Shown: positions 1 to 64,000 of the stretch, one piece after another | Position numbering within the stretch: position 1 is the first letter of the stretch | How the letters are laid out: each line of letters begins with the position of its first letter | NCBI GenBank assembly: GCA_023481105.1 | Contig: JAMCWK010000110.1 | Span: 27,414 to 91,413, forward strand | From: Acidobacteriota bacterium | GTDB taxonomy: Bacteria; Acidobacteriota; Terriglobia; Acidiferrales; UBA7541 | Direction: 5' to 3' | Length of the DNA: 64,000 nucleotides | The notes under the pieces: generated by a model | Told to the model about the DNA's origin: nothing | Database searches by the model: none | What the model saw: only the letters and a program-made list of their open reading frames with translations | Position numbers and translations under genes: made by a program

Positions 1-2
1 TG

Positions 3-131
3 GGGGTTGTGACGCACTACAACGAGGCCTTGGGCTCGACGTGCCACGTGACGACGTATGACCGCGTGAAGGGGCGCCCGGGCGACGTGCCGGATGAAAG
101 CGTCGGGGCAAGAATCACCAGCCGCCACTAA
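3..131 (+). CDS. 3' end of an unidentified CDS entering from upstream of the window
   Basis: Frame is open from the window edge (GVVTHYNEALGSTCHVTTYDRVKGRPGDVPDESVGARITSRH) to TAA at 129-131. No family recognised. Confidence 0.3.
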   Translation, partial: GVVTHYNEALGSTCHVTTYDRVKGRPGDVPDESVGARITSRH

Positions 132-182
132 TTACCTTTCCTAAAGATTTTCTTTTGATAGAATGCGCCGCAGGCTGCGCCT

Positions 183-3100
183 GTGGACGAAGTCTTCTTC
201 ATTGTCGTTCTTTTCTTTCTGGTCATTCTTGTAGCGCCGTTTGTCGCGTTGCGGCGAACCCGCAAGCTGAAACGCGAGTCGGCAACCAAGGATGAAGTCG
301 CCTACCTGACGCGGCGGATTTACGATCTGGAGCAGAGCCTCGAGAAACTTAGAAAGTCGTTTGAAGCGGCGCTCGCTGGCGGTGTTGCTGCGAAGCCTGC
401 GCAAACATCCGCTGCGCCGGTTCCGGCACCGAAGCCGGCTCAACCACCCCCGACAGCGCCTCCACCAAAACCTGCACCGATGGTTGCAGCGCCCGCAGCA
501 ACGCCTCCGCCGGGGCCAAGCCTAGAGCCAAAACCGGTTACACCAAAATTCGTGGCCGCAGCGGGTGCGGGATCCGCGCCAACGTTTGAAGGCGCGAGAA
601 TTGTGCCGAAGCGCGACTGGACGAACTTCGAAGAAAAGCTTGGCGCGAACTGGCTGAACAAAATTGGCGTGGCGGTGCTGATCTTGGGCGGAGCGTTCCT
701 GGCGAACTACGCCATGCAAACGCTCGGGCCCACGGGCAAAGCAACCCTGCTTTACGTGCTGGCGGCGACGCTGATCGGGCTGGGCGTGTTCGGGGAGAAA
801 AAAGAAAAATATCGCATTGGAGCGCGGGGCGTGCTAGGCGGCGGGTGGGCGCTGGCATATTTCACGACGTACGCCGTGCACAACGTCGAAGCCGTGCAGC
901 TCATCACGAGCCCCGCCGTGGGATTCGGGCTGCTGTTCGCGGTCGCGGCGGCAATGGTGTGGCACTCGCTGCGCTACGACTCGCAGGTGGTCACCGGCTT
1001 CGCGTACATGCTGGCGTTCGCGAGCGTGGCCGTGAGCCACATCACGGTGGGGACGCTGGTGTCGTCGGCGGTGTTGGCGGCGTCGCTGGTGGCGGTGCTG
1101 GCGCGACGGAAGTGGTACACGCTGGAACTTCCGGCGATTGCCGCGACCTACGGTGTGCACTGGTTCTGGCTGTGGCGCACGTATGAATACATCGGGGGTC
1201 ACAAGAAATTTCCGGAATTCCCGGCGAGCGTGGCGCTGTTGATTGTGTACTGGGCAATCTTCACGGTGTCGCATTTCCTGCGCGACGACAAGGAGCCCGC
1301 GCAGCGCATGGCCCTGACCGGGGCGTTCCTGCTGAACGTGGCGGGATTCCTGGCGGTGATGCGCTACCAGTCGTTTTATCCGCAGTGGCGCTTCTGGTTC
1401 CTGCTGGGCGTAGGCGTGGTGTACATCGCGCTGGCGCTGCTATCGCAGCGCCTGAAGCGTCGGCTGGGATTCATCCTGACGAGCACGCTGGGCGCGGCGC
1501 TGGTGGCGGTGGCCATTCCTTACCGGTTCGCGGGGGCGCGGCTGGAAATAATTTGGCTGGTGGAGGCGGAGGCGCTGCTGATCATCGGCTGGCGCGCGTT
1601 GGACGTGCACCTGCGTCGGTTGGGATGGATTGCGCTGGGCGTGCTTGGCACGTGGGTGACGTTCCAGGACTTGTCTCCGCGGCTGGTGGACTGGACGCCG
1701 CCGGATTGGCCGACGGGATGGATGTTGCTGGTGCTGGCCGCAGCATTCTATTTGAACGCACGGTACGCGCCGCGGCTGCTGGTGGAACACGCAACGGAAA
1801 CCGAGTTGGCCGCAGCCACAATTTGTTTCGGCGCGGGCACGGCTTTCCTGCTGGCGGCCGTGTGGTTCGCGTTGCCGTTTATGTGGGTAGGGCTGGCGTG
1901 GACCGCGCTGGCGCTAATCATTTGCGAATTCGGAAGACGATGGGACGAAAAAGCGCTGCGCGTGTGCGGGCACGGCGCTGCGTTGCTCGCTGCCGTGCGA
2001 CTGTTGTACATCAACCTGCAATATGCGCCGGCCATAAGCGGTGTGAGCTTGCGCGTGGTGACGGTGGCGATTGCCGCGGCGATGTTTTACATCGGCGCGC
2101 GAAGAATCCGGCCGACGGAGTTTGGAGACGTGGAGGAAGGCACAGGACAGGCTCCCTCGGATTCCCTCGGGACAAGTCGAAAGCCTGTCCTACAGTGGCT
2201 GCCGGCGGCGTACTCGTGGGCGGCGACGTCGCTGGTGGGGCTGCTGGTGTGGAACGAAGCGACCAACGCGGCAGTCGGGTTGGCGTGGGCGCTGCTGGGA
2301 TTGGCTCTGGTGGAAGTTGGGCGAAGTTTGACGGACCGACCGCTGGTGGCGCAGGGACACACGCTGTTGGCCATGAGTTTCGCGCGAATTTTCTTCGCGG
2401 ATCTGAACACCGAGAGGGTGTTGTGGATCTTGCCGGCGAGAGTGGTGACCGTTGGACTGCTGGCGGCGATTTACTATTACACGGGCTACACGGCGGAAGA
2501 GCGCACGCCAAAAATGCGCACGGCGCTGCTGTGGTTTGGGACCACGGCGCTCGCGGCGATGTTGCGGTTTCAGCTGATCGCGGAATGGGTGGCGGTGGGC
2601 TGGGCGGCGCTGACGGTGGTGTTGTATTTTGCCGGGCGGAAACTGCGGTTGCCGACGCTGAATTCTCAGGCGTTCGTTGTGACCCTGCTGGTCGCAGCGC
2701 GCTGCGCGTTCGACAATTTCTACCAGACGGGGCCGCTGTGGTTCACCAACGCGCGGGCGGCCACGGTCACGCTGGCGTCGGTGATGCTGTACGCTCTGCT
2801 GGGAGTGGCGCTGTGGGAAAAACGAAGGGATTCCGCGAAAGGGGCACAGCAAGCAGGGCCCCTACAAAGCGAATCGAATTGGCGGGTGGTGCGCTGGGTG
2901 CAGAAGGCGTTTCGCTGGATGGATGCGAACCCACAGCAAATTTATTTCTTTGTGCCGACAATCTTGCTGACGGTGCTGGTGAGCTTGGAGATGAGCCGGA
3001 ACTACAAGAGCTACCTGACGGCGAGCTGGGGACTGGAGGCGTTTTTGATTTTTGTGGTGGCCCTGAAGCTGGGAGAACGCACTTATCGCTGGTTCAGCCT

Positions 3101-3263
3101 GGGACTGTTGCTGTTGTGTGTGGTTCGCGTGGTGGCCGTGGATATTCCGGGAATTGAGAATCCGCTGGGGCGGATTGTGTCGCTGATGGGGCTGGGAGCG
3201 GCGCTGCTGCTGGTGAGTTTTCTGTATGCAAGGAACAAGGAGCTGTTCAAGAAATATCTGTGA
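183..3263 (+). CDS. Large polytopic membrane protein, DUF2339-like
   Basis: 1026-aa ORF with a GTG start. It has an N-terminal TM helix, a coiled-coil segment and a Pro/Ala-rich linker, then more than 20 hydrophobic helices. This layout is typical of DUF2339 proteins. Confidence 0.65.
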   Translation: MDEVFFIVVLFFLVILVAPFVALRRTRKLKRESATKDEVAYLTRRIYDLEQSLEKLRKSFEAALAGGVAAKPAQTSAAPVPAPKPAQPPPTAPPPKPAPMVAAPAATPPPGPSLEPKPVTPKFVAAAGAGSAPTFEGARIVPKRDWTNFEEKLGANWLNKIGVAVLILGGAFLANYAMQTLGPTGKATLLYVLAATLIGLGVFGEKKEKYRIGARGVLGGGWALAYFTTYAVHNVEAVQLITSPAVGFGLLFAVAAAMVWHSLRYDSQVVTGFAYMLAFASVAVSHITVGTLVSSAVLAASLVAVLARRKWYTLELPAIAATYGVHWFWLWRTYEYIGGHKKFPEFPASVALLIVYWAIFTVSHFLRDDKEPAQRMALTGAFLLNVAGFLAVMRYQSFYPQWRFWFLLGVGVVYIALALLSQRLKRRLGFILTSTLGAALVAVAIPYRFAGARLEIIWLVEAEALLIIGWRALDVHLRRLGWIALGVLGTWVTFQDLSPRLVDWTPPDWPTGWMLLVLAAAFYLNARYAPRLLVEHATETELAAATICFGAGTAFLLAAVWFALPFMWVGLAWTALALIICEFGRRWDEKALRVCGHGAALLAAVRLLYINLQYAPAISGVSLRVVTVAIAAAMFYIGARRIRPTEFGDVEEGTGQAPSDSLGTSRKPVLQWLPAAYSWAATSLVGLLVWNEATNAAVGLAWALLGLALVEVGRSLTDRPLVAQGHTLLAMSFARIFFADLNTERVLWILPARVVTVGLLAAIYYYTGYTAEERTPKMRTALLWFGTTALAAMLRFQLIAEWVAVGWAALTVVLYFAGRKLRLPTLNSQAFVVTLLVAARCAFDNFYQTGPLWFTNARAATVTLASVMLYALLGVALWEKRRDSAKGAQQAGPLQSESNWRVVRWVQKAFRWMDANPQQIYFFVPTILLTVLVSLEMSRNYKSYLTASWGLEAFLIFVVALKLGERTYRWFSLGLLLLCVVRVVAVDIPGIENPLGRIVSLMGLGAALLLVSFLYARNKELFKKYL

Positions 3264-5053
3264 AGAAGAGACGCATTGTCGCGGTGGGTTTGCTGCTGGT
3301 GGGCGCGGTGGCGCTGTTCGCGTTGCAGCGGCGGCTGGTGACCACGGAAATCACCCCGCGACCGCTGCTGTACCTCGTCGCGGATACGGAGCGCGAAGCG
3401 GAGCGTATCCCACTTGCGCTGACGCGGGTGAGCGACCGCGAAGAAAATCAAATCGGACAGGAAATCGCGCGCGCATACGGGCTGATGCCGGCAATTCACA
3501 AGGACGCGGATGCGCAGCGCATCGCCGCGTATGTGCAGGAAGTAGGCAAGCGGCTGACGGCCAACGTGAAGCGCAAAGAAATTCAGTACCGTTTTTATTT
3601 CAAGGACGAACCGCATTTTGTGAATGCGGGCGCGCTGCCCGGCGGACAGATTGTCATCGGGCGCGGGCTGCTGGAGCTGCTGGAGTCGGAGGACGAGCTG
3701 GCGGCGATTCTCGGGCACGAAATCGCGCACGTGGACGAGCGGCACGCCATCGAGCGGCTGCAATACGAATTGCAGAGCCGCAAAATCGGCATGCGCGGGC
3801 TATACCGCATCGCGCAGATCGGCGTCGTGCTTTTTCAAATGGGATACACCAAGGAAAAAGAGGACGAAGCGGATCGCGTGGGACTGGCGCTGACCGTGCG
3901 CGCGGGGTACTCGCCGGCGGGAGCCGTGGAGGTGATGAAGCGATTCGACCGGCTGTTCGGCGGTCAGGCACGCCCGGCAACTTCGCCGGTGGAAGAGATG
4001 ACGCGCATGCCGTTTAAATCGCTGCGGGAATATTTTCGTTCGCATCCGCCGGCGCGCGAGCGCATCGCCACGCTCGAAAAAGAAATACAGGCGCGCGGAT
4101 ACAACGCAGCACAGGCGCAGAAACCGCTCGGGGTGCGCGCAATTTTCTTGGCGGAGCAGGCGGCGGAGTTCGACCGGCACGGCGTGTTTGACCGCGCAAT
4201 TGCACGCTATGAAGAAGCGCTCAAGGCCGATCGCGAATACTGGATAGCATGGGAAGGAATGGCGCAAGCCAAGTGGCGCAGCGGAGACGCTGCGGGCACC
4301 ACAAAAGCCACAACCGAGGCCTTGCAAAGACGGCCCGATATGCCTCGCCTCTGGAAGCTTTTCGCCGAGGCGCTGGCCGCGTCGGGCCGCGCCGGCGCGC
4401 CGGATGAATTCACAAAACAATACCGCGAGTTGTCCCCCAGACTGACCGATCCGGCACAAAAACAGATCTTGAGCGAACGAGCCGGGCTGGACTTTTTCAC
4501 CGGAACGAGATCCGCGAAGGAGCTTTATCAAATGACTCTGACCAGCGGAATGACGCCGTTCTTCGAATCAGAGCATCGGCGCCGCGTGGCGTGGTGGATG
4601 TGGCGGACTGGAAAGGCGCAGGAGGCGCTCAAAGAGCTGGAGGCAGCCCGGCAAGTATTCCCGCAGGGAGTTGGAGTCGGCACGGAAATGGCCTGGGCGC
4701 TGAGCGACCTGGGACGGCAGGCCGACGCGATGGAGAGGATGGACGCGCCGCCGGGAACAGGCGGCGTGGTGGTAACACCGCCAGGCGTGCCTTCGAGCTT
4801 GTATAGGACGCAAACCGGAGACGGCCAGGGCGAGGCGCTGTCGGCGGTCATCTTGTGGCGAACCGGGCAGCGCGAGGAAGCGAAATCGGCTTTTCGAAGG
4901 GCAACTGAAGCGGACCCAGTGTGGATGGTGGCGAAGTGGGTGGAGAATAATTACAGCGCGGAAGCTGCGGCGGTAATTGCGAAGTTGCAGGCGGAGGAGA
5001 TGGCGCGGCGGAAAAAAGAAGAAGCGAAACGGGCCGCGGCGGCCAAGCGATAG
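3260..5053 (+). CDS. M48-family zinc metallopeptidase with C-terminal TPR-like region
   Basis: HExxH motif (ILGHEIAHVDERH) followed by a downstream EDEADRVG block typical of M48. Has a signal/anchor (KKRRIVAVGLLLVGAVALFAL). The GTG start overlaps the upstream stop by 4 nt (GTGA). Confidence 0.8.
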   Translation: MKKRRIVAVGLLLVGAVALFALQRRLVTTEITPRPLLYLVADTEREAERIPLALTRVSDREENQIGQEIARAYGLMPAIHKDADAQRIAAYVQEVGKRLTANVKRKEIQYRFYFKDEPHFVNAGALPGGQIVIGRGLLELLESEDELAAILGHEIAHVDERHAIERLQYELQSRKIGMRGLYRIAQIGVVLFQMGYTKEKEDEADRVGLALTVRAGYSPAGAVEVMKRFDRLFGGQARPATSPVEEMTRMPFKSLREYFRSHPPARERIATLEKEIQARGYNAAQAQKPLGVRAIFLAEQAAEFDRHGVFDRAIARYEEALKADREYWIAWEGMAQAKWRSGDAAGTTKATTEALQRRPDMPRLWKLFAEALAASGRAGAPDEFTKQYRELSPRLTDPAQKQILSERAGLDFFTGTRSAKELYQMTLTSGMTPFFESEHRRRVAWWMWRTGKAQEALKELEAARQVFPQGVGVGTEMAWALSDLGRQADAMERMDAPPGTGGVVVTPPGVPSSLYRTQTGDGQGEALSAVILWRTGQREEAKSAFRRATEADPVWMVAKWVENNYSAEAAAVIAKLQAEEMARRKKEEAKRAAAAKR

Positions 5054-5167
5054 CGGTAATCAGGAATTCCATTCCCAGTCGTGGAGTGCGCGCTTTACTC
5101 CAAGGCGCGCGTACGCTAGCATTCCGGCCTCAATAGAATCCTTCCATCGAGTCAACAGGAGGGACCC

Positions 5168-5518
5168 ATGTACGCAAGGGTGATGCAGATCCGCATTCTG
5201 CCGGGCAAACTGAGCGAATTTCTTGTGGCGGTGGAATCGCTGCGGCCGGGGCTGCTCAGGCAGCCGGGGTTCCGGGCGATGATGATCTTACGCTCGCCGG
5301 AGACGCCCGCCAAGGAAGGCTGCGACCGTGAAATCTGCGCGACGACATACACAGTCTGGGAATCGATGGAACACATGCGCGCGAGCGAGAAAAACATGTT
5401 TCTCTATCAGGCGCTGGCACGGATGAAGGAACATTGCAAGGGGTTCCCGCAGATCCACGAGGAAGAAGTGATTGCCAGCGAGCTGGGCGGCGCTCCGTCA
5501 GATGATACGCAAAGCTAG
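5168..5518 (+). CDS. Small ABM-like (antibiotic biosynthesis monooxygenase fold) protein
   Basis: 116 aa. AGGAGGG Shine-Dalgarno sequence lies before the ATG. The sequence pattern (ARVMQIRILPGK...YTVWESMEHMRASE) resembles ABM/dimeric alpha-beta barrel proteins. Confidence 0.45.
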   Translation: MYARVMQIRILPGKLSEFLVAVESLRPGLLRQPGFRAMMILRSPETPAKEGCDREICATTYTVWESMEHMRASEKNMFLYQALARMKEHCKGFPQIHEEEVIASELGGAPSDDTQS

Positions 5519-5593
5519 AAACGCGCCGAATGGGGCGTGAGGAATGATTCGCAAATCGCGGTTCGCCATTCGTAAATAAACTTCAACAAATGA

Positions 5594-6058
5594 TCAACAA
5601 ACAGACGTCCCCGCGTGACTGCGGGACGCCTTGAGCCTTGCTCCGCCGGAGCAGCCGGAGCACAGGCCGAGGAATTCGAGGCGGTAGTTCTGCACCTGGA
5701 AGCCAAAACGGCGGCGACCCATCTGCCGCGTGCGCGCCCAGAAATCCGCGGGCAGGCCCAGCTCGACATCTTCCAGCGCGCCACAGCGCTTGCAAATGAG
5801 GTGCTCGTGCGACTCGGTGACGGAATCATAGCGGCTGGCGTCGTCGCCGAACTGCAGCTCGGCGATGAGCCCGCGGCTGGTGAGCCAGTTGAGCGCATTG
5901 TAGATGGTGGCGAAAGAAACGCCGGGGCGGCGGCGGCGCACCATGCGAAACACTTCCGCGGCCGTGGGATGATAGCGGCGCGCGCGCAGGGCCGCCAGCA
6001 CGGCGGCGCGATGCGGTGTCAAATGCAGCGAAGTGGAATGATGCGCAGTCTGTGGCAT
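5594..6058 (-). CDS. fur: Fur-family metalloregulator (Fur/PerR/Zur class not resolved)
   Basis: Winged-helix N-terminal domain (HPTAAEVFRMVRRRRPGVSFATIYNALNWL). HEHLICKRCG and CSGC metal-site motifs are present. The ATG at 6058 is preceded by AAGGAG; the longer ORF-track start at 6145 has no support. Confidence 0.8.
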   Translation of the reverse strand: MPQTAHHSTSLHLTPHRAAVLAALRARRYHPTAAEVFRMVRRRRPGVSFATIYNALNWLTSRGLIAELQFGDDASRYDSVTESHEHLICKRCGALEDVELGLPADFWARTRQMGRRRFGFQVQNYRLEFLGLCSGCSGGARLKASRSHAGTSVC

Positions 6059-6144
6059 GGGCGGCTCCTTTCGCCTGACGTTCTGCCTTCCGCTCGCAGC
6101 CAGCGGCGTCCGCGTGGGTTGCGTGCGGGTCGAACGCCTGGACA

Positions 6145-6155
6145 AGAATCATTCT
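6145..6155. promoter_or_regulatory. Perfect 5-1-5 palindrome AGAATCATTCT overlapping the fur -10 element (candidate autoregulatory operator)
   Basis: AGAAT-C-ATTCT is read directly from the sequence. It contains the AATCATT core found in classical Fur boxes and overlaps the TAGAAT -10. Confidence 0.4.
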
Positions 6156-6179
6156 AAGTTGCACCGACTCCGAAAACAA
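6151..6179 (-). promoter_or_regulatory. Candidate sigma70-type promoter of the fur-family gene
   Basis: On the minus strand: -35 TTGTTT (6179-6174), a 17-nt spacer, then -10 TAGAAT (6156-6151). It lies about 95 nt upstream of the ATG at 6058. Confidence 0.45.
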
Positions 6180-6226
6180 GACAATTTTATCTTTTATTAC
6201 CGCGGCGTGAAGGCACACCAGCAGGC

Positions 6227-6490
6227 TTAGCCCTGGCGGGCGCGCTCGAGCTGGCGGCGGAATTGGGCCAGGTCCAGGCGGTGCTTGGCGACTTTGCGCT
6301 CGCCGAGGAAAATCACGGGGACGTCCACATCGTAAAGCGCGCGGAGGGATTCGTCGGCGTCAATGTCCACTTCGCGCAGGCGCGCGCCGAATTCGCGCAG
6401 CAGCGGCGCCATCTGCGCTTTGGCTTCCTCGCAGAGATGGCAGCCCTGGCGAGTGTACAGCGTGACTTCGATTTCCGGCGAAGTTGTCAT
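6227..6490 (-). CDS. Glutaredoxin-like protein (DUF836/glutaredoxin 2 type)
   Basis: CxxC motif in a thioredoxin-fold context (VTLYTRQGCHLCEEAK...DVPVIF). ATG at 6490; an alternative GTG lies at 6508. Confidence 0.7.
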   Translation of the reverse strand: MTTSPEIEVTLYTRQGCHLCEEAKAQMAPLLREFGARLREVDIDADESLRALYDVDVPVIFLGERKVAKHRLDLAQFRRQLERARQG

Positions 6491-6644
6491 CTGGCCTTTG
6501 AGGCGCACCTGCTATGTTACATCAGCCGAATCCTCCGGTCAGACCGAAGCTGCATGCAAGGCTTCGATGGGGACCTGCGCTACAATGAATGCTCAGGCGA
6601 CACGAAACTCAGGACGCACATCGAAGAGGCTGGTGAGGGCGAAG

Positions 6645-6998
6645 ATGAGCCGTGTGGTGGCGCTGGCGGAAGACCTGTTCTTCATTGCAAAAATGAAGGA
6701 GACGGCGAAGCAGGCAGGCGTGCCGCTGGAAACGGCGGGGAGCGCAGAGGCGCTGGCGGAAGCGGCGCGCGCGGAAGGGACTTCCCTGCTGATTGTGGAC
6801 TTGAACTCGCGAGGCAGCATCGAAGCGATTGAACATTTGCGGGCCGCGGGAAACACGTTGCCGGTGATCGCATTCTTCTCGCATGTGCAGGCGGAGCTGG
6901 CGGAACGCGCGCGGCTGGCGGGCTGCGAGCAGGTGATGCCGCGGTCGAAATTCTCGAGGGACCTGGCGGAGATTTTGAGCAAGGCGAAAGCATCGTAA
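6645..6998 (+). CDS. Stand-alone receiver (CheY-like) domain protein
   Basis: About 117 aa with an alternating beta-alpha pattern. Has an acidic N-terminal pocket (LAED), a candidate phospho-acceptor (LLIVDLN) and a conserved S/T position (AFFSH). The canonical K-P motif is not obvious. The upstream part of ORF 6363-6998 overlaps the glutaredoxin gene and is rejected. Confidence 0.5.
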   Translation: MSRVVALAEDLFFIAKMKETAKQAGVPLETAGSAEALAEAARAEGTSLLIVDLNSRGSIEAIEHLRAAGNTLPVIAFFSHVQAELAERARLAGCEQVMPRSKFSRDLAEILSKAKAS

Positions 6999-7000
6999 TT

Positions 7001-7028
7001 GGTGATTGGTGATTAGTGATTTGTGATT
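7001..7028. repeat. Four tandem heptamers (GGTGATT GGTGATT AGTGATT TGTGATT)
   Basis: Read directly from the sequence. The repeat starts 3 nt after the receiver-gene stop (TAA 6996-6998) and ends 24 nt before the ATG at 7052. Confidence 0.9.
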
Positions 7029-7051
7029 CCCCAAAAAGCGGAAACATCGAA

Positions 7052-7987
7052 ATGAAAAATCTTAAGGTCGCCAAAAGCTTTTGCGTAGTCTTGGTGCTTG
7101 TGCTTTCGAGTTTCCTTTTTGGCCTGGATGCGGCCGCACAAACGAAAGAGACGGAGGAAGAAAAGCCGTCGGTTGCGCTGGCCAGCGCGCTGGCCGCGGC
7201 GTGCCGTCAGAATGAAACGATCTTCCTGCGCTACCAAACTGCGGAGAATTCGCTGGCGTTCCGTAAACTGCTGGCGAGCCAGAAAAGCAATCTAATGAAG
7301 CGGATTGTGCAAGCGAGTGATGCGGGACGCCCGCTACTATCGGACAGCGCCGAGGGACGCACCGTGCTGCGGTGTGAGACTGCCGGCAAAACCACGGAGC
7401 TGCGCTTCGGCGCGGAGCGCGTGCAGGAGAATCTCGCGTTTGTGCCGGTGGAGGCCGTCGGAGGACAGCGCGCGGAGTTCGGGATGGTGCGCGAGGGCGG
7501 CGGGTGGAAGATGCTCTCGGTGGGGTTGGTGCTGCTGAACCTGACGGAGCTGGCGAAGCAGTGGACGACTCCGGAAGAGCTCGCGGGCGCCGCGGAAAAC
7601 AGCGAGGCGGCAGCCATCGTCACCCTGCGGCGACTGGCGGAGGCGGTGGAGACCTACAAGAAAGGTTTTGGGAAGCTTCCCACACAGCTCGCGCAACTCG
7701 GGCCGGCGCGACGCGGAGAGGTTTCTCCGGACCACGCGAACCTGATCGAGCAAGAGCTGGCGGAGGGAAGCAAAGGCGGATACGTGTTTGTGTACCGGCT
7801 GGTCCCTGCGCCCAAGGCCGCAGAAGGACAGGAAGCGGCGGAACCTACCTACGCACTGACGGCTACGCCGGCAGAGTACGGCAAGACCGGAAAACGCTCT
7901 TTTTATTTGGACTCGAGCGGAGAATTGCGCGGCGCAGACAAGCAGGGCGCCGCAGGCACGGTGGAAGACCCGAAAGTAAGTCCATAA
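7052..7987 (+). CDS. Secreted protein with a C-terminal pilin-head-like domain but a Sec-type signal peptide
   Basis: Signal peptide MKNLKVAKSFCVVLVLVLSSFLFGLDAAAQ. The C-terminal half (SEAAAIVTLRRLAEAVETYKKGFG...GSKGGYVFVYRL...YALTATPAEYGKTGKRSFYLDSSGELR) resembles the globular domain of GspG/type IV pilin-like proteins. Confidence 0.55.
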   Translation: MKNLKVAKSFCVVLVLVLSSFLFGLDAAAQTKETEEEKPSVALASALAAACRQNETIFLRYQTAENSLAFRKLLASQKSNLMKRIVQASDAGRPLLSDSAEGRTVLRCETAGKTTELRFGAERVQENLAFVPVEAVGGQRAEFGMVREGGGWKMLSVGLVLLNLTELAKQWTTPEELAGAAENSEAAAIVTLRRLAEAVETYKKGFGKLPTQLAQLGPARRGEVSPDHANLIEQELAEGSKGGYVFVYRLVPAPKAAEGQEAAEPTYALTATPAEYGKTGKRSFYLDSSGELRGADKQGAAGTVEDPKVSP

Positions 7988-8064
7988 TACGGAGGCGGGG
8001 CGAAGGCTGGTACAATCGTGCGCGGTTCCGAAGAGCACGCGCAAGTCATTTGCAAGGAGCGAGC

Positions 8065-8673
8065 ATGGCACAAGCGCAAAGCGCGACAAGAATGGTGCTG
8101 GCCGAACGGTTGATCCCCGGCGAAGGGCTGCTGTGGGAGGCGGCGCGGATTTTGTCGGCCAACGTGCTGCTGGTTTTGTGCGCGCAGATTGCGGTGCCGC
8201 TGCCGTGGACGCAGGTGCCGGTGACCGGGCAGACGTTCGGCGTGCTGCTGGTGGCCGTGCTGCTGGGAGCGCGGCGCGGCGCGCTCGCGTTGGGACTGTA
8301 TTTGTTGGAAGGCGCGGCGGGTTGGCCGGTGTTCGCGCCCTTCGGATTGCCCGGCGCGGCGCGTTTGCTAGGGCCGACGGCCGGATACTTGTGGGCGTTT
8401 CCGGTGGCCGCGTTTGTGACCGGCTGGCTGGCTGAGCGAATCGAGAGCTTTTCTTCATGGAGCGGAAAGGCTCGGCTGGCAGGTGCGGTGCTGGTGGGGC
8501 ACGCCGTGATTCTGAGCGGTGGCGTGATGTGGCTGGCGTCGGTGATGGCGATGGGTGCGGCCGCGGCGCTGGCGCAGGGGCTCGCTCCGTTTGTGCTGCT
8601 GGACGTGCCGGTGAAGACGGCGCTGGTGGTGGCGGCGGCGCGGGGAATGGACCGGGTGAAGCACCCAGCGTAA
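8065..8673 (+). CDS. bioY: Biotin transporter BioY
   Basis: AAGGAG precedes the ATG at 8065. About 200 aa with about 6 TM helices. BioY-like blocks are present (VPVTGQTFGVLL, GPTAGYLWAFP, FVLLDVPVKTAL). Confidence 0.8.
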   Translation: MAQAQSATRMVLAERLIPGEGLLWEAARILSANVLLVLCAQIAVPLPWTQVPVTGQTFGVLLVAVLLGARRGALALGLYLLEGAAGWPVFAPFGLPGAARLLGPTAGYLWAFPVAAFVTGWLAERIESFSSWSGKARLAGAVLVGHAVILSGGVMWLASVMAMGAAAALAQGLAPFVLLDVPVKTALVVAAARGMDRVKHPA

Positions 8674-8839
8674 GCGGAGCCGCAGGGAATCCTCGCAAGT
8701 GGTCTCCAGAAATTTCAAATTGCAGATTTCAGATCGCAAAATCGAAGACCAAGAATCAGTAAGGGGCAGGAGCCAGCTCTTCGTGCCCTGCGGCGTTCCT
8801 GCGACCGTTCGCAAACGTTTTGCGTGCCTTGCGACTGCG

Positions 8840-9928
8840 ATGATTTTGCTTGCGGCGCTGGCGGGTGGAGCGGCGGGACAAGTCCCGACGCCTTTGCAGG
8901 GCACGAATAAGCCGAAGAAGGCAGCCGAGCAACTGGAAATCAGCAGTTATCCGGTCTTCGAATTTCACAGCGGATTCTGGATCAACTTGCACCATGCGCT
9001 TTATGAGCGAGCGCGCGTGCGCGAGCAACGGCCCACAGCCAGGCCGGACAGGCCGAACGCTACGGGCAGTGCAGAGAAGAATGCCAGCAGCGAAGCGACG
9101 AGTGGATCGCCGGCGGCTGAGGAGCGAGCGTGGAACGAGGCCGTGGAGTTCTACGCCACTTCGATGGCACGGCGCGACCTGCTGCTGGACGGCGAAATGG
9201 TGGACATCAAAAACCGCCTGGCAGATCTGGAGACATGCGCGGACCTCTCTGGAAAAAGCGAATATCGCTGCGCGTCGGGGTTGCGGCCGGAGCTAATCTC
9301 GGCGCTGGAGCGCGCCGCAGCGTGGTACCGTGCGCGGCAATGGAGCGAGCACGACCGCAGCAACCGCGCGTGGATTGCGGCCACCGAGCCGCTGGTGCGC
9401 GAATTCGGCGCCAAGCTGGCGGAGCAAATGGCCAACGTGTATCGCGCGGAATGGCCGAGCGGAAAAATCCGCGTGGACGTGTGCCAGTACGCAGGACTTG
9501 TAGGCGGTTATACGAGTCTGGACCCGTTGCACGTCACCATTTCGGCGGCGGACGAGCGCAACCAGGGCGCCGCCGGGCTGGAAGAGTTGTTCCACGAAGC
9601 GTCGCACGGGCTGGCCACCGGGGTGCGCGATGCACTGGTGAAGGAATTCCGCTCTTGGGAGAAGCCGATCCCTCGCGATTTGTGGAACGCCATCCTGTTC
9701 TATACGACGGCGGAGATTGTGAAGCGGGAAGTCGCCGGCAAGGTGAGCGCCGCAGCACAAAAGCGAAGTGAGACAGCGGACCGCTACGGCTTGGCCACGC
9801 GCGGCTGGCAGAATTTTCAGACCGTGCTCGAACGGCACTGGAAGCCTTATCTGGATGCCTTGCTGCGCGGCCGGGCGGGACCGGACGACTACGAGCGGGC
9901 GCTGGCGCAGGTGGCGGCGTCGCTCTGA
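8840..9928 (+). CDS. Secreted hypothetical protein with an HExxH motif
   Basis: Signal-like N-terminus (MILLAALAGGAAGQ). The start could instead be the GTG at 8783. Contains EELFHEASHGL (HExxH). No family recognised. Confidence 0.5.
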   Translation: MILLAALAGGAAGQVPTPLQGTNKPKKAAEQLEISSYPVFEFHSGFWINLHHALYERARVREQRPTARPDRPNATGSAEKNASSEATSGSPAAEERAWNEAVEFYATSMARRDLLLDGEMVDIKNRLADLETCADLSGKSEYRCASGLRPELISALERAAAWYRARQWSEHDRSNRAWIAATEPLVREFGAKLAEQMANVYRAEWPSGKIRVDVCQYAGLVGGYTSLDPLHVTISAADERNQGAAGLEELFHEASHGLATGVRDALVKEFRSWEKPIPRDLWNAILFYTTAEIVKREVAGKVSAAAQKRSETADRYGLATRGWQNFQTVLERHWKPYLDALLRGRAGPDDYERALAQVAASL

Positions 9929-10105
9929 GCCCGGGGCCGGCGATATCGCCGTGCTTCAGGCGTGTATGGTATTCTTTCCTCTTCGGCAGGGCCTCTCCCG
10001 GTTGTCCGTTCCTGTGGACGAGTGCCGCACCGCAAAGCCCGCGAAGCACGAGATTCTCCCAAATTGAAAGCCCGCTGGCGGCGCGGAGTCAACGGAATCA
10101 AACTC

Positions 10106-10978
10106 ATGGCTACGAAACAGGCAGCAAGCAAAACCCAGGAAATCAGCCTCGCGCATTCGCCGGATTCTGACGACGCCTTCATGTTCTATGCGCTGGCAAC
10201 GCACAAGGTGCGCACGCCGGGGCTGAAGTTTACGCACGTGCTTTCCGACATCGAGACTCTGAACCAGGAGGCGAAAAAGGAGAAGTACGACGTGACGGCG
10301 GTGAGCTTCTACGCTTCCGCATTCCTGCAAAAGAATTACGTCCTGCTGGATTGCGGGGCGAGTTTCGGGGACGGCTACGGGCCGATGCTGGTCGCCTTGC
10401 ACCCCATGAAGCGGAAAGAACTCGCCGGGAAACGTGTGGCGGTGGCCGGCATGCTGACCACGTCATATCTGGCGCTGAAACTCTACGAGCCAAAAATTGT
10501 GCCGGTGGTAGTGCCGTTCGACAAAATTGCGGACGCGGTGACCGCGGGGACGGTGGATGCCGGCCTGCTGATCCACGAAGGACAACTGCTCTATCAGCAG
10601 ACGGGATTGCACCGCGTGGCGGACCTGGGCCAGTGGTGGAGCGAGGAAACCGGGATGCCGTTGCCGCTGGGCGGAAACATGATTCGCCGGTCGCTGGGGC
10701 CTGACGTGGGGCGCGCGGTGGCCAAGGCCATCCGGCAGAGCGTCACCTACGCGCTGGAGCATCGCGAGGACGCGCTGAAGTATGCCCTGCAGTTTGCGCG
10801 CGACATGGATGCGGACCTGGCGGACAAGTTTGTGGGCATGTACGTGAACCACTGGACGCTGGGGTTCGGCGAAAAAGGGCGGGCCGCAGTGCGAGAGCTC
10901 CTGGCGCGCGGAGCCAAGTCCGGGCTGCTGCCTGCCGGCGGCGCAGAGGTGGACTTCCTGAGCGAGGCGAATTCGTGA
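10106..10978 (+). CDS. MqnA/MqnD-family (periplasmic-binding-protein fold) protein, MqnD-like
   Basis: N-terminal block SLAHSPDSDDAFMFYALATHKV...LKFTHVLSDIETLNQEA...YDVTAVSF resembles 1,4-dihydroxy-6-naphthoate synthase of the futalosine pathway. Its stop overlaps the next gene's GTG (GTGA). Confidence 0.65.
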   Translation: MATKQAASKTQEISLAHSPDSDDAFMFYALATHKVRTPGLKFTHVLSDIETLNQEAKKEKYDVTAVSFYASAFLQKNYVLLDCGASFGDGYGPMLVALHPMKRKELAGKRVAVAGMLTTSYLALKLYEPKIVPVVVPFDKIADAVTAGTVDAGLLIHEGQLLYQQTGLHRVADLGQWWSEETGMPLPLGGNMIRRSLGPDVGRAVAKAIRQSVTYALEHREDALKYALQFARDMDADLADKFVGMYVNHWTLGFGEKGRAAVRELLARGAKSGLLPAGGAEVDFLSEANS

Positions 10979-12009
10979 ACCTGATCATCGCCAATACGGG
11001 CGGCTACCCGCGCGTCGGCGACACTCCCGAGCTGCAATTGCTGCGCAGGACCATTGCGGCCATCGATCGCGGGGAAAAAACCTTTGCGGACCTGGCTGAC
11101 GCTGAAAACACCATGACGCGGCGTGCCATCGAGGAACAGGCGCGCGCAGGCGTGGAATTGCTGACCGACGGACAAGTCCGCTGGTACGACCCCGTTTCGC
11201 ATCTCGCCAGGAAACTGGCCGGCGTGAAAATCAACGGGCTGCTGCGATTCTTTGACTCGAACACCTATTTTCGGCAGCCGGTGCTGCTGGCCAGGCCGGA
11301 ACGTAAGGGACCGCTGGTGGTGGAGGAATTTCAGTTCGCGTGCAACGCGCTGGGCCAGATTCCCACCGGGCGCGAGGGCAGCGTGCGCGTCGCGGTGAAG
11401 CCGGTGCTGACCGGGCCGTACACGCTGGCGAAACTTTCGCTGGCCGAAGATGCCACCATGAAGCGGCTCGAAACCCGCGCAAATGCCTACGCAACGGCGC
11501 TGGCGGCCGAGGTGAAGGCGCTGGCGGATTCTGGCGCGGACTTCATTCAGATTGACGAGCCGGCGAGCATCAAACATCCCAACGACTGGGGCGTGTTCAC
11601 GCAGGCACTCGAACCGCTGCTGCAAGCGCGGGACGAGGTTCGCAAGATCGGGCGAAAGTTACAACTCGCGCTGTATGCCTATTTTTACAATCCGGCGCCA
11701 CTTTATGAAAAGCTGGTGCAGATGCCACTGGATGTGCTGGGGCTCGACTTCACCTACGATGCAAAGCTGGCGGACACGATTGCAGCAGCAGGATCGCCAC
11801 GGCCACTTGCGTTGGGATTGGTGGACGGCCGAAATACAAGATTGGAATCGGCGGCAGAAGTGGCGCGCGTGGTCGAGCGGCTGCTTCCAAAGATCAAGGG
11901 CGAGCGGGCATACCTGGGGCCGTCGTGCGGACTGGAATATTTGCCGCGGGACCGCGCGGTGGCGAAACTGGAGTTGCTGGGAAAAATTCGCGCGGCGGTC
12001 GGCGGATAG
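10975..12009 (+). CDS. MetE N-terminal-domain-like protein (cobalamin-independent methionine synthase family, no zinc site seen)
   Basis: 344 aa. Contains GYPRVG, a DGQVRWYD-like block and FIQIDEPA, which are typical of the MetE (beta-alpha)8 fold. I did not find the His/Cys zinc ligands. Confidence 0.65.
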   Translation: MNLIIANTGGYPRVGDTPELQLLRRTIAAIDRGEKTFADLADAENTMTRRAIEEQARAGVELLTDGQVRWYDPVSHLARKLAGVKINGLLRFFDSNTYFRQPVLLARPERKGPLVVEEFQFACNALGQIPTGREGSVRVAVKPVLTGPYTLAKLSLAEDATMKRLETRANAYATALAAEVKALADSGADFIQIDEPASIKHPNDWGVFTQALEPLLQARDEVRKIGRKLQLALYAYFYNPAPLYEKLVQMPLDVLGLDFTYDAKLADTIAAAGSPRPLALGLVDGRNTRLESAAEVARVVERLLPKIKGERAYLGPSCGLEYLPRDRAVAKLELLGKIRAAVGG

Positions 12010-12055
12010 GAAAAAAAGTTCAACACAGAGACGCAGAGGGAACGCAGAGAAAGTC

Positions 12056-13048
12056 ATGAGCCGGGAAAAACTCAAATCGCTGGGACTGGAGCTGCCGATG
12101 TTTCCGACCACCTCGGTGGGCAGCTTTCCCAAGCCCGACTACCTGGTGAAGGCGCGCGCGGATTTCGGCAAGGGGAAAATCAGCCGGAAGCAGCTCGTGG
12201 AGATGGAGCGGAAGGCCACGGCATTTTGGATCGAGAAGCAGGAAGAGCTCGGCGTAGACGTGCTGGTGGACGGTGAGCAGTATCGTGGGGACATGGTGGC
12301 GTACTTCGCGGAAATTATTCCCGGATTTTCCCAAGGCGGGCTGGTGCGCAGCTACGGAAATCGTTACTACCACAAGCCCATCATCACCGGCGCGGTAAGC
12401 TGGCCGGGGCCGATCACCGTGGAGTGGTGGAAGTACGCGCAGGGCCTGACGAAAAAGCCCGTGAAAGGAATGCTCACGGGGCCGTACACGGTGATGGACT
12501 GGAGCTTCAACGAACACTATGCGGACCGGCGCGCGACGAGCCTCGCGCTCGCCGACGTCATCCGCAAAGAAGTCGAAGCGCTGATCGCGGCATGCTGCAA
12601 AATTATTCAGATTGACGAGCCCGCGCTTTCCGTGCGGCCAGAGGAATTGCCCATCGCCATCGAAGCCATGCACCGCGTCACCGACGGCATGAACGCGTAC
12701 TTCATCACGCACGCGTGCTACGGGGCGTTCGAGCACATTTATCCCGGCATGCTGGAACTGCCGGTGGACAATTTTGATTTGGAAATGTCCAACAGCGACC
12801 TCGGCATGCTGAACTTGTTCGGGAGTGTGCCGTTCACCAAAGACATCAGCTTCGGCGTGGTAGACGTGCACACCCACGAGCTCGAAGACGCGGCAACGGT
12901 GCAAGCGCGCATGCGGCAGGCGCTGACCATCTTGCCGAAAGAACGCATCTGGGTGGACCCGGACTGCGGATTGAAAACACGCACCGTCGAAGAAGCTATC
13001 GCCAAGCTGCGCGCCTGCGTGGACGCAGCGAAGGCCTTCCGAAACTAG
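12056..13048 (+). CDS. MetE C-terminal (catalytic) domain-like methionine synthase
   Basis: 330 aa. Contains TTSVGSFPKP, DGEQYRGDMV and IIQIDEPAL. Zinc-ligand motifs THACYG and VDPDCGLKTR are present. The start is taken at ATG 12056; the ORF-track extension back to 11552 is an unsupported overlap. Confidence 0.8.
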   Translation: MSREKLKSLGLELPMFPTTSVGSFPKPDYLVKARADFGKGKISRKQLVEMERKATAFWIEKQEELGVDVLVDGEQYRGDMVAYFAEIIPGFSQGGLVRSYGNRYYHKPIITGAVSWPGPITVEWWKYAQGLTKKPVKGMLTGPYTVMDWSFNEHYADRRATSLALADVIRKEVEALIAACCKIIQIDEPALSVRPEELPIAIEAMHRVTDGMNAYFITHACYGAFEHIYPGMLELPVDNFDLEMSNSDLGMLNLFGSVPFTKDISFGVVDVHTHELEDAATVQARMRQALTILPKERIWVDPDCGLKTRTVEEAIAKLRACVDAAKAFRN

Positions 13049-13095
13049 CTACTCGCGCTTTCCCGAAGCCTCGTGTGGCCGCCGGTTCTTTCCGC

Positions 13096-13707
13096 TCACC
13101 TTGCTTTCGTTCCTTTTTTCTTCCTCGCCACTCGATAAGGCCTCAACAACAACTCCATATCCCGCCGCACCCATTCCTCCACCTTGCCCTCCTGGTGAAA
13201 TGCCCAGGACACCATGGAGCCATGCGCGGCTGCTTGAATCAAACGCGCCAAGCCCTGCGTATCGCACTTCACCAGCTCGCCCGCTCGAATGGCGTCCTCC
13301 AGCAGGTCGCGGAATCCCGCCAGCGTCGCCCGCGAATTCACCAGTGTCCACCGCCGGAACTCCGGGTCGGTTAAATCCATTTGCAGGAACGCCATGCTAT
13401 TCGCCAACACTTCCGGCGTCTTCGCCAGCCGCGCCATTTCCCGGAACGTCGCAAAGAGCGCCTTGAGCGGCGACCGATTTCCCGCGCGCACTTTCGCAAA
13501 ACACCCGCCCGCGCCCTCCGCTGCGCCCTTGGCCAAGGCCAGCAAAAGCCCGCGCTTGGACCCGAACCGTTGGATGAGCGTCGCGGGCGCCAGCCCGGAC
13601 TCCTTCGCGATGTCCGCCAGCGTGAACTGGTTCGGCCCCAGGCGAGAAATCACCCGGAAAGCGGCCTGCAGCACAGAAGCGTCGGGTATGGTCCGGTGTC
13701 GGCTCAT
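13096..13707 (-). CDS. TetR/AcrR-family transcriptional regulator
   Basis: N-terminal HTH (FTLADIAKESGLAPATLIQRFGSKRGLL), 203 aa. The start is taken at ATG 13707; the upstream part of the 375-aa ORF is not protein-like. Confidence 0.85.
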   Translation of the reverse strand: MSRHRTIPDASVLQAAFRVISRLGPNQFTLADIAKESGLAPATLIQRFGSKRGLLLALAKGAAEGAGGCFAKVRAGNRSPLKALFATFREMARLAKTPEVLANSMAFLQMDLTDPEFRRWTLVNSRATLAGFRDLLEDAIRAGELVKCDTQGLARLIQAAAHGSMVSWAFHQEGKVEEWVRRDMELLLRPYRVARKKKGTKAR

Positions 13708-13776
13708 AGGCTCAATTATAAATGAAGATTCACTTTTCGCTTGACAATAAGTGAATGACCGTTCACAATCCGGGCC

Positions 13777-14319
13777 ATGCGAAAAATCATCCTTGGCCTG
13801 GGCGTCAGCCTGGACGGATATATCGCCCGCCCGAACGGCGCCGTTGATTTCCTCTTCATGCCCAAAGACTACTCGATGGCTCCCTTCTTCGCCACCATTG
13901 ATGCGGCCCTCATGGGACGCAAGACCCTTGACGTTGCGCTGCAGATGGGCGGTGGCTCCTTCCCCGGTTCCTCCATGGCCACCTACGTCTTCGCCCGCAC
14001 TCTGCCGCCTGGCGAGCGCAAGGGCTTCACAATTGTCAACGCATCCCCGGCCGCGTTTGTGCGCCGACTGCGCAAGCGCCCGGGCAAGAACATCTGGCTC
14101 ATGGGTGGTGGCGAGCTGGCACGCGATTTCCTCAAAGCGGACTTGGTGGATGAACTCTACATCGGCATCGTCCCGGTCTTGCTCGGTGAAGGCATCCCGC
14201 TCTTCCCCAGCGGCTTCCCCCAACGCGATTTCAGCCTGATCGAGAACAAAACCTACTCGAAAGGCCTGATCGCCCTCAAGTACAGCCGCAACCGCCCAAA
14301 ATCCAAGCGAAAATCTTGA
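13777..14319 (+). CDS. Dihydrofolate-reductase-family protein (RibD C-terminal domain type)
   Basis: Contains MRKIILGLGVSLDGYIARPNGAVDFL...IWLMGGGELA...DELYIGIVPVLLGEGIPLF. It is divergent from the TetR gene. Confidence 0.75.
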   Translation: MRKIILGLGVSLDGYIARPNGAVDFLFMPKDYSMAPFFATIDAALMGRKTLDVALQMGGGSFPGSSMATYVFARTLPPGERKGFTIVNASPAAFVRRLRKRPGKNIWLMGGGELARDFLKADLVDELYIGIVPVLLGEGIPLFPSGFPQRDFSLIENKTYSKGLIALKYSRNRPKSKRKS

Positions 14320-14388
14320 GTGGCTCTTTTTTCAAGACCTGCTCGCCTTGACGGAGTGCGGCCTTTCGCATAAAGTCGTTTTCTTGCT

Positions 14389-16197
14389 ATGCGACGCCGA
14401 ATCCGCACAGTAACCACACTCATCGCACTCATCCTGCTCTATTCACCGCTGGCCGGAGCGCAGGCGGTAGCTTCCGACCCCAAGGCGGGCGAAGTGGTGC
14501 GACCGGATTGGCCGCGCGAGGCGGTGCGCGCGCCGAAGGCCATGGTGGTGAGCGATGAGGAGCTCGCCAGCCAAGCGGGCATCGAAATCCTGAAAAAAGG
14601 CGGCAACGCCGTGGACGCCGCAGTGGCCGTGGGCTTCGCGCTTGCTGTGGTCCAGCCGGCAGCAGGCAACATCGGCGGCGGCGGGTTCATGCTCGTGCGC
14701 CTGGCCAACGGGCGGACGGGATTTGTGGACTATCGCGAAACGGCGCCGAAACGCGCGTCGCGAGACATGTACATCCGCGCGGACGGCTCGCTGGACAGCG
14801 AAGCGGCGACGATCGGCTATCGCGCGGCGGGAATACCGGGCACGGTGGCAGGCATGGAGCTGGCGCTGAAAACATACGGCACGATGAAGCTGCGCGACGT
14901 CATGGCGCCAGCGATTCGTCTGGCCGAGCAGGGATTTCCGGTCAGCGAAAAACTGGCGCGCTCGCTGCGGGCTTCGCGGGCGCTGCTGCAAAGATTTTCC
15001 ACGAGCCGGCGAATTTTCCTGAAAGACGGCGCGCTTTTTCAGCCGGGAGAAATGCTGCGGCAGCCGGAATTAGCGGCCACGCTGCGGGGAATTGCCGCGG
15101 GCGGCGCGGCGGAATTTTATCGCGGGGAAACGGCGCGGGAGTTGGCCGAGGAAATGGCGCAAATGGGTGGCCTGGTGACGCTCGAAGACCTGGCCGGATA
15201 CGCGGCGAAAATCCGCGAGCCGCTGCGCGGCAAGTACACCGCGAATGGCGCGGAGTGGGAAGTGATTGCCGCGCCGCCGCCGAGCTCGGGCGGAACGGCC
15301 ATGCTCGAAGCGCTGAATATGCTGGCGCCCATTGAGTTGAAGGGTTGGAACGATGCGCAGTCGGTGCACTGGGTAGCGGAAACGATGCGCCGCGTGTTCG
15401 CCGACCGCTCGGCTTTCTTGGCCGACGCCGATTTTTCGCGCGTGCCGGTGCGCGGGCTGACCGACTCGCGCTACGCCGAACAGCGCCGCGCGACAATTGA
15501 TCCACAGCGGGCGTCGTCGAGTGCGCAGGTGCGCGCCGGTGACCCGATGCCATTTGACGTGGCTGAGTTGCGAGATGCGGGAACGCCGGAAAAGGCTGCG
15601 ACAGTGCGACGTGAGGGAGAGCATACGACGCATTATTCCGTGGTGGACGCAGCGGGCAACGCCGTGGCGAATACGTACACCATCAATGAAAGCTACGGCT
15701 CCGGCGCGGCGACCACGACGGGATTTCTGCTGAACGACACGATGGACGATTACACCACGCAGCCCGGCGTGCCCAACAAACTGTTCGGGTTGATTCAGTC
15801 CGATGCGAATGCCATTGCGCCCGGAAAACGCTCGCTGAGCTCCATGACGCCCACCATCGTGCTGCGCGACAGCAAGCTGAGCTTTGTGACCGGCTCGCCA
15901 GGCGGGCCGCGGATTATTTCCGCCACCATTTTGAGCGTGCTGAACTGGATGCGGCTCTCGATGGACGCGCAGGCGGCCATCAATGCGCCGCGCTTTCACC
16001 ATCAGTGGATGCCGGACACGCTCTACCTCGAAGAAATTTTCCCGAAGGACGTGGCCAGGGAACTTCAGCAGCGCGGCCACAAAGTGGTGCAGCGTTCCTG
16101 GATCGGACAGGTAGAAGCTATCGGAATTGACCCGAAGACGGGCGAGCGGCTCGGCGCGTCGGACGCGCGGCGGCTGGGCGCGGCAGTCGGATATTAG
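14389..16197 (+). CDS. ggt: Gamma-glutamyltransferase
   Basis: 602 aa with a signal peptide. The autoprocessing/nucleophile region EGEHTTHYSVVD and C-terminal GGPRIIS-type blocks are present. Confidence 0.9.
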   Translation: MRRRIRTVTTLIALILLYSPLAGAQAVASDPKAGEVVRPDWPREAVRAPKAMVVSDEELASQAGIEILKKGGNAVDAAVAVGFALAVVQPAAGNIGGGGFMLVRLANGRTGFVDYRETAPKRASRDMYIRADGSLDSEAATIGYRAAGIPGTVAGMELALKTYGTMKLRDVMAPAIRLAEQGFPVSEKLARSLRASRALLQRFSTSRRIFLKDGALFQPGEMLRQPELAATLRGIAAGGAAEFYRGETARELAEEMAQMGGLVTLEDLAGYAAKIREPLRGKYTANGAEWEVIAAPPPSSGGTAMLEALNMLAPIELKGWNDAQSVHWVAETMRRVFADRSAFLADADFSRVPVRGLTDSRYAEQRRATIDPQRASSSAQVRAGDPMPFDVAELRDAGTPEKAATVRREGEHTTHYSVVDAAGNAVANTYTINESYGSGAATTTGFLLNDTMDDYTTQPGVPNKLFGLIQSDANAIAPGKRSLSSMTPTIVLRDSKLSFVTGSPGGPRIISATILSVLNWMRLSMDAQAAINAPRFHHQWMPDTLYLEEIFPKDVARELQQRGHKVVQRSWIGQVEAIGIDPKTGERLGASDARRLGAAVGY

Positions 16198-16220
16198 ACG
16201 GTAGTTGCCACCGGACAAAA

Positions 16221-17087
16221 ATGCAACGCGTTCTCTCAACATATCTTTTCGTCGGGCAGAAACTGACGGCGGGAATTCTTGCCGAAGTCGAAAAGGCAGG
16301 GATTCCGGCCGTGGAGATTTTCTGCGCGCGGCAGCACTTCGACTACCGCTCGGCGGAAGTAGTGCGCGAGCTGAAGGAGTGGTTTGCGGAGCACGCGCTG
16401 ACAGTGCATGCGCTGCACTCGCCGACCAGCCGGGACCAGTCCGAGCGGCGGGAGAGCACGGCGCCGATCTCCATTGCGGAGCCGGAGCGCGTGCGGCGGC
16501 TGGAGGCGGTGGACGAAATCAAGCGCGTGCTGGAAGTGGCCGAGCAGATTCCCTTCCGGTTTCTGGTGCAGCATCTCGGCGGGCGCGAGGAGATGGACGA
16601 GCGCCGGCGGGACGCGGCCTTCAATTCTCTGGAGCATTTGGCGGTGTTTGCCAAGCACCGCGGCGTGACTATCGCGCTGGAAAACACGCCGGGGGAACTG
16701 GCCACGCCGGGCAATCTGCGGCATTTCATTGCGGACACGCGGCTGCACGACCTGCGGCTGTGCTTCGACACCGGCCACGCGCACATGGAAGAAGGAGTGG
16801 AGCGCAGCTACGAGACGATGCGCGACCTGGTGGTCACCGCGCACCTCCACGACAACCACGGCGAGAAGGACGAGCACTTGTTGCCCTTCGAGGGCACGAT
16901 TGATTGGGACGCGATGCTGAAGGGCTTCGCGCACGCGCCGGCCGCGGAAAACAATTTGCCTTTCGTGCTCGAGTTGAAGGATGCGGCGCTGGGCGGCGTG
17001 CACGAGCACAATACCTCGGCGGTGCTGCAGCAGGTGAAAGGCGCGTTCGACAAGCTGGAGCGCACCGTCAGCGCAAAAGCAAATTAA
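16221..17087 (+). CDS. Sugar phosphate isomerase/epimerase (xylose-isomerase-like TIM barrel)
   Basis: Blocks typical of the AP endonuclease 2/xylose isomerase-like family ([37 protein letters not shown]). Confidence 0.8.
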
Positions 17088-17149
17088 GCAGGCAATCAAG
17101 AGCGCCCGTCCCGCAGAGCGGGAGGGCGCAACATTCCAAACGAGGCGCC

Positions 17150-18451
17150 ATGCCGGTTGTTTCGATTGAAAAAGTCGGCGAGCACGACGGAAAAGAAGTG
17201 ACCATCCGCGGGTGGCTGTACAACCAGCGCGAGTCCGGGAAACTGCTGTTTCCGATTTTCCGCGATGGCACCGGGATTATCCAGGGGGTGGTGTCGCAGA
17301 AAGAAAATCCGGAAGCGTTTGCGCAGATGCAGGGAATGACGCAGGAATCCAGTGTGATGGTGACGGGGACGGTGCGCGCGGACCAGCGCGCTCCGGGCGG
17401 GTACGAGTTGCACGTGACGCAGGCCGTAATCGTGCAGAAAATTCCGGAAAGCGAACCGTATCCGATTCAATTGAAAGAGCACGGCGTGGATTTCTTGCTC
17501 GACAACCGGCACCTGTGGATGCGGTCGCCGCGTCAAGCCTCCATTCTTCGCATTCGCGCGGAAGCGATTCGCGCCGCGCGGGAGTACATGGACGGGCAGG
17601 GCTACATCCTGACGGACTCGCCGATCTTCACACCCGCGGCATGCGAGGGAACCACCACGCTCTTTGAGGTGTCCTATATTGACGACCAGAAGGCGTACCT
17701 GACGCAGTCCGGTCAACTTTACGTGGAAGCCACGGCAGCGGCATTGGGCAAGGTGTACTGCTTCGGGCCGACGTTTCGCGCAGAAAAATCCAAGACGCGG
17801 CGGCACCTGACGGAATTCTGGATGCTCGAGCCGGAAGCGGCCTACGCGCACTTGGAAGACATGATGGTGTTGGGCGAAGGCCTAGTGAGCCACGTCGTGC
17901 AGTCTGTAGTGAAGAACCGTGCGCGGGAACTGGAGACGCTGAAGCGGGACGTGAAAAAACTCGAAACGGTCAAGCCTCCGTTTCCGCGTATTCAGTACGA
18001 CGAGGCCATCAAAATTCTGCAAAAGAGCGGGAAAGAAGTGAAATGGGGAGACGATTTCGGCGGGGATGAAGAAACCGTGCTCTCCAGCCAGTTCGACAGG
18101 CCGGTGATGGTGCACCGCTATCCGACGGCGATCAAGGCGTTCTACATGGAGCCAGACCCCAAGCGTCCGGAGCTGGCGCTGGGATTCGACATGCTGGCCT
18201 CGGAGGGCTACGGCGAAATCATCGGCGGCGGAGAGCGCATGTCCAGCTACGAGAATCTTGTGAAGCGCATCCGCGAGCAAGGCCTGCCGGAAGAGGCCTT
18301 CCAGTGGTACCTGGACCTGCGGCGCTACGGCAGCGTGCCTCATGCGGGGTTCGGGCTGGGATTGGAGCGCACGGTGGCGTGGATTTGCGGAACGGAGCAC
18401 ATCCGCGAGGTGATCCCCTTCCCGCGCATGATTTATCGCATGTATCCTTAA
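17150..18451 (+). CDS. asnS: Asparagine--tRNA ligase
   Basis: 433 aa class IIb aaRS. Has an OB-fold N-terminus ([18 protein letters not shown]), motif 2 ([21 protein letters not shown]) and motif 3 ([10 protein letters not shown]). Confidence 0.85.
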
Positions 18452-18487
18452 TTCTTCAGCGGTGCCGCAAGGCAACCGGGAAACGCT

Positions 18488-19399
18488 ATGGCGCAGAAAA
18501 CACGCATTATTGGTGTGCCGATGGATCTGGGACAGAGCCGCCGGGGTGTGGACATGGGCCCCTCGGCGCTGCGCGTAGCCGGACTGCAATCGCGCATCAA
18601 ACAGCTCAATTACACAGTGGAAGACGTGGGGAACATTCCCGTCCGGCAGGCCGAAGAGCAGCCCTATGGCGAAAAGCGCGCCAAATACTTGAACGAAATT
18701 GCGGGCACCTGCAAGGACCTGGCGGAACTTGTGCAGAAGACGCTGGAGGAAGGGCACCTGCCGCTTGTGCTGGGCGGCGACCATTCCACCGCGGTGGGAA
18801 CGGTTTCCGGTGTCGCGGCGCACTACCGCAAGCAGGAAAAGCACATCGGATTATTGTGGCTGGACGCGCACGGCGACATGAACACGCCGGATTCCTCACC
18901 GTCGGGAAATGTGCATGGGATGCCGCTGGCGGCGATAATCGGTTACGGCGCGCCGGAGCTGGTGGAGTTGATGGGCTTCAAGCCAAAGGTCGAGCCGCGC
19001 AACGTAGTGGTCGTCGGCGCGCGCGACCTGGACTCCAAGGAACGGCGTATCGTGAAGGAGTCCGGCATCCACGTGTTTACCATGCGCGACATTGACGAGC
19101 GCGGGATGCGCGACGTCATGGCCGAGGCGCTGCGTTTCGTCACCGACGACACCGACGGCGTGGCCGTCAGCCTGGACCTGGACTTCGTGGACCCCGAAGA
19201 TGCGCCCGGCGTGGGCACGCCGGTGCGCGGCGGCGTCACCTACCGCGAAGCGCACCTGGCCATGGAGATGATTGCGGACAGCGAAAGCATGGCGTCGCTG
19301 GAAGTCGTGGAGATTAATCCGGTAATTGACGAGCACAACAAGACAGCCATGCTCGGCGTGGAACTGGTGCTGTCGGGGCTGGGGAAGAAGATTCTTTAG
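18488..19399 (+). CDS. rocF: Arginase (ureohydrolase family)
   Basis: Mn-binding motifs GGDHS, LDAHGDMNTP and SLDLDFVDP are present. 303 aa. Confidence 0.85.
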   Translation: MAQKTRIIGVPMDLGQSRRGVDMGPSALRVAGLQSRIKQLNYTVEDVGNIPVRQAEEQPYGEKRAKYLNEIAGTCKDLAELVQKTLEEGHLPLVLGGDHSTAVGTVSGVAAHYRKQEKHIGLLWLDAHGDMNTPDSSPSGNVHGMPLAAIIGYGAPELVELMGFKPKVEPRNVVVVGARDLDSKERRIVKESGIHVFTMRDIDERGMRDVMAEALRFVTDDTDGVAVSLDLDFVDPEDAPGVGTPVRGGVTYREAHLAMEMIADSESMASLEVVEINPVIDEHNKTAMLGVELVLSGLGKKIL

Positions 19400-19453
19400 C
19401 AGTCGGCTGTATTCGTTTTTCGAATTTCGAGTATCGAATAGCGGCCTTCTAAA

Positions 19454-20587
19454 ATGAGCACGGAGAAAAAGCGTTTACGCGTGGGCGTGCTGTTCGGCGG
19501 GCGCTCCGGAGAGCATGAGGTGTCGCTGGCGTCGGCGGCCAGCGTGCTGCGCGCGCTCGACCCGGAGCGCTACGAGGCTGTGCCCATCGGGATCAGCAAA
19601 GACGGCCGGTGGATGGCCGGAACGAGCGCGCAGAAACTATTGCCGGATGTGCTCAAAAGCGGGCAACGCGTGGTGCTGCCGGCGGACCCCAATGTGGCGT
19701 CGTTGGTGCGGTTGGACGACAGCCGCGGCGGCGCGATGAAAGTGGACGTAGTGTTTCCTGTGCTGCACGGCACGTTCGGCGAAGACGGAACCGTGCAGGG
19801 CTTGCTGGAGCTGGCCGGACTGCCGTACGTCGGGGCCGGCGTGCTGGGCTCCTCCGTCGGCATGGACAAGGACTTGCAGAAGCGGCTGTTCAAGCAGGCT
19901 GGATTGCCGGTGGGCGAATTTCTAGCTGTGCAGCGCAGCGCGTGGGAAAAGCAGCCCAATGCGGTGCTCCGTGCCATCAATAAGAAAATCAAATACCCCT
20001 TGTTTGTGAAACCGGCGACGCTGGGGTCCTCGGTGGGAATGAGCAAGGTCAAGAAATGGAAGGAACTTCCGGCGGCGATGGACCTAGCCGCGGAATTCGC
20101 GCAAAAAATTCTGGTCGAGCGCGGGATCAAGGGGCGGGAAATTGAGGTTTCCGTGCTGGGGAACGAGGAGCCGCAAGCGTCGGTGCCGGGCGAAATCGTG
20201 CCGCACCGCGAATTTTACGATTACACGGCAAAATATCTCGAAGAGGGCACCCGGCTGGTGATCCCCGCCAGATTGAGCAAGGCGCAGGCGAAGAAATTTC
20301 AGGAATTCGCCGTGCGCGCGTTCCGCGCGGTGGAATGCCTGGGGATGGCGCGTGTGGATTTCTTTCTCGAAAAACGCAGCGGCAAAATCCTGCTGAATGA
20401 GATCAATACCATTCCGGGCTTCACTTCCATCAGCATGTATCCGAAGCTGTGGGAGGCCAGTGGAATTTCCTATCGCGAGTTGATTGACCGCCTGATTGAC
20501 TTGGCGCTGGAACAACACGCGGAAAAGGCGCGCACGAAGTATTCCATCGAGCTTCCGGCGGGAGCCGCCGGCGCGCTGGAAGGCTGA
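19454..20587 (+). CDS. ddl: D-alanine--D-alanine ligase
   Basis: Contains VLFGGRSGEHEVSL, HGTFGEDGTVQGLLE and an ATP-grasp C-terminus (LNEINTIPGFT). Confidence 0.9.
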   Translation: MSTEKKRLRVGVLFGGRSGEHEVSLASAASVLRALDPERYEAVPIGISKDGRWMAGTSAQKLLPDVLKSGQRVVLPADPNVASLVRLDDSRGGAMKVDVVFPVLHGTFGEDGTVQGLLELAGLPYVGAGVLGSSVGMDKDLQKRLFKQAGLPVGEFLAVQRSAWEKQPNAVLRAINKKIKYPLFVKPATLGSSVGMSKVKKWKELPAAMDLAAEFAQKILVERGIKGREIEVSVLGNEEPQASVPGEIVPHREFYDYTAKYLEEGTRLVIPARLSKAQAKKFQEFAVRAFRAVECLGMARVDFFLEKRSGKILLNEINTIPGFTSISMYPKLWEASGISYRELIDRLIDLALEQHAEKARTKYSIELPAGAAGALEG

Positions 20588-20599
20588 GCGGAGGGGACA

Positions 20600-21046
20600 T
20601 TGGGACTTCTGGACGAAAGCGGCGAAGAACCGAAATCGAAACTGCGGCGATGGATCGTGACCGTGGCGGTCTTCGCGCTGTTGATGGCGCTCAGCATCTG
20701 GTGGCTGCTTCGCTTCCACGACGAAAAGCGTACCGTGGAACAATTCCTGCAAGCCGTGATTGCCGAAGATCTGCAAAAGGCCTACCAGATCTGGAAGCCG
20801 TCGGGCAGCTACAGTTACAAGGATTTCGTGGACGATTGGAGCGTTTCGGGATACTACGGGCCGATCAAAAGCTATCATATCGAAACCGCGCAAAAGAATG
20901 GCGCCGCCAGCGGAGTGACCGTGGTCGTGGAGTTGAGCCCCTTCAGTCCCTTCCCGGACAAAGACGACAAAGTGAAGAATTACCGGACGAAAGAAGTGCG
21001 CCTGTGGGTCGAGAGCCGCGACATGTCGCTGGGATTTGCGCCATAA
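20600..21046 (+). CDS. Hypothetical membrane-anchored protein
   Basis: 148-aa ORF with a TTG start and one TM helix (WIVTVAVFALLMALSIWWLL). No family recognised. Confidence 0.4.
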   Translation: MGLLDESGEEPKSKLRRWIVTVAVFALLMALSIWWLLRFHDEKRTVEQFLQAVIAEDLQKAYQIWKPSGSYSYKDFVDDWSVSGYYGPIKSYHIETAQKNGAASGVTVVVELSPFSPFPDKDDKVKNYRTKEVRLWVESRDMSLGFAP

Positions 21047-21105
21047 GCAATAATTCAGAAATCAGAAATCAGTAACACCCTCAATCGTACCGTGGTCGCC
21101 AACCA

Positions 21106-22173
21106 TCAAGCAATTTCACGAAGTGCAGCGAGAAGCTCCGCGGGAGAAACGGTGGCGGTGCCGAGCTTGCCCACCACAACGCCAGCCGCAGCGTTCGCCA
21201 GCACGGCAGCCTCGCGCAGGGAAGCGCCCGCCGAAACCGCGAGCGCCAGTGTGGCGAGTACAGTGTCGCCGGCACCGGTCACGTCAAACACCTGGCGGCC
21301 GGATGACGGATGCTGCGCGCGCTGGCCGAGGCGGCCCACGGGTGGCTCCTGACTGGTGGCGGAAATGTGCACGGCCTTCGCGGCGTCCTGCTCCAGCACG
21401 CTCATTCCCTTCTCTCCACGAGTAATGACCACCGCAGGACATTTGAATTTTTCCAACAGCTGCGCGGCTGCCTGTTCGACGGAGGCGTCATCGTCGAGCG
21501 CGCGCGAAACCAAAAAGCTGGCTTCCCCGCGGTTCAGCACGATGACCGTGGCCCCGGGGTAGGTGGCCAGCATGGACCACTTCGGCTTGACGAAAGACTT
21601 GATGCCCAGCTTGGCGCAAGCTCCGAGGACGCGCACGGCCACGTCGTCGGTGACCACGCCCTTGTCGTAGTCGGAGAGCACCAGCGCGTGCAGCGTGGGC
21701 AGCACAGCCATCGTGCGGCGGATTAGCAACTCTTCCATCTCCGGGCGGAGCGGCGCGCGGGTCTCGCGGTCCACGCGGACAATTTGCTGATGGCGGGCAA
21801 TGATGCGCGTCTTGATGGTCGTCCTGCGCGCGGAATCCTCGACAATTCCCTTCTCCGGCATCTCCCAGTCGCGGACTTTCTTGCGAAGGGAATCGGCAGC
21901 GTCATCTTTTCCGGCGGCGCCGAAGGGCAAAACGCCGGCGCCGAAGGCGACGAGGTTCGCGGCCACATTGCCCGCGCCGCCGAGGACGAGTTCTTCTTTC
22001 TCGAAGTCCACCACGGGCACGGCGGCTTCCGGCGAGAGGCGCGTGGCTTTGCCCCAGACATAGCGATCCAGCATCCAGTCACCGAGGACGCCGAGGCGGC
22101 GGCCGGAAAAGGATTTGACGATGCGCGAAAGGCGCGCTCGTGAGATTTTTTCTGAATGCTTGGACTTCGGCAT
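21106..22173 (-). CDS. Carbohydrate kinase, RfaE domain I-like (D-glycero-beta-D-manno-heptose-7-phosphate kinase)
   Basis: PfkB-family motifs (GGAGNVA; DVTGAGDTVLA). It sits directly downstream of a GT9 gene. Confidence 0.75.
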   Translation of the reverse strand: MPKSKHSEKISRARLSRIVKSFSGRRLGVLGDWMLDRYVWGKATRLSPEAAVPVVDFEKEELVLGGAGNVAANLVAFGAGVLPFGAAGKDDAADSLRKKVRDWEMPEKGIVEDSARRTTIKTRIIARHQQIVRVDRETRAPLRPEMEELLIRRTMAVLPTLHALVLSDYDKGVVTDDVAVRVLGACAKLGIKSFVKPKWSMLATYPGATVIVLNRGEASFLVSRALDDDASVEQAAAQLLEKFKCPAVVITRGEKGMSVLEQDAAKAVHISATSQEPPVGRLGQRAQHPSSGRQVFDVTGAGDTVLATLALAVSAGASLREAAVLANAAAGVVVGKLGTATVSPAELLAALREIA

Positions 22174-22180
22174 GAAGGTG

Positions 22181-23275
22181 TCAGTTCCCCGAGTTTGCCG
22201 CAGGAGTAATGGACGCCAGCGCCTGCGTTTCTTTCAGGAGCGCGTCGCATGCGTCGCAAACCTGCTCCAGCGTGACGGAGAGAATACAACGTGGCTCCGG
22301 GAAAGCATAGCAGCGATCGCCGCGGCACGGATTGCAGGGAAAATCGTTCTGCACCACGCGATGCGGCACCTGCCACGGCCGCCAAGTGACGGAATCACTC
22401 GAACCGAAAATCACCGCGACGGGCCGCCCGGCCGCCGTGGCCAAATGCGCCGGGCCACTGTCGTTGCCCAGGAAAAGACGCGCGTGGGAAATCAGCGCAA
22501 TCAATTCGCGCAGCGAGAGCGAATCAAAGACCACCGCGGGCGCAGGAAAAAGGCGGCGCACCTCGGAAACGATTTCGCGGTCACCCGGCCCAAGGACGAC
22601 CACCGGCGCGAGCCCGTGTTGCGCGTGGAGCCATTGCGCGGTCGCGGCAAAGTGTTCGAGCGCCCAGCGCTTGGTGAAGTAAGCAGCGCCCGGATGCAGG
22701 ACGGCAAACGGAGAATATGGCTTTACGCCATTCGCGGCGAGCAATGCTTCGACCGAGGCCATGGCATCCGGCTGGGGAAAAACCTGCGCGGGAGGAATGG
22801 GCGTAGATGGCAGGCCAGCCAAGTAGAATTGCGTCACGCGATGCTCGACGGTGTGGAATTGCTTGCGGGCATCGAGCGCGCCGGCATCGGGAACGCGCAA
22901 ATTGTAGACAAAGCCGAAGCGGCAGTGCTCCCAGCAGACGCGCGCGGGAGAACCCGCAGCGGCGGTCAGAAACGCACTGGTGGGGCCGCCATGCTGGTTG
23001 AAGATAGCTGGAAACTTCCGGCGACGCAGCAAGGTCGCCGTGGAGAAAAAATCGCGATGCAGCAGAACTTCGGCGACGGCGGGGTTGCCTTCCAGCACCG
23101 CGGCATAGGGCGGCTCGACAAGCACCGAGAGGCGCAGGTCGGGGCGCCACGCGTGCAGCGCGGCCAGCGCCGGGGTGAGCATAATCACATCGCCGAGGGA
23201 ACGCAGGCGAATGACGAGGATTTCCGCGTGTTGCGGAAGCTCGGCCAGGATGCGCGAAGTGCTATTCGGCTTCAA
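22181..23275 (-). CDS. Glycosyltransferase family 9 (LPS heptosyltransferase)
   Basis: Contains ILVIRLRSLGDVIMLTPAL and LFLGNDSGPAHLA, which are diagnostic GT9 blocks. Confidence 0.8.
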   Translation of the reverse strand: MKPNSTSRILAELPQHAEILVIRLRSLGDVIMLTPALAALHAWRPDLRLSVLVEPPYAAVLEGNPAVAEVLLHRDFFSTATLLRRRKFPAIFNQHGGPTSAFLTAAAGSPARVCWEHCRFGFVYNLRVPDAGALDARKQFHTVEHRVTQFYLAGLPSTPIPPAQVFPQPDAMASVEALLAANGVKPYSPFAVLHPGAAYFTKRWALEHFAATAQWLHAQHGLAPVVVLGPGDREIVSEVRRLFPAPAVVFDSLSLRELIALISHARLFLGNDSGPAHLATAAGRPVAVIFGSSDSVTWRPWQVPHRVVQNDFPCNPCRGDRCYAFPEPRCILSVTLEQVCDACDALLKETQALASITPAANSGN

Positions 23276-23435
23276 TGCGGGCTTCGTCCACCAGCATGAC
23301 GGGGATATCGTCGCGAATGGGATAGACGCGATGGCAGGTGGAACACTTCAGCCCATGGTTGTCCGGCGTCAAGCGCACCGGAGTCTTACACAGCGGACAA
23401 ACGAGGATTTCGAGCAGCTCTTTGCTGACGGCCAT
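23262..23435 (-). CDS. Trm112-family small zinc-ribbon protein
   Basis: 57 aa: MAVSKELLEILVCPLCK...CSTCHRVYPIRDDIPVML. The start is taken at ATG 23435. Confidence 0.75.
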   Translation of the reverse strand: MAVSKELLEILVCPLCKTPVRLTPDNHGLKCSTCHRVYPIRDDIPVMLVDEARIEAE

Positions 23436-23488
23436 CGCGCCCTCCGAAGGCATGACTCTAGCAGAGGGATGCGGCGAGAGCAACGGCA

Positions 23489-25639
23489 CTAGCGGGCGGC
23501 GGAAAGACGCAGCGAAAATCGCGCGGCCCAGGGCGAATCCGGAGCAAGCTCGACGTACCACACGGGCAGAATTTGCGAGCCCTGATACACGCGCTCGAAT
23601 CCGTCCTCGGATTCGGAAACCGTTTCGATGGGAGCAATCCAGAAGCAGCCCGCGCCGGGGGCGTCGAGGACTGCCGAAACATTCTGCCATTCGTCCACGG
23701 CGCGGAAAACAGGAGGCGCCAGCTCGCCGCAGAACGAAAGCGGATGCCGCACGCCTTCCTGCTCGAAATAGCGGTCGGATTCCTTTGCGGCCAGCAGATT
23801 CAGAATGATTTCGAGCCCGACCTGGAAGCGAAGCGGCTGGGCAAAACTGTGCGCGAGACTGAGGTCACAGGAAATCTCACAGGAATTTTGCGAGCGGGAA
23901 AATGAAAACGTCTTGACCGCGCGCAAAAAAGGAGCGGAAGGGGCATCTGTCGCCAGCGAAGTAGCGGAGGCGAACGGACCCTCCTGTACGAATTCGATTT
24001 TGTCCGCAGAGGCAGAAGCCACGTCATACGCGCCGGCGGCGAAAGGTTCGCTGGCCTCCAGCGCGAGCGCTTCGTAGTCGGCCAGCTTCTTCCACGGCGG
24101 AAAGAGCAGCAGGCGAAACGCGTGGCGCGGCCACTGGTCGTAGCGCAGCCGCCGCTCCAGTCCCGGCTCTTTCACTTTGCGCTGGTCGTGAATGGAAACC
24201 ACCGCGGGCGATCCGCCTGCGGCGGCTTCGCGCAAGCGGGCGTGGTAGGCCTCCGGCCGGCGCTGGATGGAGTTGACCAGCGTGACGTCGCTGGGACGAT
24301 AGTCGAGCAGCGGCATCGTGGCCCCATCGGAAGGATGGAAAAGCGCGGCGCAGGTCTCGCTCACCAGGTAGAGCTCTTCGCGGCCGTCGGCATCGAAATC
24401 CAGGCGGGAAAGCTCCGCATAATTGGAACGTGCCTGCTCGGCGGCATCAGCGATTTTTTCTGCGCGGATCAAATCGCGCCACAGCGTAGTGCGCAGATGC
24501 GGCGCATAAAGTCCGCCGAAGATGCCGTGCCAGTAGGCGTCGTTGCATTGTCCGCGGAGGAGAAACGAGGTGGCGTCGTCCAGTGCGCTGCGCAACGGCA
24601 GGCCGCGGCGCGTGGACGCGGCGAGCCGCCGGATTTTCCCCGAGACGTGCAGCATTTTCTTGTGCAGCAAATTCGCTTCCGAATACTTGCTGAAGAAACC
24701 GCGCCCACTAGTTCCTCGCAGAAAGGCAGCAACGTCCGGACGGTTGGAAAACTCCTGCTGCACTTGATGGAAGCGCTGGCGCGTCCGCGTTGGCAGCGCC
24801 CACTCCATCATTTCCGAATAGGAAGCGGTGGGCAGGTCGGCGCGGCCCAAGGCCGCGTGCTCTGCGAGATAAGCGCCCGGGGTGGTCACCTCCAGCCAAT
24901 CGGAATTCGCATCCAGCGCGGAGAAAAAGCGCTCCAGCCAGCCGTCTTCGTAGCAGTGTTTCCACGTCTCCGGCCACACGCCGAACTTCTCGCAGTCATC
25001 GCCCATGGCCGCAAGCCCGCCGGGATGCTCAGCGGCAAACGAACGCAAGAAAGCGATGTTTTCTTCGACCGTACCAAAGGGCACCAGGTAACGCAGTTTC
25101 TTCAAGCCGGGGATGAGCTTCACGGACGCGCCGAGGTCTTCCGCCATGTAGTAGCCGTGGAGCTGCGATGGCTCGAAACCGGCGGCGAGAAAATGAATGT
25201 CGTCCACCAGCGTGTAGCCCACGCCCGCCAGCGCCAGCGTGGAGGGAAGTTGCGGCTCCCAGACGCGCTCCGCCAGCCACGCGCCTTCCGGGCGGCGGCC
25301 AAAATGATTTTCCAGATAATCGCTCTGTCGGCGGATTTGCTCGAGTCGGTCGCCCGGCGGAATGGAAATCAGGATGGGTTCGTAGAATCCGCCGCCGATC
25401 AGCTCCACCTGGCCGCGCTGCACCAGGACGCGCAGTTTCTCGAAAAACTCCGGATGATTCTTTTCCATCCATTCGAGCAGCGAGCCGGAATAGTGCAGGC
25501 CCACGCGCACCGCAGGATGCCGCGAAAGCAGATCGAGAAAGGGCAAATAGGAATGCGCGTAGGCGCGCTCCAGCACGTCTTCGAAATTGCCGGCCGGTTG
25601 ATGCGAATGAATCAAAAAAGAAAGATGAAGCTTGGACAA
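23489..25639 (-). CDS. Glycoside hydrolase family 57 protein (alpha-amylase/4-alpha-glucanotransferase type) with C-terminal extension
   Basis: N-terminus LSFLIHSHQPAGNF...YLPFLDLL and EPILISIP blocks are typical of GH57. 716 aa. Confidence 0.8.
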   Translation of the reverse strand: MSKLHLSFLIHSHQPAGNFEDVLERAYAHSYLPFLDLLSRHPAVRVGLHYSGSLLEWMEKNHPEFFEKLRVLVQRGQVELIGGGFYEPILISIPPGDRLEQIRRQSDYLENHFGRRPEGAWLAERVWEPQLPSTLALAGVGYTLVDDIHFLAAGFEPSQLHGYYMAEDLGASVKLIPGLKKLRYLVPFGTVEENIAFLRSFAAEHPGGLAAMGDDCEKFGVWPETWKHCYEDGWLERFFSALDANSDWLEVTTPGAYLAEHAALGRADLPTASYSEMMEWALPTRTRQRFHQVQQEFSNRPDVAAFLRGTSGRGFFSKYSEANLLHKKMLHVSGKIRRLAASTRRGLPLRSALDDATSFLLRGQCNDAYWHGIFGGLYAPHLRTTLWRDLIRAEKIADAAEQARSNYAELSRLDFDADGREELYLVSETCAALFHPSDGATMPLLDYRPSDVTLVNSIQRRPEAYHARLREAAAGGSPAVVSIHDQRKVKEPGLERRLRYDQWPRHAFRLLLFPPWKKLADYEALALEASEPFAAGAYDVASASADKIEFVQEGPFASATSLATDAPSAPFLRAVKTFSFSRSQNSCEISCDLSLAHSFAQPLRFQVGLEIILNLLAAKESDRYFEQEGVRHPLSFCGELAPPVFRAVDEWQNVSAVLDAPGAGCFWIAPIETVSESEDGFERVYQGSQILPVWYVELAPDSPWAARFSLRLSAAR

Positions 25640-25707
25640 GCGTTCACCCCGCCAGACACTGAACGAAAAGGATAGCGCAGCCGCCGTGAAAAATCGAATC
25701 TCGCGCC

Positions 25708-26361
25708 TCAGGAAAAAATCACTGCCAGGCGCGCGGTGCGCGCCGCGGCGTAGGACTCCAGCCGCTGCGCGTAATGCTCCAGCGCGATCTGCAGTTCCTC
25801 TTCCGAAACCGAGGCGGGCGCGAAAATGACGCTGACCAGCGCGCGCGTGGACTCCGTAATCATCGTGCGCGTGGAGTCGCTGATGGGGCAGCCGAAGGGG
25901 CCGCGCGCGTCCACCAGAATGGGGCGGCCGGCGAGATGCCAGGTCTGCTTGCCGATGCCTTCGTAGGATTCGCCGTTCTCCCCGAGTCGCATGACCATGG
26001 GCGGGGCCAGGTGCGCTCGGTCGTAGAGACCGAACGGCCAGCCGGTCTCAATCGAGCAAAGATTGCAGACGTCCACCACGTTGGAAATACGGTAAAGCCC
26101 CTTGCCCTGCACCACGCGGCGCAGCAGCGCTTCGGAGGAGGGACGGTACCGCGAAGGGTCCACGCCCCACGCGCGGAACATTGCGCGAACCGCGCGCACG
26201 GAATCGAGCAGGGCCACTTGCTCGATGGTGTGCGTGCGGCGGATGCGCTCGCACACAGAATCCATTTCCTCGGCCAGGCCCGGATGCACAAGCTGCACCT
26301 GAACATCCGTGGCTTCGATGAAACCCAGCTTCACGCCGGAAATCTGGATGGCGATGGACAT
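25708..26361 (-). CDS. B3/B4 tRNA-binding-domain protein (PheT-related)
   Basis: Contains YRPSSEALLRRVVQGKGLYRISNVVDVCNLCSIETGWPFGLYD, typical of stand-alone B3/4 domain proteins. Confidence 0.7.
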   Translation of the reverse strand: MSIAIQISGVKLGFIEATDVQVQLVHPGLAEEMDSVCERIRRTHTIEQVALLDSVRAVRAMFRAWGVDPSRYRPSSEALLRRVVQGKGLYRISNVVDVCNLCSIETGWPFGLYDRAHLAPPMVMRLGENGESYEGIGKQTWHLAGRPILVDARGPFGCPISDSTRTMITESTRALVSVIFAPASVSEEELQIALEHYAQRLESYAAARTARLAVIFS

Positions 26362-26433
26362 GAAAGCAGCCTCAGTTCCAAACCAACCAAAGCAAGGCTG
26401 GTATTATGCCGAGAGCCGGGCGGAGGGAGCAAA

Positions 26434-26832
26434 TTGAAGCGGTCAAGCGGAGGCAAGAGAGGCGTCGCACTGTTCCGGCGAGGAGTAGAACAGTTCAACG
26501 CGGAGAAGTTTTTTGACGCGCATGAAAGTTGGGAAGCCATCTGGCTGAAGGCGGAGGAGCCGGACAAGACTTTCTTGCAGGGCATCACGCAAATCACAGC
26601 GGCGTTCCACCACTTCGCGCAGGGAAACCGCGTGGGAGCGGAATCGCTGTTGCAAAAGGGTCTGCGAAAGCTGGAACAGTTCCCTGATCACTACCGTGGA
26701 GTGCGTCTCGAAAAATTGCACGAGGAACTGAGGAAGTGGGCGAAGGCTTTGAGAAAAGTGGAACTCAGACCAAGGATGAAGACACCCAAAATTGGATGGG
26801 TACGAAGCAAAAATGGCAGAGAGGAAATTTGA
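26434..26832 (+). CDS. DUF309-domain protein
   Basis: Contains GVEQFNAEKFFDAHESWEAIW...QGITQITAAFHHFAQGN. The likely TTG start at 26434 is preceded by GGAGGGAG. The long upstream ORF is antisense to the B3/4 gene. Confidence 0.6.
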   Translation: MKRSSGGKRGVALFRRGVEQFNAEKFFDAHESWEAIWLKAEEPDKTFLQGITQITAAFHHFAQGNRVGAESLLQKGLRKLEQFPDHYRGVRLEKLHEELRKWAKALRKVELRPRMKTPKIGWVRSKNGREEI

Positions 26833-26845
26833 AAGCCTGCGCTGC

Positions 26846-27268
26846 CTACTCGACGATGACCTTGCCGCTCATGCCGCGGTGGCCCATCCCGCAAAAAACG
26901 GAGCAACGGAAAACATACGTGCCCGGGCGCTCAGCGACAAATTCAATGATGCGCTCCTGGTTTTTTCCCAGTTTGAAATTGTTCTGGTTGTCCGTCATGC
27001 GCAGGCCGGGCTCGCCCTTTTCCGGCGTGCCTTCGGGATACAATCGAATCTTGAAGCCATGCGTGCGGTCCGTGGCGCGAATTTTCAGTTGCACGCGTGT
27101 TCCTTGTTTCACGCGGATTTCTTCCGGCGCATATTTGTACTTTTTTGCCGTCATTTCGACGATCTGGACAGGTTCCTCCGCCTTGGCCTGCGTGTTGGCG
27201 CGACCCACTGCGCCGACAAAAAGCAGACCGGCAATGGCAATCACTGTGCATCCGAATCGTGTTCTCAA
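26846..27268 (-). CDS. Membrane-anchored/secreted CuA-type cupredoxin-domain protein
   Basis: Signal/anchor at the N-terminus. His ligand in DRTHGFKI and CSVFCGMGHRGM, which fits the C-x3-C-G-x2-H-x2-M pattern of CuA sites. The TTG start is 14 nt after the PKS stop, with AGGAGGG in between. Confidence 0.7.
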   Translation of the reverse strand: MRTRFGCTVIAIAGLLFVGAVGRANTQAKAEEPVQIVEMTAKKYKYAPEEIRVKQGTRVQLKIRATDRTHGFKIRLYPEGTPEKGEPGLRMTDNQNNFKLGKNQERIIEFVAERPGTYVFRCSVFCGMGHRGMSGKVIVE

Positions 27269-27282
27269 CTCTGTTCCCTCCT

Positions 27283-28392
27283 CTACCAGCGCAGCAAGGC
27301 TGCCTCGGCCGCGAATCCGGGTCCCAGCGCCAGGAGGACGCCGTAGTCCCCGGGTTGCGGCTCACCAGAAGCGCGCACCTGATCCAAGACAAAGAGAGCC
27401 GTGGGCGAAGACATGTTTCCAAATTCGCGCAGAACGCGGCGCGAGAAGCGCAGGTCGTTTTCTGCCAGGCGCAGAAATTCCGAAGCGGCGTCGAGCACCT
27501 TGCGCCCGCCGGGGTGCAGAACCCAGAAGCGTATGTCCTCGCGCCGCAGCCCGCGGGGCAGCAGCAAAGAGTCGAGGCAGCGGCTGATGATCGGGCCGGC
27601 AAGGTTGCGAATTTCCGAGGCCAGTACGATGCGCAACGTGCCATCGCGGTGCTCAAAACCGACTTTATCGAGATGAGTAGGATCGAGCACGGATTGAAAC
27701 GCCAAAACGCTGAGAGGAGCAATTCCATTGCTGTTGCTCGCAGCAGCGGAATGCCCGTTCAAAAAGAGTACGAAGGCGGCCGCGCCATCGGCGCAGATGG
27801 CGTTTCCAATAATCGTTTCCATCGAGGAATCGAAGAAATAGCAGGCGGAACAAATTTCGACAGCAACGGCAAGAACGCGGCTGCCGGGATTCGCGCGGGC
27901 GTGGTCGCTGGCGCGCTGGAGCAGCGGAAGCGCGCCGGCGCAACCATGGCCGAGCAGGGCGCCGCGCTGCACGTCGCAGCGCAATCCGAGTTCGCTCACG
28001 AGCAATGTGGATAGGTCCGGGCAGAGATACCCGGTACAAGAAGCAACCAGAATGCAATCGACATCTTCGGCGGCGAGGCCCGCCTGGTCGAGCGCGCGAC
28101 GCGCCGCGAGCGCCGCCAGGCTGCGCGCGCCTTCCAGGTAACGCGCGTGCCGCTGGTCGGGAGATTCCTGGGGAGTAAAAGTTGCTGGATCGAGCCAGAA
28201 GTGGCGCGAGTCAATATCGCTGTTCAAGAAAATCTGGCGGATGCGCGAGCTGGAGTAGCCGCAAAGATGAAACGCTTCTTCCTGCGAGAAGCGGCGTGGC
28301 GGCACGGCCGTCGCGCAGGAAAGCAGGGCCGGCGCGACCGCGTGCGTCAGGCCTTCCGGCGAGAGTGTTAGAGCGCCCTCAGTGATGCTCAT
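27283..28392 (-). CDS. Type III polyketide synthase (chalcone/stilbene synthase family)
   Basis: Active-site Cys context ILVASCTGYLCPDLS, His in VLHPGGRKVLD, Asn in FGNMSSPTALFVL, and C-terminal ALGPGF. Confidence 0.85.
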   Translation of the reverse strand: MSITEGALTLSPEGLTHAVAPALLSCATAVPPRRFSQEEAFHLCGYSSSRIRQIFLNSDIDSRHFWLDPATFTPQESPDQRHARYLEGARSLAALAARRALDQAGLAAEDVDCILVASCTGYLCPDLSTLLVSELGLRCDVQRGALLGHGCAGALPLLQRASDHARANPGSRVLAVAVEICSACYFFDSSMETIIGNAICADGAAAFVLFLNGHSAAASNSNGIAPLSVLAFQSVLDPTHLDKVGFEHRDGTLRIVLASEIRNLAGPIISRCLDSLLLPRGLRREDIRFWVLHPGGRKVLDAASEFLRLAENDLRFSRRVLREFGNMSSPTALFVLDQVRASGEPQPGDYGVLLALGPGFAAEAALLRW

Positions 28393-28555
28393 ATGGATAG
28401 TCCTTTGGATGCAAGAAACACCCCAGGCGACTATGGAAAAATGAGGAAAGTAGAGAGTATCAAAACGAAGGGCCGGAGTCTGCGGAAAGCTGGTTCCATT
28501 GACGAAGGCCCAAGAGGGTGAGAACCTACACGGCGAAGACGGTCATGCATAGCCT

Positions 28556-29014
28556 GTGAAAATCAGCGCCAAAGGCGAATATGCGGCCAAAGCGGTTCTC
28601 TATCTGAGCCTGCGCTATCCCAACGTGGTCACCATTCAGGAAGTGGCCGCGCAGCACCGCATCCCCACCAAATACCTGGAACACATCCTGCTCAGCTTGA
28701 AACAGGCCGGCGTACTGGAGAGCAGGCGGGGCGTAAAAGGCGGATACCGGCTGGCCAAATCGCCTGCGCACGTGACCATGGGCGAGGTGCTGAGCGTGGT
28801 GGACGGGAAATTCTCGCAATCGAGTTGCAGCGAAGTCCGCCCGAAGGGCGGCTACGCCTGCCCGGAGAGTGACTCCTGCGGGCTCAAGCAGGTCTGGCAG
28901 GACGTGCAGAACGCGGTGGACAAAATATTGTTCGAGACGACGTTCGACGACTTGCGCAAGCGAACGCTCGGGGGCCTCGCGCGCAGCCCGCAATCCGCGG
29001 CGAACGAATTGTAG
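28556..29014 (+). CDS. Rrf2-family transcriptional regulator (three-Cys, possibly Fe-S)
   Basis: GTG start. Contains KISAKGEYAAKAVLYLS...IPTKYLEHILLSLKQAGVLESRRGVKGGYRLA, and a Cys cluster C-x10-C-x5-C. Confidence 0.85.
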   Translation: MKISAKGEYAAKAVLYLSLRYPNVVTIQEVAAQHRIPTKYLEHILLSLKQAGVLESRRGVKGGYRLAKSPAHVTMGEVLSVVDGKFSQSSCSEVRPKGGYACPESDSCGLKQVWQDVQNAVDKILFETTFDDLRKRTLGGLARSPQSAANEL

Positions 29015-29123
29015 AAGCGAGTGGGGAAAGCGTCGCGGGTGCGCAAACAGCGGGGAAAAGAGAATGCGGCGAGCTGTGAAAAGCCCGCCGCGTGAAAGCC
29101 TCCAGACCGGGGAAACTCTGCGG

Positions 29124-29390
29124 CTACGCCTTTTTGGTGTACCAGTCGGCGTTAATGGGAGTAAAGTTCGCCCACTTTTCCGGCAAGTCTTCCAGGGCAA
29201 AAATTGCGGTCACCGGGCAAACCGGGACGCACGCGCCACAGTCAATGCACTCCACAGGATTAATGTAGAGCTGAGTCTCCGACTCGAAAGCGGGTTCGTC
29301 CTTGCGCGGGTGAATGCAGTCCACCGGACAAACGTCCACGCAGGCAGTGTCCTTGGTTCCAACGCAAGGCTCAGCGATTACGTATGCCAT
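29124..29390 (-). CDS. Ferredoxin (7Fe/2x[4Fe-4S]-type)
   Basis: 88 aa: MAYVIAEPCVGTKDTACVDVCPVDCIH...CIDCGACVPVCPV. Confidence 0.85.
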   Translation of the reverse strand: MAYVIAEPCVGTKDTACVDVCPVDCIHPRKDEPAFESETQLYINPVECIDCGACVPVCPVTAIFALEDLPEKWANFTPINADWYTKKA

Positions 29391-29546
29391 TCCAGTTTCT
29401 CCTTGAGCAAGATGTTGCCGAGCAGTAGCAAAAAAATGGTTGCGAATAAGACCGCGGCGCAGGCCAGAATGGGTTGCTGTCCATTCCTTCATTTTTATAC
29501 CATCAAATTCGCAAGGGGACAAGCAAGGCCCATCGCGCGGGCGCGG

Positions 29547-29575
29547 TTGTCTCCGCCCTCGGCAGGGGCTAGAAT
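29547..29575 (+). promoter_or_regulatory. Candidate promoter for the thioredoxin-fold gene pair
   Basis: -35 TTGTCT (29547-29552), a 17-nt spacer, then -10 TAGAAT (29570-29575). It lies about 115 nt upstream of ATG 29692. Confidence 0.35.
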
Positions 29576-29691
29576 GGGGGCCGCAAACAGGGTAACAATT
29601 CGGCCTCGTCGTGCGTCTATAAGGCGGAAGAATTCCTGTTTCCCAAGGCCCTCCGTACCATTGCTGCATCGAGGAAAGTGAGGAAGCACAA

Positions 29692-30291
29692 ATGACGAGC
29701 GTGAAACGAATGCTGGGCGTGGCCCTGGTGACGGCGTGCGTGGCTCTAGCCATGGCGCAGCAGCCTCCTGCTCCCCAGATCAACATCGGGGGCAAAGTGC
29801 CCAACTTGAAGCTGGCCACCATTTCGGGAGCGGCGGCGCAACTGCACAGCCTGAACGGACAGAACGGCACGCTGCTGCTCTTCATGGCCACGAAATGCCC
29901 GGTCTCCAATGACTACAACGAGCGCATGGCCGCGCTGGCCAGGGATTACACCAGCCGCGGGTTCGCCGTCATCGGCATCAACTCCAACAAGACCGAGCCG
30001 GCGGACGAAGTGAGCAAGCATGCCACCGAACGCGGCCTCGCGTTCACCATTCTGAAGGACCCGGACAATGTCGTGGCGGACTACTTCGGGGCGTCGTTTA
30101 CGCCGGAGGCTTATTTGTTTGACCGCGACTGGACGCTGCGCTATCACGGCCGAATTGACGACAGCCGCAACGCCGCCAACATCACGTCGCAAGACTTGCG
30201 GGTGGCGATGGACGCGCTGCAAGCTGGCAAAGCTGTGCCGGTGGTGGAGACGAAAGCGTTCGGCTGCACGATCAAGCGCGTGGCCAAGTGA
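29692..30291 (+). CDS. Secreted thioredoxin-fold (redoxin/AhpC-TSA-like) protein with single active-site Cys
   Basis: Has a signal peptide. Contains LLLFMATKCPVSNDYNERM and C-terminal FGCTIK. Confidence 0.65.
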   Translation: MTSVKRMLGVALVTACVALAMAQQPPAPQINIGGKVPNLKLATISGAAAQLHSLNGQNGTLLLFMATKCPVSNDYNERMAALARDYTSRGFAVIGINSNKTEPADEVSKHATERGLAFTILKDPDNVVADYFGASFTPEAYLFDRDWTLRYHGRIDDSRNAANITSQDLRVAMDALQAGKAVPVVETKAFGCTIKRVAK

Positions 30292-30890
30292 CCGTGAGCA
30301 GGTATCCCTTTACGGCAATCATGCGAAGCGCCCGTCCGGCAGGCCTGCTGATTCTCAACATGCTCATGATGTTCAGCGGCGACGGGCGCGCGCAGAGCAA
30401 GACGCCGCAAGCCAAGCCCTCCATCGAGGACCCGGTGGTGATCGAGCTCCGCGATTATCAGAAGCTTCTGGAAAAACACCGCGGAAAGCCCGTGCTGGTG
30501 AATTTCTGGGCCACTTGGTGCGAGCCATGCCGCGACGAATATCCCATGGTGAACGAATTGGCGCGCACCTACGCGCCGCAGGGGCTCGCGGTGATGGCGG
30601 TCAGCCTGGATGAAGACACGGACATCAACTTGGTGCGACGCTTCGTGACGCGCATGAACCCTGTGTTTCCCAACTTCCGAAAAAAACACGGCAAGGATGA
30701 AGAGTTCATCAACGGCGTGCACCTGAAATGGAGCGGGGCGCTGCCGGCCACATTCTTCTACGACCGCGAAGGTCGCCTGGCCGTCTCTCTGGTGGGAGAA
30801 CACCAGCGGCCGGAGTTTGAAAAAATCATCCAGCAATTGATAAGCTCTTCCCCGCCCGCTGCGGGAGCCGCCCGCAAATCCGCGCCCTAA
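30288..30890 (+). CDS. TlpA/ResA-like thiol:disulfide oxidoreductase
   Basis: Contains VLVNFWATWCEPCRDEYP (WCxxC). Overlaps the upstream gene by 4 nt. Confidence 0.8.
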   Translation: MTVSRYPFTAIMRSARPAGLLILNMLMMFSGDGRAQSKTPQAKPSIEDPVVIELRDYQKLLEKHRGKPVLVNFWATWCEPCRDEYPMVNELARTYAPQGLAVMAVSLDEDTDINLVRRFVTRMNPVFPNFRKKHGKDEEFINGVHLKWSGALPATFFYDREGRLAVSLVGEHQRPEFEKIIQQLISSSPPAAGAARKSAP

Positions 30891-30908
30891 CTGGAAAGGG
30901 ACATTCCC

Positions 30909-31622
30909 ATGTTGCTGACCCGTGGAAACAAAATCACGTGGCTGGGGCATTCCACGTTTCGCATTACCATGCCCAGCGGAAAAGTGCTGCTGCTCGACCC
31001 GTGGCTGATGGGAAATCCTGCGTGTCCCGACGCGCTGAAATCGCCGGAGCGCGTGGACGCCATGCTCATTTCGCATGGACACGGCGACCACATGGGCGAT
31101 GCCGTGGCGCTGGGCAAGAAATTCAAGCCGCAGATCGCTTGCAACTATGAAATCTATCTGTGGCTGGCATCGAAAGGCGTGGAAAATATTTCACCGATGA
31201 ACAAGGGCGGGACGCAGAATCTGGGTGAAGTCGAAGTGACCATGGTGGACGCAAAGCATTCCAGCGGCATCGAGGACGACGGCAAAGTGATTTACGCAGG
31301 CGAGCCTGCAGGATTCATTGCGCGCTTGCCGGGCGGGTTGACGATGTATCACGCCGGCGACACGGCTGTCTTCGGAGATATGAAACTAATCGGAGAAATG
31401 TACGCGCCGGAGCTGGCGTGCCTGCCCATCGGCGACTTGTTCACGATGGGCCCGCGGGAAGCAGCGAAGGCGATTCGGCTGCTCAACGTGCGGCACGTCA
31501 TTCCTATGCACTTTGGCACGTTTCCCGTGCTGACCGGGACGCCATTGGCATTGCGCAACATCACGCAGGATATTCTGGGACTGGAAATTCATGCGTTGAA
31601 GCCGGGCGAAACGTTGGGCTGA
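30909..31622 (+). CDS. Metallo-beta-lactamase-fold hydrolase (UPF0173 type)
   Basis: Contains ITWLGHSTFRI and ISHGHGDHMGD. 237 aa. Confidence 0.8.
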   Translation: MLLTRGNKITWLGHSTFRITMPSGKVLLLDPWLMGNPACPDALKSPERVDAMLISHGHGDHMGDAVALGKKFKPQIACNYEIYLWLASKGVENISPMNKGGTQNLGEVEVTMVDAKHSSGIEDDGKVIYAGEPAGFIARLPGGLTMYHAGDTAVFGDMKLIGEMYAPELACLPIGDLFTMGPREAAKAIRLLNVRHVIPMHFGTFPVLTGTPLALRNITQDILGLEIHALKPGETLG

Positions 31623-31661
31623 CGCGAACACTCGGTGCCTGCAATAATTCCCCCCTACATT

Positions 31662-32576
31662 TCAGCGCGCACGGAAAAGATTGCGCACAAAAAAGAAAAC
31701 GTTTGCGGGGCGCTCGGCGAGGCGGCGCATGAAATACGGAAACCATTCCGTGCCGTAGGGGATGTACACGCGCATGCGGTAGCCGTCGCGGACGAGTTGC
31801 TGCTGCAAATCGGTGCGGATGCCGTACAACATCTGGAACTCAAACTGCTCCTTCCCGATTCCTTGCTTCGCGGCAAAATCCGTCGTGGCGTCAATCATGC
31901 GCGGGTCGTGCGTGGCGATGCCGTGATAAATCCCGCTGGGCAGCAGAAGTTGCATCAGGCGGACGTAATTCTTGTCCACGTCCTCTTTTCTGGGAAAGGC
32001 GATGGACGCAGGTTCGCGGTAGGCGCCCTTGCAGAGGCGGATGCGGCAACCAATGGCCAGAAGATCCTTGATGTCCTGCTCGCTGCGGTAAAGATAGGAC
32101 TGAATGACCGTGCCGATGCGGTCGTACTTCGCGCGGGCGCGCTTGACGATGGCAATTGTCCGCGCGGTGTAGGGCGAGCCTTCCATGTCAATGCGCAGGA
32201 AGTTGCCGTTGCCCGCAGCGCGCTCCACGACGGATTCCAACAACGAAAAGCAGAAATCATCGCCGAGGTCGAGACCGAGCTGCGTGAGCTTGAGCGAAAC
32301 GTTGGCGTCGAGTTTTTCCGTCGCGATGCGGTCGAAGTTTTCCAGGTAGGCATCGCGCGCGCGACGCGCTTCGTCTTCGGTGGAGACGTTTTCACCAAGG
32401 TGATCGAGGCTGGCGCTCATGCTCGCCTGGTTGCTTGCACGGGCCGCCGCCACGGCTTCGTCGAGCTTTTCACCAGCGACGAAGCGGCGGGACATGCGGC
32501 GGGAAATCGGATTGCTCGTCACCAGCTTGGCCAAGGTTTTGCTTTGCGAGAGGTAAATCAGGAGCGCGCGCATCAT
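31662..32576 (-). CDS. Proline dehydrogenase family protein
   Basis: 304 aa. Contains RFVAGE, LDHLGE, IRLCKGAY and ATHD blocks of monofunctional PRODH. Confidence 0.8.
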   Translation of the reverse strand: MMRALLIYLSQSKTLAKLVTSNPISRRMSRRFVAGEKLDEAVAAARASNQASMSASLDHLGENVSTEDEARRARDAYLENFDRIATEKLDANVSLKLTQLGLDLGDDFCFSLLESVVERAAGNGNFLRIDMEGSPYTARTIAIVKRARAKYDRIGTVIQSYLYRSEQDIKDLLAIGCRIRLCKGAYREPASIAFPRKEDVDKNYVRLMQLLLPSGIYHGIATHDPRMIDATTDFAAKQGIGKEQFEFQMLYGIRTDLQQQLVRDGYRMRVYIPYGTEWFPYFMRRLAERPANVFFFVRNLFRAR

Positions 32577-32682
32577 GAGGAAAGACTCCGGCTTGCGCAG
32601 AGCGGCTCGTCGCGAAGCGAGGCGCGCGAGCGGGCGGGGGCAAGTGCAGGCGGACAGGAATCAGCAGGCATGAAGTATCGCG

Positions 32683-33609
32683 TCAGTGTCCCTGGGATTC
32701 GAGCCAGCGCTCGGCGTCAATGGCGGCCATGCAGCCGGAGCCGGCGGCGGTGACGGCCTGGCGATAGCGGTGGTCCTGCACATCGCCACAAACGAAAACT
32801 CCCTCGACGTTGGTGAGCGTGCCGTTGCGCGCGCCGAGATAGCCGGCGGCGTCCATCTCCAGTTTGCCCTCAAAAACTTTTGTGTTCGGCGTGTGGCCGA
32901 TGGCGATGAAGGCGCCTTCCGCGGGAATCGTTTTGATTTCGCCATTGCCGGCGTGGCGCACGCGCACTCCTTCCACGACGCCCTTCTCCACATCGAGAAC
33001 TTCTTCCACGATATACGGCGTGAGGAACTGGATTTTTTCGTTTTTGTGCGCGCGGTCCAACATGATTTTCGAGGCGCGGAATTCGTTGCGGCGGTGAATC
33101 AGCGTGACCTTGCTGGCGAATTTCGTAAGGAAAGTGGCTTCCTCCATCGCCGAATCGCCGCCACCAATCACGACAATTTCCTTGCCGCGGAAAAAGTAGC
33201 CGTCGCAGGTGGCGCAGGTGGACACGCCGTGGCCCATCAGCTTTCTTTCGGATTCCAGGCCGAGCAAGCGGGCAGAGGCGCCGGCGGCCACGATGAGCGC
33301 TTTGCACTCGTACACTTCTTTGCCAGCCGTCACGACGAACGGACGGCGGTCGAGGGCCACCGCGGTGACCGCGCCGGCCTTGAATTCCGCGCCGAAGCGC
33401 TGCGCCTGCTTGCGCATGTTTTCGATGAGCTGCGGGCCGAGAATGCCGTTGGGAAAACCGGGATAGTTTTCCACTTCCGTGGTCAGCGTGAGCTGGCCGC
33501 CGGGCTCGTAGCCATCAATGACGATGGGCTTGAGGTTGGCGCGCGCCGTATAAATGGCGGCGGTGAGGCCCGCGCATCCGCTGCCGATAATGAGGACATT
33601 ATGAACCAT
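32683..33609 (-). CDS. trxB: Thioredoxin-disulfide reductase
   Basis: Contains IIGSGCAGLTAAIY, the redox-active CATCDG motif, and GGGDSAMEEA. Confidence 0.9.
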   Translation of the reverse strand: MVHNVLIIGSGCAGLTAAIYTARANLKPIVIDGYEPGGQLTLTTEVENYPGFPNGILGPQLIENMRKQAQRFGAEFKAGAVTAVALDRRPFVVTAGKEVYECKALIVAAGASARLLGLESERKLMGHGVSTCATCDGYFFRGKEIVVIGGGDSAMEEATFLTKFASKVTLIHRRNEFRASKIMLDRAHKNEKIQFLTPYIVEEVLDVEKGVVEGVRVRHAGNGEIKTIPAEGAFIAIGHTPNTKVFEGKLEMDAAGYLGARNGTLTNVEGVFVCGDVQDHRYRQAVTAAGSGCMAAIDAERWLESQGH

Positions 33610-33745
33610 ACTCGCTCCCGGGGATTAGACGCAGCAGCCAGACAAAACGGCGCATGCAGAAAAGCGAATCATTGTAGCATCGGCGCGGTTTGCTTCGCCA
33701 ATTTCCCTAGTCCATAATGCTCACGCGTCTGAATTCGGAGGCGTT

Positions 33746-34465
33746 ATGCGCAAACAAATCCTATTCGTCCTACTGGCTGTTTGTTGGGCCGCGTCTCCGC
33801 TCGCCGGACAAATCGGCGACCTGAGCAAGCGATTGGGGGTCGAGAAGAAAGAGCCGCTCAGCGAAAGCAAGATCGGGGCGGGCTTGAAAGAAGCGCTGCA
33901 AATTGGAACCGGCAATGCCGTGAAGCTGACAGGTCGGACGGACGGCTACTTCAAGAACGAAGCAATCAAAATCCTGATGCCGGAAAAAATGCGCACGCTG
34001 GAGAAGGGGCTGCGCGCGGTGGGATATGGAAAGCAGGTGGATGATTTCGTTCTCAGCATGAATCGCGCCGCGGAACGCGCGGCACCCGCCGCAAAAAGCA
34101 TCTTCTGGGACGCCATCAAACAAATGACGTTTGAGGATGCGCGGAAAATTCTGAGCGGGGGCGATACGGCCGCCACGGAATATTTCCAGCGAACGACCAG
34201 CGAAAAACTGGCCGCGGCATTCCGGCCCATCGTGGAAAAAGCCACGTCGGAGGTCGGCGTCACGCAGAAGTACAAGGAATTGGTGGGCCGGTACCAGAGT
34301 ATTCCGTTTGCGAAGAAGGAGACGCTCGACGTGGATCAGTACGTGGTGAGCAAGGCGCTCACCGGGTTGTTCTACATGGTCGGAGAGGAAGAAAAGAAAA
34401 TACGCAAGCAGCCGGCGGCGCGAGCAACACAATTGCTGAAAGACGTGTTTGGTTTGCGGAAATAG
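33746..34465 (+). CDS. DUF4197-domain secreted protein
   Basis: Has a signal peptide. Contains [26 protein letters not shown]...IKILMPEK, typical of DUF4197. Confidence 0.6.
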
Positions 34466-34559
34466 GCCGCCGTCAGAAAATGTGCTGCCGGGCCGGTTGC
34501 AGGCAGCTTGTGTTGGTCATTCAATTCTAAAAAGGCAGAAAATTAACGAGAGGAGAAAC

Positions 34560-35087
<528 letters not shown>

Positions 35088-35091
35088 CGCG

Positions 35092-35451
35092 ATGCTGCGT
35101 CCGGCAATCCTCATCCGGCTGAGTCAAGAACTGGTGTTTGTGCTGCTCGGATTGCTGCTGATCCGCGTGGCGGCGCTGGGCCAGTTTTTGTGGGACCCCA
35201 AGTCGCAAATTTGGATTGCGCTGGGCGCGCTGCTGTTTGTCCTCGGAGTGCGCGCGTGGCTGCGCGCCGGAAAATACGTAACGCGCTGGGAACATCGCGT
35301 GCGCGGAGCGTCGCTCGTGCTGCTGGGCGCGTGCATGCTGACGATTACGCTCGCGCCGTATGGCTGGATTGCGGCGCTGCTGGGCACAGCGGGTGGAGTG
35401 CTGGTGCTGCGCGGAGTGGTGATGGCGTGGCTGGTGCCGCGGACAAAATAA
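35092..35451 (+). CDS. Hypothetical small membrane protein (3-4 TM)
   Basis: 119-aa hydrophobic ORF, 4 nt after the PPIase stop. No family recognised. Confidence 0.4.
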   Translation: MLRPAILIRLSQELVFVLLGLLLIRVAALGQFLWDPKSQIWIALGALLFVLGVRAWLRAGKYVTRWEHRVRGASLVLLGACMLTITLAPYGWIAALLGTAGGVLVLRGVVMAWLVPRTK

Positions 35452-35467
35452 TCTTCGCGGGAGCGGC

Positions 35468-35944
35468 ATGGACCCGACTCAAAAGAAGAAAGCGCTGCGC
35501 ATGGTGAGCTACGGGCTGTACGTGGCCACCGCGCATGCCCACGATAAATACGCAGCGGGCACGGTGACGTGGCTCTCACAATGCTCGTTCGAGCCGCCGC
35601 TGGTGATGGCCGGCATTCGCCGGGACAGCGAACTGCACAAAATCATCAAAGCTTCCCACGCGTTTGCGGTGCACATCGTGGGAAAAAGCCAGAAGAAACT
35701 TGCGACCACGTTTTTCAAGGCTGCGAAAGTTGAAGGCGACACGTTGAGCGGATACCGTTTCGAGGCGGGCAAAACGGGCTCGCCGATTCTGGTGGACGCA
35801 GTGGCGTGGTTCGAGTGCCGCGTGGTGGATGAAGTGAGGCGCGGAGACCATACCGTGTTTGTCGCGGAGGTCATCGCCGCGGGCGTGTGCCGCGAGGAAG
35901 AACCGCTGACCGTGCGCGCGGCTGGGTTCGCGTACGGCGGGTAG
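35468..35944 (+). CDS. Flavin reductase family protein (FMN-binding split barrel)
   Basis: Contains GLYVATAH...SFEPPLVMAGI and DHTVFVAEV blocks. Confidence 0.8.
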   Translation: MDPTQKKKALRMVSYGLYVATAHAHDKYAAGTVTWLSQCSFEPPLVMAGIRRDSELHKIIKASHAFAVHIVGKSQKKLATTFFKAAKVEGDTLSGYRFEAGKTGSPILVDAVAWFECRVVDEVRRGDHTVFVAEVIAAGVCREEEPLTVRAAGFAYGG

Positions 35945-36056
35945 TGCCTCGCTTTTGAATCAGCTTCCATCCCTGAAAGCCGAAAGGTCTGAACGAAGAA
36001 AGCGGCGTCAAGCCGCCGCACTCCACATGTGAACAAGAGCCGGCGGGACGCCGACG

Positions 36057-36455
36057 CTACGCCGAGCGGAATTCGCGGGAGCAGGCGTCGCAGGGGCAGA
36101 TTTCGCGCAGATAATCGAAGCTGTAGATGCCGGTGGTGTGGCCGTCGGTGAAATCAAAACGAATCGCATAATTGCCGACGGGGTGAGCAGCCGCGGCTTT
36201 GGGCTTGGGCTTGAACATGGGCAGTTCGGCGCCCATGCCGGGGAGCGGCGACGCGGCGGGGCCAGCGGCGAACGGCGCGGCGGCCTTTTTTTTGCGCTCG
36301 TCCTCGCAGGCGGCACAGGGACATTTCTCACGCAGGTAAACAAAATCGTAGTGGCTGGCGTGGCCGTCGCACCAGGTGATGTCCACGCCCGCGCCGGTGG
36401 AGACGTGAATCTTCACCGAGGCGGGTTTTTTGCGCGTATCGAGCGGAATCGGCAT
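36057..36455 (-). CDS. DUF971-domain protein with two CPC-x2-C motifs
   Basis: Contains ITWCDGHASHYDFVYLREKCPCAAC and FTDGHTTGIYSFDYLREICPCDAC, separated by an Ala/Pro/Lys-rich linker. Confidence 0.7.
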   Translation of the reverse strand: MPIPLDTRKKPASVKIHVSTGAGVDITWCDGHASHYDFVYLREKCPCAACEDERKKKAAAPFAAGPAASPLPGMGAELPMFKPKPKAAAAHPVGNYAIRFDFTDGHTTGIYSFDYLREICPCDACSREFRSA

Positions 36456-36607
36456 GAACGAATCATCTTAGCAGATTTGCCGCAAGGAATCGGATGGTGC
36501 GCGGCGAGCCGCATAGCGTGCGCGCAGGAGCAGGCCGCTGCTCCTCCTTCGCGTGCTCGGAGCAAATATCAGTGTGGACCTCAAGCTTCGCCTGCGATGG
36601 AACATCG

Positions 36608-38503
36608 TCAACTGAAAATGCGATAGGCGATGAAGGCGCTGAGGTAGGCCACGACAGTCATGTAACCAAATTGGATGGCGGGCCATTTCCAGCCGCCGGT
36701 TTCGCGGCGAACGACGGCGAGCGTGGACATGCACTGCATGGCAAAGGCAAAGAAGATCAGCAGCGCGACCGCGCCGCCGGTGGTCAGGTCCTTCTGAATC
36801 GCGCCCTGCAGGTCGCGGCTTTCGGGGTCGGAGTCCATGCCGTAGATGGTGCCCAGAGTGCCGACGATGACTTCGCGCGCGGCCAGCGAGGTGATCAGGC
36901 CGATGCCGATTCTCCAGTTGAAGCCGAGGGGCCGGATGACCGGCTCGACGACGCGCCCGATGGTGCCGGCAAGACTCTGCTCGATCGGAGGAGCTTTGCC
37001 GTCCTGCAGCGGAATGTGCGCGAGCAGCCAGATAACAATGGCCACGCCGAGAATCACGGTGCCTGCGCGGCGCAGGAAAACCTTCGCGCGGTCAAATAGC
37101 CGCAGGCCGAGCGAGCGAAGTGTGGGCCAGCGGTACGGCGGCATCTCCAGCACGAACGGGGCGCGGCCGCTGCGCAGAATAGTGGACTTCAGCAGACGCG
37201 CGGTTCCGATGGCGGCAAGGAATCCGAGTACGTAAAGCCCCAGCAGCGTGGCGGCGCGCGCGCCGAGAAACGCGCCCAGCACCGGACGATCCGGAATAAA
37301 GGCGGCGATGAGCAGCGTGTAAACCGGGAGGCGCGCGGAACAGGTGATGAACGGCGCGATCAAAATGGTGGCAATGCGATCGCGCTTGTTCTCGATGGTG
37401 CGCGTAGCCATGATGGCGGGAACCGCGCAGGCGTAGGCGGAAAGCAGGGGAATGAACGACTTTCCTTGCAAGCCAACCTTGGCCATGGTGCGGTCCGCAA
37501 TGAGCGCGGCGCGCGCCAAGTAACCGGAATCCTCCAGTATGCCGATTAACAGAAACAACAGCAGGATCTGTGGCAGGAAGACGATCACCGAGCCGACGCC
37601 GCCCCAAACACCTTCCGTCAACAGGGAACGCAGCGGTGAATCCGGGAGCAGGCCGGCCACGGCGAGGCCCGAACGTTCGACGAGAAACTGCAAGCCTTCC
37701 ATCAGCGGCACCGCAGCCTTGAAAATCGTCTGGAACACGGCAAGCACGACGAGCAAGAAAATGCCAGGGCCAGCAACGGGGTGCAAAAAAACGGAGTCGA
37801 GGCGGCGCGTCCAGAGAGGCGGCGCGGGAGCATGATAGCGGGCGTCGCCACCGACGCGCGAGGCCCACTCGCGACAGCGCGGAATGTCGTTGAGCACGGG
37901 CAATTCAACATTGGCTTTGCGCGCGGGCAGGCCGGAAGCGAGAAAGCGGCGTACGTCGTCCAGCCCTTCACCGCGCACCGCACTGGCGAGCACAACCGAG
38001 GCACCCAACTGGCGCGACAGCGCGGCGAGGTCAACGTGACCGTGGCGCTGGCGCAGGTCGTCGGCCATGTTGAGAATCACGAGGGTGGGCAGTCCCATAG
38101 AGAGCACGGGCGCGGCCAGCAGGAGATGGCGTTCGAGATTGGTGGAATCGAGAATAAGCAGGACCGCGTCCGGGCGGCCCACTTCGGGGCGGCGGCCGTT
38201 GAGCACGTCGTGCGCGACCTTTTCATCCTCGGAACGGCTGGACAGGCCGTACACTCCGGGCAAATCCACCAGCGCGATTTCGCGGCCGTCTTCCAGGCGG
38301 GCCTTCCCCAAACGATGCTCGACTGTGACGCCCGGAAAGTTGGCGACTTTTTGCCGCATGCCGGTGAGCTGGTTGAACAGAGTGGATTTGCCAGAATTGG
38401 GAGGGCCGACAATAGCCACCAGCCGAAATGCGCCGGCCACGGACTCCGTTGGAGGGGAGAGAGTGGCGGTGTTTGCCGAACCGCACCCAGCACAATCGCT
38501 CAT
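36608..38503 (-). CDS. feoB: Ferrous iron transporter FeoB
   Basis: G-domain (IVGPPNSGKSTLFNQLTG, DLPGVY) followed by a polytopic membrane domain. 631 aa. Confidence 0.9.
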   Translation of the reverse strand: MSDCAGCGSANTATLSPPTESVAGAFRLVAIVGPPNSGKSTLFNQLTGMRQKVANFPGVTVEHRLGKARLEDGREIALVDLPGVYGLSSRSEDEKVAHDVLNGRRPEVGRPDAVLLILDSTNLERHLLLAAPVLSMGLPTLVILNMADDLRQRHGHVDLAALSRQLGASVVLASAVRGEGLDDVRRFLASGLPARKANVELPVLNDIPRCREWASRVGGDARYHAPAPPLWTRRLDSVFLHPVAGPGIFLLVVLAVFQTIFKAAVPLMEGLQFLVERSGLAVAGLLPDSPLRSLLTEGVWGGVGSVIVFLPQILLLFLLIGILEDSGYLARAALIADRTMAKVGLQGKSFIPLLSAYACAVPAIMATRTIENKRDRIATILIAPFITCSARLPVYTLLIAAFIPDRPVLGAFLGARAATLLGLYVLGFLAAIGTARLLKSTILRSGRAPFVLEMPPYRWPTLRSLGLRLFDRAKVFLRRAGTVILGVAIVIWLLAHIPLQDGKAPPIEQSLAGTIGRVVEPVIRPLGFNWRIGIGLITSLAAREVIVGTLGTIYGMDSDPESRDLQGAIQKDLTTGGAVALLIFFAFAMQCMSTLAVVRRETGGWKWPAIQFGYMTVVAYLSAFIAYRIFS

Positions 38504-38506
38504 CGA

Positions 38507-38797
38507 TCAGTCCTGACCGTTCGAGCCGGAACGGAGCCGGAGGCGTGAGGCGGTCTCGCGGCGAAGGGCGATCTCCGAGCCGTCCACGCGGTAAACGCGC
38601 GGATCGCCGCCGGGAGCGCAGCGGCCGACGACAATGAGCGTGCCGGGGATGAAGCCGAGCTCCATCATGCGCTGGTTGTCCTCATCGGCCAGCTCGAGGC
38701 GCTCAAGCACGGCGTGTTCGCCTTCATGAAGTTCCGAGAGCACTGCAGGCGTGCGATGCGCGTGGCGCTTGGTGTGGCGTTTCTGACGGAGAGCCAT
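38507..38797 (-). CDS. feoA: FeoA-family protein
   Basis: SH3-like FeoA block (LMELGFIPGTLIVVGRCAPGGDPRVYRVDGSEIALRRE). Start at ATG 38797. Its stop is 3 nt before the feoB start. Confidence 0.8.
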   Translation of the reverse strand: MALRQKRHTKRHAHRTPAVLSELHEGEHAVLERLELADEDNQRMMELGFIPGTLIVVGRCAPGGDPRVYRVDGSEIALRRETASRLRLRSGSNGQD

Positions 38798-38863
38798 AGG
38801 AGTCCAACGTCCTTCACTGACGGGCCCTGGCAAGAAGCAATGCACTCTGCGGCGGCGGACGCA

Positions 38864-38882
38864 GTTGAAACTAAGTTGCAAC
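38864..38882. promoter_or_regulatory. 19-bp inverted repeat GTTGAAAC-TAA-GTTGCAAC just downstream of the feoAB -10 (candidate metalloregulator operator)
   Basis: Read directly from the sequence. The half-sites match 7/8 as an inverted repeat. It contains CTAAGTTGCA, which also occurs at 6154-6163 in the fur promoter. Confidence 0.4.
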
Positions 38883-38892
38883 TCACACGGCC

Positions 38893-38922
38893 ATTCTAGC
38901 GCGGGGGGCCGCGGCACGTCAA
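38893..38922 (-). promoter_or_regulatory. Candidate promoter of feoAB
   Basis: On the minus strand: -35 TTGACG (38922-38917), an 18-nt spacer, then -10 TAGAAT (38898-38893). Confidence 0.45.
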
Positions 38923-38969
38923 GGGAAATTGCTTGGATTTACCCACTCTGCCACTACAATAGAAACATC

Positions 38970-41888
38970 GTGCGCTGCCCCATCACAAGCCGCCTTCTGT
39001 CGCTTCTGCTGATGGCCGCGGTGTGTTTTCCCTCCGCTTCCGGCGGCCAATCCGGCGCCGCCAAGAAGGAAGATTCGCGTGCGGGCACGGCGCAGAGCGC
39101 GTCGAAAGACAAGCAGGCCGAAAGAGTGTTCGCCAGCGCCGTGCAAGCGGAGCAGGAAGAACTGTGGAGCACGGCGTATGCCCTCTATGCGGAGGCGGCG
39201 CAGTTGGCGCCGGAGAATACGGAATACCTGGCGCGGCGGGAGCGGGCGAAATTCCGCCTGGTGCAACAGCACATGGACCGCGCGGAATGGCAAGCGGTGC
39301 AAGGGCAACTGGAGGAGGCGCGCGAGGAACTGCGCATAGCCTTGACCCTGGACCCCAAGTATCGTGTGGCGCAGGAACGCCTGGCGCAACTAAGCCGGCA
39401 AACAGCGCAAGAAACCGGACGACGATCGGAGTACGACGCGGCGCTGCTCCAGCTTAAGCCCCGTGCGGGGAAGCGGAACTTCGATGTCCGCGGCGATACG
39501 CTCGCGGCCTACGAGGCGGTGGCACGGCAGTTCGGGCTGACCATGTCGTTCGACCAGGACGTCAGCGCCAAGCGAATCCGCTTTCGCGTGTCCAACGTGG
39601 AATTCGGCGCGGCGATTAGCTTGCTGGAACAGCAGACAAACACGTTCACGCGCGCCATTGACGAAAAGGCATTCCTGGTGCTGCCGGACACGCCGGACAA
39701 GCGGCGACAGTACGAACCGCGCGTGACGCGAACGCTGATGCTGGCGGGCGCGACCTCGCCCGAGGAGTTGACCGAAATCCGCCAAGTCGTGCGCGACATC
39801 GGCGGCATCCCCAATCCCCAGATCAACGCCGCGACGCGGCAAGTGGTACTGCGCGGAACGCCGCAGTCGGTGGCGCTGGCCGTGGATTTGATCCGCGAAT
39901 TGGAACAGCCTCGCGGAGAAATGATGCTTGAGGTGGAATTCCTGGAGGTGGACCGCACCCGCGCGCTGACGCTGGGCGTGACGCCGCCGTCGTCGGGTCA
40001 GATTTTCACGCTCAGCCCGGCGGACGTGCGCGAGGCGCAGCAGTCCACCGAGGCGCTGTTGCGCGTGATCCAACGCGTGTTCGGGCAGTCTGGAGCGCAC
40101 GGCAATCTGAGCCAGGCGGAACTCGCGGCGCGTCTCGCATCGGGACAAGTGGGCGTCGCTTCCTTGCTGCCGCCGCTGATTGCGTTCGGCGGAGGCAAGA
40201 CGATTTTTCTGGCCACGCTGCCGGGAGCGGCGGCGGACTTTGCCGAGACTTTCAGCCTGGTGCAACGTGCCCGGCGAGTTTTGCTGCGCGCCGAAGACGG
40301 GCAGCAGGCCACATTTTTTGTGGGCGACCGATTCCCCATCAGTTTTTCGGTACTGACGCCGGGAATCACCGGGTCGCAGATTGTTGCGGGCATTAAGAAA
40401 ACGGATTTCGTGACCGACCTGGGGCCGTTGTCCGTTGCGACGGGAGATTTTGACGGCGATGGGACAGCCGACCTGGTCACGGCGAATTCCGTGTCCAACA
40501 CGGTTTCCGTGCTGCTGAACACAGGCAGCGGAGATTTCGGCGCGAAGTCAGACATCGCCGTGGGGGCGGAGCCGCGCGCTGTGGTGACGCGGGATTTCGA
40601 TAAAGACGGCAAGCTGGACCTCGCGGTGGCTGTGGCCAATTCCACAAGCAACGTGGTGGAAATCCTGCTGGGAACCGGGACGGGAAGTTTCAATCCCGCG
40701 ACCACGTTGCTGGCGGGATTGACGCCGGTGGCGCTGGCCAGCGCGGACTTCGACGGCGACGGCGAGTCCGACCTGGCAGTGGTGAACAACGGGGACAACA
40801 GCGTGCACATTTTCCTGGGCACCATTGCTGGAAACTTCACGTTCGCGGCTTCGCTGGCCACGGGCGTGGCACCGAGCGCGATCGCCGCCGGCGATTTCAA
40901 TGATGACGGAGCGCCGGATTTGGCGGTGACGAATTCGGCGGATGACACCGTTACCATTTTCTTGGGCGACGGCAACGGCCAATTCAGTTCGAGCACAACC
41001 CTGCTCACCGGCGCCGACCCGGTGGGCGTGGTGACCGGCGTTTTCGCCACGGGCGGCAAGACCAGCATGGCCGTGGCCAACCGCGGAGCAAATTCCGTGT
41101 CCGTGTTTCTGGGAAACGGCGATGGGACGTTTGTGTCGCGGCAGGATTTTGCAGTGGGCGCTCAACCCGCGGCGCTCGCCGTGGGCGACTTCACCGGAGA
41201 CAACCGCCTAGACTTGGCCGTGGCCAATTCAGCCTCCAACACGATTACTGTTTTGGCCGGGCTCGGCGACGGCGGGTTTGTGAGCTCCGATTTCACTTCC
41301 CCGGCGGCGCCCTTCGCACTCGCACCGGCCGATTTCGACAAGGACGGGCGGCTGGATCTGGTGGCGGCCAACCGCGACGCCAACAGCGTGACGGTCTATC
41401 TGAACACGACCACGACCTTGCCCATTTCAGCGGGGCAGCAGACGGCGTATCCCGCCGTGCAGTTTGAGGATTTGGGCGTGAAGGTGCGCGCGACCCCTCG
41501 GCTACATGCCAATCGTGAAGTGACGCTGCAATTGCAGTTCGAGCTGCGCAGCTTCGCCACTGCGCGATTCAACGATATTCCCGTGATCACCAACCGCACC
41601 GTGGATCAAATCGTGCGGCTGCGGGAAAACGAACCGGCCATACTGGCTGGAATCTTGCAGCAGGACGTGGACCGCTCGGCGAGTGGATGGCCGGGCGTCG
41701 TCGCGGTTCCCGGCGCGGGGCAAACGGCCAGCAAACGGCAGGGGCAGCGGCACGAGACGGAGTTGATAATCGTCATTACGCCGCGACGCATCCGCCTGGC
41801 GCAGCGCAAGGACCGCACGATTTACGCGGTCGGGAAGGATTCCGCAGCGCCTTCCTCCGGGGGAACACCAGCAAGGCCGCCGCAGTAG
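38970..41888 (+). CDS. Secretin-family outer-membrane protein with N-terminal TPR-like region and an embedded seven-blade FG-GAP/VCBS propeller
   Basis: GTG start followed by a signal peptide (RCPITSRLLSLLLMAAVCFPSASG). Secretin N-domain-like and channel blocks are present (MLEVEFLEVDRTRALTLGV; LLRAEDGQQATFFVGDRFPI; VQFEDLGVKVRATPRL; IPVITNRTVDQIVRLRENEPAILAGIL; ELIIVITPRRI). Seven FG-GAP-like repeats lie between the second and third of these blocks. Confidence 0.8.
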   Translation: MRCPITSRLLSLLLMAAVCFPSASGGQSGAAKKEDSRAGTAQSASKDKQAERVFASAVQAEQEELWSTAYALYAEAAQLAPENTEYLARRERAKFRLVQQHMDRAEWQAVQGQLEEAREELRIALTLDPKYRVAQERLAQLSRQTAQETGRRSEYDAALLQLKPRAGKRNFDVRGDTLAAYEAVARQFGLTMSFDQDVSAKRIRFRVSNVEFGAAISLLEQQTNTFTRAIDEKAFLVLPDTPDKRRQYEPRVTRTLMLAGATSPEELTEIRQVVRDIGGIPNPQINAATRQVVLRGTPQSVALAVDLIRELEQPRGEMMLEVEFLEVDRTRALTLGVTPPSSGQIFTLSPADVREAQQSTEALLRVIQRVFGQSGAHGNLSQAELAARLASGQVGVASLLPPLIAFGGGKTIFLATLPGAAADFAETFSLVQRARRVLLRAEDGQQATFFVGDRFPISFSVLTPGITGSQIVAGIKKTDFVTDLGPLSVATGDFDGDGTADLVTANSVSNTVSVLLNTGSGDFGAKSDIAVGAEPRAVVTRDFDKDGKLDLAVAVANSTSNVVEILLGTGTGSFNPATTLLAGLTPVALASADFDGDGESDLAVVNNGDNSVHIFLGTIAGNFTFAASLATGVAPSAIAAGDFNDDGAPDLAVTNSADDTVTIFLGDGNGQFSSSTTLLTGADPVGVVTGVFATGGKTSMAVANRGANSVSVFLGNGDGTFVSRQDFAVGAQPAALAVGDFTGDNRLDLAVANSASNTITVLAGLGDGGFVSSDFTSPAAPFALAPADFDKDGRLDLVAANRDANSVTVYLNTTTTLPISAGQQTAYPAVQFEDLGVKVRATPRLHANREVTLQLQFELRSFATARFNDIPVITNRTVDQIVRLRENEPAILAGILQQDVDRSASGWPGVVAVPGAGQTASKRQGQRHETELIIVITPRRIRLAQRKDRTIYAVGKDSAAPSSGGTPARPPQ
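40413..41416 (+). repeat. Seven tandem FG-GAP/VCBS-like blades (protein-level repeats) within the secretin gene
   Basis: The seven blades, in order: GDFDGDGTADLVTANSVSNTVSVLLNTGSGDF; RDFDKDGKLDLAVAV...VEILLGTGTGSF; ADFDGDGESDLAVVNNGDNSVHIFLG; GDFNDDGAPDLAVTNSADDTVTIFLGDGNGQF; GVFATGGKTSMAVANRGANSVSVFLGNGDGTF; GDFTGDNRLDLAVANSASNTITVLAGLGDGGF; ADFDKDGRLDLVAANRDANSVTVYLN. Confidence 0.85.
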
Positions 41889-41909
41889 GCTAAGAAGTGT
41901 GGAGAAGAA

Positions 41910-42884
41910 TCAGGGCGCGGCGTCGAGCACGACGACGGGTTGATACGTGCGCGGCACGACCGCCTGCGCGATGGCGATCAGTTTTTCCTCAAAATTGAAG
42001 ACGCGGAGGCAAGGCGCTTTCAGTTCGCCGGAATCGAGCTGCGTCGTGGCCCCCTGCGCAGAGGTAACGCGGCCGGGTTGGATTTGCGCAATCTGCACAT
42101 TGAAGCGCGCACCGTGACGCACGCGGCGCTCAATCACCGGAAGCACCGTGATGCGCGGAAGGTCGGAGAGCAGCCGCTCGAGGGGCACAACCACTTCGGC
42201 CAGGCGATTGGCGTGCGCTGCTTGCTCGAGCTCCTGCAAAGTAATGGTCTGGTCCAACGTGAATTCGCCGACGGCGGTGCGGGAGATCTCCGCGAGGTGC
42301 GCGCCGCTGCCCTGCCGGATGCCCATTTCGTGAGCCAAAGCGCGGATGTACGTGCCGGCGGCGCATTCGATGACGCAGCGGACCAGCGAGCCCTCCACTC
42401 CGGTAATCCGGAATTCGTAAACTTCCACTTCCACCGCTTTTAACTCTACTGGCTTTTTCTTGCGCGCAAGCTCGTGCGCAGGGCGGCCGTGAATTTTTTT
42501 GGCGGAAAAGGGCGGCGGCATCTGCGCAAATCGGCCGACAAATTCCCCGGCGAGGGCTTCTGCTTGTTCCAACGAAATCGTTGGAGCGAAGTCCGCGCCG
42601 GCGGGAGCGCCGTCCGCGTCGTAGGTGTCGGTGGCAAAACCGAAGCGGATGGCGCAGGCATAGCGCTTGCGGCGGCCGATGTAGAAACGCGCGAGTCGCG
42701 TGGCGCGGCCGAGCAGCAGCGCGAGCACGCCGGTGGCCAGCGGGTCCAGAGTGCCCAGGTGTCCGATCTCGCGGAAGCCGAGGATGTGCCGCACGGCGTC
42801 CACCACGTCATGAGACGTTTTTCCGGCGGGCTTGTTGATGAGCAGGGCGCCTTCGACAGGCGGCGCAGGGCGTTTGCGGGGCAT
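41910..42884 (-). CDS. truB: tRNA pseudouridine(55) synthase
   Basis: Contains GALLINKPAGKTSHDVV and HLGTLDPLATGVL (catalytic Asp). The start is taken at ATG 42884. Confidence 0.9.
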   Translation of the reverse strand: MPRKRPAPPVEGALLINKPAGKTSHDVVDAVRHILGFREIGHLGTLDPLATGVLALLLGRATRLARFYIGRRKRYACAIRFGFATDTYDADGAPAGADFAPTISLEQAEALAGEFVGRFAQMPPPFSAKKIHGRPAHELARKKKPVELKAVEVEVYEFRITGVEGSLVRCVIECAAGTYIRALAHEMGIRQGSGAHLAEISRTAVGEFTLDQTITLQELEQAAHANRLAEVVVPLERLLSDLPRITVLPVIERRVRHGARFNVQIAQIQPGRVTSAQGATTQLDSGELKAPCLRVFNFEEKLIAIAQAVVPRTYQPVVVLDAAP

Positions 42885-42903
42885 GAGTTTTCTTGTGCCG
42901 CGT

Positions 42904-43266
42904 TCAGGATTCCGGCTGTTTCTTCGTCGCGCGCAGCAACTCGTCAATGCGCTGGCTGTACTCTTCGCTGCGGTCGAGCAGAAACAGCAGCTCGGGGCTG
43001 CGGCGCATGCGCAGGCGCACACCCAGCTCGCGGCGGATAAAACCGGACGCGGCGGCCAGGCCCTGCAGCGTCGAGGCGTGTTCTTCCTCGGTGCCATCCA
43101 CGCTCACAAAAATGCGCGCCAGTTTCAGGTCCGGCGAAACGCGCACTTCGGTGACCGTGGTCAGCCCGGCGATGCGCGGGTCTTTCAACTCCCCGGCAAT
43201 CATGGTGCTGACTTCGTGATGAATTTCTTCCGCGATGCGTTCGTGTCTGTGTCCGGCGACGGTCAT
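42904..43266 (-). CDS. rbfA: Ribosome-binding factor A
   Basis: Contains RIAEEIHHEVSTMIAGELKDPR...VTEVRVSPDLKLARIFV. It occupies the conserved operon position. Confidence 0.9.
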   Translation of the reverse strand: MTVAGHRHERIAEEIHHEVSTMIAGELKDPRIAGLTTVTEVRVSPDLKLARIFVSVDGTEEEHASTLQGLAAASGFIRRELGVRLRMRRSPELLFLLDRSEEYSQRIDELLRATKKQPES

Positions 43267-43323
43267 GGTCGTAGAGGGGGCTTCATGCCCCCGCCCTCTT
43301 CTTGCGGCGGGGTAAACCCGCCG

Positions 43324-43605
43324 CTACAAAAATTCCATCTCCTGGGAGACAAGGTCGCGGCCGAGAATGCGTTCGGCTTCGGCGGCAACGTGGTCCAGCG
43401 ATTCGCGCAGATGCTGCTCATCGTTGGAAAGCGAGACCACGCCTACGAGCGCGCGCTGCCAGACATCCTGATGTTCCAGCTCGGCCACGGCGACGTTGAA
43501 CTGGCCGCGCAGGCGGTCCTTCAAACTGCGCAGCACCTGGCGCTTGTCCTTCAGCGAGCGTGCGTCGGGGATGTGAATTTCTAACGTGAGGAGGCCGATC
43601 GGCAT
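43324..43605 (-). CDS. DUF503-domain protein
   Basis: Contains LLTLEIHIPDARSLKDKRQVLRSLKDRLR. It sits between infB and rbfA, as is commonly seen. Confidence 0.8.
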   Translation of the reverse strand: MPIGLLTLEIHIPDARSLKDKRQVLRSLKDRLRGQFNVAVAELEHQDVWQRALVGVVSLSNDEQHLRESLDHVAAEAERILGRDLVSQEMEFL

Positions 43606-43666
43606 GTCCGATCACCCGTGAGAGATTCTTCGCTTCGCTCAGAATGACAGCGCAAGTTGAAACGAG

Positions 43667-46432
43667 TTAGGCGGTGCTTCCCGCGACGACGAGCTTCTGC
43701 ACCGTAAAACATTCAATGATATCGCCGACTTTGACGTCTGCAAAGTTGGTGATGGCAATCCCGCACTCGAATCCGGCGCGCACTTCGCTGACGTCGTCCT
43801 TGAAGCGGCGTAAAGAGCCGATGCGTCCGGTGAAGATGACCACGTTGTCGCGAAGCAGGCGCACTTCCGCGTCGCGCTTCACCAGGCCATCCTGAATGTA
43901 GCAGCCGGCAATGGCGCCCACGCCCTTGACGCGGAAGGTGTCGCGCACATCCGCGCGCCCCAGATACGTTTCCTTGAACACCGGCTCGAGCATCCCGGCC
44001 AGCGCCTTCTTAATTTCGTCCACCAGCTCGTAAATAATCGTGTGCGTGCGGATCTCGACATCTTCCTGCTGCGCGAGCTCGGCCGCTTTGCGGTCCGGGC
44101 GAACGTTGAACGCGATGATGATGGCATTGGAAGCGGACGCGAGGAGCACGTCGGTTTCCGCCACGGCGCCCACGCTGGCATGGATGATCTTGAGCCGCAC
44201 TTCGTCGGTGGAAAGCTTGGGCAGCAGCTCGCTCAAAACTTCGACGGAGCCCTGCACGTCCGCCTTCACGACCACAGGGAGTTCCTTCATTTCGCCGGCC
44301 TTGAGCTGTTCGTGCAACTGGTCGAGGGTGATGCGCGAGCCGAGCGAGCGCGCCAGCGTGGCTTCGCGGCGCTTGGACTGCCGGTAATCAACCAAGTGGC
44401 GGGCCCGGGCTTCGTCAGCTACTTGGAACTGGTCGCCGGCCTCCGGCACGCTTTGCAGGCCGAGGACTTCGACGGGCGAAGACGGCGGCGCCGACTTCAC
44501 GGAACGCCCGCGGTCGTCAAACATGGCGCGCACTTTGCCGTAAACCGCGCCGCAAATGAACACATCGCCCACGCGCAGTGTGCCGTTCTGCACCAGCACC
44601 GTGGCCACCGGCCCGCGGCCTTTGTCCACTCGCGATTCCAACACGGTGCCGGTGGCGGGGACATCGGGGTTGGCCTTCAGTTCGCGCAGGTCGCCGACGA
44701 GCAGGATGGATTCCAGCAGGCGGTCGAGGTTTTTGTTCTGTTTCGCGGAAACTTCCACGACGACGGTTTCGCCGCCCCACTCTTCAGGGGTCAGGCCGCG
44801 GTCCGCGAGTTGGCGCTTGACGCGTTCGGGCTGTGCGTCGGGCTTGTCAATTTTGTTGATGGCCACAATCACGGGCACGCCGGCCGCTTTGGCGTGGTCA
44901 ATGGCCTCGAGAGTCTGGGGCATGATGCCGTCGTCGGCGGCAACCACGAGCACAACGATGTCCGTGACGCGTGCGCCGCGAGCGCGCATGCGCGTGAAGG
45001 CTTCGTGGCCCGGCGTGTCAATGAACACCACGCGCTTGCCATCCACGTCCACCTGCGACGCGCCGATGTGCTGGGTGATGCCGCCGGCTTCTCCGGCCGC
45101 GACTTCCGTGCTGCGCACCGCGTCCAGCAGGCTAGTCTTGCCATGGTCCACGTGGCCCATCACCGTGACCACCGGCGGCCGCGCCGAGGTCTTCCCCGGC
45201 GTCTCCACCTTGGCAATTTCTTCAACCGCTTCTTCTTCGAAGGAAATCACGCGCACGATTCCGCTGAAGGCTTCGGCAAGCGACGTAGCCGTTGCCGTGT
45301 CCAGCGCCTGATTGATGCTGGCGAAGATACCGCGGTCCAGCAGGGTCTTCAAAAGTTCTTTCGCGCGAATATCGAGTTTTTCCGCAAGCTCACGAACGGT
45401 GACGCCTTCGGTGATGGTGATTTCGCGTGGCTCGCGCGGCACCGGCGCAACCGCTGGCTCGGCGCGCGCGGCGCGTGCTCCCGCTGCGCCGGGCCGCGAA
45501 CGCACCGGATGCAGCTTGCGCTCGCCTTCCTCGAAACGCTTGTCCGCCAAGGGGCGGCTGCGCGCGGCAGGCTTGCGCGCATAAATGGGTTTGCCGGGCT
45601 CGGCCTTCGGAGGCACTCGATCCTGCGGCATGCTCGGCGCGGGACGTCCGCCGGCGCGCTGCTGTCCGGCTCGCGGCGGCTGGCCAGGACGCATCGGATG
45701 GCGGGGAATGGGGCGTCCACCGGCCGGTGCTCCGGCAGCGCTCGCCGCAGGACGCGCCGTGGTCGGATGGCCTTCTTTGAACAAAGGACGCGATGGCAAC
45801 TTGACGATGGGCTGGCCCGGTGTGGCCAGCGGTTTTGCCGGAGGCTTGGAAACCGGTGCCGCAGGGCGAGACGGCGCCACGGGCTTGGCCGGCGTGGCTG
45901 CCGGACGCGCTGCCGCAGGAGCAGCAGCGGCCGCAGCAGGCGGCGCAGGAACAATCTTTGCCGGCGCGGCGGCTGCGCCACGCGCGGCTGGCGCGGCTGG
46001 GGCAGGCGCTTTGGGAATCGCCGCAGGCACAAGCGGTTTTGCAGCAGCGGGAGCGGCCGCTGGAGGCGCTGCAACTGCCGCCGGCGCAGCCGCGGGTTTG
46101 GCAACTCCCGGAGCTGGCGCAGCAAGAGGTGGTGCAGCCGGCGGGGCCGCAGGTTTGGCAGGCGCAGCCGCGGGGCGCATGCGCGCCGCTTTTGCGGCAG
46201 CTTCCTTGGCCAGCTTTTCTTTCGCGGCGGCAGCTTCGACCGCGGCCTCGGCATCCGCTATGGCACGGAAATGCTGCCGGACTTTTTCGGCGTGGGCTTC
46301 ATCAATGGAGCTGGAGTGGGTTTTCTTTTCGGTGACGCCGACTTCGGGGAGCAGGTCAATAATGGCCTTGGACTTGACCTCGAGTTCGCGGGCCAGATCG
46401 TTAATGCGAATTTGATTGGGATGCTCAGCCAT
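43667..46432 (-). CDS. infB: Translation initiation factor IF-2
   Basis: 921 aa. The N-terminal region is Ala/Pro-rich. GTPase motifs ([24 protein letters not shown]) are present. Confidence 0.95.
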
Positions 46433-46443
46433 ACGCAGTGGAT

Positions 46444-47910
<1,467 letters not shown>

Positions 47911-47969
47911 TTTGTCGTACCTCGCGAGGCCGCGGCCCCGACGCTTCGGGGTGCGCCCCTACATCCTTG

Positions 47970-48419
47970 CTAAAACTCCACCACCAGGTGGGCTTTGCGA
48001 ATCGCCGCAAACGGCAGCTCTACCCGCCGGCCCTGCACTTCAATCGTGACGATGCCGCCGGTATAGCCGGCCAGGCGGCCCTCAAAAAACTTCGAATTCT
48101 CCACCGGCGCATCGAGCGTGATGCGCGCCAAACGTCCCACGAAACGCTCGTAGTCGGCCGGCTTCAGCAGCTTGCGATCCAGGCCGGGCGAACTCACTTC
48201 CAAAATGTACCGCGGGCCGGGTATCAGGTCCTCGACGTCGAGGATGACGCTCAACTGCTTGGAAACCGCTTCGCAGTCGCTGTGACTGACCCCGCCGGGC
48301 TTATCAATGTACACGCGGAGGAAGCGCTGCTTGCCGATCTTCCATTCCACGTCCACCACTTCCAAGGCTTCTGAGCGGGCTACCCGCTCCGCCGCCTCGC
48401 GAATTTTCTCGATGTCCAT
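47970..48419 (-). CDS. rimP: Ribosome maturation factor RimP
   Basis: Contains FLRVYIDKPGGVSHSDCEAVSKQLS...YILEVSSPGLDRKL. ATG at 48419; an alternative start lies at 48440. Confidence 0.85.
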   Translation of the reverse strand: MDIEKIREAAERVARSEALEVVDVEWKIGKQRFLRVYIDKPGGVSHSDCEAVSKQLSVILDVEDLIPGPRYILEVSSPGLDRKLLKPADYERFVGRLARITLDAPVENSKFFEGRLAGYTGGIVTIEVQGRRVELPFAAIRKAHLVVEF

Positions 48420-48554
48420 GACTGCCACCTGCGGCAGCAAGCTCCAGCCCGCCTCAGCGAACCGAAGACAGTGCCGCCCATGCGGGGGTTAAGCCGCCCC
48501 CGGCAGGGACAAGCCAGAACCGATCGGGAAGCCACCCCTGCTTTCCCGGCCAAC

Positions 48555-48576
48555 AAAAAAGTGGGCTCGCGCCCAC
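48555..48576 (-). terminator. Intrinsic terminator-like hairpin inside the rimP-nusA-infB leader
   Basis: Minus-strand RNA reads GUGGGC-GCGA-GCCCAC followed by UUUUUUG. It lies about 25-45 nt downstream of the predicted promoter and about 135 nt upstream of the rimP ATG. Confidence 0.55.
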
Positions 48577-48606
48577 TGATTTCTGCGACCGGCTTCAAGC
48601 AGAAAA

Positions 48607-48635
48607 AGTATAGCCTTCCACCGCGCGAAAAGCAA
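48607..48635 (-). promoter_or_regulatory. Candidate sigma70-type promoter for the rimP operon leader
   Basis: On the minus strand: -35 TTGCTT (48635-48630), a 17-nt spacer, then -10 TATACT (48612-48607). Confidence 0.5.
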
Positions 48636-48670
48636 GACAATCAAGACGATTGGGGCACATCCGCAGCCCG

Positions 48671-48701
48671 AAAAAAACAGGGGCGTATCATGTACGCCCC
48701 T
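48671..48701 (-). terminator. Rho-independent terminator downstream of skp
   Basis: Minus-strand RNA reads AGGGGCGUA-CAUGA-UACGCCCCU followed by GUUUUUUU. It lies about 40 nt after the skp stop. Confidence 0.75.
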
Positions 48702-48741
48702 GCTCATTCAAGACGAAGCTACCTGTTGGCGGCGCTGCGCG

Positions 48742-49380
48742 TTACTGCTGCGGCGGTTTCGTGGCTGGCGGCTGCTTGGCCGGGGGACGCGGCGTGCCGG
48801 GCTGCGCGGGCGCAGGCGCGCTGGCGCGGACCGGGAATGCCTGGTCGTAGAGCTTGATGATGTCCTGGGTGACGTCGGTCTGCGGCGCGGCGAAGACGAC
48901 AACGTTTTGCGAAGACACGTCAATCACCAGCGTAAAATTATTCTCGCGCGCGTAGCGGCCCATGACGTCGTCCATCTTGCGCGCGATGCGCTCGAAGACT
49001 TCGCCCTGCGCGGCCTGCGCATCTTCCTCGAACTCCTGCTGCTTGCGCTGCGCCACGCGGGTCAGCCGTTCGCCCTCGCGCGTGAGGCGGGCCTTTTCGT
49101 CATCACTGAGCGTGCGATCGCCGGTGCTCAGGCGGCTCTGGATGTCCTGGATCTGCTTGCGCAGGGTGTCCAGCTCGTTATTGCGCGGCGCAAATTGCGA
49201 CTGCAACTCCGCCAGAGCCTGCTTGCCTTCCGCCGTGCTGAAAACGGCCTGGCGCACATTCAGAATCCCGATCTTCTGCGCAGCGGCCGGTGCTGCTGCG
49301 CCGCCGGCCTGTGCAAACACGGGGGCGGCGGGCACCAGCAAAAGCGCGGCCGCGGCGAATACTGCACGTTTCACGTTCAT
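48742..49380 (-). CDS. skp: OmpH/Skp-family periplasmic chaperone with Pro-rich C-terminal tail
   Basis: Signal peptide MNVKRAVFAAAALLLVPAAPVFAQ. Has a coiled-coil OmpH pattern (KQALAELQSQFAPRNNELDTLRKQIQDIQ). The start is taken at ATG 49380. Confidence 0.8.
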   Translation of the reverse strand: MNVKRAVFAAAALLLVPAAPVFAQAGGAAAPAAAQKIGILNVRQAVFSTAEGKQALAELQSQFAPRNNELDTLRKQIQDIQSRLSTGDRTLSDDEKARLTREGERLTRVAQRKQQEFEEDAQAAQGEVFERIARKMDDVMGRYARENNFTLVIDVSSQNVVVFAAPQTDVTQDIIKLYDQAFPVRASAPAPAQPGTPRPPAKQPPATKPPQQ

Positions 49381-49581
49381 GCTCACTCCTTGAGGGAAAA
49401 TTGCGCTGTCCACAAAACGCTGATTATACGCGGGCAGCGGCGCGCGGTCAATGCGAATCCCGACCGGACGTGCCCTCCCGCATCCCGAGGCTATTCCTTC
49501 GGATGCGCAGGAGAGCCGCGCGGTTGGACAGCGCGCAACAGCGCCGCGCAACCATGTTGCTCCCCGCTGCAAACCGATTCC

Positions 49582-52500
49582 TCACCGCGGCAGCGGCAGC
49601 AGCAAGACGCGGTTGTTGGCCGCGTCGGAAACCACCGCCAGATTCGTCAGCGGATGAATGGCTACGGCAAACTGCGACGACCCGGCGATGCCGATGACGT
49701 CGCGCACGCGCCGCTGCACGAAGTCCAGCACAGAAATGGAACGGCTGGCCGTGTTCACTGTCACCAGCGTGCTGCTGGCGAAGTTGTAGGCCAGCGAAGT
49801 GGGATTAATTCCGACGCGCACGCTGCTCGGTTGCAGCGTGTTCGGATTCACCAGCGCCAAGATGTTCCCCAAACTGGCATTGCCGACAAACGTTTCCGTA
49901 ACCGGATCAAATACAACTCCGGTCGGAAGAGAAACGTTTGGCACGCGGCCGAGAATCGAAAGGCTGGTCAGGTTCACCACCGCCAGGTTGCCGGATGCCG
50001 CATGCGCCACTGCGGCATATTGGCGGTCGGGATCCACCGCCACTGCGACTGGCCGGGCATCCACGGACACCACGTTCACCGCGCCGCCCGCAGCGGCGTC
50101 AAATATGCTGATGGAATTTGAAGTGGCATTCGCTACCACAGCGTTCCCTGTGCGTTCGTCAATGGTGACACCAAGCGGTTCGGTGCCCACGGGCACGGTG
50201 ACGGTTACGGTCGGAGGCGACACAGTCAAATCCAAGATGGAAGCATTACTCGAGCCGCTATTGGTGACTACCGCGGTGTTCAGCCGCGAACTCACGGCCA
50301 CGGCTTGCGGGCTGGTCCCCACGTCCACGGAGGAGGAAATGGTCCCGGTGGCCAGGTCGATGAAGGAAACATTGTCACATCCCGGGTTGGTCACCACGGC
50401 CAGATTGCGTTCGGCGTCAATGGCCACGCCGCCGGGCGCCGGCGCTGTGCAGGTGGCCCCGCCTGCGCCCACCATGTCCACAGCTTGCACCACGAGGAGG
50501 TTCAGAACGTTGGAGGTTGCGCCGCCCGGGTCCAGCACATCCAAGACATAATTGTGCGGCCCGGCCAGAAGCGCGAAGGGGATGTTAACGGTAAGCTGGC
50601 GGTCTGTGACGCCGGCAGGCAGAGGCAACGGCACACCGTCCAAGCGCACGAGCGATCCTCCAACAAATCCTTTTCCAAAAAGTGTCAGGGGCAAATCCAC
50701 GCCGGAGGAGAGCGTAACTCCCGGCGCCAGTTGCCGTGGCAGCGGAAGGCTGATGGCGGAAACGTGCAGAGGACGGATTGCGCCGAGGTTAATTGCAGTG
50801 ACTGTGCCATCCGTCTCGTTGACCACCAAGGCGATGTTAGTGCCCGGGTCAATGGCCACGGCGCGCGGCCCCACGCCGACAGTCAACTTCGCCATGCGCG
50901 CAGGAGTCTCCGGGTCAATCACCGACGCCTCATTGGTGGAGGCGTTAATCGTGACGGCAATGTTCGTGTAAGGGTTGAAGGCGGCAGCCACAGCGCCCAG
51001 TTCGCTCAACGGGATATTTTTCACGGCCTGGTCGAACAGATTGAAAAGCGCCGGGCCGTTTGCTCCGGGGTCCACCAGGACGGCCTGCTGCGTGAAGGAA
51101 TTGATGGCAACGCCGCGAACGTTGGGCCCGATGGACGCAGTGGCGAGGAAGGGAGTGCTGACCGCAGTCCCTCCGCTGCTGGAAGCATTGGGCGCGCCGG
51201 TTTGCGTGTAAGTAAAAGTAGTGCTGGAGGGCACGGCGGCAATGCTGAACACCCCGTTGAAGCTCGCGTCGGCCATGCCGGAAATCAGCACCGCCTGGTT
51301 GAGCTGGAAGGCATGGCCGGCCGCCGTGGTGATGGTGGTGGAACCGGCGGCGCGGTTGGCGGACGAAATACTCGTCGCAGTGCGCAGGGCAAGGTCCACG
51401 ATAGAAATTGTGCCCACGCCTCCCGGCGTTGCCACCGCCCAATTCAGCCGCGGCTCCACGGTCACCTTCGGGTTGGCGCCTGTGGTGATGGTGGTGGTGC
51501 TGACAATGGCCGGCGGGGCAAGCGTGAGGTCCAGGATCTCCGCGTGCGTGGAATTCTGATTGACGACCAGCGCCATGCCGGTCAAGGGATTCGCCGCCAC
51601 GGAAAACGGCGCGCTGCTCACGTTGGCGGTGATGGTGGACGTCACGGCGCTGGTAGCAAGATCCACAATGGAAAGGCTCGGAGTTCCCGCGGCGCCCGGG
51701 CAGCCGGTGTTGTTGCCGCTGTTGACCACGACCGCCAGATTGCGCAACGCGTCCACAGCAACACTGGTCGGGTAATTGCCCACAGCAATCGGTGCGCCCA
51801 CCGTAGCCAGCGTGTTCACGTCAATCAGGGAAACCGTGTCCGAGCAGCGATTAGTGACCACGGCGATTCCCGTGGCTTCATTGATGGCAATCGCACCCGG
51901 CAAACTGCCCACGGCGATGGGCGGCCCGACTACGCTTGGCGCGGCCGACGGCCGTACCGCCAGGTTGGTGGCGGCGAACAACGCAGGATTGGAAATGTTG
52001 CGCACGGCGACGGGGAATAAGCCCGCCGTGCTCAGGTCCGCGGCAGACACTGTCACGCTGGCCTGGCGCCCTTCATTAGCAGTATTGACGGTCGTAGACC
52101 GCGTATTTCCGGCAAACTCGCCGGTAATCGAAGGGTTGGTGGAGGCGCCAAAGTAACCGCCGTTAACGTTGAAGGTCAGCGTACCGGAGCCTTGAGCCGC
52201 GCTGTCCGGAGCGGCACCCACCATGGCGGGACGCACGGAGACCACTGCCAGATTCAACGCCGTGGAGGTCGTGCCGTTCTGCCGCTGCACATCCAAAGCG
52301 AGCGTGCCTGTGGACGCCAGCAAGCTTGCATCGAGACGCGCACGGATGAGCGTGGAGCTGAATTGCGAGACGCTGGTGGGGTTCAGCGGCACGCCGTTCA
52401 CGCGCACAATGCTGGTCGAAAGGAAATTCGTGCCGGTCAGGTAAACATCTTGAAACACCACGCCTTGCGCCGCAGTCGTCGGACTAATGGCGGTCAGCGT

Positions 52501-54081
52501 CGGGTCGCCGGAAGTCTGCAAAGTGACAAGGACGGAGGTGGCCCGGGTGGGGTCCGCCGCGGACGTGGCTTTGACGGTCACGGAATTGGAGCTGCCCGTG
52601 GCCGTCCCGCCGCCGCTGGTAGCATTGACGCCGGTTTGCGAGTACGTGAACGTAGCGATAGACGGAGTAGAAAGGATGGTGAAGGTGCCGTTGAAACTCG
52701 AATCCGAAACTCCGGCGATGGTCACGCTCCCCCCAGGCAAGAAGCCGTGTGCGGCGGTGGTGGTGATGGTGACCACGGAGCCCGTGGTGATGGTCGCGGA
52801 GGACGAGCCGACCGCAGCCGTCCCGCCGTTGCTCGAAGCGTTCGGCCCGCTCTGCGAAAAAGTAAAAGCGGTGGTAGTGGTCACGGAAGCAATGGTGAAC
52901 GTGCCGTTGAAACTCACGTCGGGAACGCCGGAGATGGTGACGCTCTGGCCCGTGGCAAAGCCGTGCGCTGTGGTGGTCGTGATGGTGACCACGCCGGAGG
53001 ACCGCACGGCGCCCAGAGAGGAGCGCACCGCGCCGCTCGTGGCAATCGTTGCGGAGCTGGTGGTCGGAGGAGTGGCAGGAGCCGTGAACAGGCCGCTGGC
53101 GGTGATGGTCCCCACCGTGCTGTTTCCGCCGGCAATATTATTCACTGACCAGGTCACGCTGGTGTTGGAGGAACCCGTGACGCTGGCAATGAACTGCAGC
53201 GTCTCGCCGGTCCCCACGACGGCTTGCGCGGGCGTCACGCGCACATTGACTCCCGAACTCAGGTCCACAATGGCCGTGCCGCTGGCCGTGGAATCCGCCA
53301 CGCTAGTCGCCTTGATGGTCACCGCATAAGACGTCACCGTCCCGCCGCCGCTGGAGACATCGGTCCCGGTCTGCGCATAGGTGAAGGTGGTCGTGCTGGG
53401 CACGGTGCTGATGATGAAGGAGCCGTTAAAACTGGTATCGGTGACGCCCGAAACGATAATCAGTTGATTGACGACGAAGTTATGCGCGGCGGACGTGGTG
53501 ATGGTCACCACGTTGGCGGCGCGCGCGGCGCCGCTGCTCGTGATGGTTGCCGTCACAGGAGTAGGAAGCACATCCGGGGCCGTATACAAACCCGCGCTCG
53601 TGATCGTGCCCACCGAGGAGTTGCCGCCGGCCACATCATTCACCAGCCAGTTCACCGAAACGTTCGCTACCGTGCCTCCGCCGCTGGTCGCATCCGCGGC
53701 TGTCTGCGAAAAAGTAAATGTCGTGGAGGACGGGACGGAAACCACGGTAAACGTGCCGATAAACGTGGCGTCTGAGACTCCCGATATCGTGACCGAGTTG
53801 CCCACGGCAACGCCGTGCGCCGCGCTTGTGGTGATGGTTACGACGTTAGAGGCGCGCACCGCGCCATTGGTGGCAGCTATGGCTATTGTGCTGGCGCCGG
53901 TGACCGCAGCGGAGAATTGCTGCGTGCTGTTCAGCGTCACAATCGTGGCCGACGGGGAGACGGTGACCACCACCTTGCCGCTAGTTCCGCCGCCTGATCT
54001 CCCTCCGCTGCTGCAGCCGCTCGCCATCACCGCCAGCGCCAGTGCCGCCGGCAGCAAGAATCGGCTCGTCCATCGCCTCAT
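49582..54081 (-). CDS. Giant (1499 aa) predicted lipoprotein containing Ig-like and IPT/TIG-like domains, YVTN-type beta-propeller repeats and five copies of an unrecognised ~65-aa module
   Basis: GGAGGA precedes the ATG. Lipobox LAVMASG-C is present. Ig-like units: VTPAQAVVGTGETLQFIASVTGSSNTSVTWSVNNIAGGNSTVGTITASGLFTAP. IPT/TIG-like units: PTLTAISPTTAAQG...LTGTNF. YVTN-like blades: G..P.AVAV....N.AVV.N..S..VS..D. The ~65-aa modules are described in the findings. Confidence 0.8.
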   Translation of the reverse strand: MRRWTSRFLLPAALALAVMASGCSSGGRSGGGTSGKVVVTVSPSATIVTLNSTQQFSAAVTGASTIAIAATNGAVRASNVVTITTSAAHGVAVGNSVTISGVSDATFIGTFTVVSVPSSTTFTFSQTAADATSGGGTVANVSVNWLVNDVAGGNSSVGTITSAGLYTAPDVLPTPVTATITSSGAARAANVVTITTSAAHNFVVNQLIIVSGVTDTSFNGSFIISTVPSTTTFTYAQTGTDVSSGGGTVTSYAVTIKATSVADSTASGTAIVDLSSGVNVRVTPAQAVVGTGETLQFIASVTGSSNTSVTWSVNNIAGGNSTVGTITASGLFTAPATPPTTSSATIATSGAVRSSLGAVRSSGVVTITTTTAHGFATGQSVTISGVPDVSFNGTFTIASVTTTTAFTFSQSGPNASSNGGTAAVGSSSATITTGSVVTITTTAAHGFLPGGSVTIAGVSDSSFNGTFTILSTPSIATFTYSQTGVNATSGGGTATGSSNSVTVKATSAADPTRATSVLVTLQTSGDPTLTAISPTTAAQGVVFQDVYLTGTNFLSTSIVRVNGVPLNPTSVSQFSSTLIRARLDASLLASTGTLALDVQRQNGTTSTALNLAVVSVRPAMVGAAPDSAAQGSGTLTFNVNGGYFGASTNPSITGEFAGNTRSTTVNTANEGRQASVTVSAADLSTAGLFPVAVRNISNPALFAATNLAVRPSAAPSVVGPPIAVGSLPGAIAINEATGIAVVTNRCSDTVSLIDVNTLATVGAPIAVGNYPTSVAVDALRNLAVVVNSGNNTGCPGAAGTPSLSIVDLATSAVTSTITANVSSAPFSVAANPLTGMALVVNQNSTHAEILDLTLAPPAIVSTTTITTGANPKVTVEPRLNWAVATPGGVGTISIVDLALRTATSISSANRAAGSTTITTAAGHAFQLNQAVLISGMADASFNGVFSIAAVPSSTTFTYTQTGAPNASSSGGTAVSTPFLATASIGPNVRGVAINSFTQQAVLVDPGANGPALFNLFDQAVKNIPLSELGAVAAAFNPYTNIAVTINASTNEASVIDPETPARMAKLTVGVGPRAVAIDPGTNIALVVNETDGTVTAINLGAIRPLHVSAISLPLPRQLAPGVTLSSGVDLPLTLFGKGFVGGSLVRLDGVPLPLPAGVTDRQLTVNIPFALLAGPHNYVLDVLDPGGATSNVLNLLVVQAVDMVGAGGATCTAPAPGGVAIDAERNLAVVTNPGCDNVSFIDLATGTISSSVDVGTSPQAVAVSSRLNTAVVTNSGSSNASILDLTVSPPTVTVTVPVGTEPLGVTIDERTGNAVVANATSNSISIFDAAAGGAVNVVSVDARPVAVAVDPDRQYAAVAHAASGNLAVVNLTSLSILGRVPNVSLPTGVVFDPVTETFVGNASLGNILALVNPNTLQPSSVRVGINPTSLAYNFASSTLVTVNTASRSISVLDFVQRRVRDVIGIAGSSQFAVAIHPLTNLAVVSDAANNRVLLLPLPR
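51157..51369 (-). repeat. Fifth copy (R5) of the ~65-aa module, located between beta-propeller regions
   Basis: The sequence is ISSANRAAGSTTITTAAGHAFQLNQAVLISGMADASFNGVFSIAAVPSSTTFTYTQTGAPNASSSGGTAVS. Confidence 0.7.
52597..53874 (-). repeat. Four copies (R1-R4) of a ~65-aa protein module, VVTITT-x2-AHG-x5-VTISGV-x-D-x-SFNGTFT-x9-FT[FY]-SQT-x6-GGGT
   Basis: Read from the translation at aa ~70-139, 180-250, 350-423 and 428-495. Boundaries are approximate. Confidence 0.7.
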
Positions 54082-54158
54082 TGTAGATCCTCCAAACCTT
54101 TCATGAATCCTCTGCGCACCTGGCAGCCTGGCGGCCGAATCCGGCCGCGGCGAGGCCG

Positions 54159-57020
54159 CTAAAATGTGCGGCTCACGGTAAACCGGAACGTCTTCAGCGG
54201 CTCAAAAGGCCGGCCGCGGCCGATATCGCTTTGAACCATAGAATTCAACTGCGGAATAATCTGCGAAGCCAGCACGCCGGGGGGCAAAGATCTGCGCACA
54301 TCGTCGCTGAGGAAGTAAGCCCCTTGGGGCTCGAAAATACTTTCACTCATGCGCAGGAAATTGTAGGCCCAGTAGATGCGGAACGGCGCATTGACCACCG
54401 GCAATTGCACCACGAATTCCAGTCCCGCAGATGCGCGGAACTTGAAATTCGATCCCGACGCGATGTCCAGGCGGCCGTTAATCGTCGTGCCGGGAAACTG
54501 CTCGCGGAGCTTTTGGACGCCGACAGGGTCCAGTTGCAATTGGGATTTGCGCGCGATCCCGTTCAAGCCGGTGTCCACGAACAAGCTCATGCTCACCGGG
54601 CCGACCAGCGGGATGCGGTACTCGAGATTGGAGACCCACTGCGTGTCGCCGCCGGGGGTGGTGGCTACGTAATCGAGCACAGGAACCAGCAACTGGCGCA
54701 AGCTGGGGTTGCCCTGGGAATCGAGCTGCTGGGGATCGCGGAACAGGACCTGCACGTTCTTGGAGGTGGGCACGAAGGCCCACGGCGAAATCGAAAAGAA
54801 GTCGAAGCCGCGGATGCTGTCTTCCCCGCCGAGATAGAAACGATTAAACGGCGGGAGCGCGATACCTCCGAATCCGGTGACGAACGACGCCAACACGCGC
54901 ACGCCGATGACGTTCCGGCGTTTATTGACCGGGCGGAAGTATTTGCCTTCGAAAGTGTGCGAAATCGTGTTCACGTTGCCGCCGAGGAAGCCTCCTTCAT
55001 AGCTGAAGGAGTAGAAGAAGCTCCGGCCGCCGGTGGGGTTGATGGGGTTGTCAATCGTGTTGTGCGAAAGGGTCGGCGTGATCTTGCTGGAGCGAATGCC
55101 GCGCAGCGCGGAGGGCCCGGCGAGCTGGCGGAATTGCAAATTCTCGAAGAGCAAGCGGGAAGCGTCGCTGAATGCAGCGATGGTGCTGTCGGTATAGGAA
55201 TAGGTGAGCCCGGCGCGCGCAAAACCGAAGCGCCGCATGGGATAGCTGGCGAAGACGGAAAACCCTTTGCGGTTCTGGTTGTAGTTCTGAGCCCGCGCAG
55301 GATCCACTTGCACGGTCTGTCCCAGCAGGATGGAAGTTTCCCGGGCCTGGTTATAGCTGAAGCGGCTGTTGAAAAGCGTGAAGCCGGTGGAGATGGGCCG
55401 GTCAAACAAGTACGGTTCGGTGAAACCGAAAATAAAATTGCGCTGGCGGTCGCCGAAGTCGGCGGAAAACGTCAGAGTCTCGCCGAGACCCAGGAAATTG
55501 TTGGTCTGGTAGCTCAGGCCGATGAAGCTGCCAGCGATGCCGCTGATGCCGCCGGTAAGTCCGATGGATTGCTTGCCCTTCTCCTTCACCTTCAGGTTGA
55601 TGTCCACCGTGCCTTCTTTGATGTTGCGCTTGAGCTCGGCGTGTTCGGGCTTGATCTGCTCGAAGTAATCGAGCTGATTCAGGCGCAGCAGGCTGACCTC
55701 CCAGGCGCGATTGTTGAACAGGTCGCCCTCGTCGAGGAGCACTTCGCGGCGGATGACTTTGTCGCGGGTGGTCGTATTGCCGGAAAACTCGATGCGGCGG
55801 ACGAAGAATTGTTTTTGCTCGTCGAAGGCCAGCGTCAGGTTGATGGTCTTGTTCTGCGTGTCAATATCCGTGCGCGGCTCGGGAGTGAAATCAATGAAAC
55901 CAAATGCGCCGTAAAGCTTGCGGTACTCGTCCAGCGCCTTGCGCACTTTGTCCGTGGAAAAAATCTCGCCGGGCTTCATCGGAAACAAGTCCACCAGATA
56001 TTCGGTCTTGAAGTAGAGACCCTTGTCGGGATCGGGGCTGATGACAAACACTCTGCCGAGACGGAAGAGTTCGCCTTCCTGAATGGGAATGGTGATGTTG
56101 GTGCGCTTGCCGCGCTTGCGGCCAATGAACGGCCAGGGGCCGGGCAGTCCGCCGCGGTTCACATCCTCGGTTTCCGCGACGGGTTCTTTCACCAGCACCT
56201 GGAAATAACCGTTGTCCTGATAGAGGCCGCGGATGCCCACCTCGAGGTCTTCCGCCAGCTTGCGCCGGTCAAAGGTTTTGCTGAACACGTTCCACTCGAA
56301 CAGGTAGAGCGGAATGGCGTACGGACGGGAATTGCGCATGGCGCGAATAATTTTGCGATCGGAAAAGGCCGTGTTGCCTTCGATATTGATTTTGCCGACT
56401 TTGACCTTGGGGCCTTCCTCAACGTTAAAGGTAAGCTTGATGGCGTTGGTCTGAGCGATGCGCTCGTAGGTGGTATTGATGACGGCAAATTGCCTGCCTC
56501 GCTCGCTCAGCAGCTCTTTCAAGACGACCTCCGCGCGCTTGATGCGCGTGGGGTCGAACTGGCTTTCCACGGAGAGGCCGACTTTGCGTTCCTTGAAGCG
56601 CTCCAGGATTTCCGATTCCGTGACGGACTTGGCGCCCTTGTACTCGATGCGGCGGATGACCGGGCGCTCTTTCACGTAGAAAACGACGATGCGGCCATCT
56701 GCGCGGTCGGGGCTGGGCTCGACCTCGAGGCGAATATCTTCAAAGAACTGCGTATTCCAGAGCGCTTGAAAATCGCGGCGCAGCGACTCTTCGTTGTACA
56801 CATCGCCCTCACGCGAAAAAATGCGCGCTTTCAGGGTATCGCGCGGGATGCGGCGATTGCCGACGATTTCAATGCGCTGGATGACTGCCGGGGAAGACTG
56901 CTGGGCGAAAAGCGGAGGGGCTCCCGCCGCTCCAACACACAAGAGGAGCAGCGCGGCGGCCCAACGAAGACAGAGTTTTTTTATCGCGGCCGTCGTAAAA
57001 TTCAAGGCCGCTCCCCCCAA
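54159..57020 (-). CDS. bamA: Outer membrane protein assembly factor BamA
   Basis: 953 aa with a signal peptide. Has POTRA repeats (IQRIEIVGNRRIP..., VRRIEFSGNTTTRD) and a C-terminal Omp85 barrel ending in an aromatic residue (TVSRTF). The exact TTG start is uncertain. Confidence 0.9.
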   Translation of the reverse strand: MGGAALNFTTAAIKKLCLRWAAALLLLCVGAAGAPPLFAQQSSPAVIQRIEIVGNRRIPRDTLKARIFSREGDVYNEESLRRDFQALWNTQFFEDIRLEVEPSPDRADGRIVVFYVKERPVIRRIEYKGAKSVTESEILERFKERKVGLSVESQFDPTRIKRAEVVLKELLSERGRQFAVINTTYERIAQTNAIKLTFNVEEGPKVKVGKINIEGNTAFSDRKIIRAMRNSRPYAIPLYLFEWNVFSKTFDRRKLAEDLEVGIRGLYQDNGYFQVLVKEPVAETEDVNRGGLPGPWPFIGRKRGKRTNITIPIQEGELFRLGRVFVISPDPDKGLYFKTEYLVDLFPMKPGEIFSTDKVRKALDEYRKLYGAFGFIDFTPEPRTDIDTQNKTINLTLAFDEQKQFFVRRIEFSGNTTTRDKVIRREVLLDEGDLFNNRAWEVSLLRLNQLDYFEQIKPEHAELKRNIKEGTVDINLKVKEKGKQSIGLTGGISGIAGSFIGLSYQTNNFLGLGETLTFSADFGDRQRNFIFGFTEPYLFDRPISTGFTLFNSRFSYNQARETSILLGQTVQVDPARAQNYNQNRKGFSVFASYPMRRFGFARAGLTYSYTDSTIAAFSDASRLLFENLQFRQLAGPSALRGIRSSKITPTLSHNTIDNPINPTGGRSFFYSFSYEGGFLGGNVNTISHTFEGKYFRPVNKRRNVIGVRVLASFVTGFGGIALPPFNRFYLGGEDSIRGFDFFSISPWAFVPTSKNVQVLFRDPQQLDSQGNPSLRQLLVPVLDYVATTPGGDTQWVSNLEYRIPLVGPVSMSLFVDTGLNGIARKSQLQLDPVGVQKLREQFPGTTINGRLDIASGSNFKFRASAGLEFVVQLPVVNAPFRIYWAYNFLRMSESIFEPQGAYFLSDDVRRSLPPGVLASQIIPQLNSMVQSDIGRGRPFEPLKTFRFTVSRTF

Positions 57021-57082
57021 CCCAAGATATGTGCTCCTCGCCCGGTCAACCCCCGAAGACCAAGCTTGCGCGTGTAGGATTC

Positions 57083-59509
57083 TCAGTGCGCGACCGGGGT
57101 TGCTTCCAGGACCTGCCGGAAGCTGAGGCCCTCACCGGAAACGTACACCTCCAGCGTGGCTGGACGTTGCAAGCCACCCTGAATGAGCGTCTCGGAAAGC
57201 GGGTCCTCGACGTATTTCTGTAGCGCGCGCCGCAACGGACGCGCGCCGTAATTGCGGTCCCCGCAGGTTTTTTCCAGTATCCACTGGCGCGCTTCCGGCG
57301 TCAGCACGATCTGCACCTGGCGGTGGATCAGCGTGTCGTTGATTTGCCCCGCCAGCAAATCAATGATGCGCAGCATGTCTTCATCCACCAGCGGATTGAA
57401 AATGATGATTTCATCCAGGCGGTTGAGGAATTCCGGATTGAACAGCCGCTTCACTTCGCTCATCACCATGTCTTCCATCTTGGCGCTGGCGGTGTCTTCG
57501 GAGGCGGATTGAAATCCGAGCGCCGAGCGCTTCTGCAAGTGCCGCGCGCCGATGTTGGAGGTCATGGTGATGATGGAATTGCGGAAGTCCACCGTGTTGC
57601 CGATGCCGTCGGTCAACTGTCCGTCCTCAAAGACTTGCAGAAGAATATTGTACACATCCGGGTGCGCCTTTTCGATTTCGTCGAGCAGAATGACGGAATA
57701 CGGCGTGCGGCGGATGCGCTCGGTCAACTGGCCGCCTTCTTCGTAGCCCACATAGCCCGGAGGCGCGCCAATCAGTTTGGAGACGGAGTGCTTCTCCATG
57801 TATTCGGACATATCAAAACGGATCAGAGATTTTTCGCTACCGAAGAGGAACTCCGCCAGGCGGCGCGCGACCTCCGTCTTGCCCACGCCGGTGGGGCCAA
57901 GAAAGAGGAAGCAGCCGACGGGCCGCAGGGGCGATTTCAATCCGGCGCGGCTGCGGCGGATGGCGCGGGCCAGCGCGGTGATGGCTTTGTCCTGGCTGAT
58001 GACGCGCTTGTGCAGCTCCACCTCGATGCGCAGCAGTTTTTGCTGCTCGTCTTCCTTGATCGAAGTGACGGCCACGCCCGTCCAGCGCGCCACCACTTCT
58101 TCGATGTCCTCGCGCGTGACGATGCCCGTCGAGGAATCGTCCAGCTTCAGCTTTTCCCGCAACGCGCGCAGCAGTTCTTTTTCTTTGCGCTCTTCTTCCG
58201 AATAGAAACGCGCCTTCTCAAATTCGTGATTGGCGATGGCCGTTTCCATGCGGTGCGTGATGAACTTCACGCGTTTCTGGGCCTCGGTAATTTCTTCGGG
58301 CAGCATGGACTGGCGCAGCTTGACGCGCGCGCCGGCCTCGTCAATCAGGTCAATGGCCTTGTCGGGCAGAAAGCGATCTGGAATATAGCGGTTGGAGTGA
58401 TAGACGGCGTACTTGATGGCTTCGTCCGTGTAGCTGACGGCGTGGAATTTTTCGTAGCGCTCGCGCACGCCTTGCAAAACGCGGATGGCTTCCTCTTCGT
58501 TCGGCGCGGAAACTTTTACGGCCTGAAAGCGCCGCTCGAGGGAGCGGTCCTTCTCCACGGACTTACGGTACTCGGCGGGCGTGGTCGCGCCGATGCACTG
58601 AATCTCGCCGCGGCTCAGCGCCGGCTTCAGAATGTTGGCGGCGTCGAGCGAACCTTCTGCGGAGCCGGCGCCGACCAGCGTGTGCAGCTCGTCAATGAAG
58701 ACGATGGCGTTCTGGCTCTCCATCAATTCCTTCATGATGGTTTTCAGGCGCTCTTCGAACTGCCCGCGATATTTCGTGCCCGCGACGATCAGCGAAAGGT
58801 CCAGCGAAAGGATGCGCTTGTCGGCCAGGAACGGCGGCACGTCGCCGTCGGCGATGCGCTGGGCCAGGCCTTCGACGATGGCCGTTTTGCCCACGCCCGG
58901 CTCGCCGATAAGCACGGGATTGTTCTTCGTGCGGCGACAGAGAATTTGTACAACTCGCTCGAGTTCGCGGTCGCGCCCCACCAGCGGGTCGAGCTGGCTT
59001 TCCATGGCCGCCTGCGTGAGGTCGCGGCTGAACTCGCTAAGCAGCGATGTTTCCTTCGGACGGTTGACCGGAACTTTTTCGCTGCTGGAACGCGCCAGTT
59101 CCTCGCGCAGCGCGGAAAGCCGCAGGCCGCGCTCGTGGAGAATTTCCGCGCCAAAACATTTTTCTTCGCGCAGGATGCCCAGCAGAAGATGTTCGGTGCC
59201 GACGTGTTTGTGGCTGAGGCGCTCGGCCTCTTCGGAGGCGTGGTTCAAGATGCGCTTGCATTCCTGGCTGAGCGGAACTTCGACGGACGTGGAAATCCGC
59301 TCGCGGATGGTAATGCGCGATTCAATCTCTTTGCGGATGGATTCGATGGAACCGTGCGAGCGCAGGAAGCGATTGGCGAGGGCCTTATCTTCGCGAAGCA
59401 GGCCGAGCAGCAGATGCTCCGTCTCGATGAACGGGCTGCCATACTGGCTGGCCTCGTACCGGGCGAAGAAGATAACGCGCCGCGCTTTTTCCGTGTACTT
59501 CTCGAACAT
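57083..59509 (-). CDS. clpC: ATP-dependent Clp protease ATP-binding subunit ClpC-like (class I AAA+)
   Basis: Clp_N repeats ([13 protein letters not shown]; [13 protein letters not shown]). Two Walker A motifs (GEPGVGKT; GPTGVGKT). 808 aa. Confidence 0.9.
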
Positions 59510-59512
59510 AGG

Positions 59513-60313
59513 TTACCCGATCTCTCCCCTGACCTGCGCCCCGGGCCGTTCGGAGATGCTGGACGGCTCAAGGATGCCGTGCTCCAACTGCAAAACGCGG
59601 TGGCAGCGCCGTGCCAACGCCAGATTATGCGTGGCGAGGATGGAAGTCAGGCGGTGCAACCGATGCAGGCGCTGCATGAGTTCGAAAATGGCCTCTGCGT
59701 TCCCTTCGTCCAAATCTCCCGTCGGCTCATCGGCCAGCAGCAGCGCCGGACGGCCTACAAGAGCGCGTGCAAAAGCAACCCGCTGCTGCTCTCCGCCGGA
59801 CAATTCGCCGGCCAGGTGGTGTGCGCGGGCCGTAAGGCCCACCTCTTCGAGCCACTGGCGCGCGATCTGCATCGCCTCCGCTGCGGGAGTCCCGCGCAGC
59901 AGAAGCGGCATGGCCACATTCTCCGCCGCCGAAAAGTCCGGCAGCAAATGGTGCCGTTGCCAGACAAACGCCACACGGCGATTGCGATAGTCCGCGACTT
60001 CCGCGGCCGTCAGCGACTGAAGCGAATGCCCAGCGAAGTATATAGCACCGCTTGTTGGCGTGTCCAGCGCGGCCAGGAGATGCAGGAGCGTGCTTTTTCC
60101 AGATCCGGAAGGCCCGACGATAGCTACAAGCTCCCCTTCGTTCACGGAGAGATTCACGCCAGCCAGAACGGTGAGATCGGCGTCACCGGATCGGAAAACT
60201 TTGCGCAAATTCTCCGCGCGAATCACCGATTCGGCGGTAGCGGAGGCGGACGAATCGCTCGCGCTGCCCGATCGGGGCTTCTCCGTGGCCTTCATGGTTC
60301 CCTGCGCGGTCAT
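59513..60313 (-). CDS. lolD: Lipoprotein-releasing system ATP-binding protein LolD
   Basis: Walker [12 protein letters not shown], signature [15 protein letters not shown], Walker [16 protein letters not shown] 60313 has an AGGAAAG Shine-Dalgarno sequence. Alternative starts lie at 60352 (GTG) and 60295. Confidence 0.8.
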
Positions 60314-60547
60314 GTTCTGCTTTCCTGCCAACTTCGCTGGCGGCTGCGACACGAATCAAACGCCCGCGTGACAAATTAGATGCCAGAAGCTCACCGCCCG
60401 ACTAGCTGCAGTTAGGTGTGAAATCACCCCAACATGAGAAAGTGATTGCCTCTTTTCCCTCTCGATGCAGCATGCACCAAAATGAACTCGAAATCCCAGA
60501 TTCTGGAACGGCCCCAAATCCTTGTCCTTGTGCCGATTGTAGCACGC

Positions 60548-60570
60548 AAAAAGCAGGCGGCCCGGGCCTG
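60548..60570 (-). terminator. Weak terminator-like hairpin downstream of the toxin gene
   Basis: Minus-strand RNA reads CAGGC-CCGGGCC-GCCUG followed by CUUUUUG. The stem is short, so confidence is low. Confidence 0.3.
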
Positions 60571-60669
60571 ACCACATGCACGGTGTTCCGAAATTCCATA
60601 CAGCAAGATTAAGTGCACGTCGGAAGCCAAAGCGCTGCGCTTTCCCGCGCGTCGGTAGCGCCGACATGC

Positions 60670-60939
60670 CTAGCGATAGACATCGCGCCGGTGTCCGATT
60701 TTGTAGATTTCGATGACTCGCGCCTCGTCGTCAATGGTGTAAAGGATGCGGTAGTCGCCTTGCCGAACGCGAAAGCCATCCCCAGTAGCTAGCTTGTGGC
60801 AACCCGTGGGCCGCGGACTTTCGCCAAGGCTTTCGATGACACGAACGATGCGTTCCACATCGCGGGAGGGCAAGCGGCGCAGTTCGCGCTCTTCGATGCG
60901 CTTCATGCGGAGTGTGTAAGGGCGGCTTAGGAAGATCAC
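60670..60939 (-). CDS. Type II toxin, RelE/ParE superfamily
   Basis: 89 aa. Contains RELRRLPSRDVERIVRVIESL...RVRQGDYRILYTIDDEARVIEIYKIGHRRDVY, a typical RelE/StbE pattern. The GTG start immediately follows the antitoxin stop. Confidence 0.8.
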   Translation of the reverse strand: MIFLSRPYTLRMKRIEERELRRLPSRDVERIVRVIESLGESPRPTGCHKLATGDGFRVRQGDYRILYTIDDEARVIEIYKIGHRRDVYR

Positions 60940-61173
60940 CTAGCGGATGATGCCGTCCTTTTTCAGATCGCGAAGCACAGCAGCAAACGGGCGGCTCGGC
61001 TCTTTAGCGCGTTTGCGGATCGCTTCAGCGTCCATGGCGTCTTCGGCAAGGCTGAGCGCCAGCGCTTCATTCACCAATTCCGAAAGTGCGCGGTCAGTGA
61101 GCGCAGATTTCAATTTCAGCGCGCGAAAAAGCTTTGTTTTCAAATATACGGTAGTTCTCTGAGTGTCAGCCAT
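60940..61173 (-). CDS. Ribbon-helix-helix-type antitoxin
   Basis: 77 aa. The N-terminal beta-strand/helix pattern TTVYLKTKLFRALKLKSALTDRALSELVNEAL is typical of RHH antitoxins. It lies directly upstream of the toxin. Confidence 0.7.
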   Translation of the reverse strand: MADTQRTTVYLKTKLFRALKLKSALTDRALSELVNEALALSLAEDAMDAEAIRKRAKEPSRPFAAVLRDLKKDGIIR

Positions 61174-61188
61174 GGTACCCCTTCAGCG

Positions 61189-61226
61189 GCACTATAGCAC
61201 TATAACGTCAAAACGTCAAAACGTCA
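61189..61226. repeat. Tandem 8-mers: GCACTATA x2 followed by ACGTCAAA x2.75
   Basis: Read directly from the sequence. The repeats fill almost the whole gap between the lolC/E stop (61231) and the antitoxin ATG (61173). Confidence 0.9.
61191..61219 (-). promoter_or_regulatory. Candidate promoter of the toxin-antitoxin pair, built from the 8-mer repeats
   Basis: On the minus strand: -35 TTGACG (61219-61214), a 17-nt spacer, then -10 TATAGT (61196-61191). Duplicate -35-like and -10-like hexamers arise from the repeats. Confidence 0.45.
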
Positions 61227-61230
61227 CTCT

Positions 61231-62469
61231 TCATTCAAAGCGTAGCAACTGCGCCGGAAGGATCCGCGACGCCGCGCGCGCGGGATAGTACGTGGCCAGC
61301 ACGCTGATGAGCAGCGTCGCCGCCACAATCCACAGCGCGTCGAGCGCGCTGGCATGAAAGGGCACGTATGGAACGGCATAGATTTGCGGATCGAGGCGAA
61401 TCCAGCGGCCCGCGTCCGCCGCCCAAGCGAGCGAATAGCCAAGCGCCAGTCCGATGGTCATGCCGAACGCGCCCACGGCGAGGCCTTGCCAGATAAAAAT
61501 GTTGCGGATTTGTTCGCGGCGCGCGCCCATGGACATCAGCACCGCAATGTCGCGCGCTTTGTCGGAAACGGTCAGGGCCAGCACCACAAGAATGTTCAGA
61601 CCGGCGACAAATGTAATCAGCCCGATGAAAATCGCCGTGACCAGTTTTTCCAGGCGTAGCGCACGGAACAGCGCGCGGTTTTGGTCCATCCACGTGCTGA
61701 CGGAGTAGCCCGGCCCGGCCACACGCAGAATTTCCTGCGCCATTTCATCCGTGCGGTCCAGTTGAGCGATGCGGAATTCGAGCACGCCGGCCAGGTCCGA
61801 CGTGCCCGCGAGGCCTTGCGCCGAAGCCAGCGTGACAAATCCCCAGTTGGCGTCGTAGTCGTAGAATCCGGAATCAAAAATCGCCGTCACGCGAAATCGC
61901 CGCGTGCGCGGCACCATGCCAAACGGTGTCAGACGCCCCTGCGGGCTGGTCAGCGTGACGTATCCGCCGGCGGCAATGGCAAGCTCCTGCGCCAGCGTGT
62001 GGCCGATGAGAATCGCTTCGATGCCGTCGGCGTCGGGAGCAAAGTCCAGCGCGCCCTTCCCTGCTCCCCCGGCGAGGCGATTCAGAATTTCGTTGGATTG
62101 CTTTTCGAGTGCGGGATCTATTCCCTTCACCATCAAGCCGCGCGCTCTACCTCCGGAAGAAAGCAGGACGGTCTGATAAATGGCAGGCGCCGCCGCACGC
62201 ACGCCGGGAAGCGCACGCAGCTTTTCAAGTAGCGCGCGATAGTCGGAAATTCCTCCAGCGGACGTGCGCGTCAAGTTGATGTGCGCGGTGACGCCGAGCA
62301 GGCGATCTTGCAGCGTCTTGCGAAAGCCGGCGTTCATCGCCAGCGCCACCACCAGCGTGCCCACTCCTGCCGCGACCCCGAGAACCGCGAACAGAGTAAT
62401 CAAGCGCAGCACAGTCGGCTTGTTGGGGGAGCGCAAGTAGCGCAGCGCGACCATCCATTCGAATTTCAT
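61231..62469 (-). CDS. Lipoprotein-releasing system permease LolC/LolE (FtsX-like)
   Basis: 412 aa. Contains [14 protein letters not shown], a periplasmic domain, and C-terminal FtsX helices ([10 protein letters not shown]). The start overlaps the lysS stop by 4 nt. Confidence 0.85.
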
Positions 62470-64000
62470 TTTTTCTCGTCGGCGGGCGACTCCGCGGACG
62501 CAGCCGGCGCTTCCGGCCGCATCAGCGGGAACAGAATGACGTCGCGGATGGAGTGCGAATTCGTCAACAGCATGGTCAGGCGGTCAATGCCCACGCCTTC
62601 GCCGGCCGTGGGCGGCAGGCCGTGGCAGAGCGCGCGGATGTAGTCGAGGTCGAGTTCCTTGGGCACTTCGTCCCCGCCACGAGCGATCTGTTCGCGGAAG
62701 CGGCGCTCCTGCTCTTCAGGATCGTTGAGCTCGGAGAAGCCGTTGCCCAGTTCGAGGCCGCCGGCAAAAAACTCGAAACGCTCGACGAGCGACGGATCGT
62801 CATCGCGCTGCTTGGAAAGCGGCGAGATGTCCGTCGGAAAATCGAAAATGAACGTCGGCTGGATGAGCTGGTCTTCGGCAACGTGCTCGAACAGCAGCGC
62901 GGTGCAGAAGCCGTCCGAAGCGCCGCTGGGCACGTGCGCCAGGTCCTTTCCCTTTGCCGCGGCCCACTTGTTGTAACGCTCGATGTTCGCCGCAGGGCCG
63001 CCCGGTTTCGCAAGCTCGGCGGGCGTGGGAACTGCGCCGGCTTCCGCGGGCCAATATTTGCAGATGGCCTCGCGCATGGAAAGCCGCTGCCACTTGGAAA
63101 AGTCCACCGTGTGCTCGCCGAATGGAATGGAAGTCGAGCCGCAGACTTTCTGCACCACGCCGGTGATGAGCTCCTCGGTCAAGTCCATCAACTCGCGGAA
63201 ATCGCTGTAAGCCTGGTAGAACTCGAGCATGGTGAATTCCGGGTTGTGCTGCGTGGAAATGCCTTCGTTGCGGAAGTTGCGGTTGATTTCGTACACGCGG
63301 TCGAGCCCGCCGACCACCAGGCGCTTCAGATACAGCTCCGGCGCGATGCGCAGGTAGAGGTTGATGTCCAGCGTGTTGTGATGGGTGATGAACGGGCGCG
63401 CGGTGGCGCCGCCGGCGATGCGATGCATCATCGGCGTCTCCACCTCGATGTAGCTGCGCCCGTCGAAGAAGCTGCGGATTGCGCGGATGATTTCCGCGCG
63501 CTTGATAAAAATGTCGCGGACCTCTTTGTTGGACAGCAGGTCCAGATAGCGCTGGCGGTAGCGCAGCTCGACGTCGGACAGCCCGTGCCACTTTTCGGGC
63601 AACGGCAACAAGGACTTCGTGAGCAGGGTGAGCTTCTCCACCCACACGGAGAGCTCGTCAGTCTTGGTGCGAAAGAGGTGTCCCTCGACGCCGATGATGT
63701 CGCCGAGATCCAGCAAGCGGAAAAGCTCGAACGCTTTCTCGCCGACAATGTCGAGCTTGACGTAAATCTGCAGCCGGCCGCCCTGGGCTTGCAAATGCGC
63801 GAAGCCCGCTTTGCCCATCAAGCGCAGGGTCATGATGCGCCCCGCGAGGCGCACGGGAACTTTGCCCGCTTCCAGCGCGTCTTTCGTGCTCGCACCGTAG
63901 CGATCCACGATTTCTGCGACGGTGTGGGAAGATACGAAGCGATGCGGATAGGGATCGTGGCCGAGCGCGGCAAGCTCTTTCAGCTTTTTCTGGCGCTGGA
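62466..64000 (-). CDS. lysS: Lysine--tRNA ligase, class II (5' end beyond window)
   Basis: OB-fold ([22 protein letters not shown]), motif 2 ([26 protein letters not shown]) and motif 3 ([11 protein letters not shown]). The frame stays open to the window edge (...[21 protein letters not shown]). Confidence 0.9.

What the first reader, a model, noticed from the sequence alone, without database searches (positions are those of the whole stretch)
38970..41888. Orphan secretin-family gene with a complete seven-blade FG-GAP propeller embedded inside the channel domain
The ORF reads in this order:
- a Sec signal peptide;
- a TPR-like helical region;
- secretin N-domain-like segments (AATRQVVLRGTPQSVALAVDLIRELEQP);
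- the first conserved blocks of a secretin pore domain (MLEVEFLEVDRTRALTLGV; VLLRAEDGQQATFFVGDRFPI);
- seven consecutive ~48-aa FG-GAP/VCBS-type blades (DFDGDG/DFDKDG/DFNDDG ... N-x-V-x-[IV]-[FL]-LG-x-G-x-G-x-F);
- the remaining secretin blocks (VQFEDLGVKVRATPRLHANREVTLQLQFELRS; IPVITNRTVDQIVRLRENEPAILAGIL; ETELIIVITPRRI).

A whole propeller placed between blocks that are normally contiguous in the secretin domain is not a layout I know from characterised GspD, PilQ, InvG or pIV secretins. If the protein forms the usual 12-15-mer, a ring of propellers would decorate the pore.

No T2SS, T4P, Tad or T3SS partner genes lie within about 10 kb. The neighbours are feoAB and truB.
Basis: partly seen in the sequence, partly recalled or inferred. 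Interest (0 to 1): 0.72.

Follow-up and report, generated by a model that had tools for sequence, protein, structure and literature searches.

The report
Secretin with propeller in its gate
This gene encodes an outer-membrane secretin pore protein whose central gate loop is replaced by a whole seven-bladed propeller domain; the design is conserved in hundreds of soil Acidobacteria, has not been studied, is encoded apart from any secretion machine, and almost always sits beside an iron-uptake operon.

Summary
ORF 38970-41888 (+) is intact and reads signal peptide, TPR, N0-like and N3-like domains, secretin part A, a 7-blade FG-GAP propeller, then secretin part B.

- **Insertion point.** The propeller replaces the tip of the Gate 1 hairpin, the loop that normally closes the secretin lumen. 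A propeller-less ortholog (P0122) brackets the insert at aa 467-809.
- **Not a chimera.** All 116 aligned homologs carry an insert at this site. At least 481 GTDB species genomes encode a relative; the 80 best are almost all labelled Acidobacteriota/Terriglobia.
- **Insertion hot spot.** Relatives carry about 30 aa, about 345 aa, or about 700 aa (propeller blades plus Ig-like domains) at the same site.
- **No machine genes.** The 64 kb window holds no T2SS, T4P, Tad or T3SS gene. The gene appears to have its own promoter.
- **Conserved neighbour.** A divergent iron-uptake operon (FTR1/MacB-like, here FeoAB) is adjacent in 57 of 61 loci.

Best reading: a stand-alone secretin ring whose propellers, too bulky for the lumen, form a crown or plug outside the barrel, possibly serving iron acquisition. 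It fails every curated secretin subfamily cut-off, and I found no literature on it. I class it as a new variant of a known kind.

The parts
38970..41888 (+). Whole gene: 972-aa secretin-family protein with a nested FG-GAP propeller (GTG start, stop codon included)
   Evidence: Homologs align from residue 1.
38970..39044 (+). Sec-type signal peptide (about aa 1-25: MRCPITSRLLSLLLMAAVCFPSASG). No canonical lipobox.
   Evidence: Read directly from the translation. The N-terminus is variable but hydrophobic across the family. No signal-peptide predictor was available.
39087..39407 (+). TPR-like helical region (aa 40-146, five helices)
   Evidence: Helices H40-146 in the model at pLDDT 85-96. Weak Pfam TPR hits. 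The N-terminal 135 aa match the Amuc_1098 family model in 45 of 46 members.
39474..39710 (+). N0/N1-like periplasmic domain (aa 169-247)
   Evidence: Secondary structure in the model. The model of the plain ortholog hits GspD, EscC and InvG N0-N1 structures at E about 1e-4. A relative, P0162, gives weak STN and Secretin_N hits.
39723..39902 (+). N3-like (Secretin_N) domain directly before the secretin domain (aa 252-311)
   Evidence: Pfam Secretin_N 21.9 bits, below the cut-off. Aligns to the XcpQ N3-to-secretin junction. Beta-alpha-beta-beta-alpha in the model.
39918..40343 (+). Secretin domain part A (aa 317-458): first barrel strand, lip region, and the Gate 1 ascending strand FFVGDRFPIS with the conserved gate glycine G452
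   Evidence: Aligns to RcpA 183-243. F450, G452 and P456 are invariant in 116 sequences. Strands E431-442 and E447-458.
40368..41396 (+). Inserted block (aa 467-809) relative to the propeller-less ortholog P0122: it takes the place of a 7-residue stretch of P0122's roughly 30-aa Gate 1 tip
   Evidence: BLASTP window against P0122. The RcpA Gate 1 tip is aa 242-255 (PMC10499894), set against the alignment.
40392..41405 (+). Seven-blade FG-GAP beta-propeller (aa 475-812). Six of the seven blades carry a DxDxDG-type loop; blade 5 is degenerate (VFATGGKTS).
   Evidence: Pfam FG-GAP_3 E = 7e-51. 28 strands at pLDDT above 95. Foldseek top hits are seven-blade beta-propellers (KICSTOR chain B, LGI1 EPTP, BBSome subunits). 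Blade sequences listed.
41454..41795 (+). Secretin domain part B (aa 829-942): Gate 1 descending strand VQFEDLGVKV, Gate 2 hairpin (conserved N868, I870, P871), remaining barrel strands, amphipathic-loop region, last strand ETELIIVITPRRI
   Evidence: Pfam Secretin aa 814-939. Aligns to XcpQ, GspD, RcpA and PilQ. Conserved columns. Strands E830-942.
38955..38960 (+). TACAAT, a -10-like box 9 nt before the GTG start, implying the gene has its own promoter and little or no mRNA leader
   Evidence: Sequence. A TA[CG]AAT box sits 14-45 nt before the predicted start in many homolog loci (exact TA[CT]AAT in 35 of 79 scored). Function not tested.
38864..38882 (.). 19-bp palindrome GTTGAAACTAAGTTGCAAC, a candidate metal-regulator operator belonging to the divergent iron operon
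   Evidence: Unique in the window. Present at 13 or more of 18 consensus positions in 72 of 88 loci, and it stays with the iron operon where the two genes are separated (L007).
38893..38922 (-). Sigma-70-like promoter TTGACG-18-TAGAAT pointing at feoA, with the operator just downstream of its -10 box
36057..38797 (-). Divergent iron-uptake operon: feoA (about 38507-38797), feoB (36608-38503) and a DUF971/GBBH-like_N gene (36057-36455). This is the conserved neighbour.
   Evidence: Pfam. tblastn of the DUF971 protein and context statistics.

Best explanation
**What it is (shown).** The protein is a member of a Terriglobia (Acidobacteriota) clade of stand-alone TPR-N0-N3-secretin outer-membrane proteins. 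A calcium-loop-type seven-blade FG-GAP beta-propeller has been grafted into the tip of the Gate 1 hairpin. The Gate 1 arms, the conserved gate glycine, Gate 2 and the barrel strands are all kept.

**How it most likely works (inferred).**
1. It assembles into the usual multimeric double-walled secretin barrel in the outer membrane. The fused N-terminal TPR may stand in for a separate TPR pilotin.
2. Twelve to fifteen propellers of about 38 kDa each total about 0.5 MDa. That cannot fit in a lumen about 60-75 A wide, so Gate 1 cannot close in the canonical way.
3. The arms are probably held hinged upward, as in open-state secretins. The 15-residue flexible linkers then place the propellers as a crown or plug at the mouth of the pore, where they act as a ligand-binding head.
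4. The site tolerates inserts from 0 to about 700 aa, including Ig-like domains typical of surface proteins. This argues for an unconfined, probably surface-exposed, location.
5. The protein works without a dedicated inner-membrane type II, type IV-pilus or Tad machine.
6. Its strongly conserved divergent pairing with an FTR1/P19-type or FeoAB iron-uptake operon suggests it is the outer-membrane partner (portal or receptor) of iron acquisition. This last step is the weakest.
For: **Architecture and insertion point.**
- define the domain order and the two secretin halves.
- The RcpA Gate 1 tip is aa 242-255 (PMC10499894). This matches the break in the alignment.
- Conservation of F450, G452, P456, N868 and P871 is shown.

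**Family trait, not an artefact.**
- An insert of 280-469 aa (median 381) is present in all 116 aligned homologs.
- At least 481 GTDB species genomes encode a relative.

**Insertion hot spot.**
- P0122 and P0160 are plain, with a tip of about 30 aa.
- P0155 carries FG-GAP blades plus 3 Big_2 domains; P0148 carries He_PIG, PKD-like and FG-GAP modules.

**Stand-alone.**
- No machine genes among the scanned ORFs of the 64 kb window.
- None in any of the 7 annotated homolog loci.
- The plain paralog family is also orphan.
- The gene appears to have its own -10 box.

**Distinct subfamily.** All 46 members tested score at roughly a quarter or less of the curated cut-offs for the GspD, PilQ, SctC, MshL and HofQ models.

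**Iron link.**
- An iron operon is adjacent and divergent in 57 of 61 loci; truB is adjacent in 47 of 61. Twelve loci keep only the iron side and two keep only truB.
- FTR1 was swapped for feoAB in this genome with the operator kept.
- The homologous C. jejuni FTR1-P19 system has no identified outer-membrane component (PMC6083913).

**Lumen size.** The RcpA lumen is 62 A at the lip. The volume arithmetic is my own inference.
Against: - No multimer model or experiment places the propellers. The monomer model has pTM 0.48, so the relative domain orientation is not determined.
- It is unclear how a folded 38 kDa domain, tethered at both ends, would reach the cell surface. A periplasmic location is not excluded.
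- The propeller is about as conserved as the periplasmic N-domains (47% against 42-50% identity to the window protein). It does not look like a fast-evolving surface antigen.
- The iron link rests on neighbourhood alone, within one bacterial class where the whole region is syntenic. The operator follows the iron operon, not this gene. Four of 61 loci lack the adjacent iron permease.
- I could not inventory complete genomes, so a partner machine encoded elsewhere is not excluded.
Confidence: 0.45

Rival explanations
1. It is a conventional secretin of a type IV pilus, T2SS or Tad machine whose other genes lie elsewhere in the genome. The propeller would be an accessory module at the gate, for example a built-in counterpart of a pilus-associated propeller adhesin, or a gate regulator.
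For: - The secretin core, the conserved gate glycine and Gate 2 are fully conserved.
- N0/N1-like domains, which in classical secretins contact the inner-membrane platform, are present.
- Secretin genes unlinked to their machines are known (my own knowledge).
- I could not inventory whole genomes.
Against: - The gene stands alone in every annotated locus examined, and no machine gene appears in 64 kb of window or in any +/-10 kb annotated flank.
- It fails all curated subfamily cut-offs.
- About 0.5 MDa of propellers tethered to the gate tips would obstruct passage of a pilus or a folded substrate (inference).
- The sister plain family is also orphan.
Confidence: 0.22
2. The ring is the same, but the propellers stay in the periplasm, hanging below the gate. 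The secretin barrel would then serve mainly as an outer-membrane anchor for a periplasmic propeller cage that binds a periplasmic ligand: a metal, peptidoglycan, or a partner such as the FTR1 complex in place of the missing P19.
For: - The domain folds in the periplasm, and no route across the membrane is evident.
- Propeller conservation equals that of the periplasmic domains.
- The adjacent FTR1 operon lacks a P19-type periplasmic iron-binding protein (compared with PMC6083913).
Against: - The volume below the gate, inside the N3-like ring, is too small for 12-15 propellers, and the 15-residue linkers are short for reaching beyond it (inference from dimensions).
- Big_2, He_PIG and PKD-like modules in larger inserts are typical of surface proteins.
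Confidence: 0.25
3. The nested layout is an assembly chimera, a frameshift artefact or a decaying pseudogene.
For: None found. Read coverage could not be checked.
Against: - The 972-codon ORF is intact.
- The same layout appears in more than 100 independent assemblies at 39-79% identity, with purifying-selection-like conservation in every domain.
- The model of the propeller is confident.
Confidence: 0.01

Closest known systems
Classical secretins with solved structures: GspD/PulD/XcpQ (T2SS), PilQ (T4aP), RcpA (Tad), InvG/SctC (T3SS), BfpB, phage pIV
   Same: - C-terminal secretin domain, with Pfam PF00263 above its threshold.
- Gate 1 and Gate 2 hairpins, and the conserved Gate 1 glycine.
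- An N3-like domain before the barrel, and N0/N1-like domains.
- The model of the propeller-less ortholog matches all of these at Foldseek E = 1e-18 to 1e-10.
   Different: - The Gate 1 tip, about 10-17 residues in RcpA and GspD (counted from the alignments), is replaced by a 343-aa propeller.
- An N-terminal TPR is fused.
- No cognate machine genes are nearby.
- Scores are far below every curated subfamily cut-off, for example 58.7 against 351 bits for GspD.
Amuc_1098 family type IV pilus outer membrane protein (NCBIfam NF042912)
   Same: A signal peptide plus TPR at the N-terminus of a secretin-type protein. 45 of 46 family members match the first 135 positions of the model.
   Different: Only the N-terminal 135 of 805 model positions match (29 bits against a cut-off of 750). 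No type IV pilus gene cluster is adjacent here. As far as the model description indicates, Amuc_1098 has no propeller.
Plain stand-alone TPR-secretins of Terriglobales (paralog family around P0196; uncharacterised)
   Same: Same TPR-N0-N3-secretin layout, 27-33% identity over aa 150-458, also encoded without machine genes, and found in the same bacterial order.
   Different: About 600-690 aa, with a Gate 1 tip of 25-35 aa and no propeller. Their conserved context is different: smc-purC-cvpA-HTH_8 followed by the secretin, rather than an iron operon.
FG-GAP / integrin-alpha-type seven-blade propellers
   Same: Seven four-stranded blades, DxDxDG-type loops in six of them, and best Foldseek matches to seven-blade beta-propellers.
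   Different: Here the propeller is a nested insert whose two ends return into a beta-hairpin of a membrane barrel. It is not a terminal ectodomain.
C. jejuni FTR1-P19 iron-uptake cluster (CJJ81176_1649-1656)
   Same: The conserved neighbour operon has the same core: an FTR1 permease, a 1651/FtrD-like membrane domain, two FtsX-type permeases and an ABC ATPase.
   Different: The Terriglobia operon has no P19 and no thioredoxins, fuses FTR1 with the FtrD-like domain, and fuses the ATPase with a Fe_dep_repr_C domain. The C. jejuni cluster has no known outer-membrane component and no secretin neighbour (PMC6083913).

Membership tests
Secretin superfamily (Pfam PF00263) | C-terminal secretin domain detected above the curated threshold | tested here: met
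   82.3 bits against a cut-off of 27.5, E = 3.9e-23. All 46 members tested hit the secretin models.
Secretin superfamily (Pfam PF00263) | A complete secretin domain: the blocks on both sides of the insert together make one contiguous domain | tested here: met
   RcpA 183-243 and 253-371 align to aa 390-458 and 829-942. The plain ortholog P0122 has a contiguous Pfam match over profile positions 20-166.
Secretin superfamily (Pfam PF00263) | Gate 1 and Gate 2 hairpins with the conserved Gate 1 glycine | tested here: met
   G452 in FFVGDRFP is invariant. The Gate 2 residues N868, I870 and P871 are invariant or nearly so. Hairpins are present in the model.
Secretin superfamily (Pfam PF00263) | Periplasmic N-domains (N0/N1/N3 type) before the barrel | tested here: inconclusive
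   Secretin_N scores 21.9 bits, below the 28.2 cut-off; it exceeds E = 1e-5 significance in some relatives. The model of the plain ortholog hits GspD, EscC and InvG N0-N1 structures at E about 1e-4.
Secretin superfamily (Pfam PF00263) | Assembly into a 12-15-mer double-walled barrel in the outer membrane | not testable with these tools
   No multimer prediction or experiment was available.
T2SS secretin GspD (TIGR02517) | Score at or above the curated equivalog cut-off, and co-encoded Gsp genes | tested here: not met
   58.7 bits against 351, and only the C-terminal 130 aa match. No Gsp genes among the scanned ORFs of the 64 kb window.
Type IV pilus secretin PilQ (TIGR02515) | Score at or above the cut-off, and a pilMNOP neighbourhood | tested here: not met
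   41.5 bits against 284. No pil genes in the window or in the annotated homolog loci.
Tad secretin RcpA/CpaC (a name JGI gives to several homologs) | Close similarity to RcpA/CpaC, and a tad/cpa gene cluster | tested here: not met
   RcpA matches at E = 5e-4 only. No tad/cpa genes nearby. The 'CpaC' labels are automatic.
T3SS secretin SctC (TIGR02516) | Score at or above the cut-off | tested here: not met
   36.6 bits against 238.
Amuc_1098 family (NF042912) | Full-length match at or above 750 bits | tested here: not met
   29.2 bits, and only model positions 2-136 of 805 match.
FG-GAP / integrin-type beta-propeller | Seven FG-GAP blades forming a closed propeller | tested here: met
   FG-GAP_3 E = 7e-51. 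28 strands at pLDDT above 95. Foldseek top hits at E = 2e-13 with target TM-score about 0.7.
FG-GAP / integrin-type beta-propeller | Calcium binding by the DxDxDG loops | not testable with these tools
   The motif is present in 6 of 7 blades. Metal binding was not tested.

The most novel reading that the evidence does not exclude
The protein is a machine-independent secretin that has been converted into an outer-membrane receptor or portal. The barrel is the membrane anchor and channel, and the gate hairpin has become the stalk for a ring of integrin-like propellers. The assembly would be the missing outer-membrane component of FTR1/P19-type (and Feo) iron uptake in Terriglobia, giving a first candidate for the outer-membrane step that is unidentified for this widely conserved iron system (PMC6083913).
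Probability: 0.15. Interest if true: 0.88.

Novelty: new variant of a known kind. Interest (0 to 1): 0.66.

Why it matters
Secretins are regarded as gated exit ducts that always serve a dedicated envelope-spanning machine, and Gate 1 is the element that seals them.

- **Structure.** A conserved lineage has replaced the Gate 1 tip with a 38 kDa folded domain, and in some members with propeller blades plus Ig-like domains. Either the gate closes in a very different way, or the barrel has been re-used as a scaffold.
- **Independence.** The gene is encoded alone in every locus examined across hundreds of genomes. That points to a secretin function that does not depend on an inner-membrane ATPase platform.
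- **Iron.** The tight pairing with FTR1/P19-type and Feo iron permeases offers a concrete, testable candidate for the outer-membrane step of those systems, which has not been identified.
- **Engineering.** The site also looks like a natural display position for protein engineering.

Tried and rejected
- **Chimera or frameshift.** Rejected, because the layout is conserved across assemblies.
- **Membership of a named subfamily.** GspD, PilQ, SctC, MshL, HofQ and Amuc_1098 are all rejected on curated cut-offs. Foldseek on the plain ortholog does not favour any one secretin type.
- **Partner genes.** I scanned most of the larger ORFs across the 64 kb window and found none.
- **Co-regulation with the iron operon.** I asked whether the conserved palindrome also controls this gene. 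It stays with the iron operon in L007 and is missing upstream of the secretin where the operon is absent or displaced. Co-regulation is therefore not supported.
- **Literature.** Searches for secretin with FG-GAP or VCBS, for orphan or stand-alone secretins, and for Acidobacteria with FTR1 found nothing on this architecture. One cryo-tomography paper describes secretin-like particles without an inner-membrane partner in Flavobacterium (PMC8455137); this is only a loose parallel.
- **Foldseek on the full model.** The propeller dominated the hits, so it gave no information about the barrel.
- **Model coordinates.** They are not exposed, so the propeller-barrel orientation could not be measured.
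- **Context of three plain relatives.** These lay on contigs of 3-4 kb and told little.
- **First NCBIfam family scan.** It failed on a size limit and was repeated on 46 sequences.


Full report
**1. Observation**

The ORF at 38970-41888 (+) is open for 972 codons.

Pfam gives these calls:
- FG-GAP_3: E = 7e-51, eight stretches.
- FG-GAP: E = 5e-28.
- Secretin PF00263: E = 3.9e-23, 82 bits against a gathering score of 27.5. The match covers aa 814-939, which is profile positions 29-166 of 169, so the start of the profile must lie upstream of the repeats.
- Secretin_N: weak, at aa 269-315.
- TPR: weak, at aa 101-141.

That the start of the profile lies upstream is confirmed in three ways:
- phmmer against PDB sequences aligns aa 390-458 to RcpA 183-243 and aa 829-942 to RcpA 253-371.
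- BLASTP against a propeller-less ortholog, P0122 (621 aa), aligns window aa 48-466 to P0122 47-462 and aa 810-963 to P0122 470-620.
- In P0122 the Pfam Secretin match is one contiguous stretch.

The insert is therefore aa 467-809, or nt 40368-41396.

The AlphaFold2 model was built on 116 sequences and has mean pLDDT 81. It shows 28 strands, that is seven four-stranded blades, at pLDDT above 95 for aa 475-812. These are flanked by two disordered linkers at aa 460-470 and 817-828, with secretin strands on both sides. Six of the seven blades carry a DxDxDG-type loop.

**2. Where exactly the propeller sits**

The RcpA cryo-EM paper states that the tip of Gate 1 is aa 242-255, and that Gates 1 and 2 protrude from the inner barrel into the lumen. 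By analogy with the T3SS secretin, it proposes that the gates hinge upward to open the channel (PMC10499894). The break in my RcpA alignment falls at residues 243 and 253. The propeller therefore replaces the tip of Gate 1.

The arms FFVGDRFPIS and VQFEDLGVKV are retained. F450, G452 and P456 are invariant in 116 sequences, as are N868 and P871 in Gate 2.

A propeller's N- and C-termini lie next to each other. This geometry suits insertion into a hairpin tip (established knowledge).

**3. Not an artefact, but a family**

- The protein search returned 120 listed hits, nearly all full-length (about 890-1090 aa), at 39-79% identity. All but three truncated partial sequences have both FG-GAP and Secretin Pfam domains. 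Where named, they come from Acidobacteria MAGs and carry only automatic names.
- A scan of one genome per GTDB species found at least 481 genomes with a relative. The 80 best are almost all labelled Acidobacteriota/Terriglobia: Ca. Acidiferrales, Acidobacteriaceae, gp2 and Acidipila.
- In the alignment every member has an insert of 280-469 aa (median 381) at this site. The propeller is about as conserved as the periplasmic N-domains, and the two linkers are variable.

**4. Evolutionary setting**

An exhaustive phmmer search with aa 150-458 found 95 clusters (at 50% identity) with E below 1e-30. Three kinds of relative stand out.

(a) Propeller-less proteins close to this family:
- P0122 shows 47-49% identity over the two aligned halves.
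- It lies at the same locus, next to the DUF971 gene.
- P0160 is a second example, at 603 aa.

(b) Relatives with larger inserts at the same site:
- P0155 (1328 aa) carries FG-GAP blades plus three Big_2 domains.
- P0148 (1200 aa) carries He_PIG, PKD-like and FG-GAP modules.
- P0127 is 1336 aa.

(c) A more distant plain paralog family of about 600-690 aa at 27-33% identity:
- It has the same TPR-N-secretin layout.
- It is found in Terriglobales (Ca. Angelobacter, Silvibacterium, Edaphobacter).
- Its own conserved context is smc-purC-cvpA-HTH_8 followed by the secretin, again with no secretion-machine genes.

So Terriglobia possess a clade of stand-alone TPR-secretins, and in one branch the Gate 1 tip became an insertion hot spot.

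**5. Family membership**

All 46 members tested hit the NCBIfam GspD, PilQ, SctC, MshL and HofQ models. The match covers only the C-terminal 130 aa or so, at a small fraction of the curated cut-offs; for the window protein this is 58.7 against 351 bits for GspD. Forty-five of the 46 match the N-terminal TPR part of the Amuc_1098 family model, also far below its cut-off.

The model of the plain ortholog (pLDDT 80) matches PilQ, ExeD/GspD, InvG, BfpB, pIV and RcpA at Foldseek E = 1e-18 to 1e-10, without a clear favourite. It matches isolated N0-N1 domain structures at E about 1e-4.

The protein is a bona fide secretin-superfamily member, but it belongs to none of the curated subfamilies.

**6. 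Genomic context**

Most of the larger ORFs across the 64 kb window were scanned. None encodes a T2SS, T4P, Tad or T3SS component.

The gene is flanked by a divergent feoA-feoB-DUF971 operon and by the convergent truB-infB-nusA operon. It has a TACAAT box 9 nt before its GTG start. Similar TA[CG]AAT boxes lie 14-45 nt before the predicted start in many homolog loci, with an exact TA[CT]AAT in 35 of 79 loci scored. It therefore looks monocistronic.

In the homolog loci the upstream divergent neighbour is almost always an iron operon. Usually this is FTR1 fused with an FtrD-like domain, two MacB/FtsX-type permeases, an ABC ATPase fused with Fe_dep_repr_C, and DUF971. The counts for the 61 loci with at least 4.5 kb on both sides are:

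| Neighbour pattern | Loci |
|---|---|
| Iron operon adjacent | 57 |
| truB adjacent | 47 |
| Iron side only | 12 |
| truB side only | 2 |
| Neither (a deletion that leaves DUF971; L051 inspected) | 2 |

The closest relatives of the window protein (68-79% identity) have FTR1. The feoAB genes here are therefore an in-place replacement of one iron permease system by another.

The intergenic region carries a conserved palindrome, consensus CYAGTTGCAACT-N-AGTTGCAACTRG.
- In the window it is at 38864-38882, immediately downstream of a TTGACG-18-TAGAAT promoter that points at feoA.
- Where the iron operon is separated from the secretin gene (L007) the palindrome stays beside the operon. Where the operon is absent or displaced, no palindrome lies upstream of the secretin.
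- Shared regulation is therefore not shown.

The FTR1-permease-ATPase core matches the C. jejuni 1649-1656 iron system. The authors of that work note that its outer-membrane component is unidentified (PMC6083913). The Terriglobia operon lacks P19.

**7. Mechanism**

*Shown:* the architecture, the insertion point, the conservation, the stand-alone coding and the neighbourhood.

*Inferred:*
1. The protein forms the usual multimeric barrel, because all core elements are conserved.
2. The propellers cannot occupy the lumen.
   - A 343-aa insert is about 38 kDa, or about 46,000 cubic A.
   - Thirteen to fifteen copies make about 0.5 MDa, or 0.6-0.7 million cubic A.
   - A lumen 62-75 A wide (62 A at the RcpA lip) would need a fully packed column more than 130 A long.
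   - Gate 1 therefore cannot close in the canonical way, and the propellers must lie outside the barrel.
3. The 15-residue linkers are short, and the upward-hinged open state brings the Gate 1 tips close to the lip. A crown or plug at the outer mouth is therefore geometrically the easiest solution.
   - Tolerance of inserts from 0 to about 700 aa, and the presence of Ig-like modules typical of surface proteins, point the same way.
   - A periplasmic location remains possible, and it avoids the problem of exporting a folded domain.
4. Conserved pairing with iron permeases suggests a role in iron acquisition at the outer membrane. This rests on neighbourhood alone.

**8. Comparison with the known, and novelty**

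The nearest characterised relatives are the classical secretins and, for the N-terminus only, the Amuc_1098 family. None of the solved secretins matched here shows a folded domain in Gate 1. The RcpA paper lists Gates 1 and 2, the lip, the cap gate and the N-terminus as the places where secretin types differ, but by loops and not by domains.

Full-text searches found no paper on a secretin with FG-GAP or VCBS repeats.

The sequences are already in public databases under automatic names such as 'FG-GAP-like repeat-containing protein', 'GspD/PulD' and 'CpaC'. The family has been seen but not recognised.

I classify it as a new variant of a known kind.

**9. Verdict**

| Item | Value |
|---|---|
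| Interest | 0.66 |
| Confidence in the structural description | High, about 0.95 |
| Stand-alone ring with an external propeller crown or plug | About 0.45 |
| Iron-portal reading | About 0.15-0.25 |

Noticed in passing
window 38864-38882 and 38893-38922; L001-L087 intergenic regions: A conserved 19-23 bp palindrome (consensus CYAGTTGCAACT-N-AGTTGCAACTRG) lies just downstream of a near-consensus promoter of the iron operon in about 72 of 88 Terriglobia loci. It resembles neither the classical Fur box nor the DtxR box that I recall. It is probably the operator of an unidentified metal regulator.
   Followed up: partly
window 36057-38797 (-) compared with L003-L087: In this genome, and in L001 and L002, feoA-feoB has replaced the FTR1-FtsX-FtsX-ABC genes in place. 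The upstream operator and the downstream DUF971 gene were kept. The closest relatives of the secretin (L008-L010) still have FTR1.
   Followed up: partly
L003 5090-9867, and the same operon in most loci: The Terriglobia version of the FTR1/P19-type iron system fuses FTR1 with an FtrD-like (1651-like) domain and fuses the ABC ATPase with a Fe_dep_repr_C (FeoA/DtxR-C-like) domain. It ends with a DUF971/GBBH-like_N gene and has no P19 or thioredoxin gene.
   Followed up: no
L089, L093, L094, L095 (proteins P0196, P0365, P0270, P0359): A second family of stand-alone plain TPR-secretins in Terriglobales is always encoded right after smc-purC-cvpA and a small HTH_8 (Fis-like) gene, again with no secretion-machine genes nearby.
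   Followed up: partly
P0162, P0169, P0176, P0185, P0186, P0189: Proteins of 700-860 aa consist of three or four tandem copies of the N0/N1-like module of this secretin. P0162 has no secretin domain. They could be periplasmic ring partners.
   Followed up: no
window 38955-38970: The TACAAT box ends only 9 nt before the GTG start codon, so the mRNA would be leaderless or nearly so. Homolog loci show 14-45 nt between the box and the predicted start.
   Followed up: partly
window 49582-54081 (-) and 54159-57020 (-): A 1499-aa protein whose only Pfam hit is E1_FCCH lies immediately downstream of, and on the same strand as, a BamA (5 POTRA plus Omp85) gene. It may be a TamB/AsmA-like partner. Hit P0041 (1421 aa) combines FG-GAP, Secretin, MlaD, RseC and E1_FCCH hits, which probably reflects a gene-call fusion.
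   Followed up: no
window 57323-60379 (+), 7337-8698 (-), 8699-9928 (+), 22115-23299 (+): Large ORFs of 1018, 453, 409 and 394 aa have coding-like GC3 but no Pfam match at E below 1e-5.
   Followed up: no
L023, L060, L066, L078, L084: Contigs labelled Candidatus Dormiibacterota, Verrucomicrobiia or Saccharimonadales carry the typical Terriglobia synteny (FTR1 operon, secretin-propeller gene, truB). They are probably mis-binned or mislabelled MAG contigs.
   Followed up: no
L007 9080-9889: A GH46 (chitosanase family) gene has been inserted between the iron operon and the secretin-propeller gene. The operator stayed beside FTR1, and the secretin kept its TACAATAGAAAC box.
   Followed up: partly
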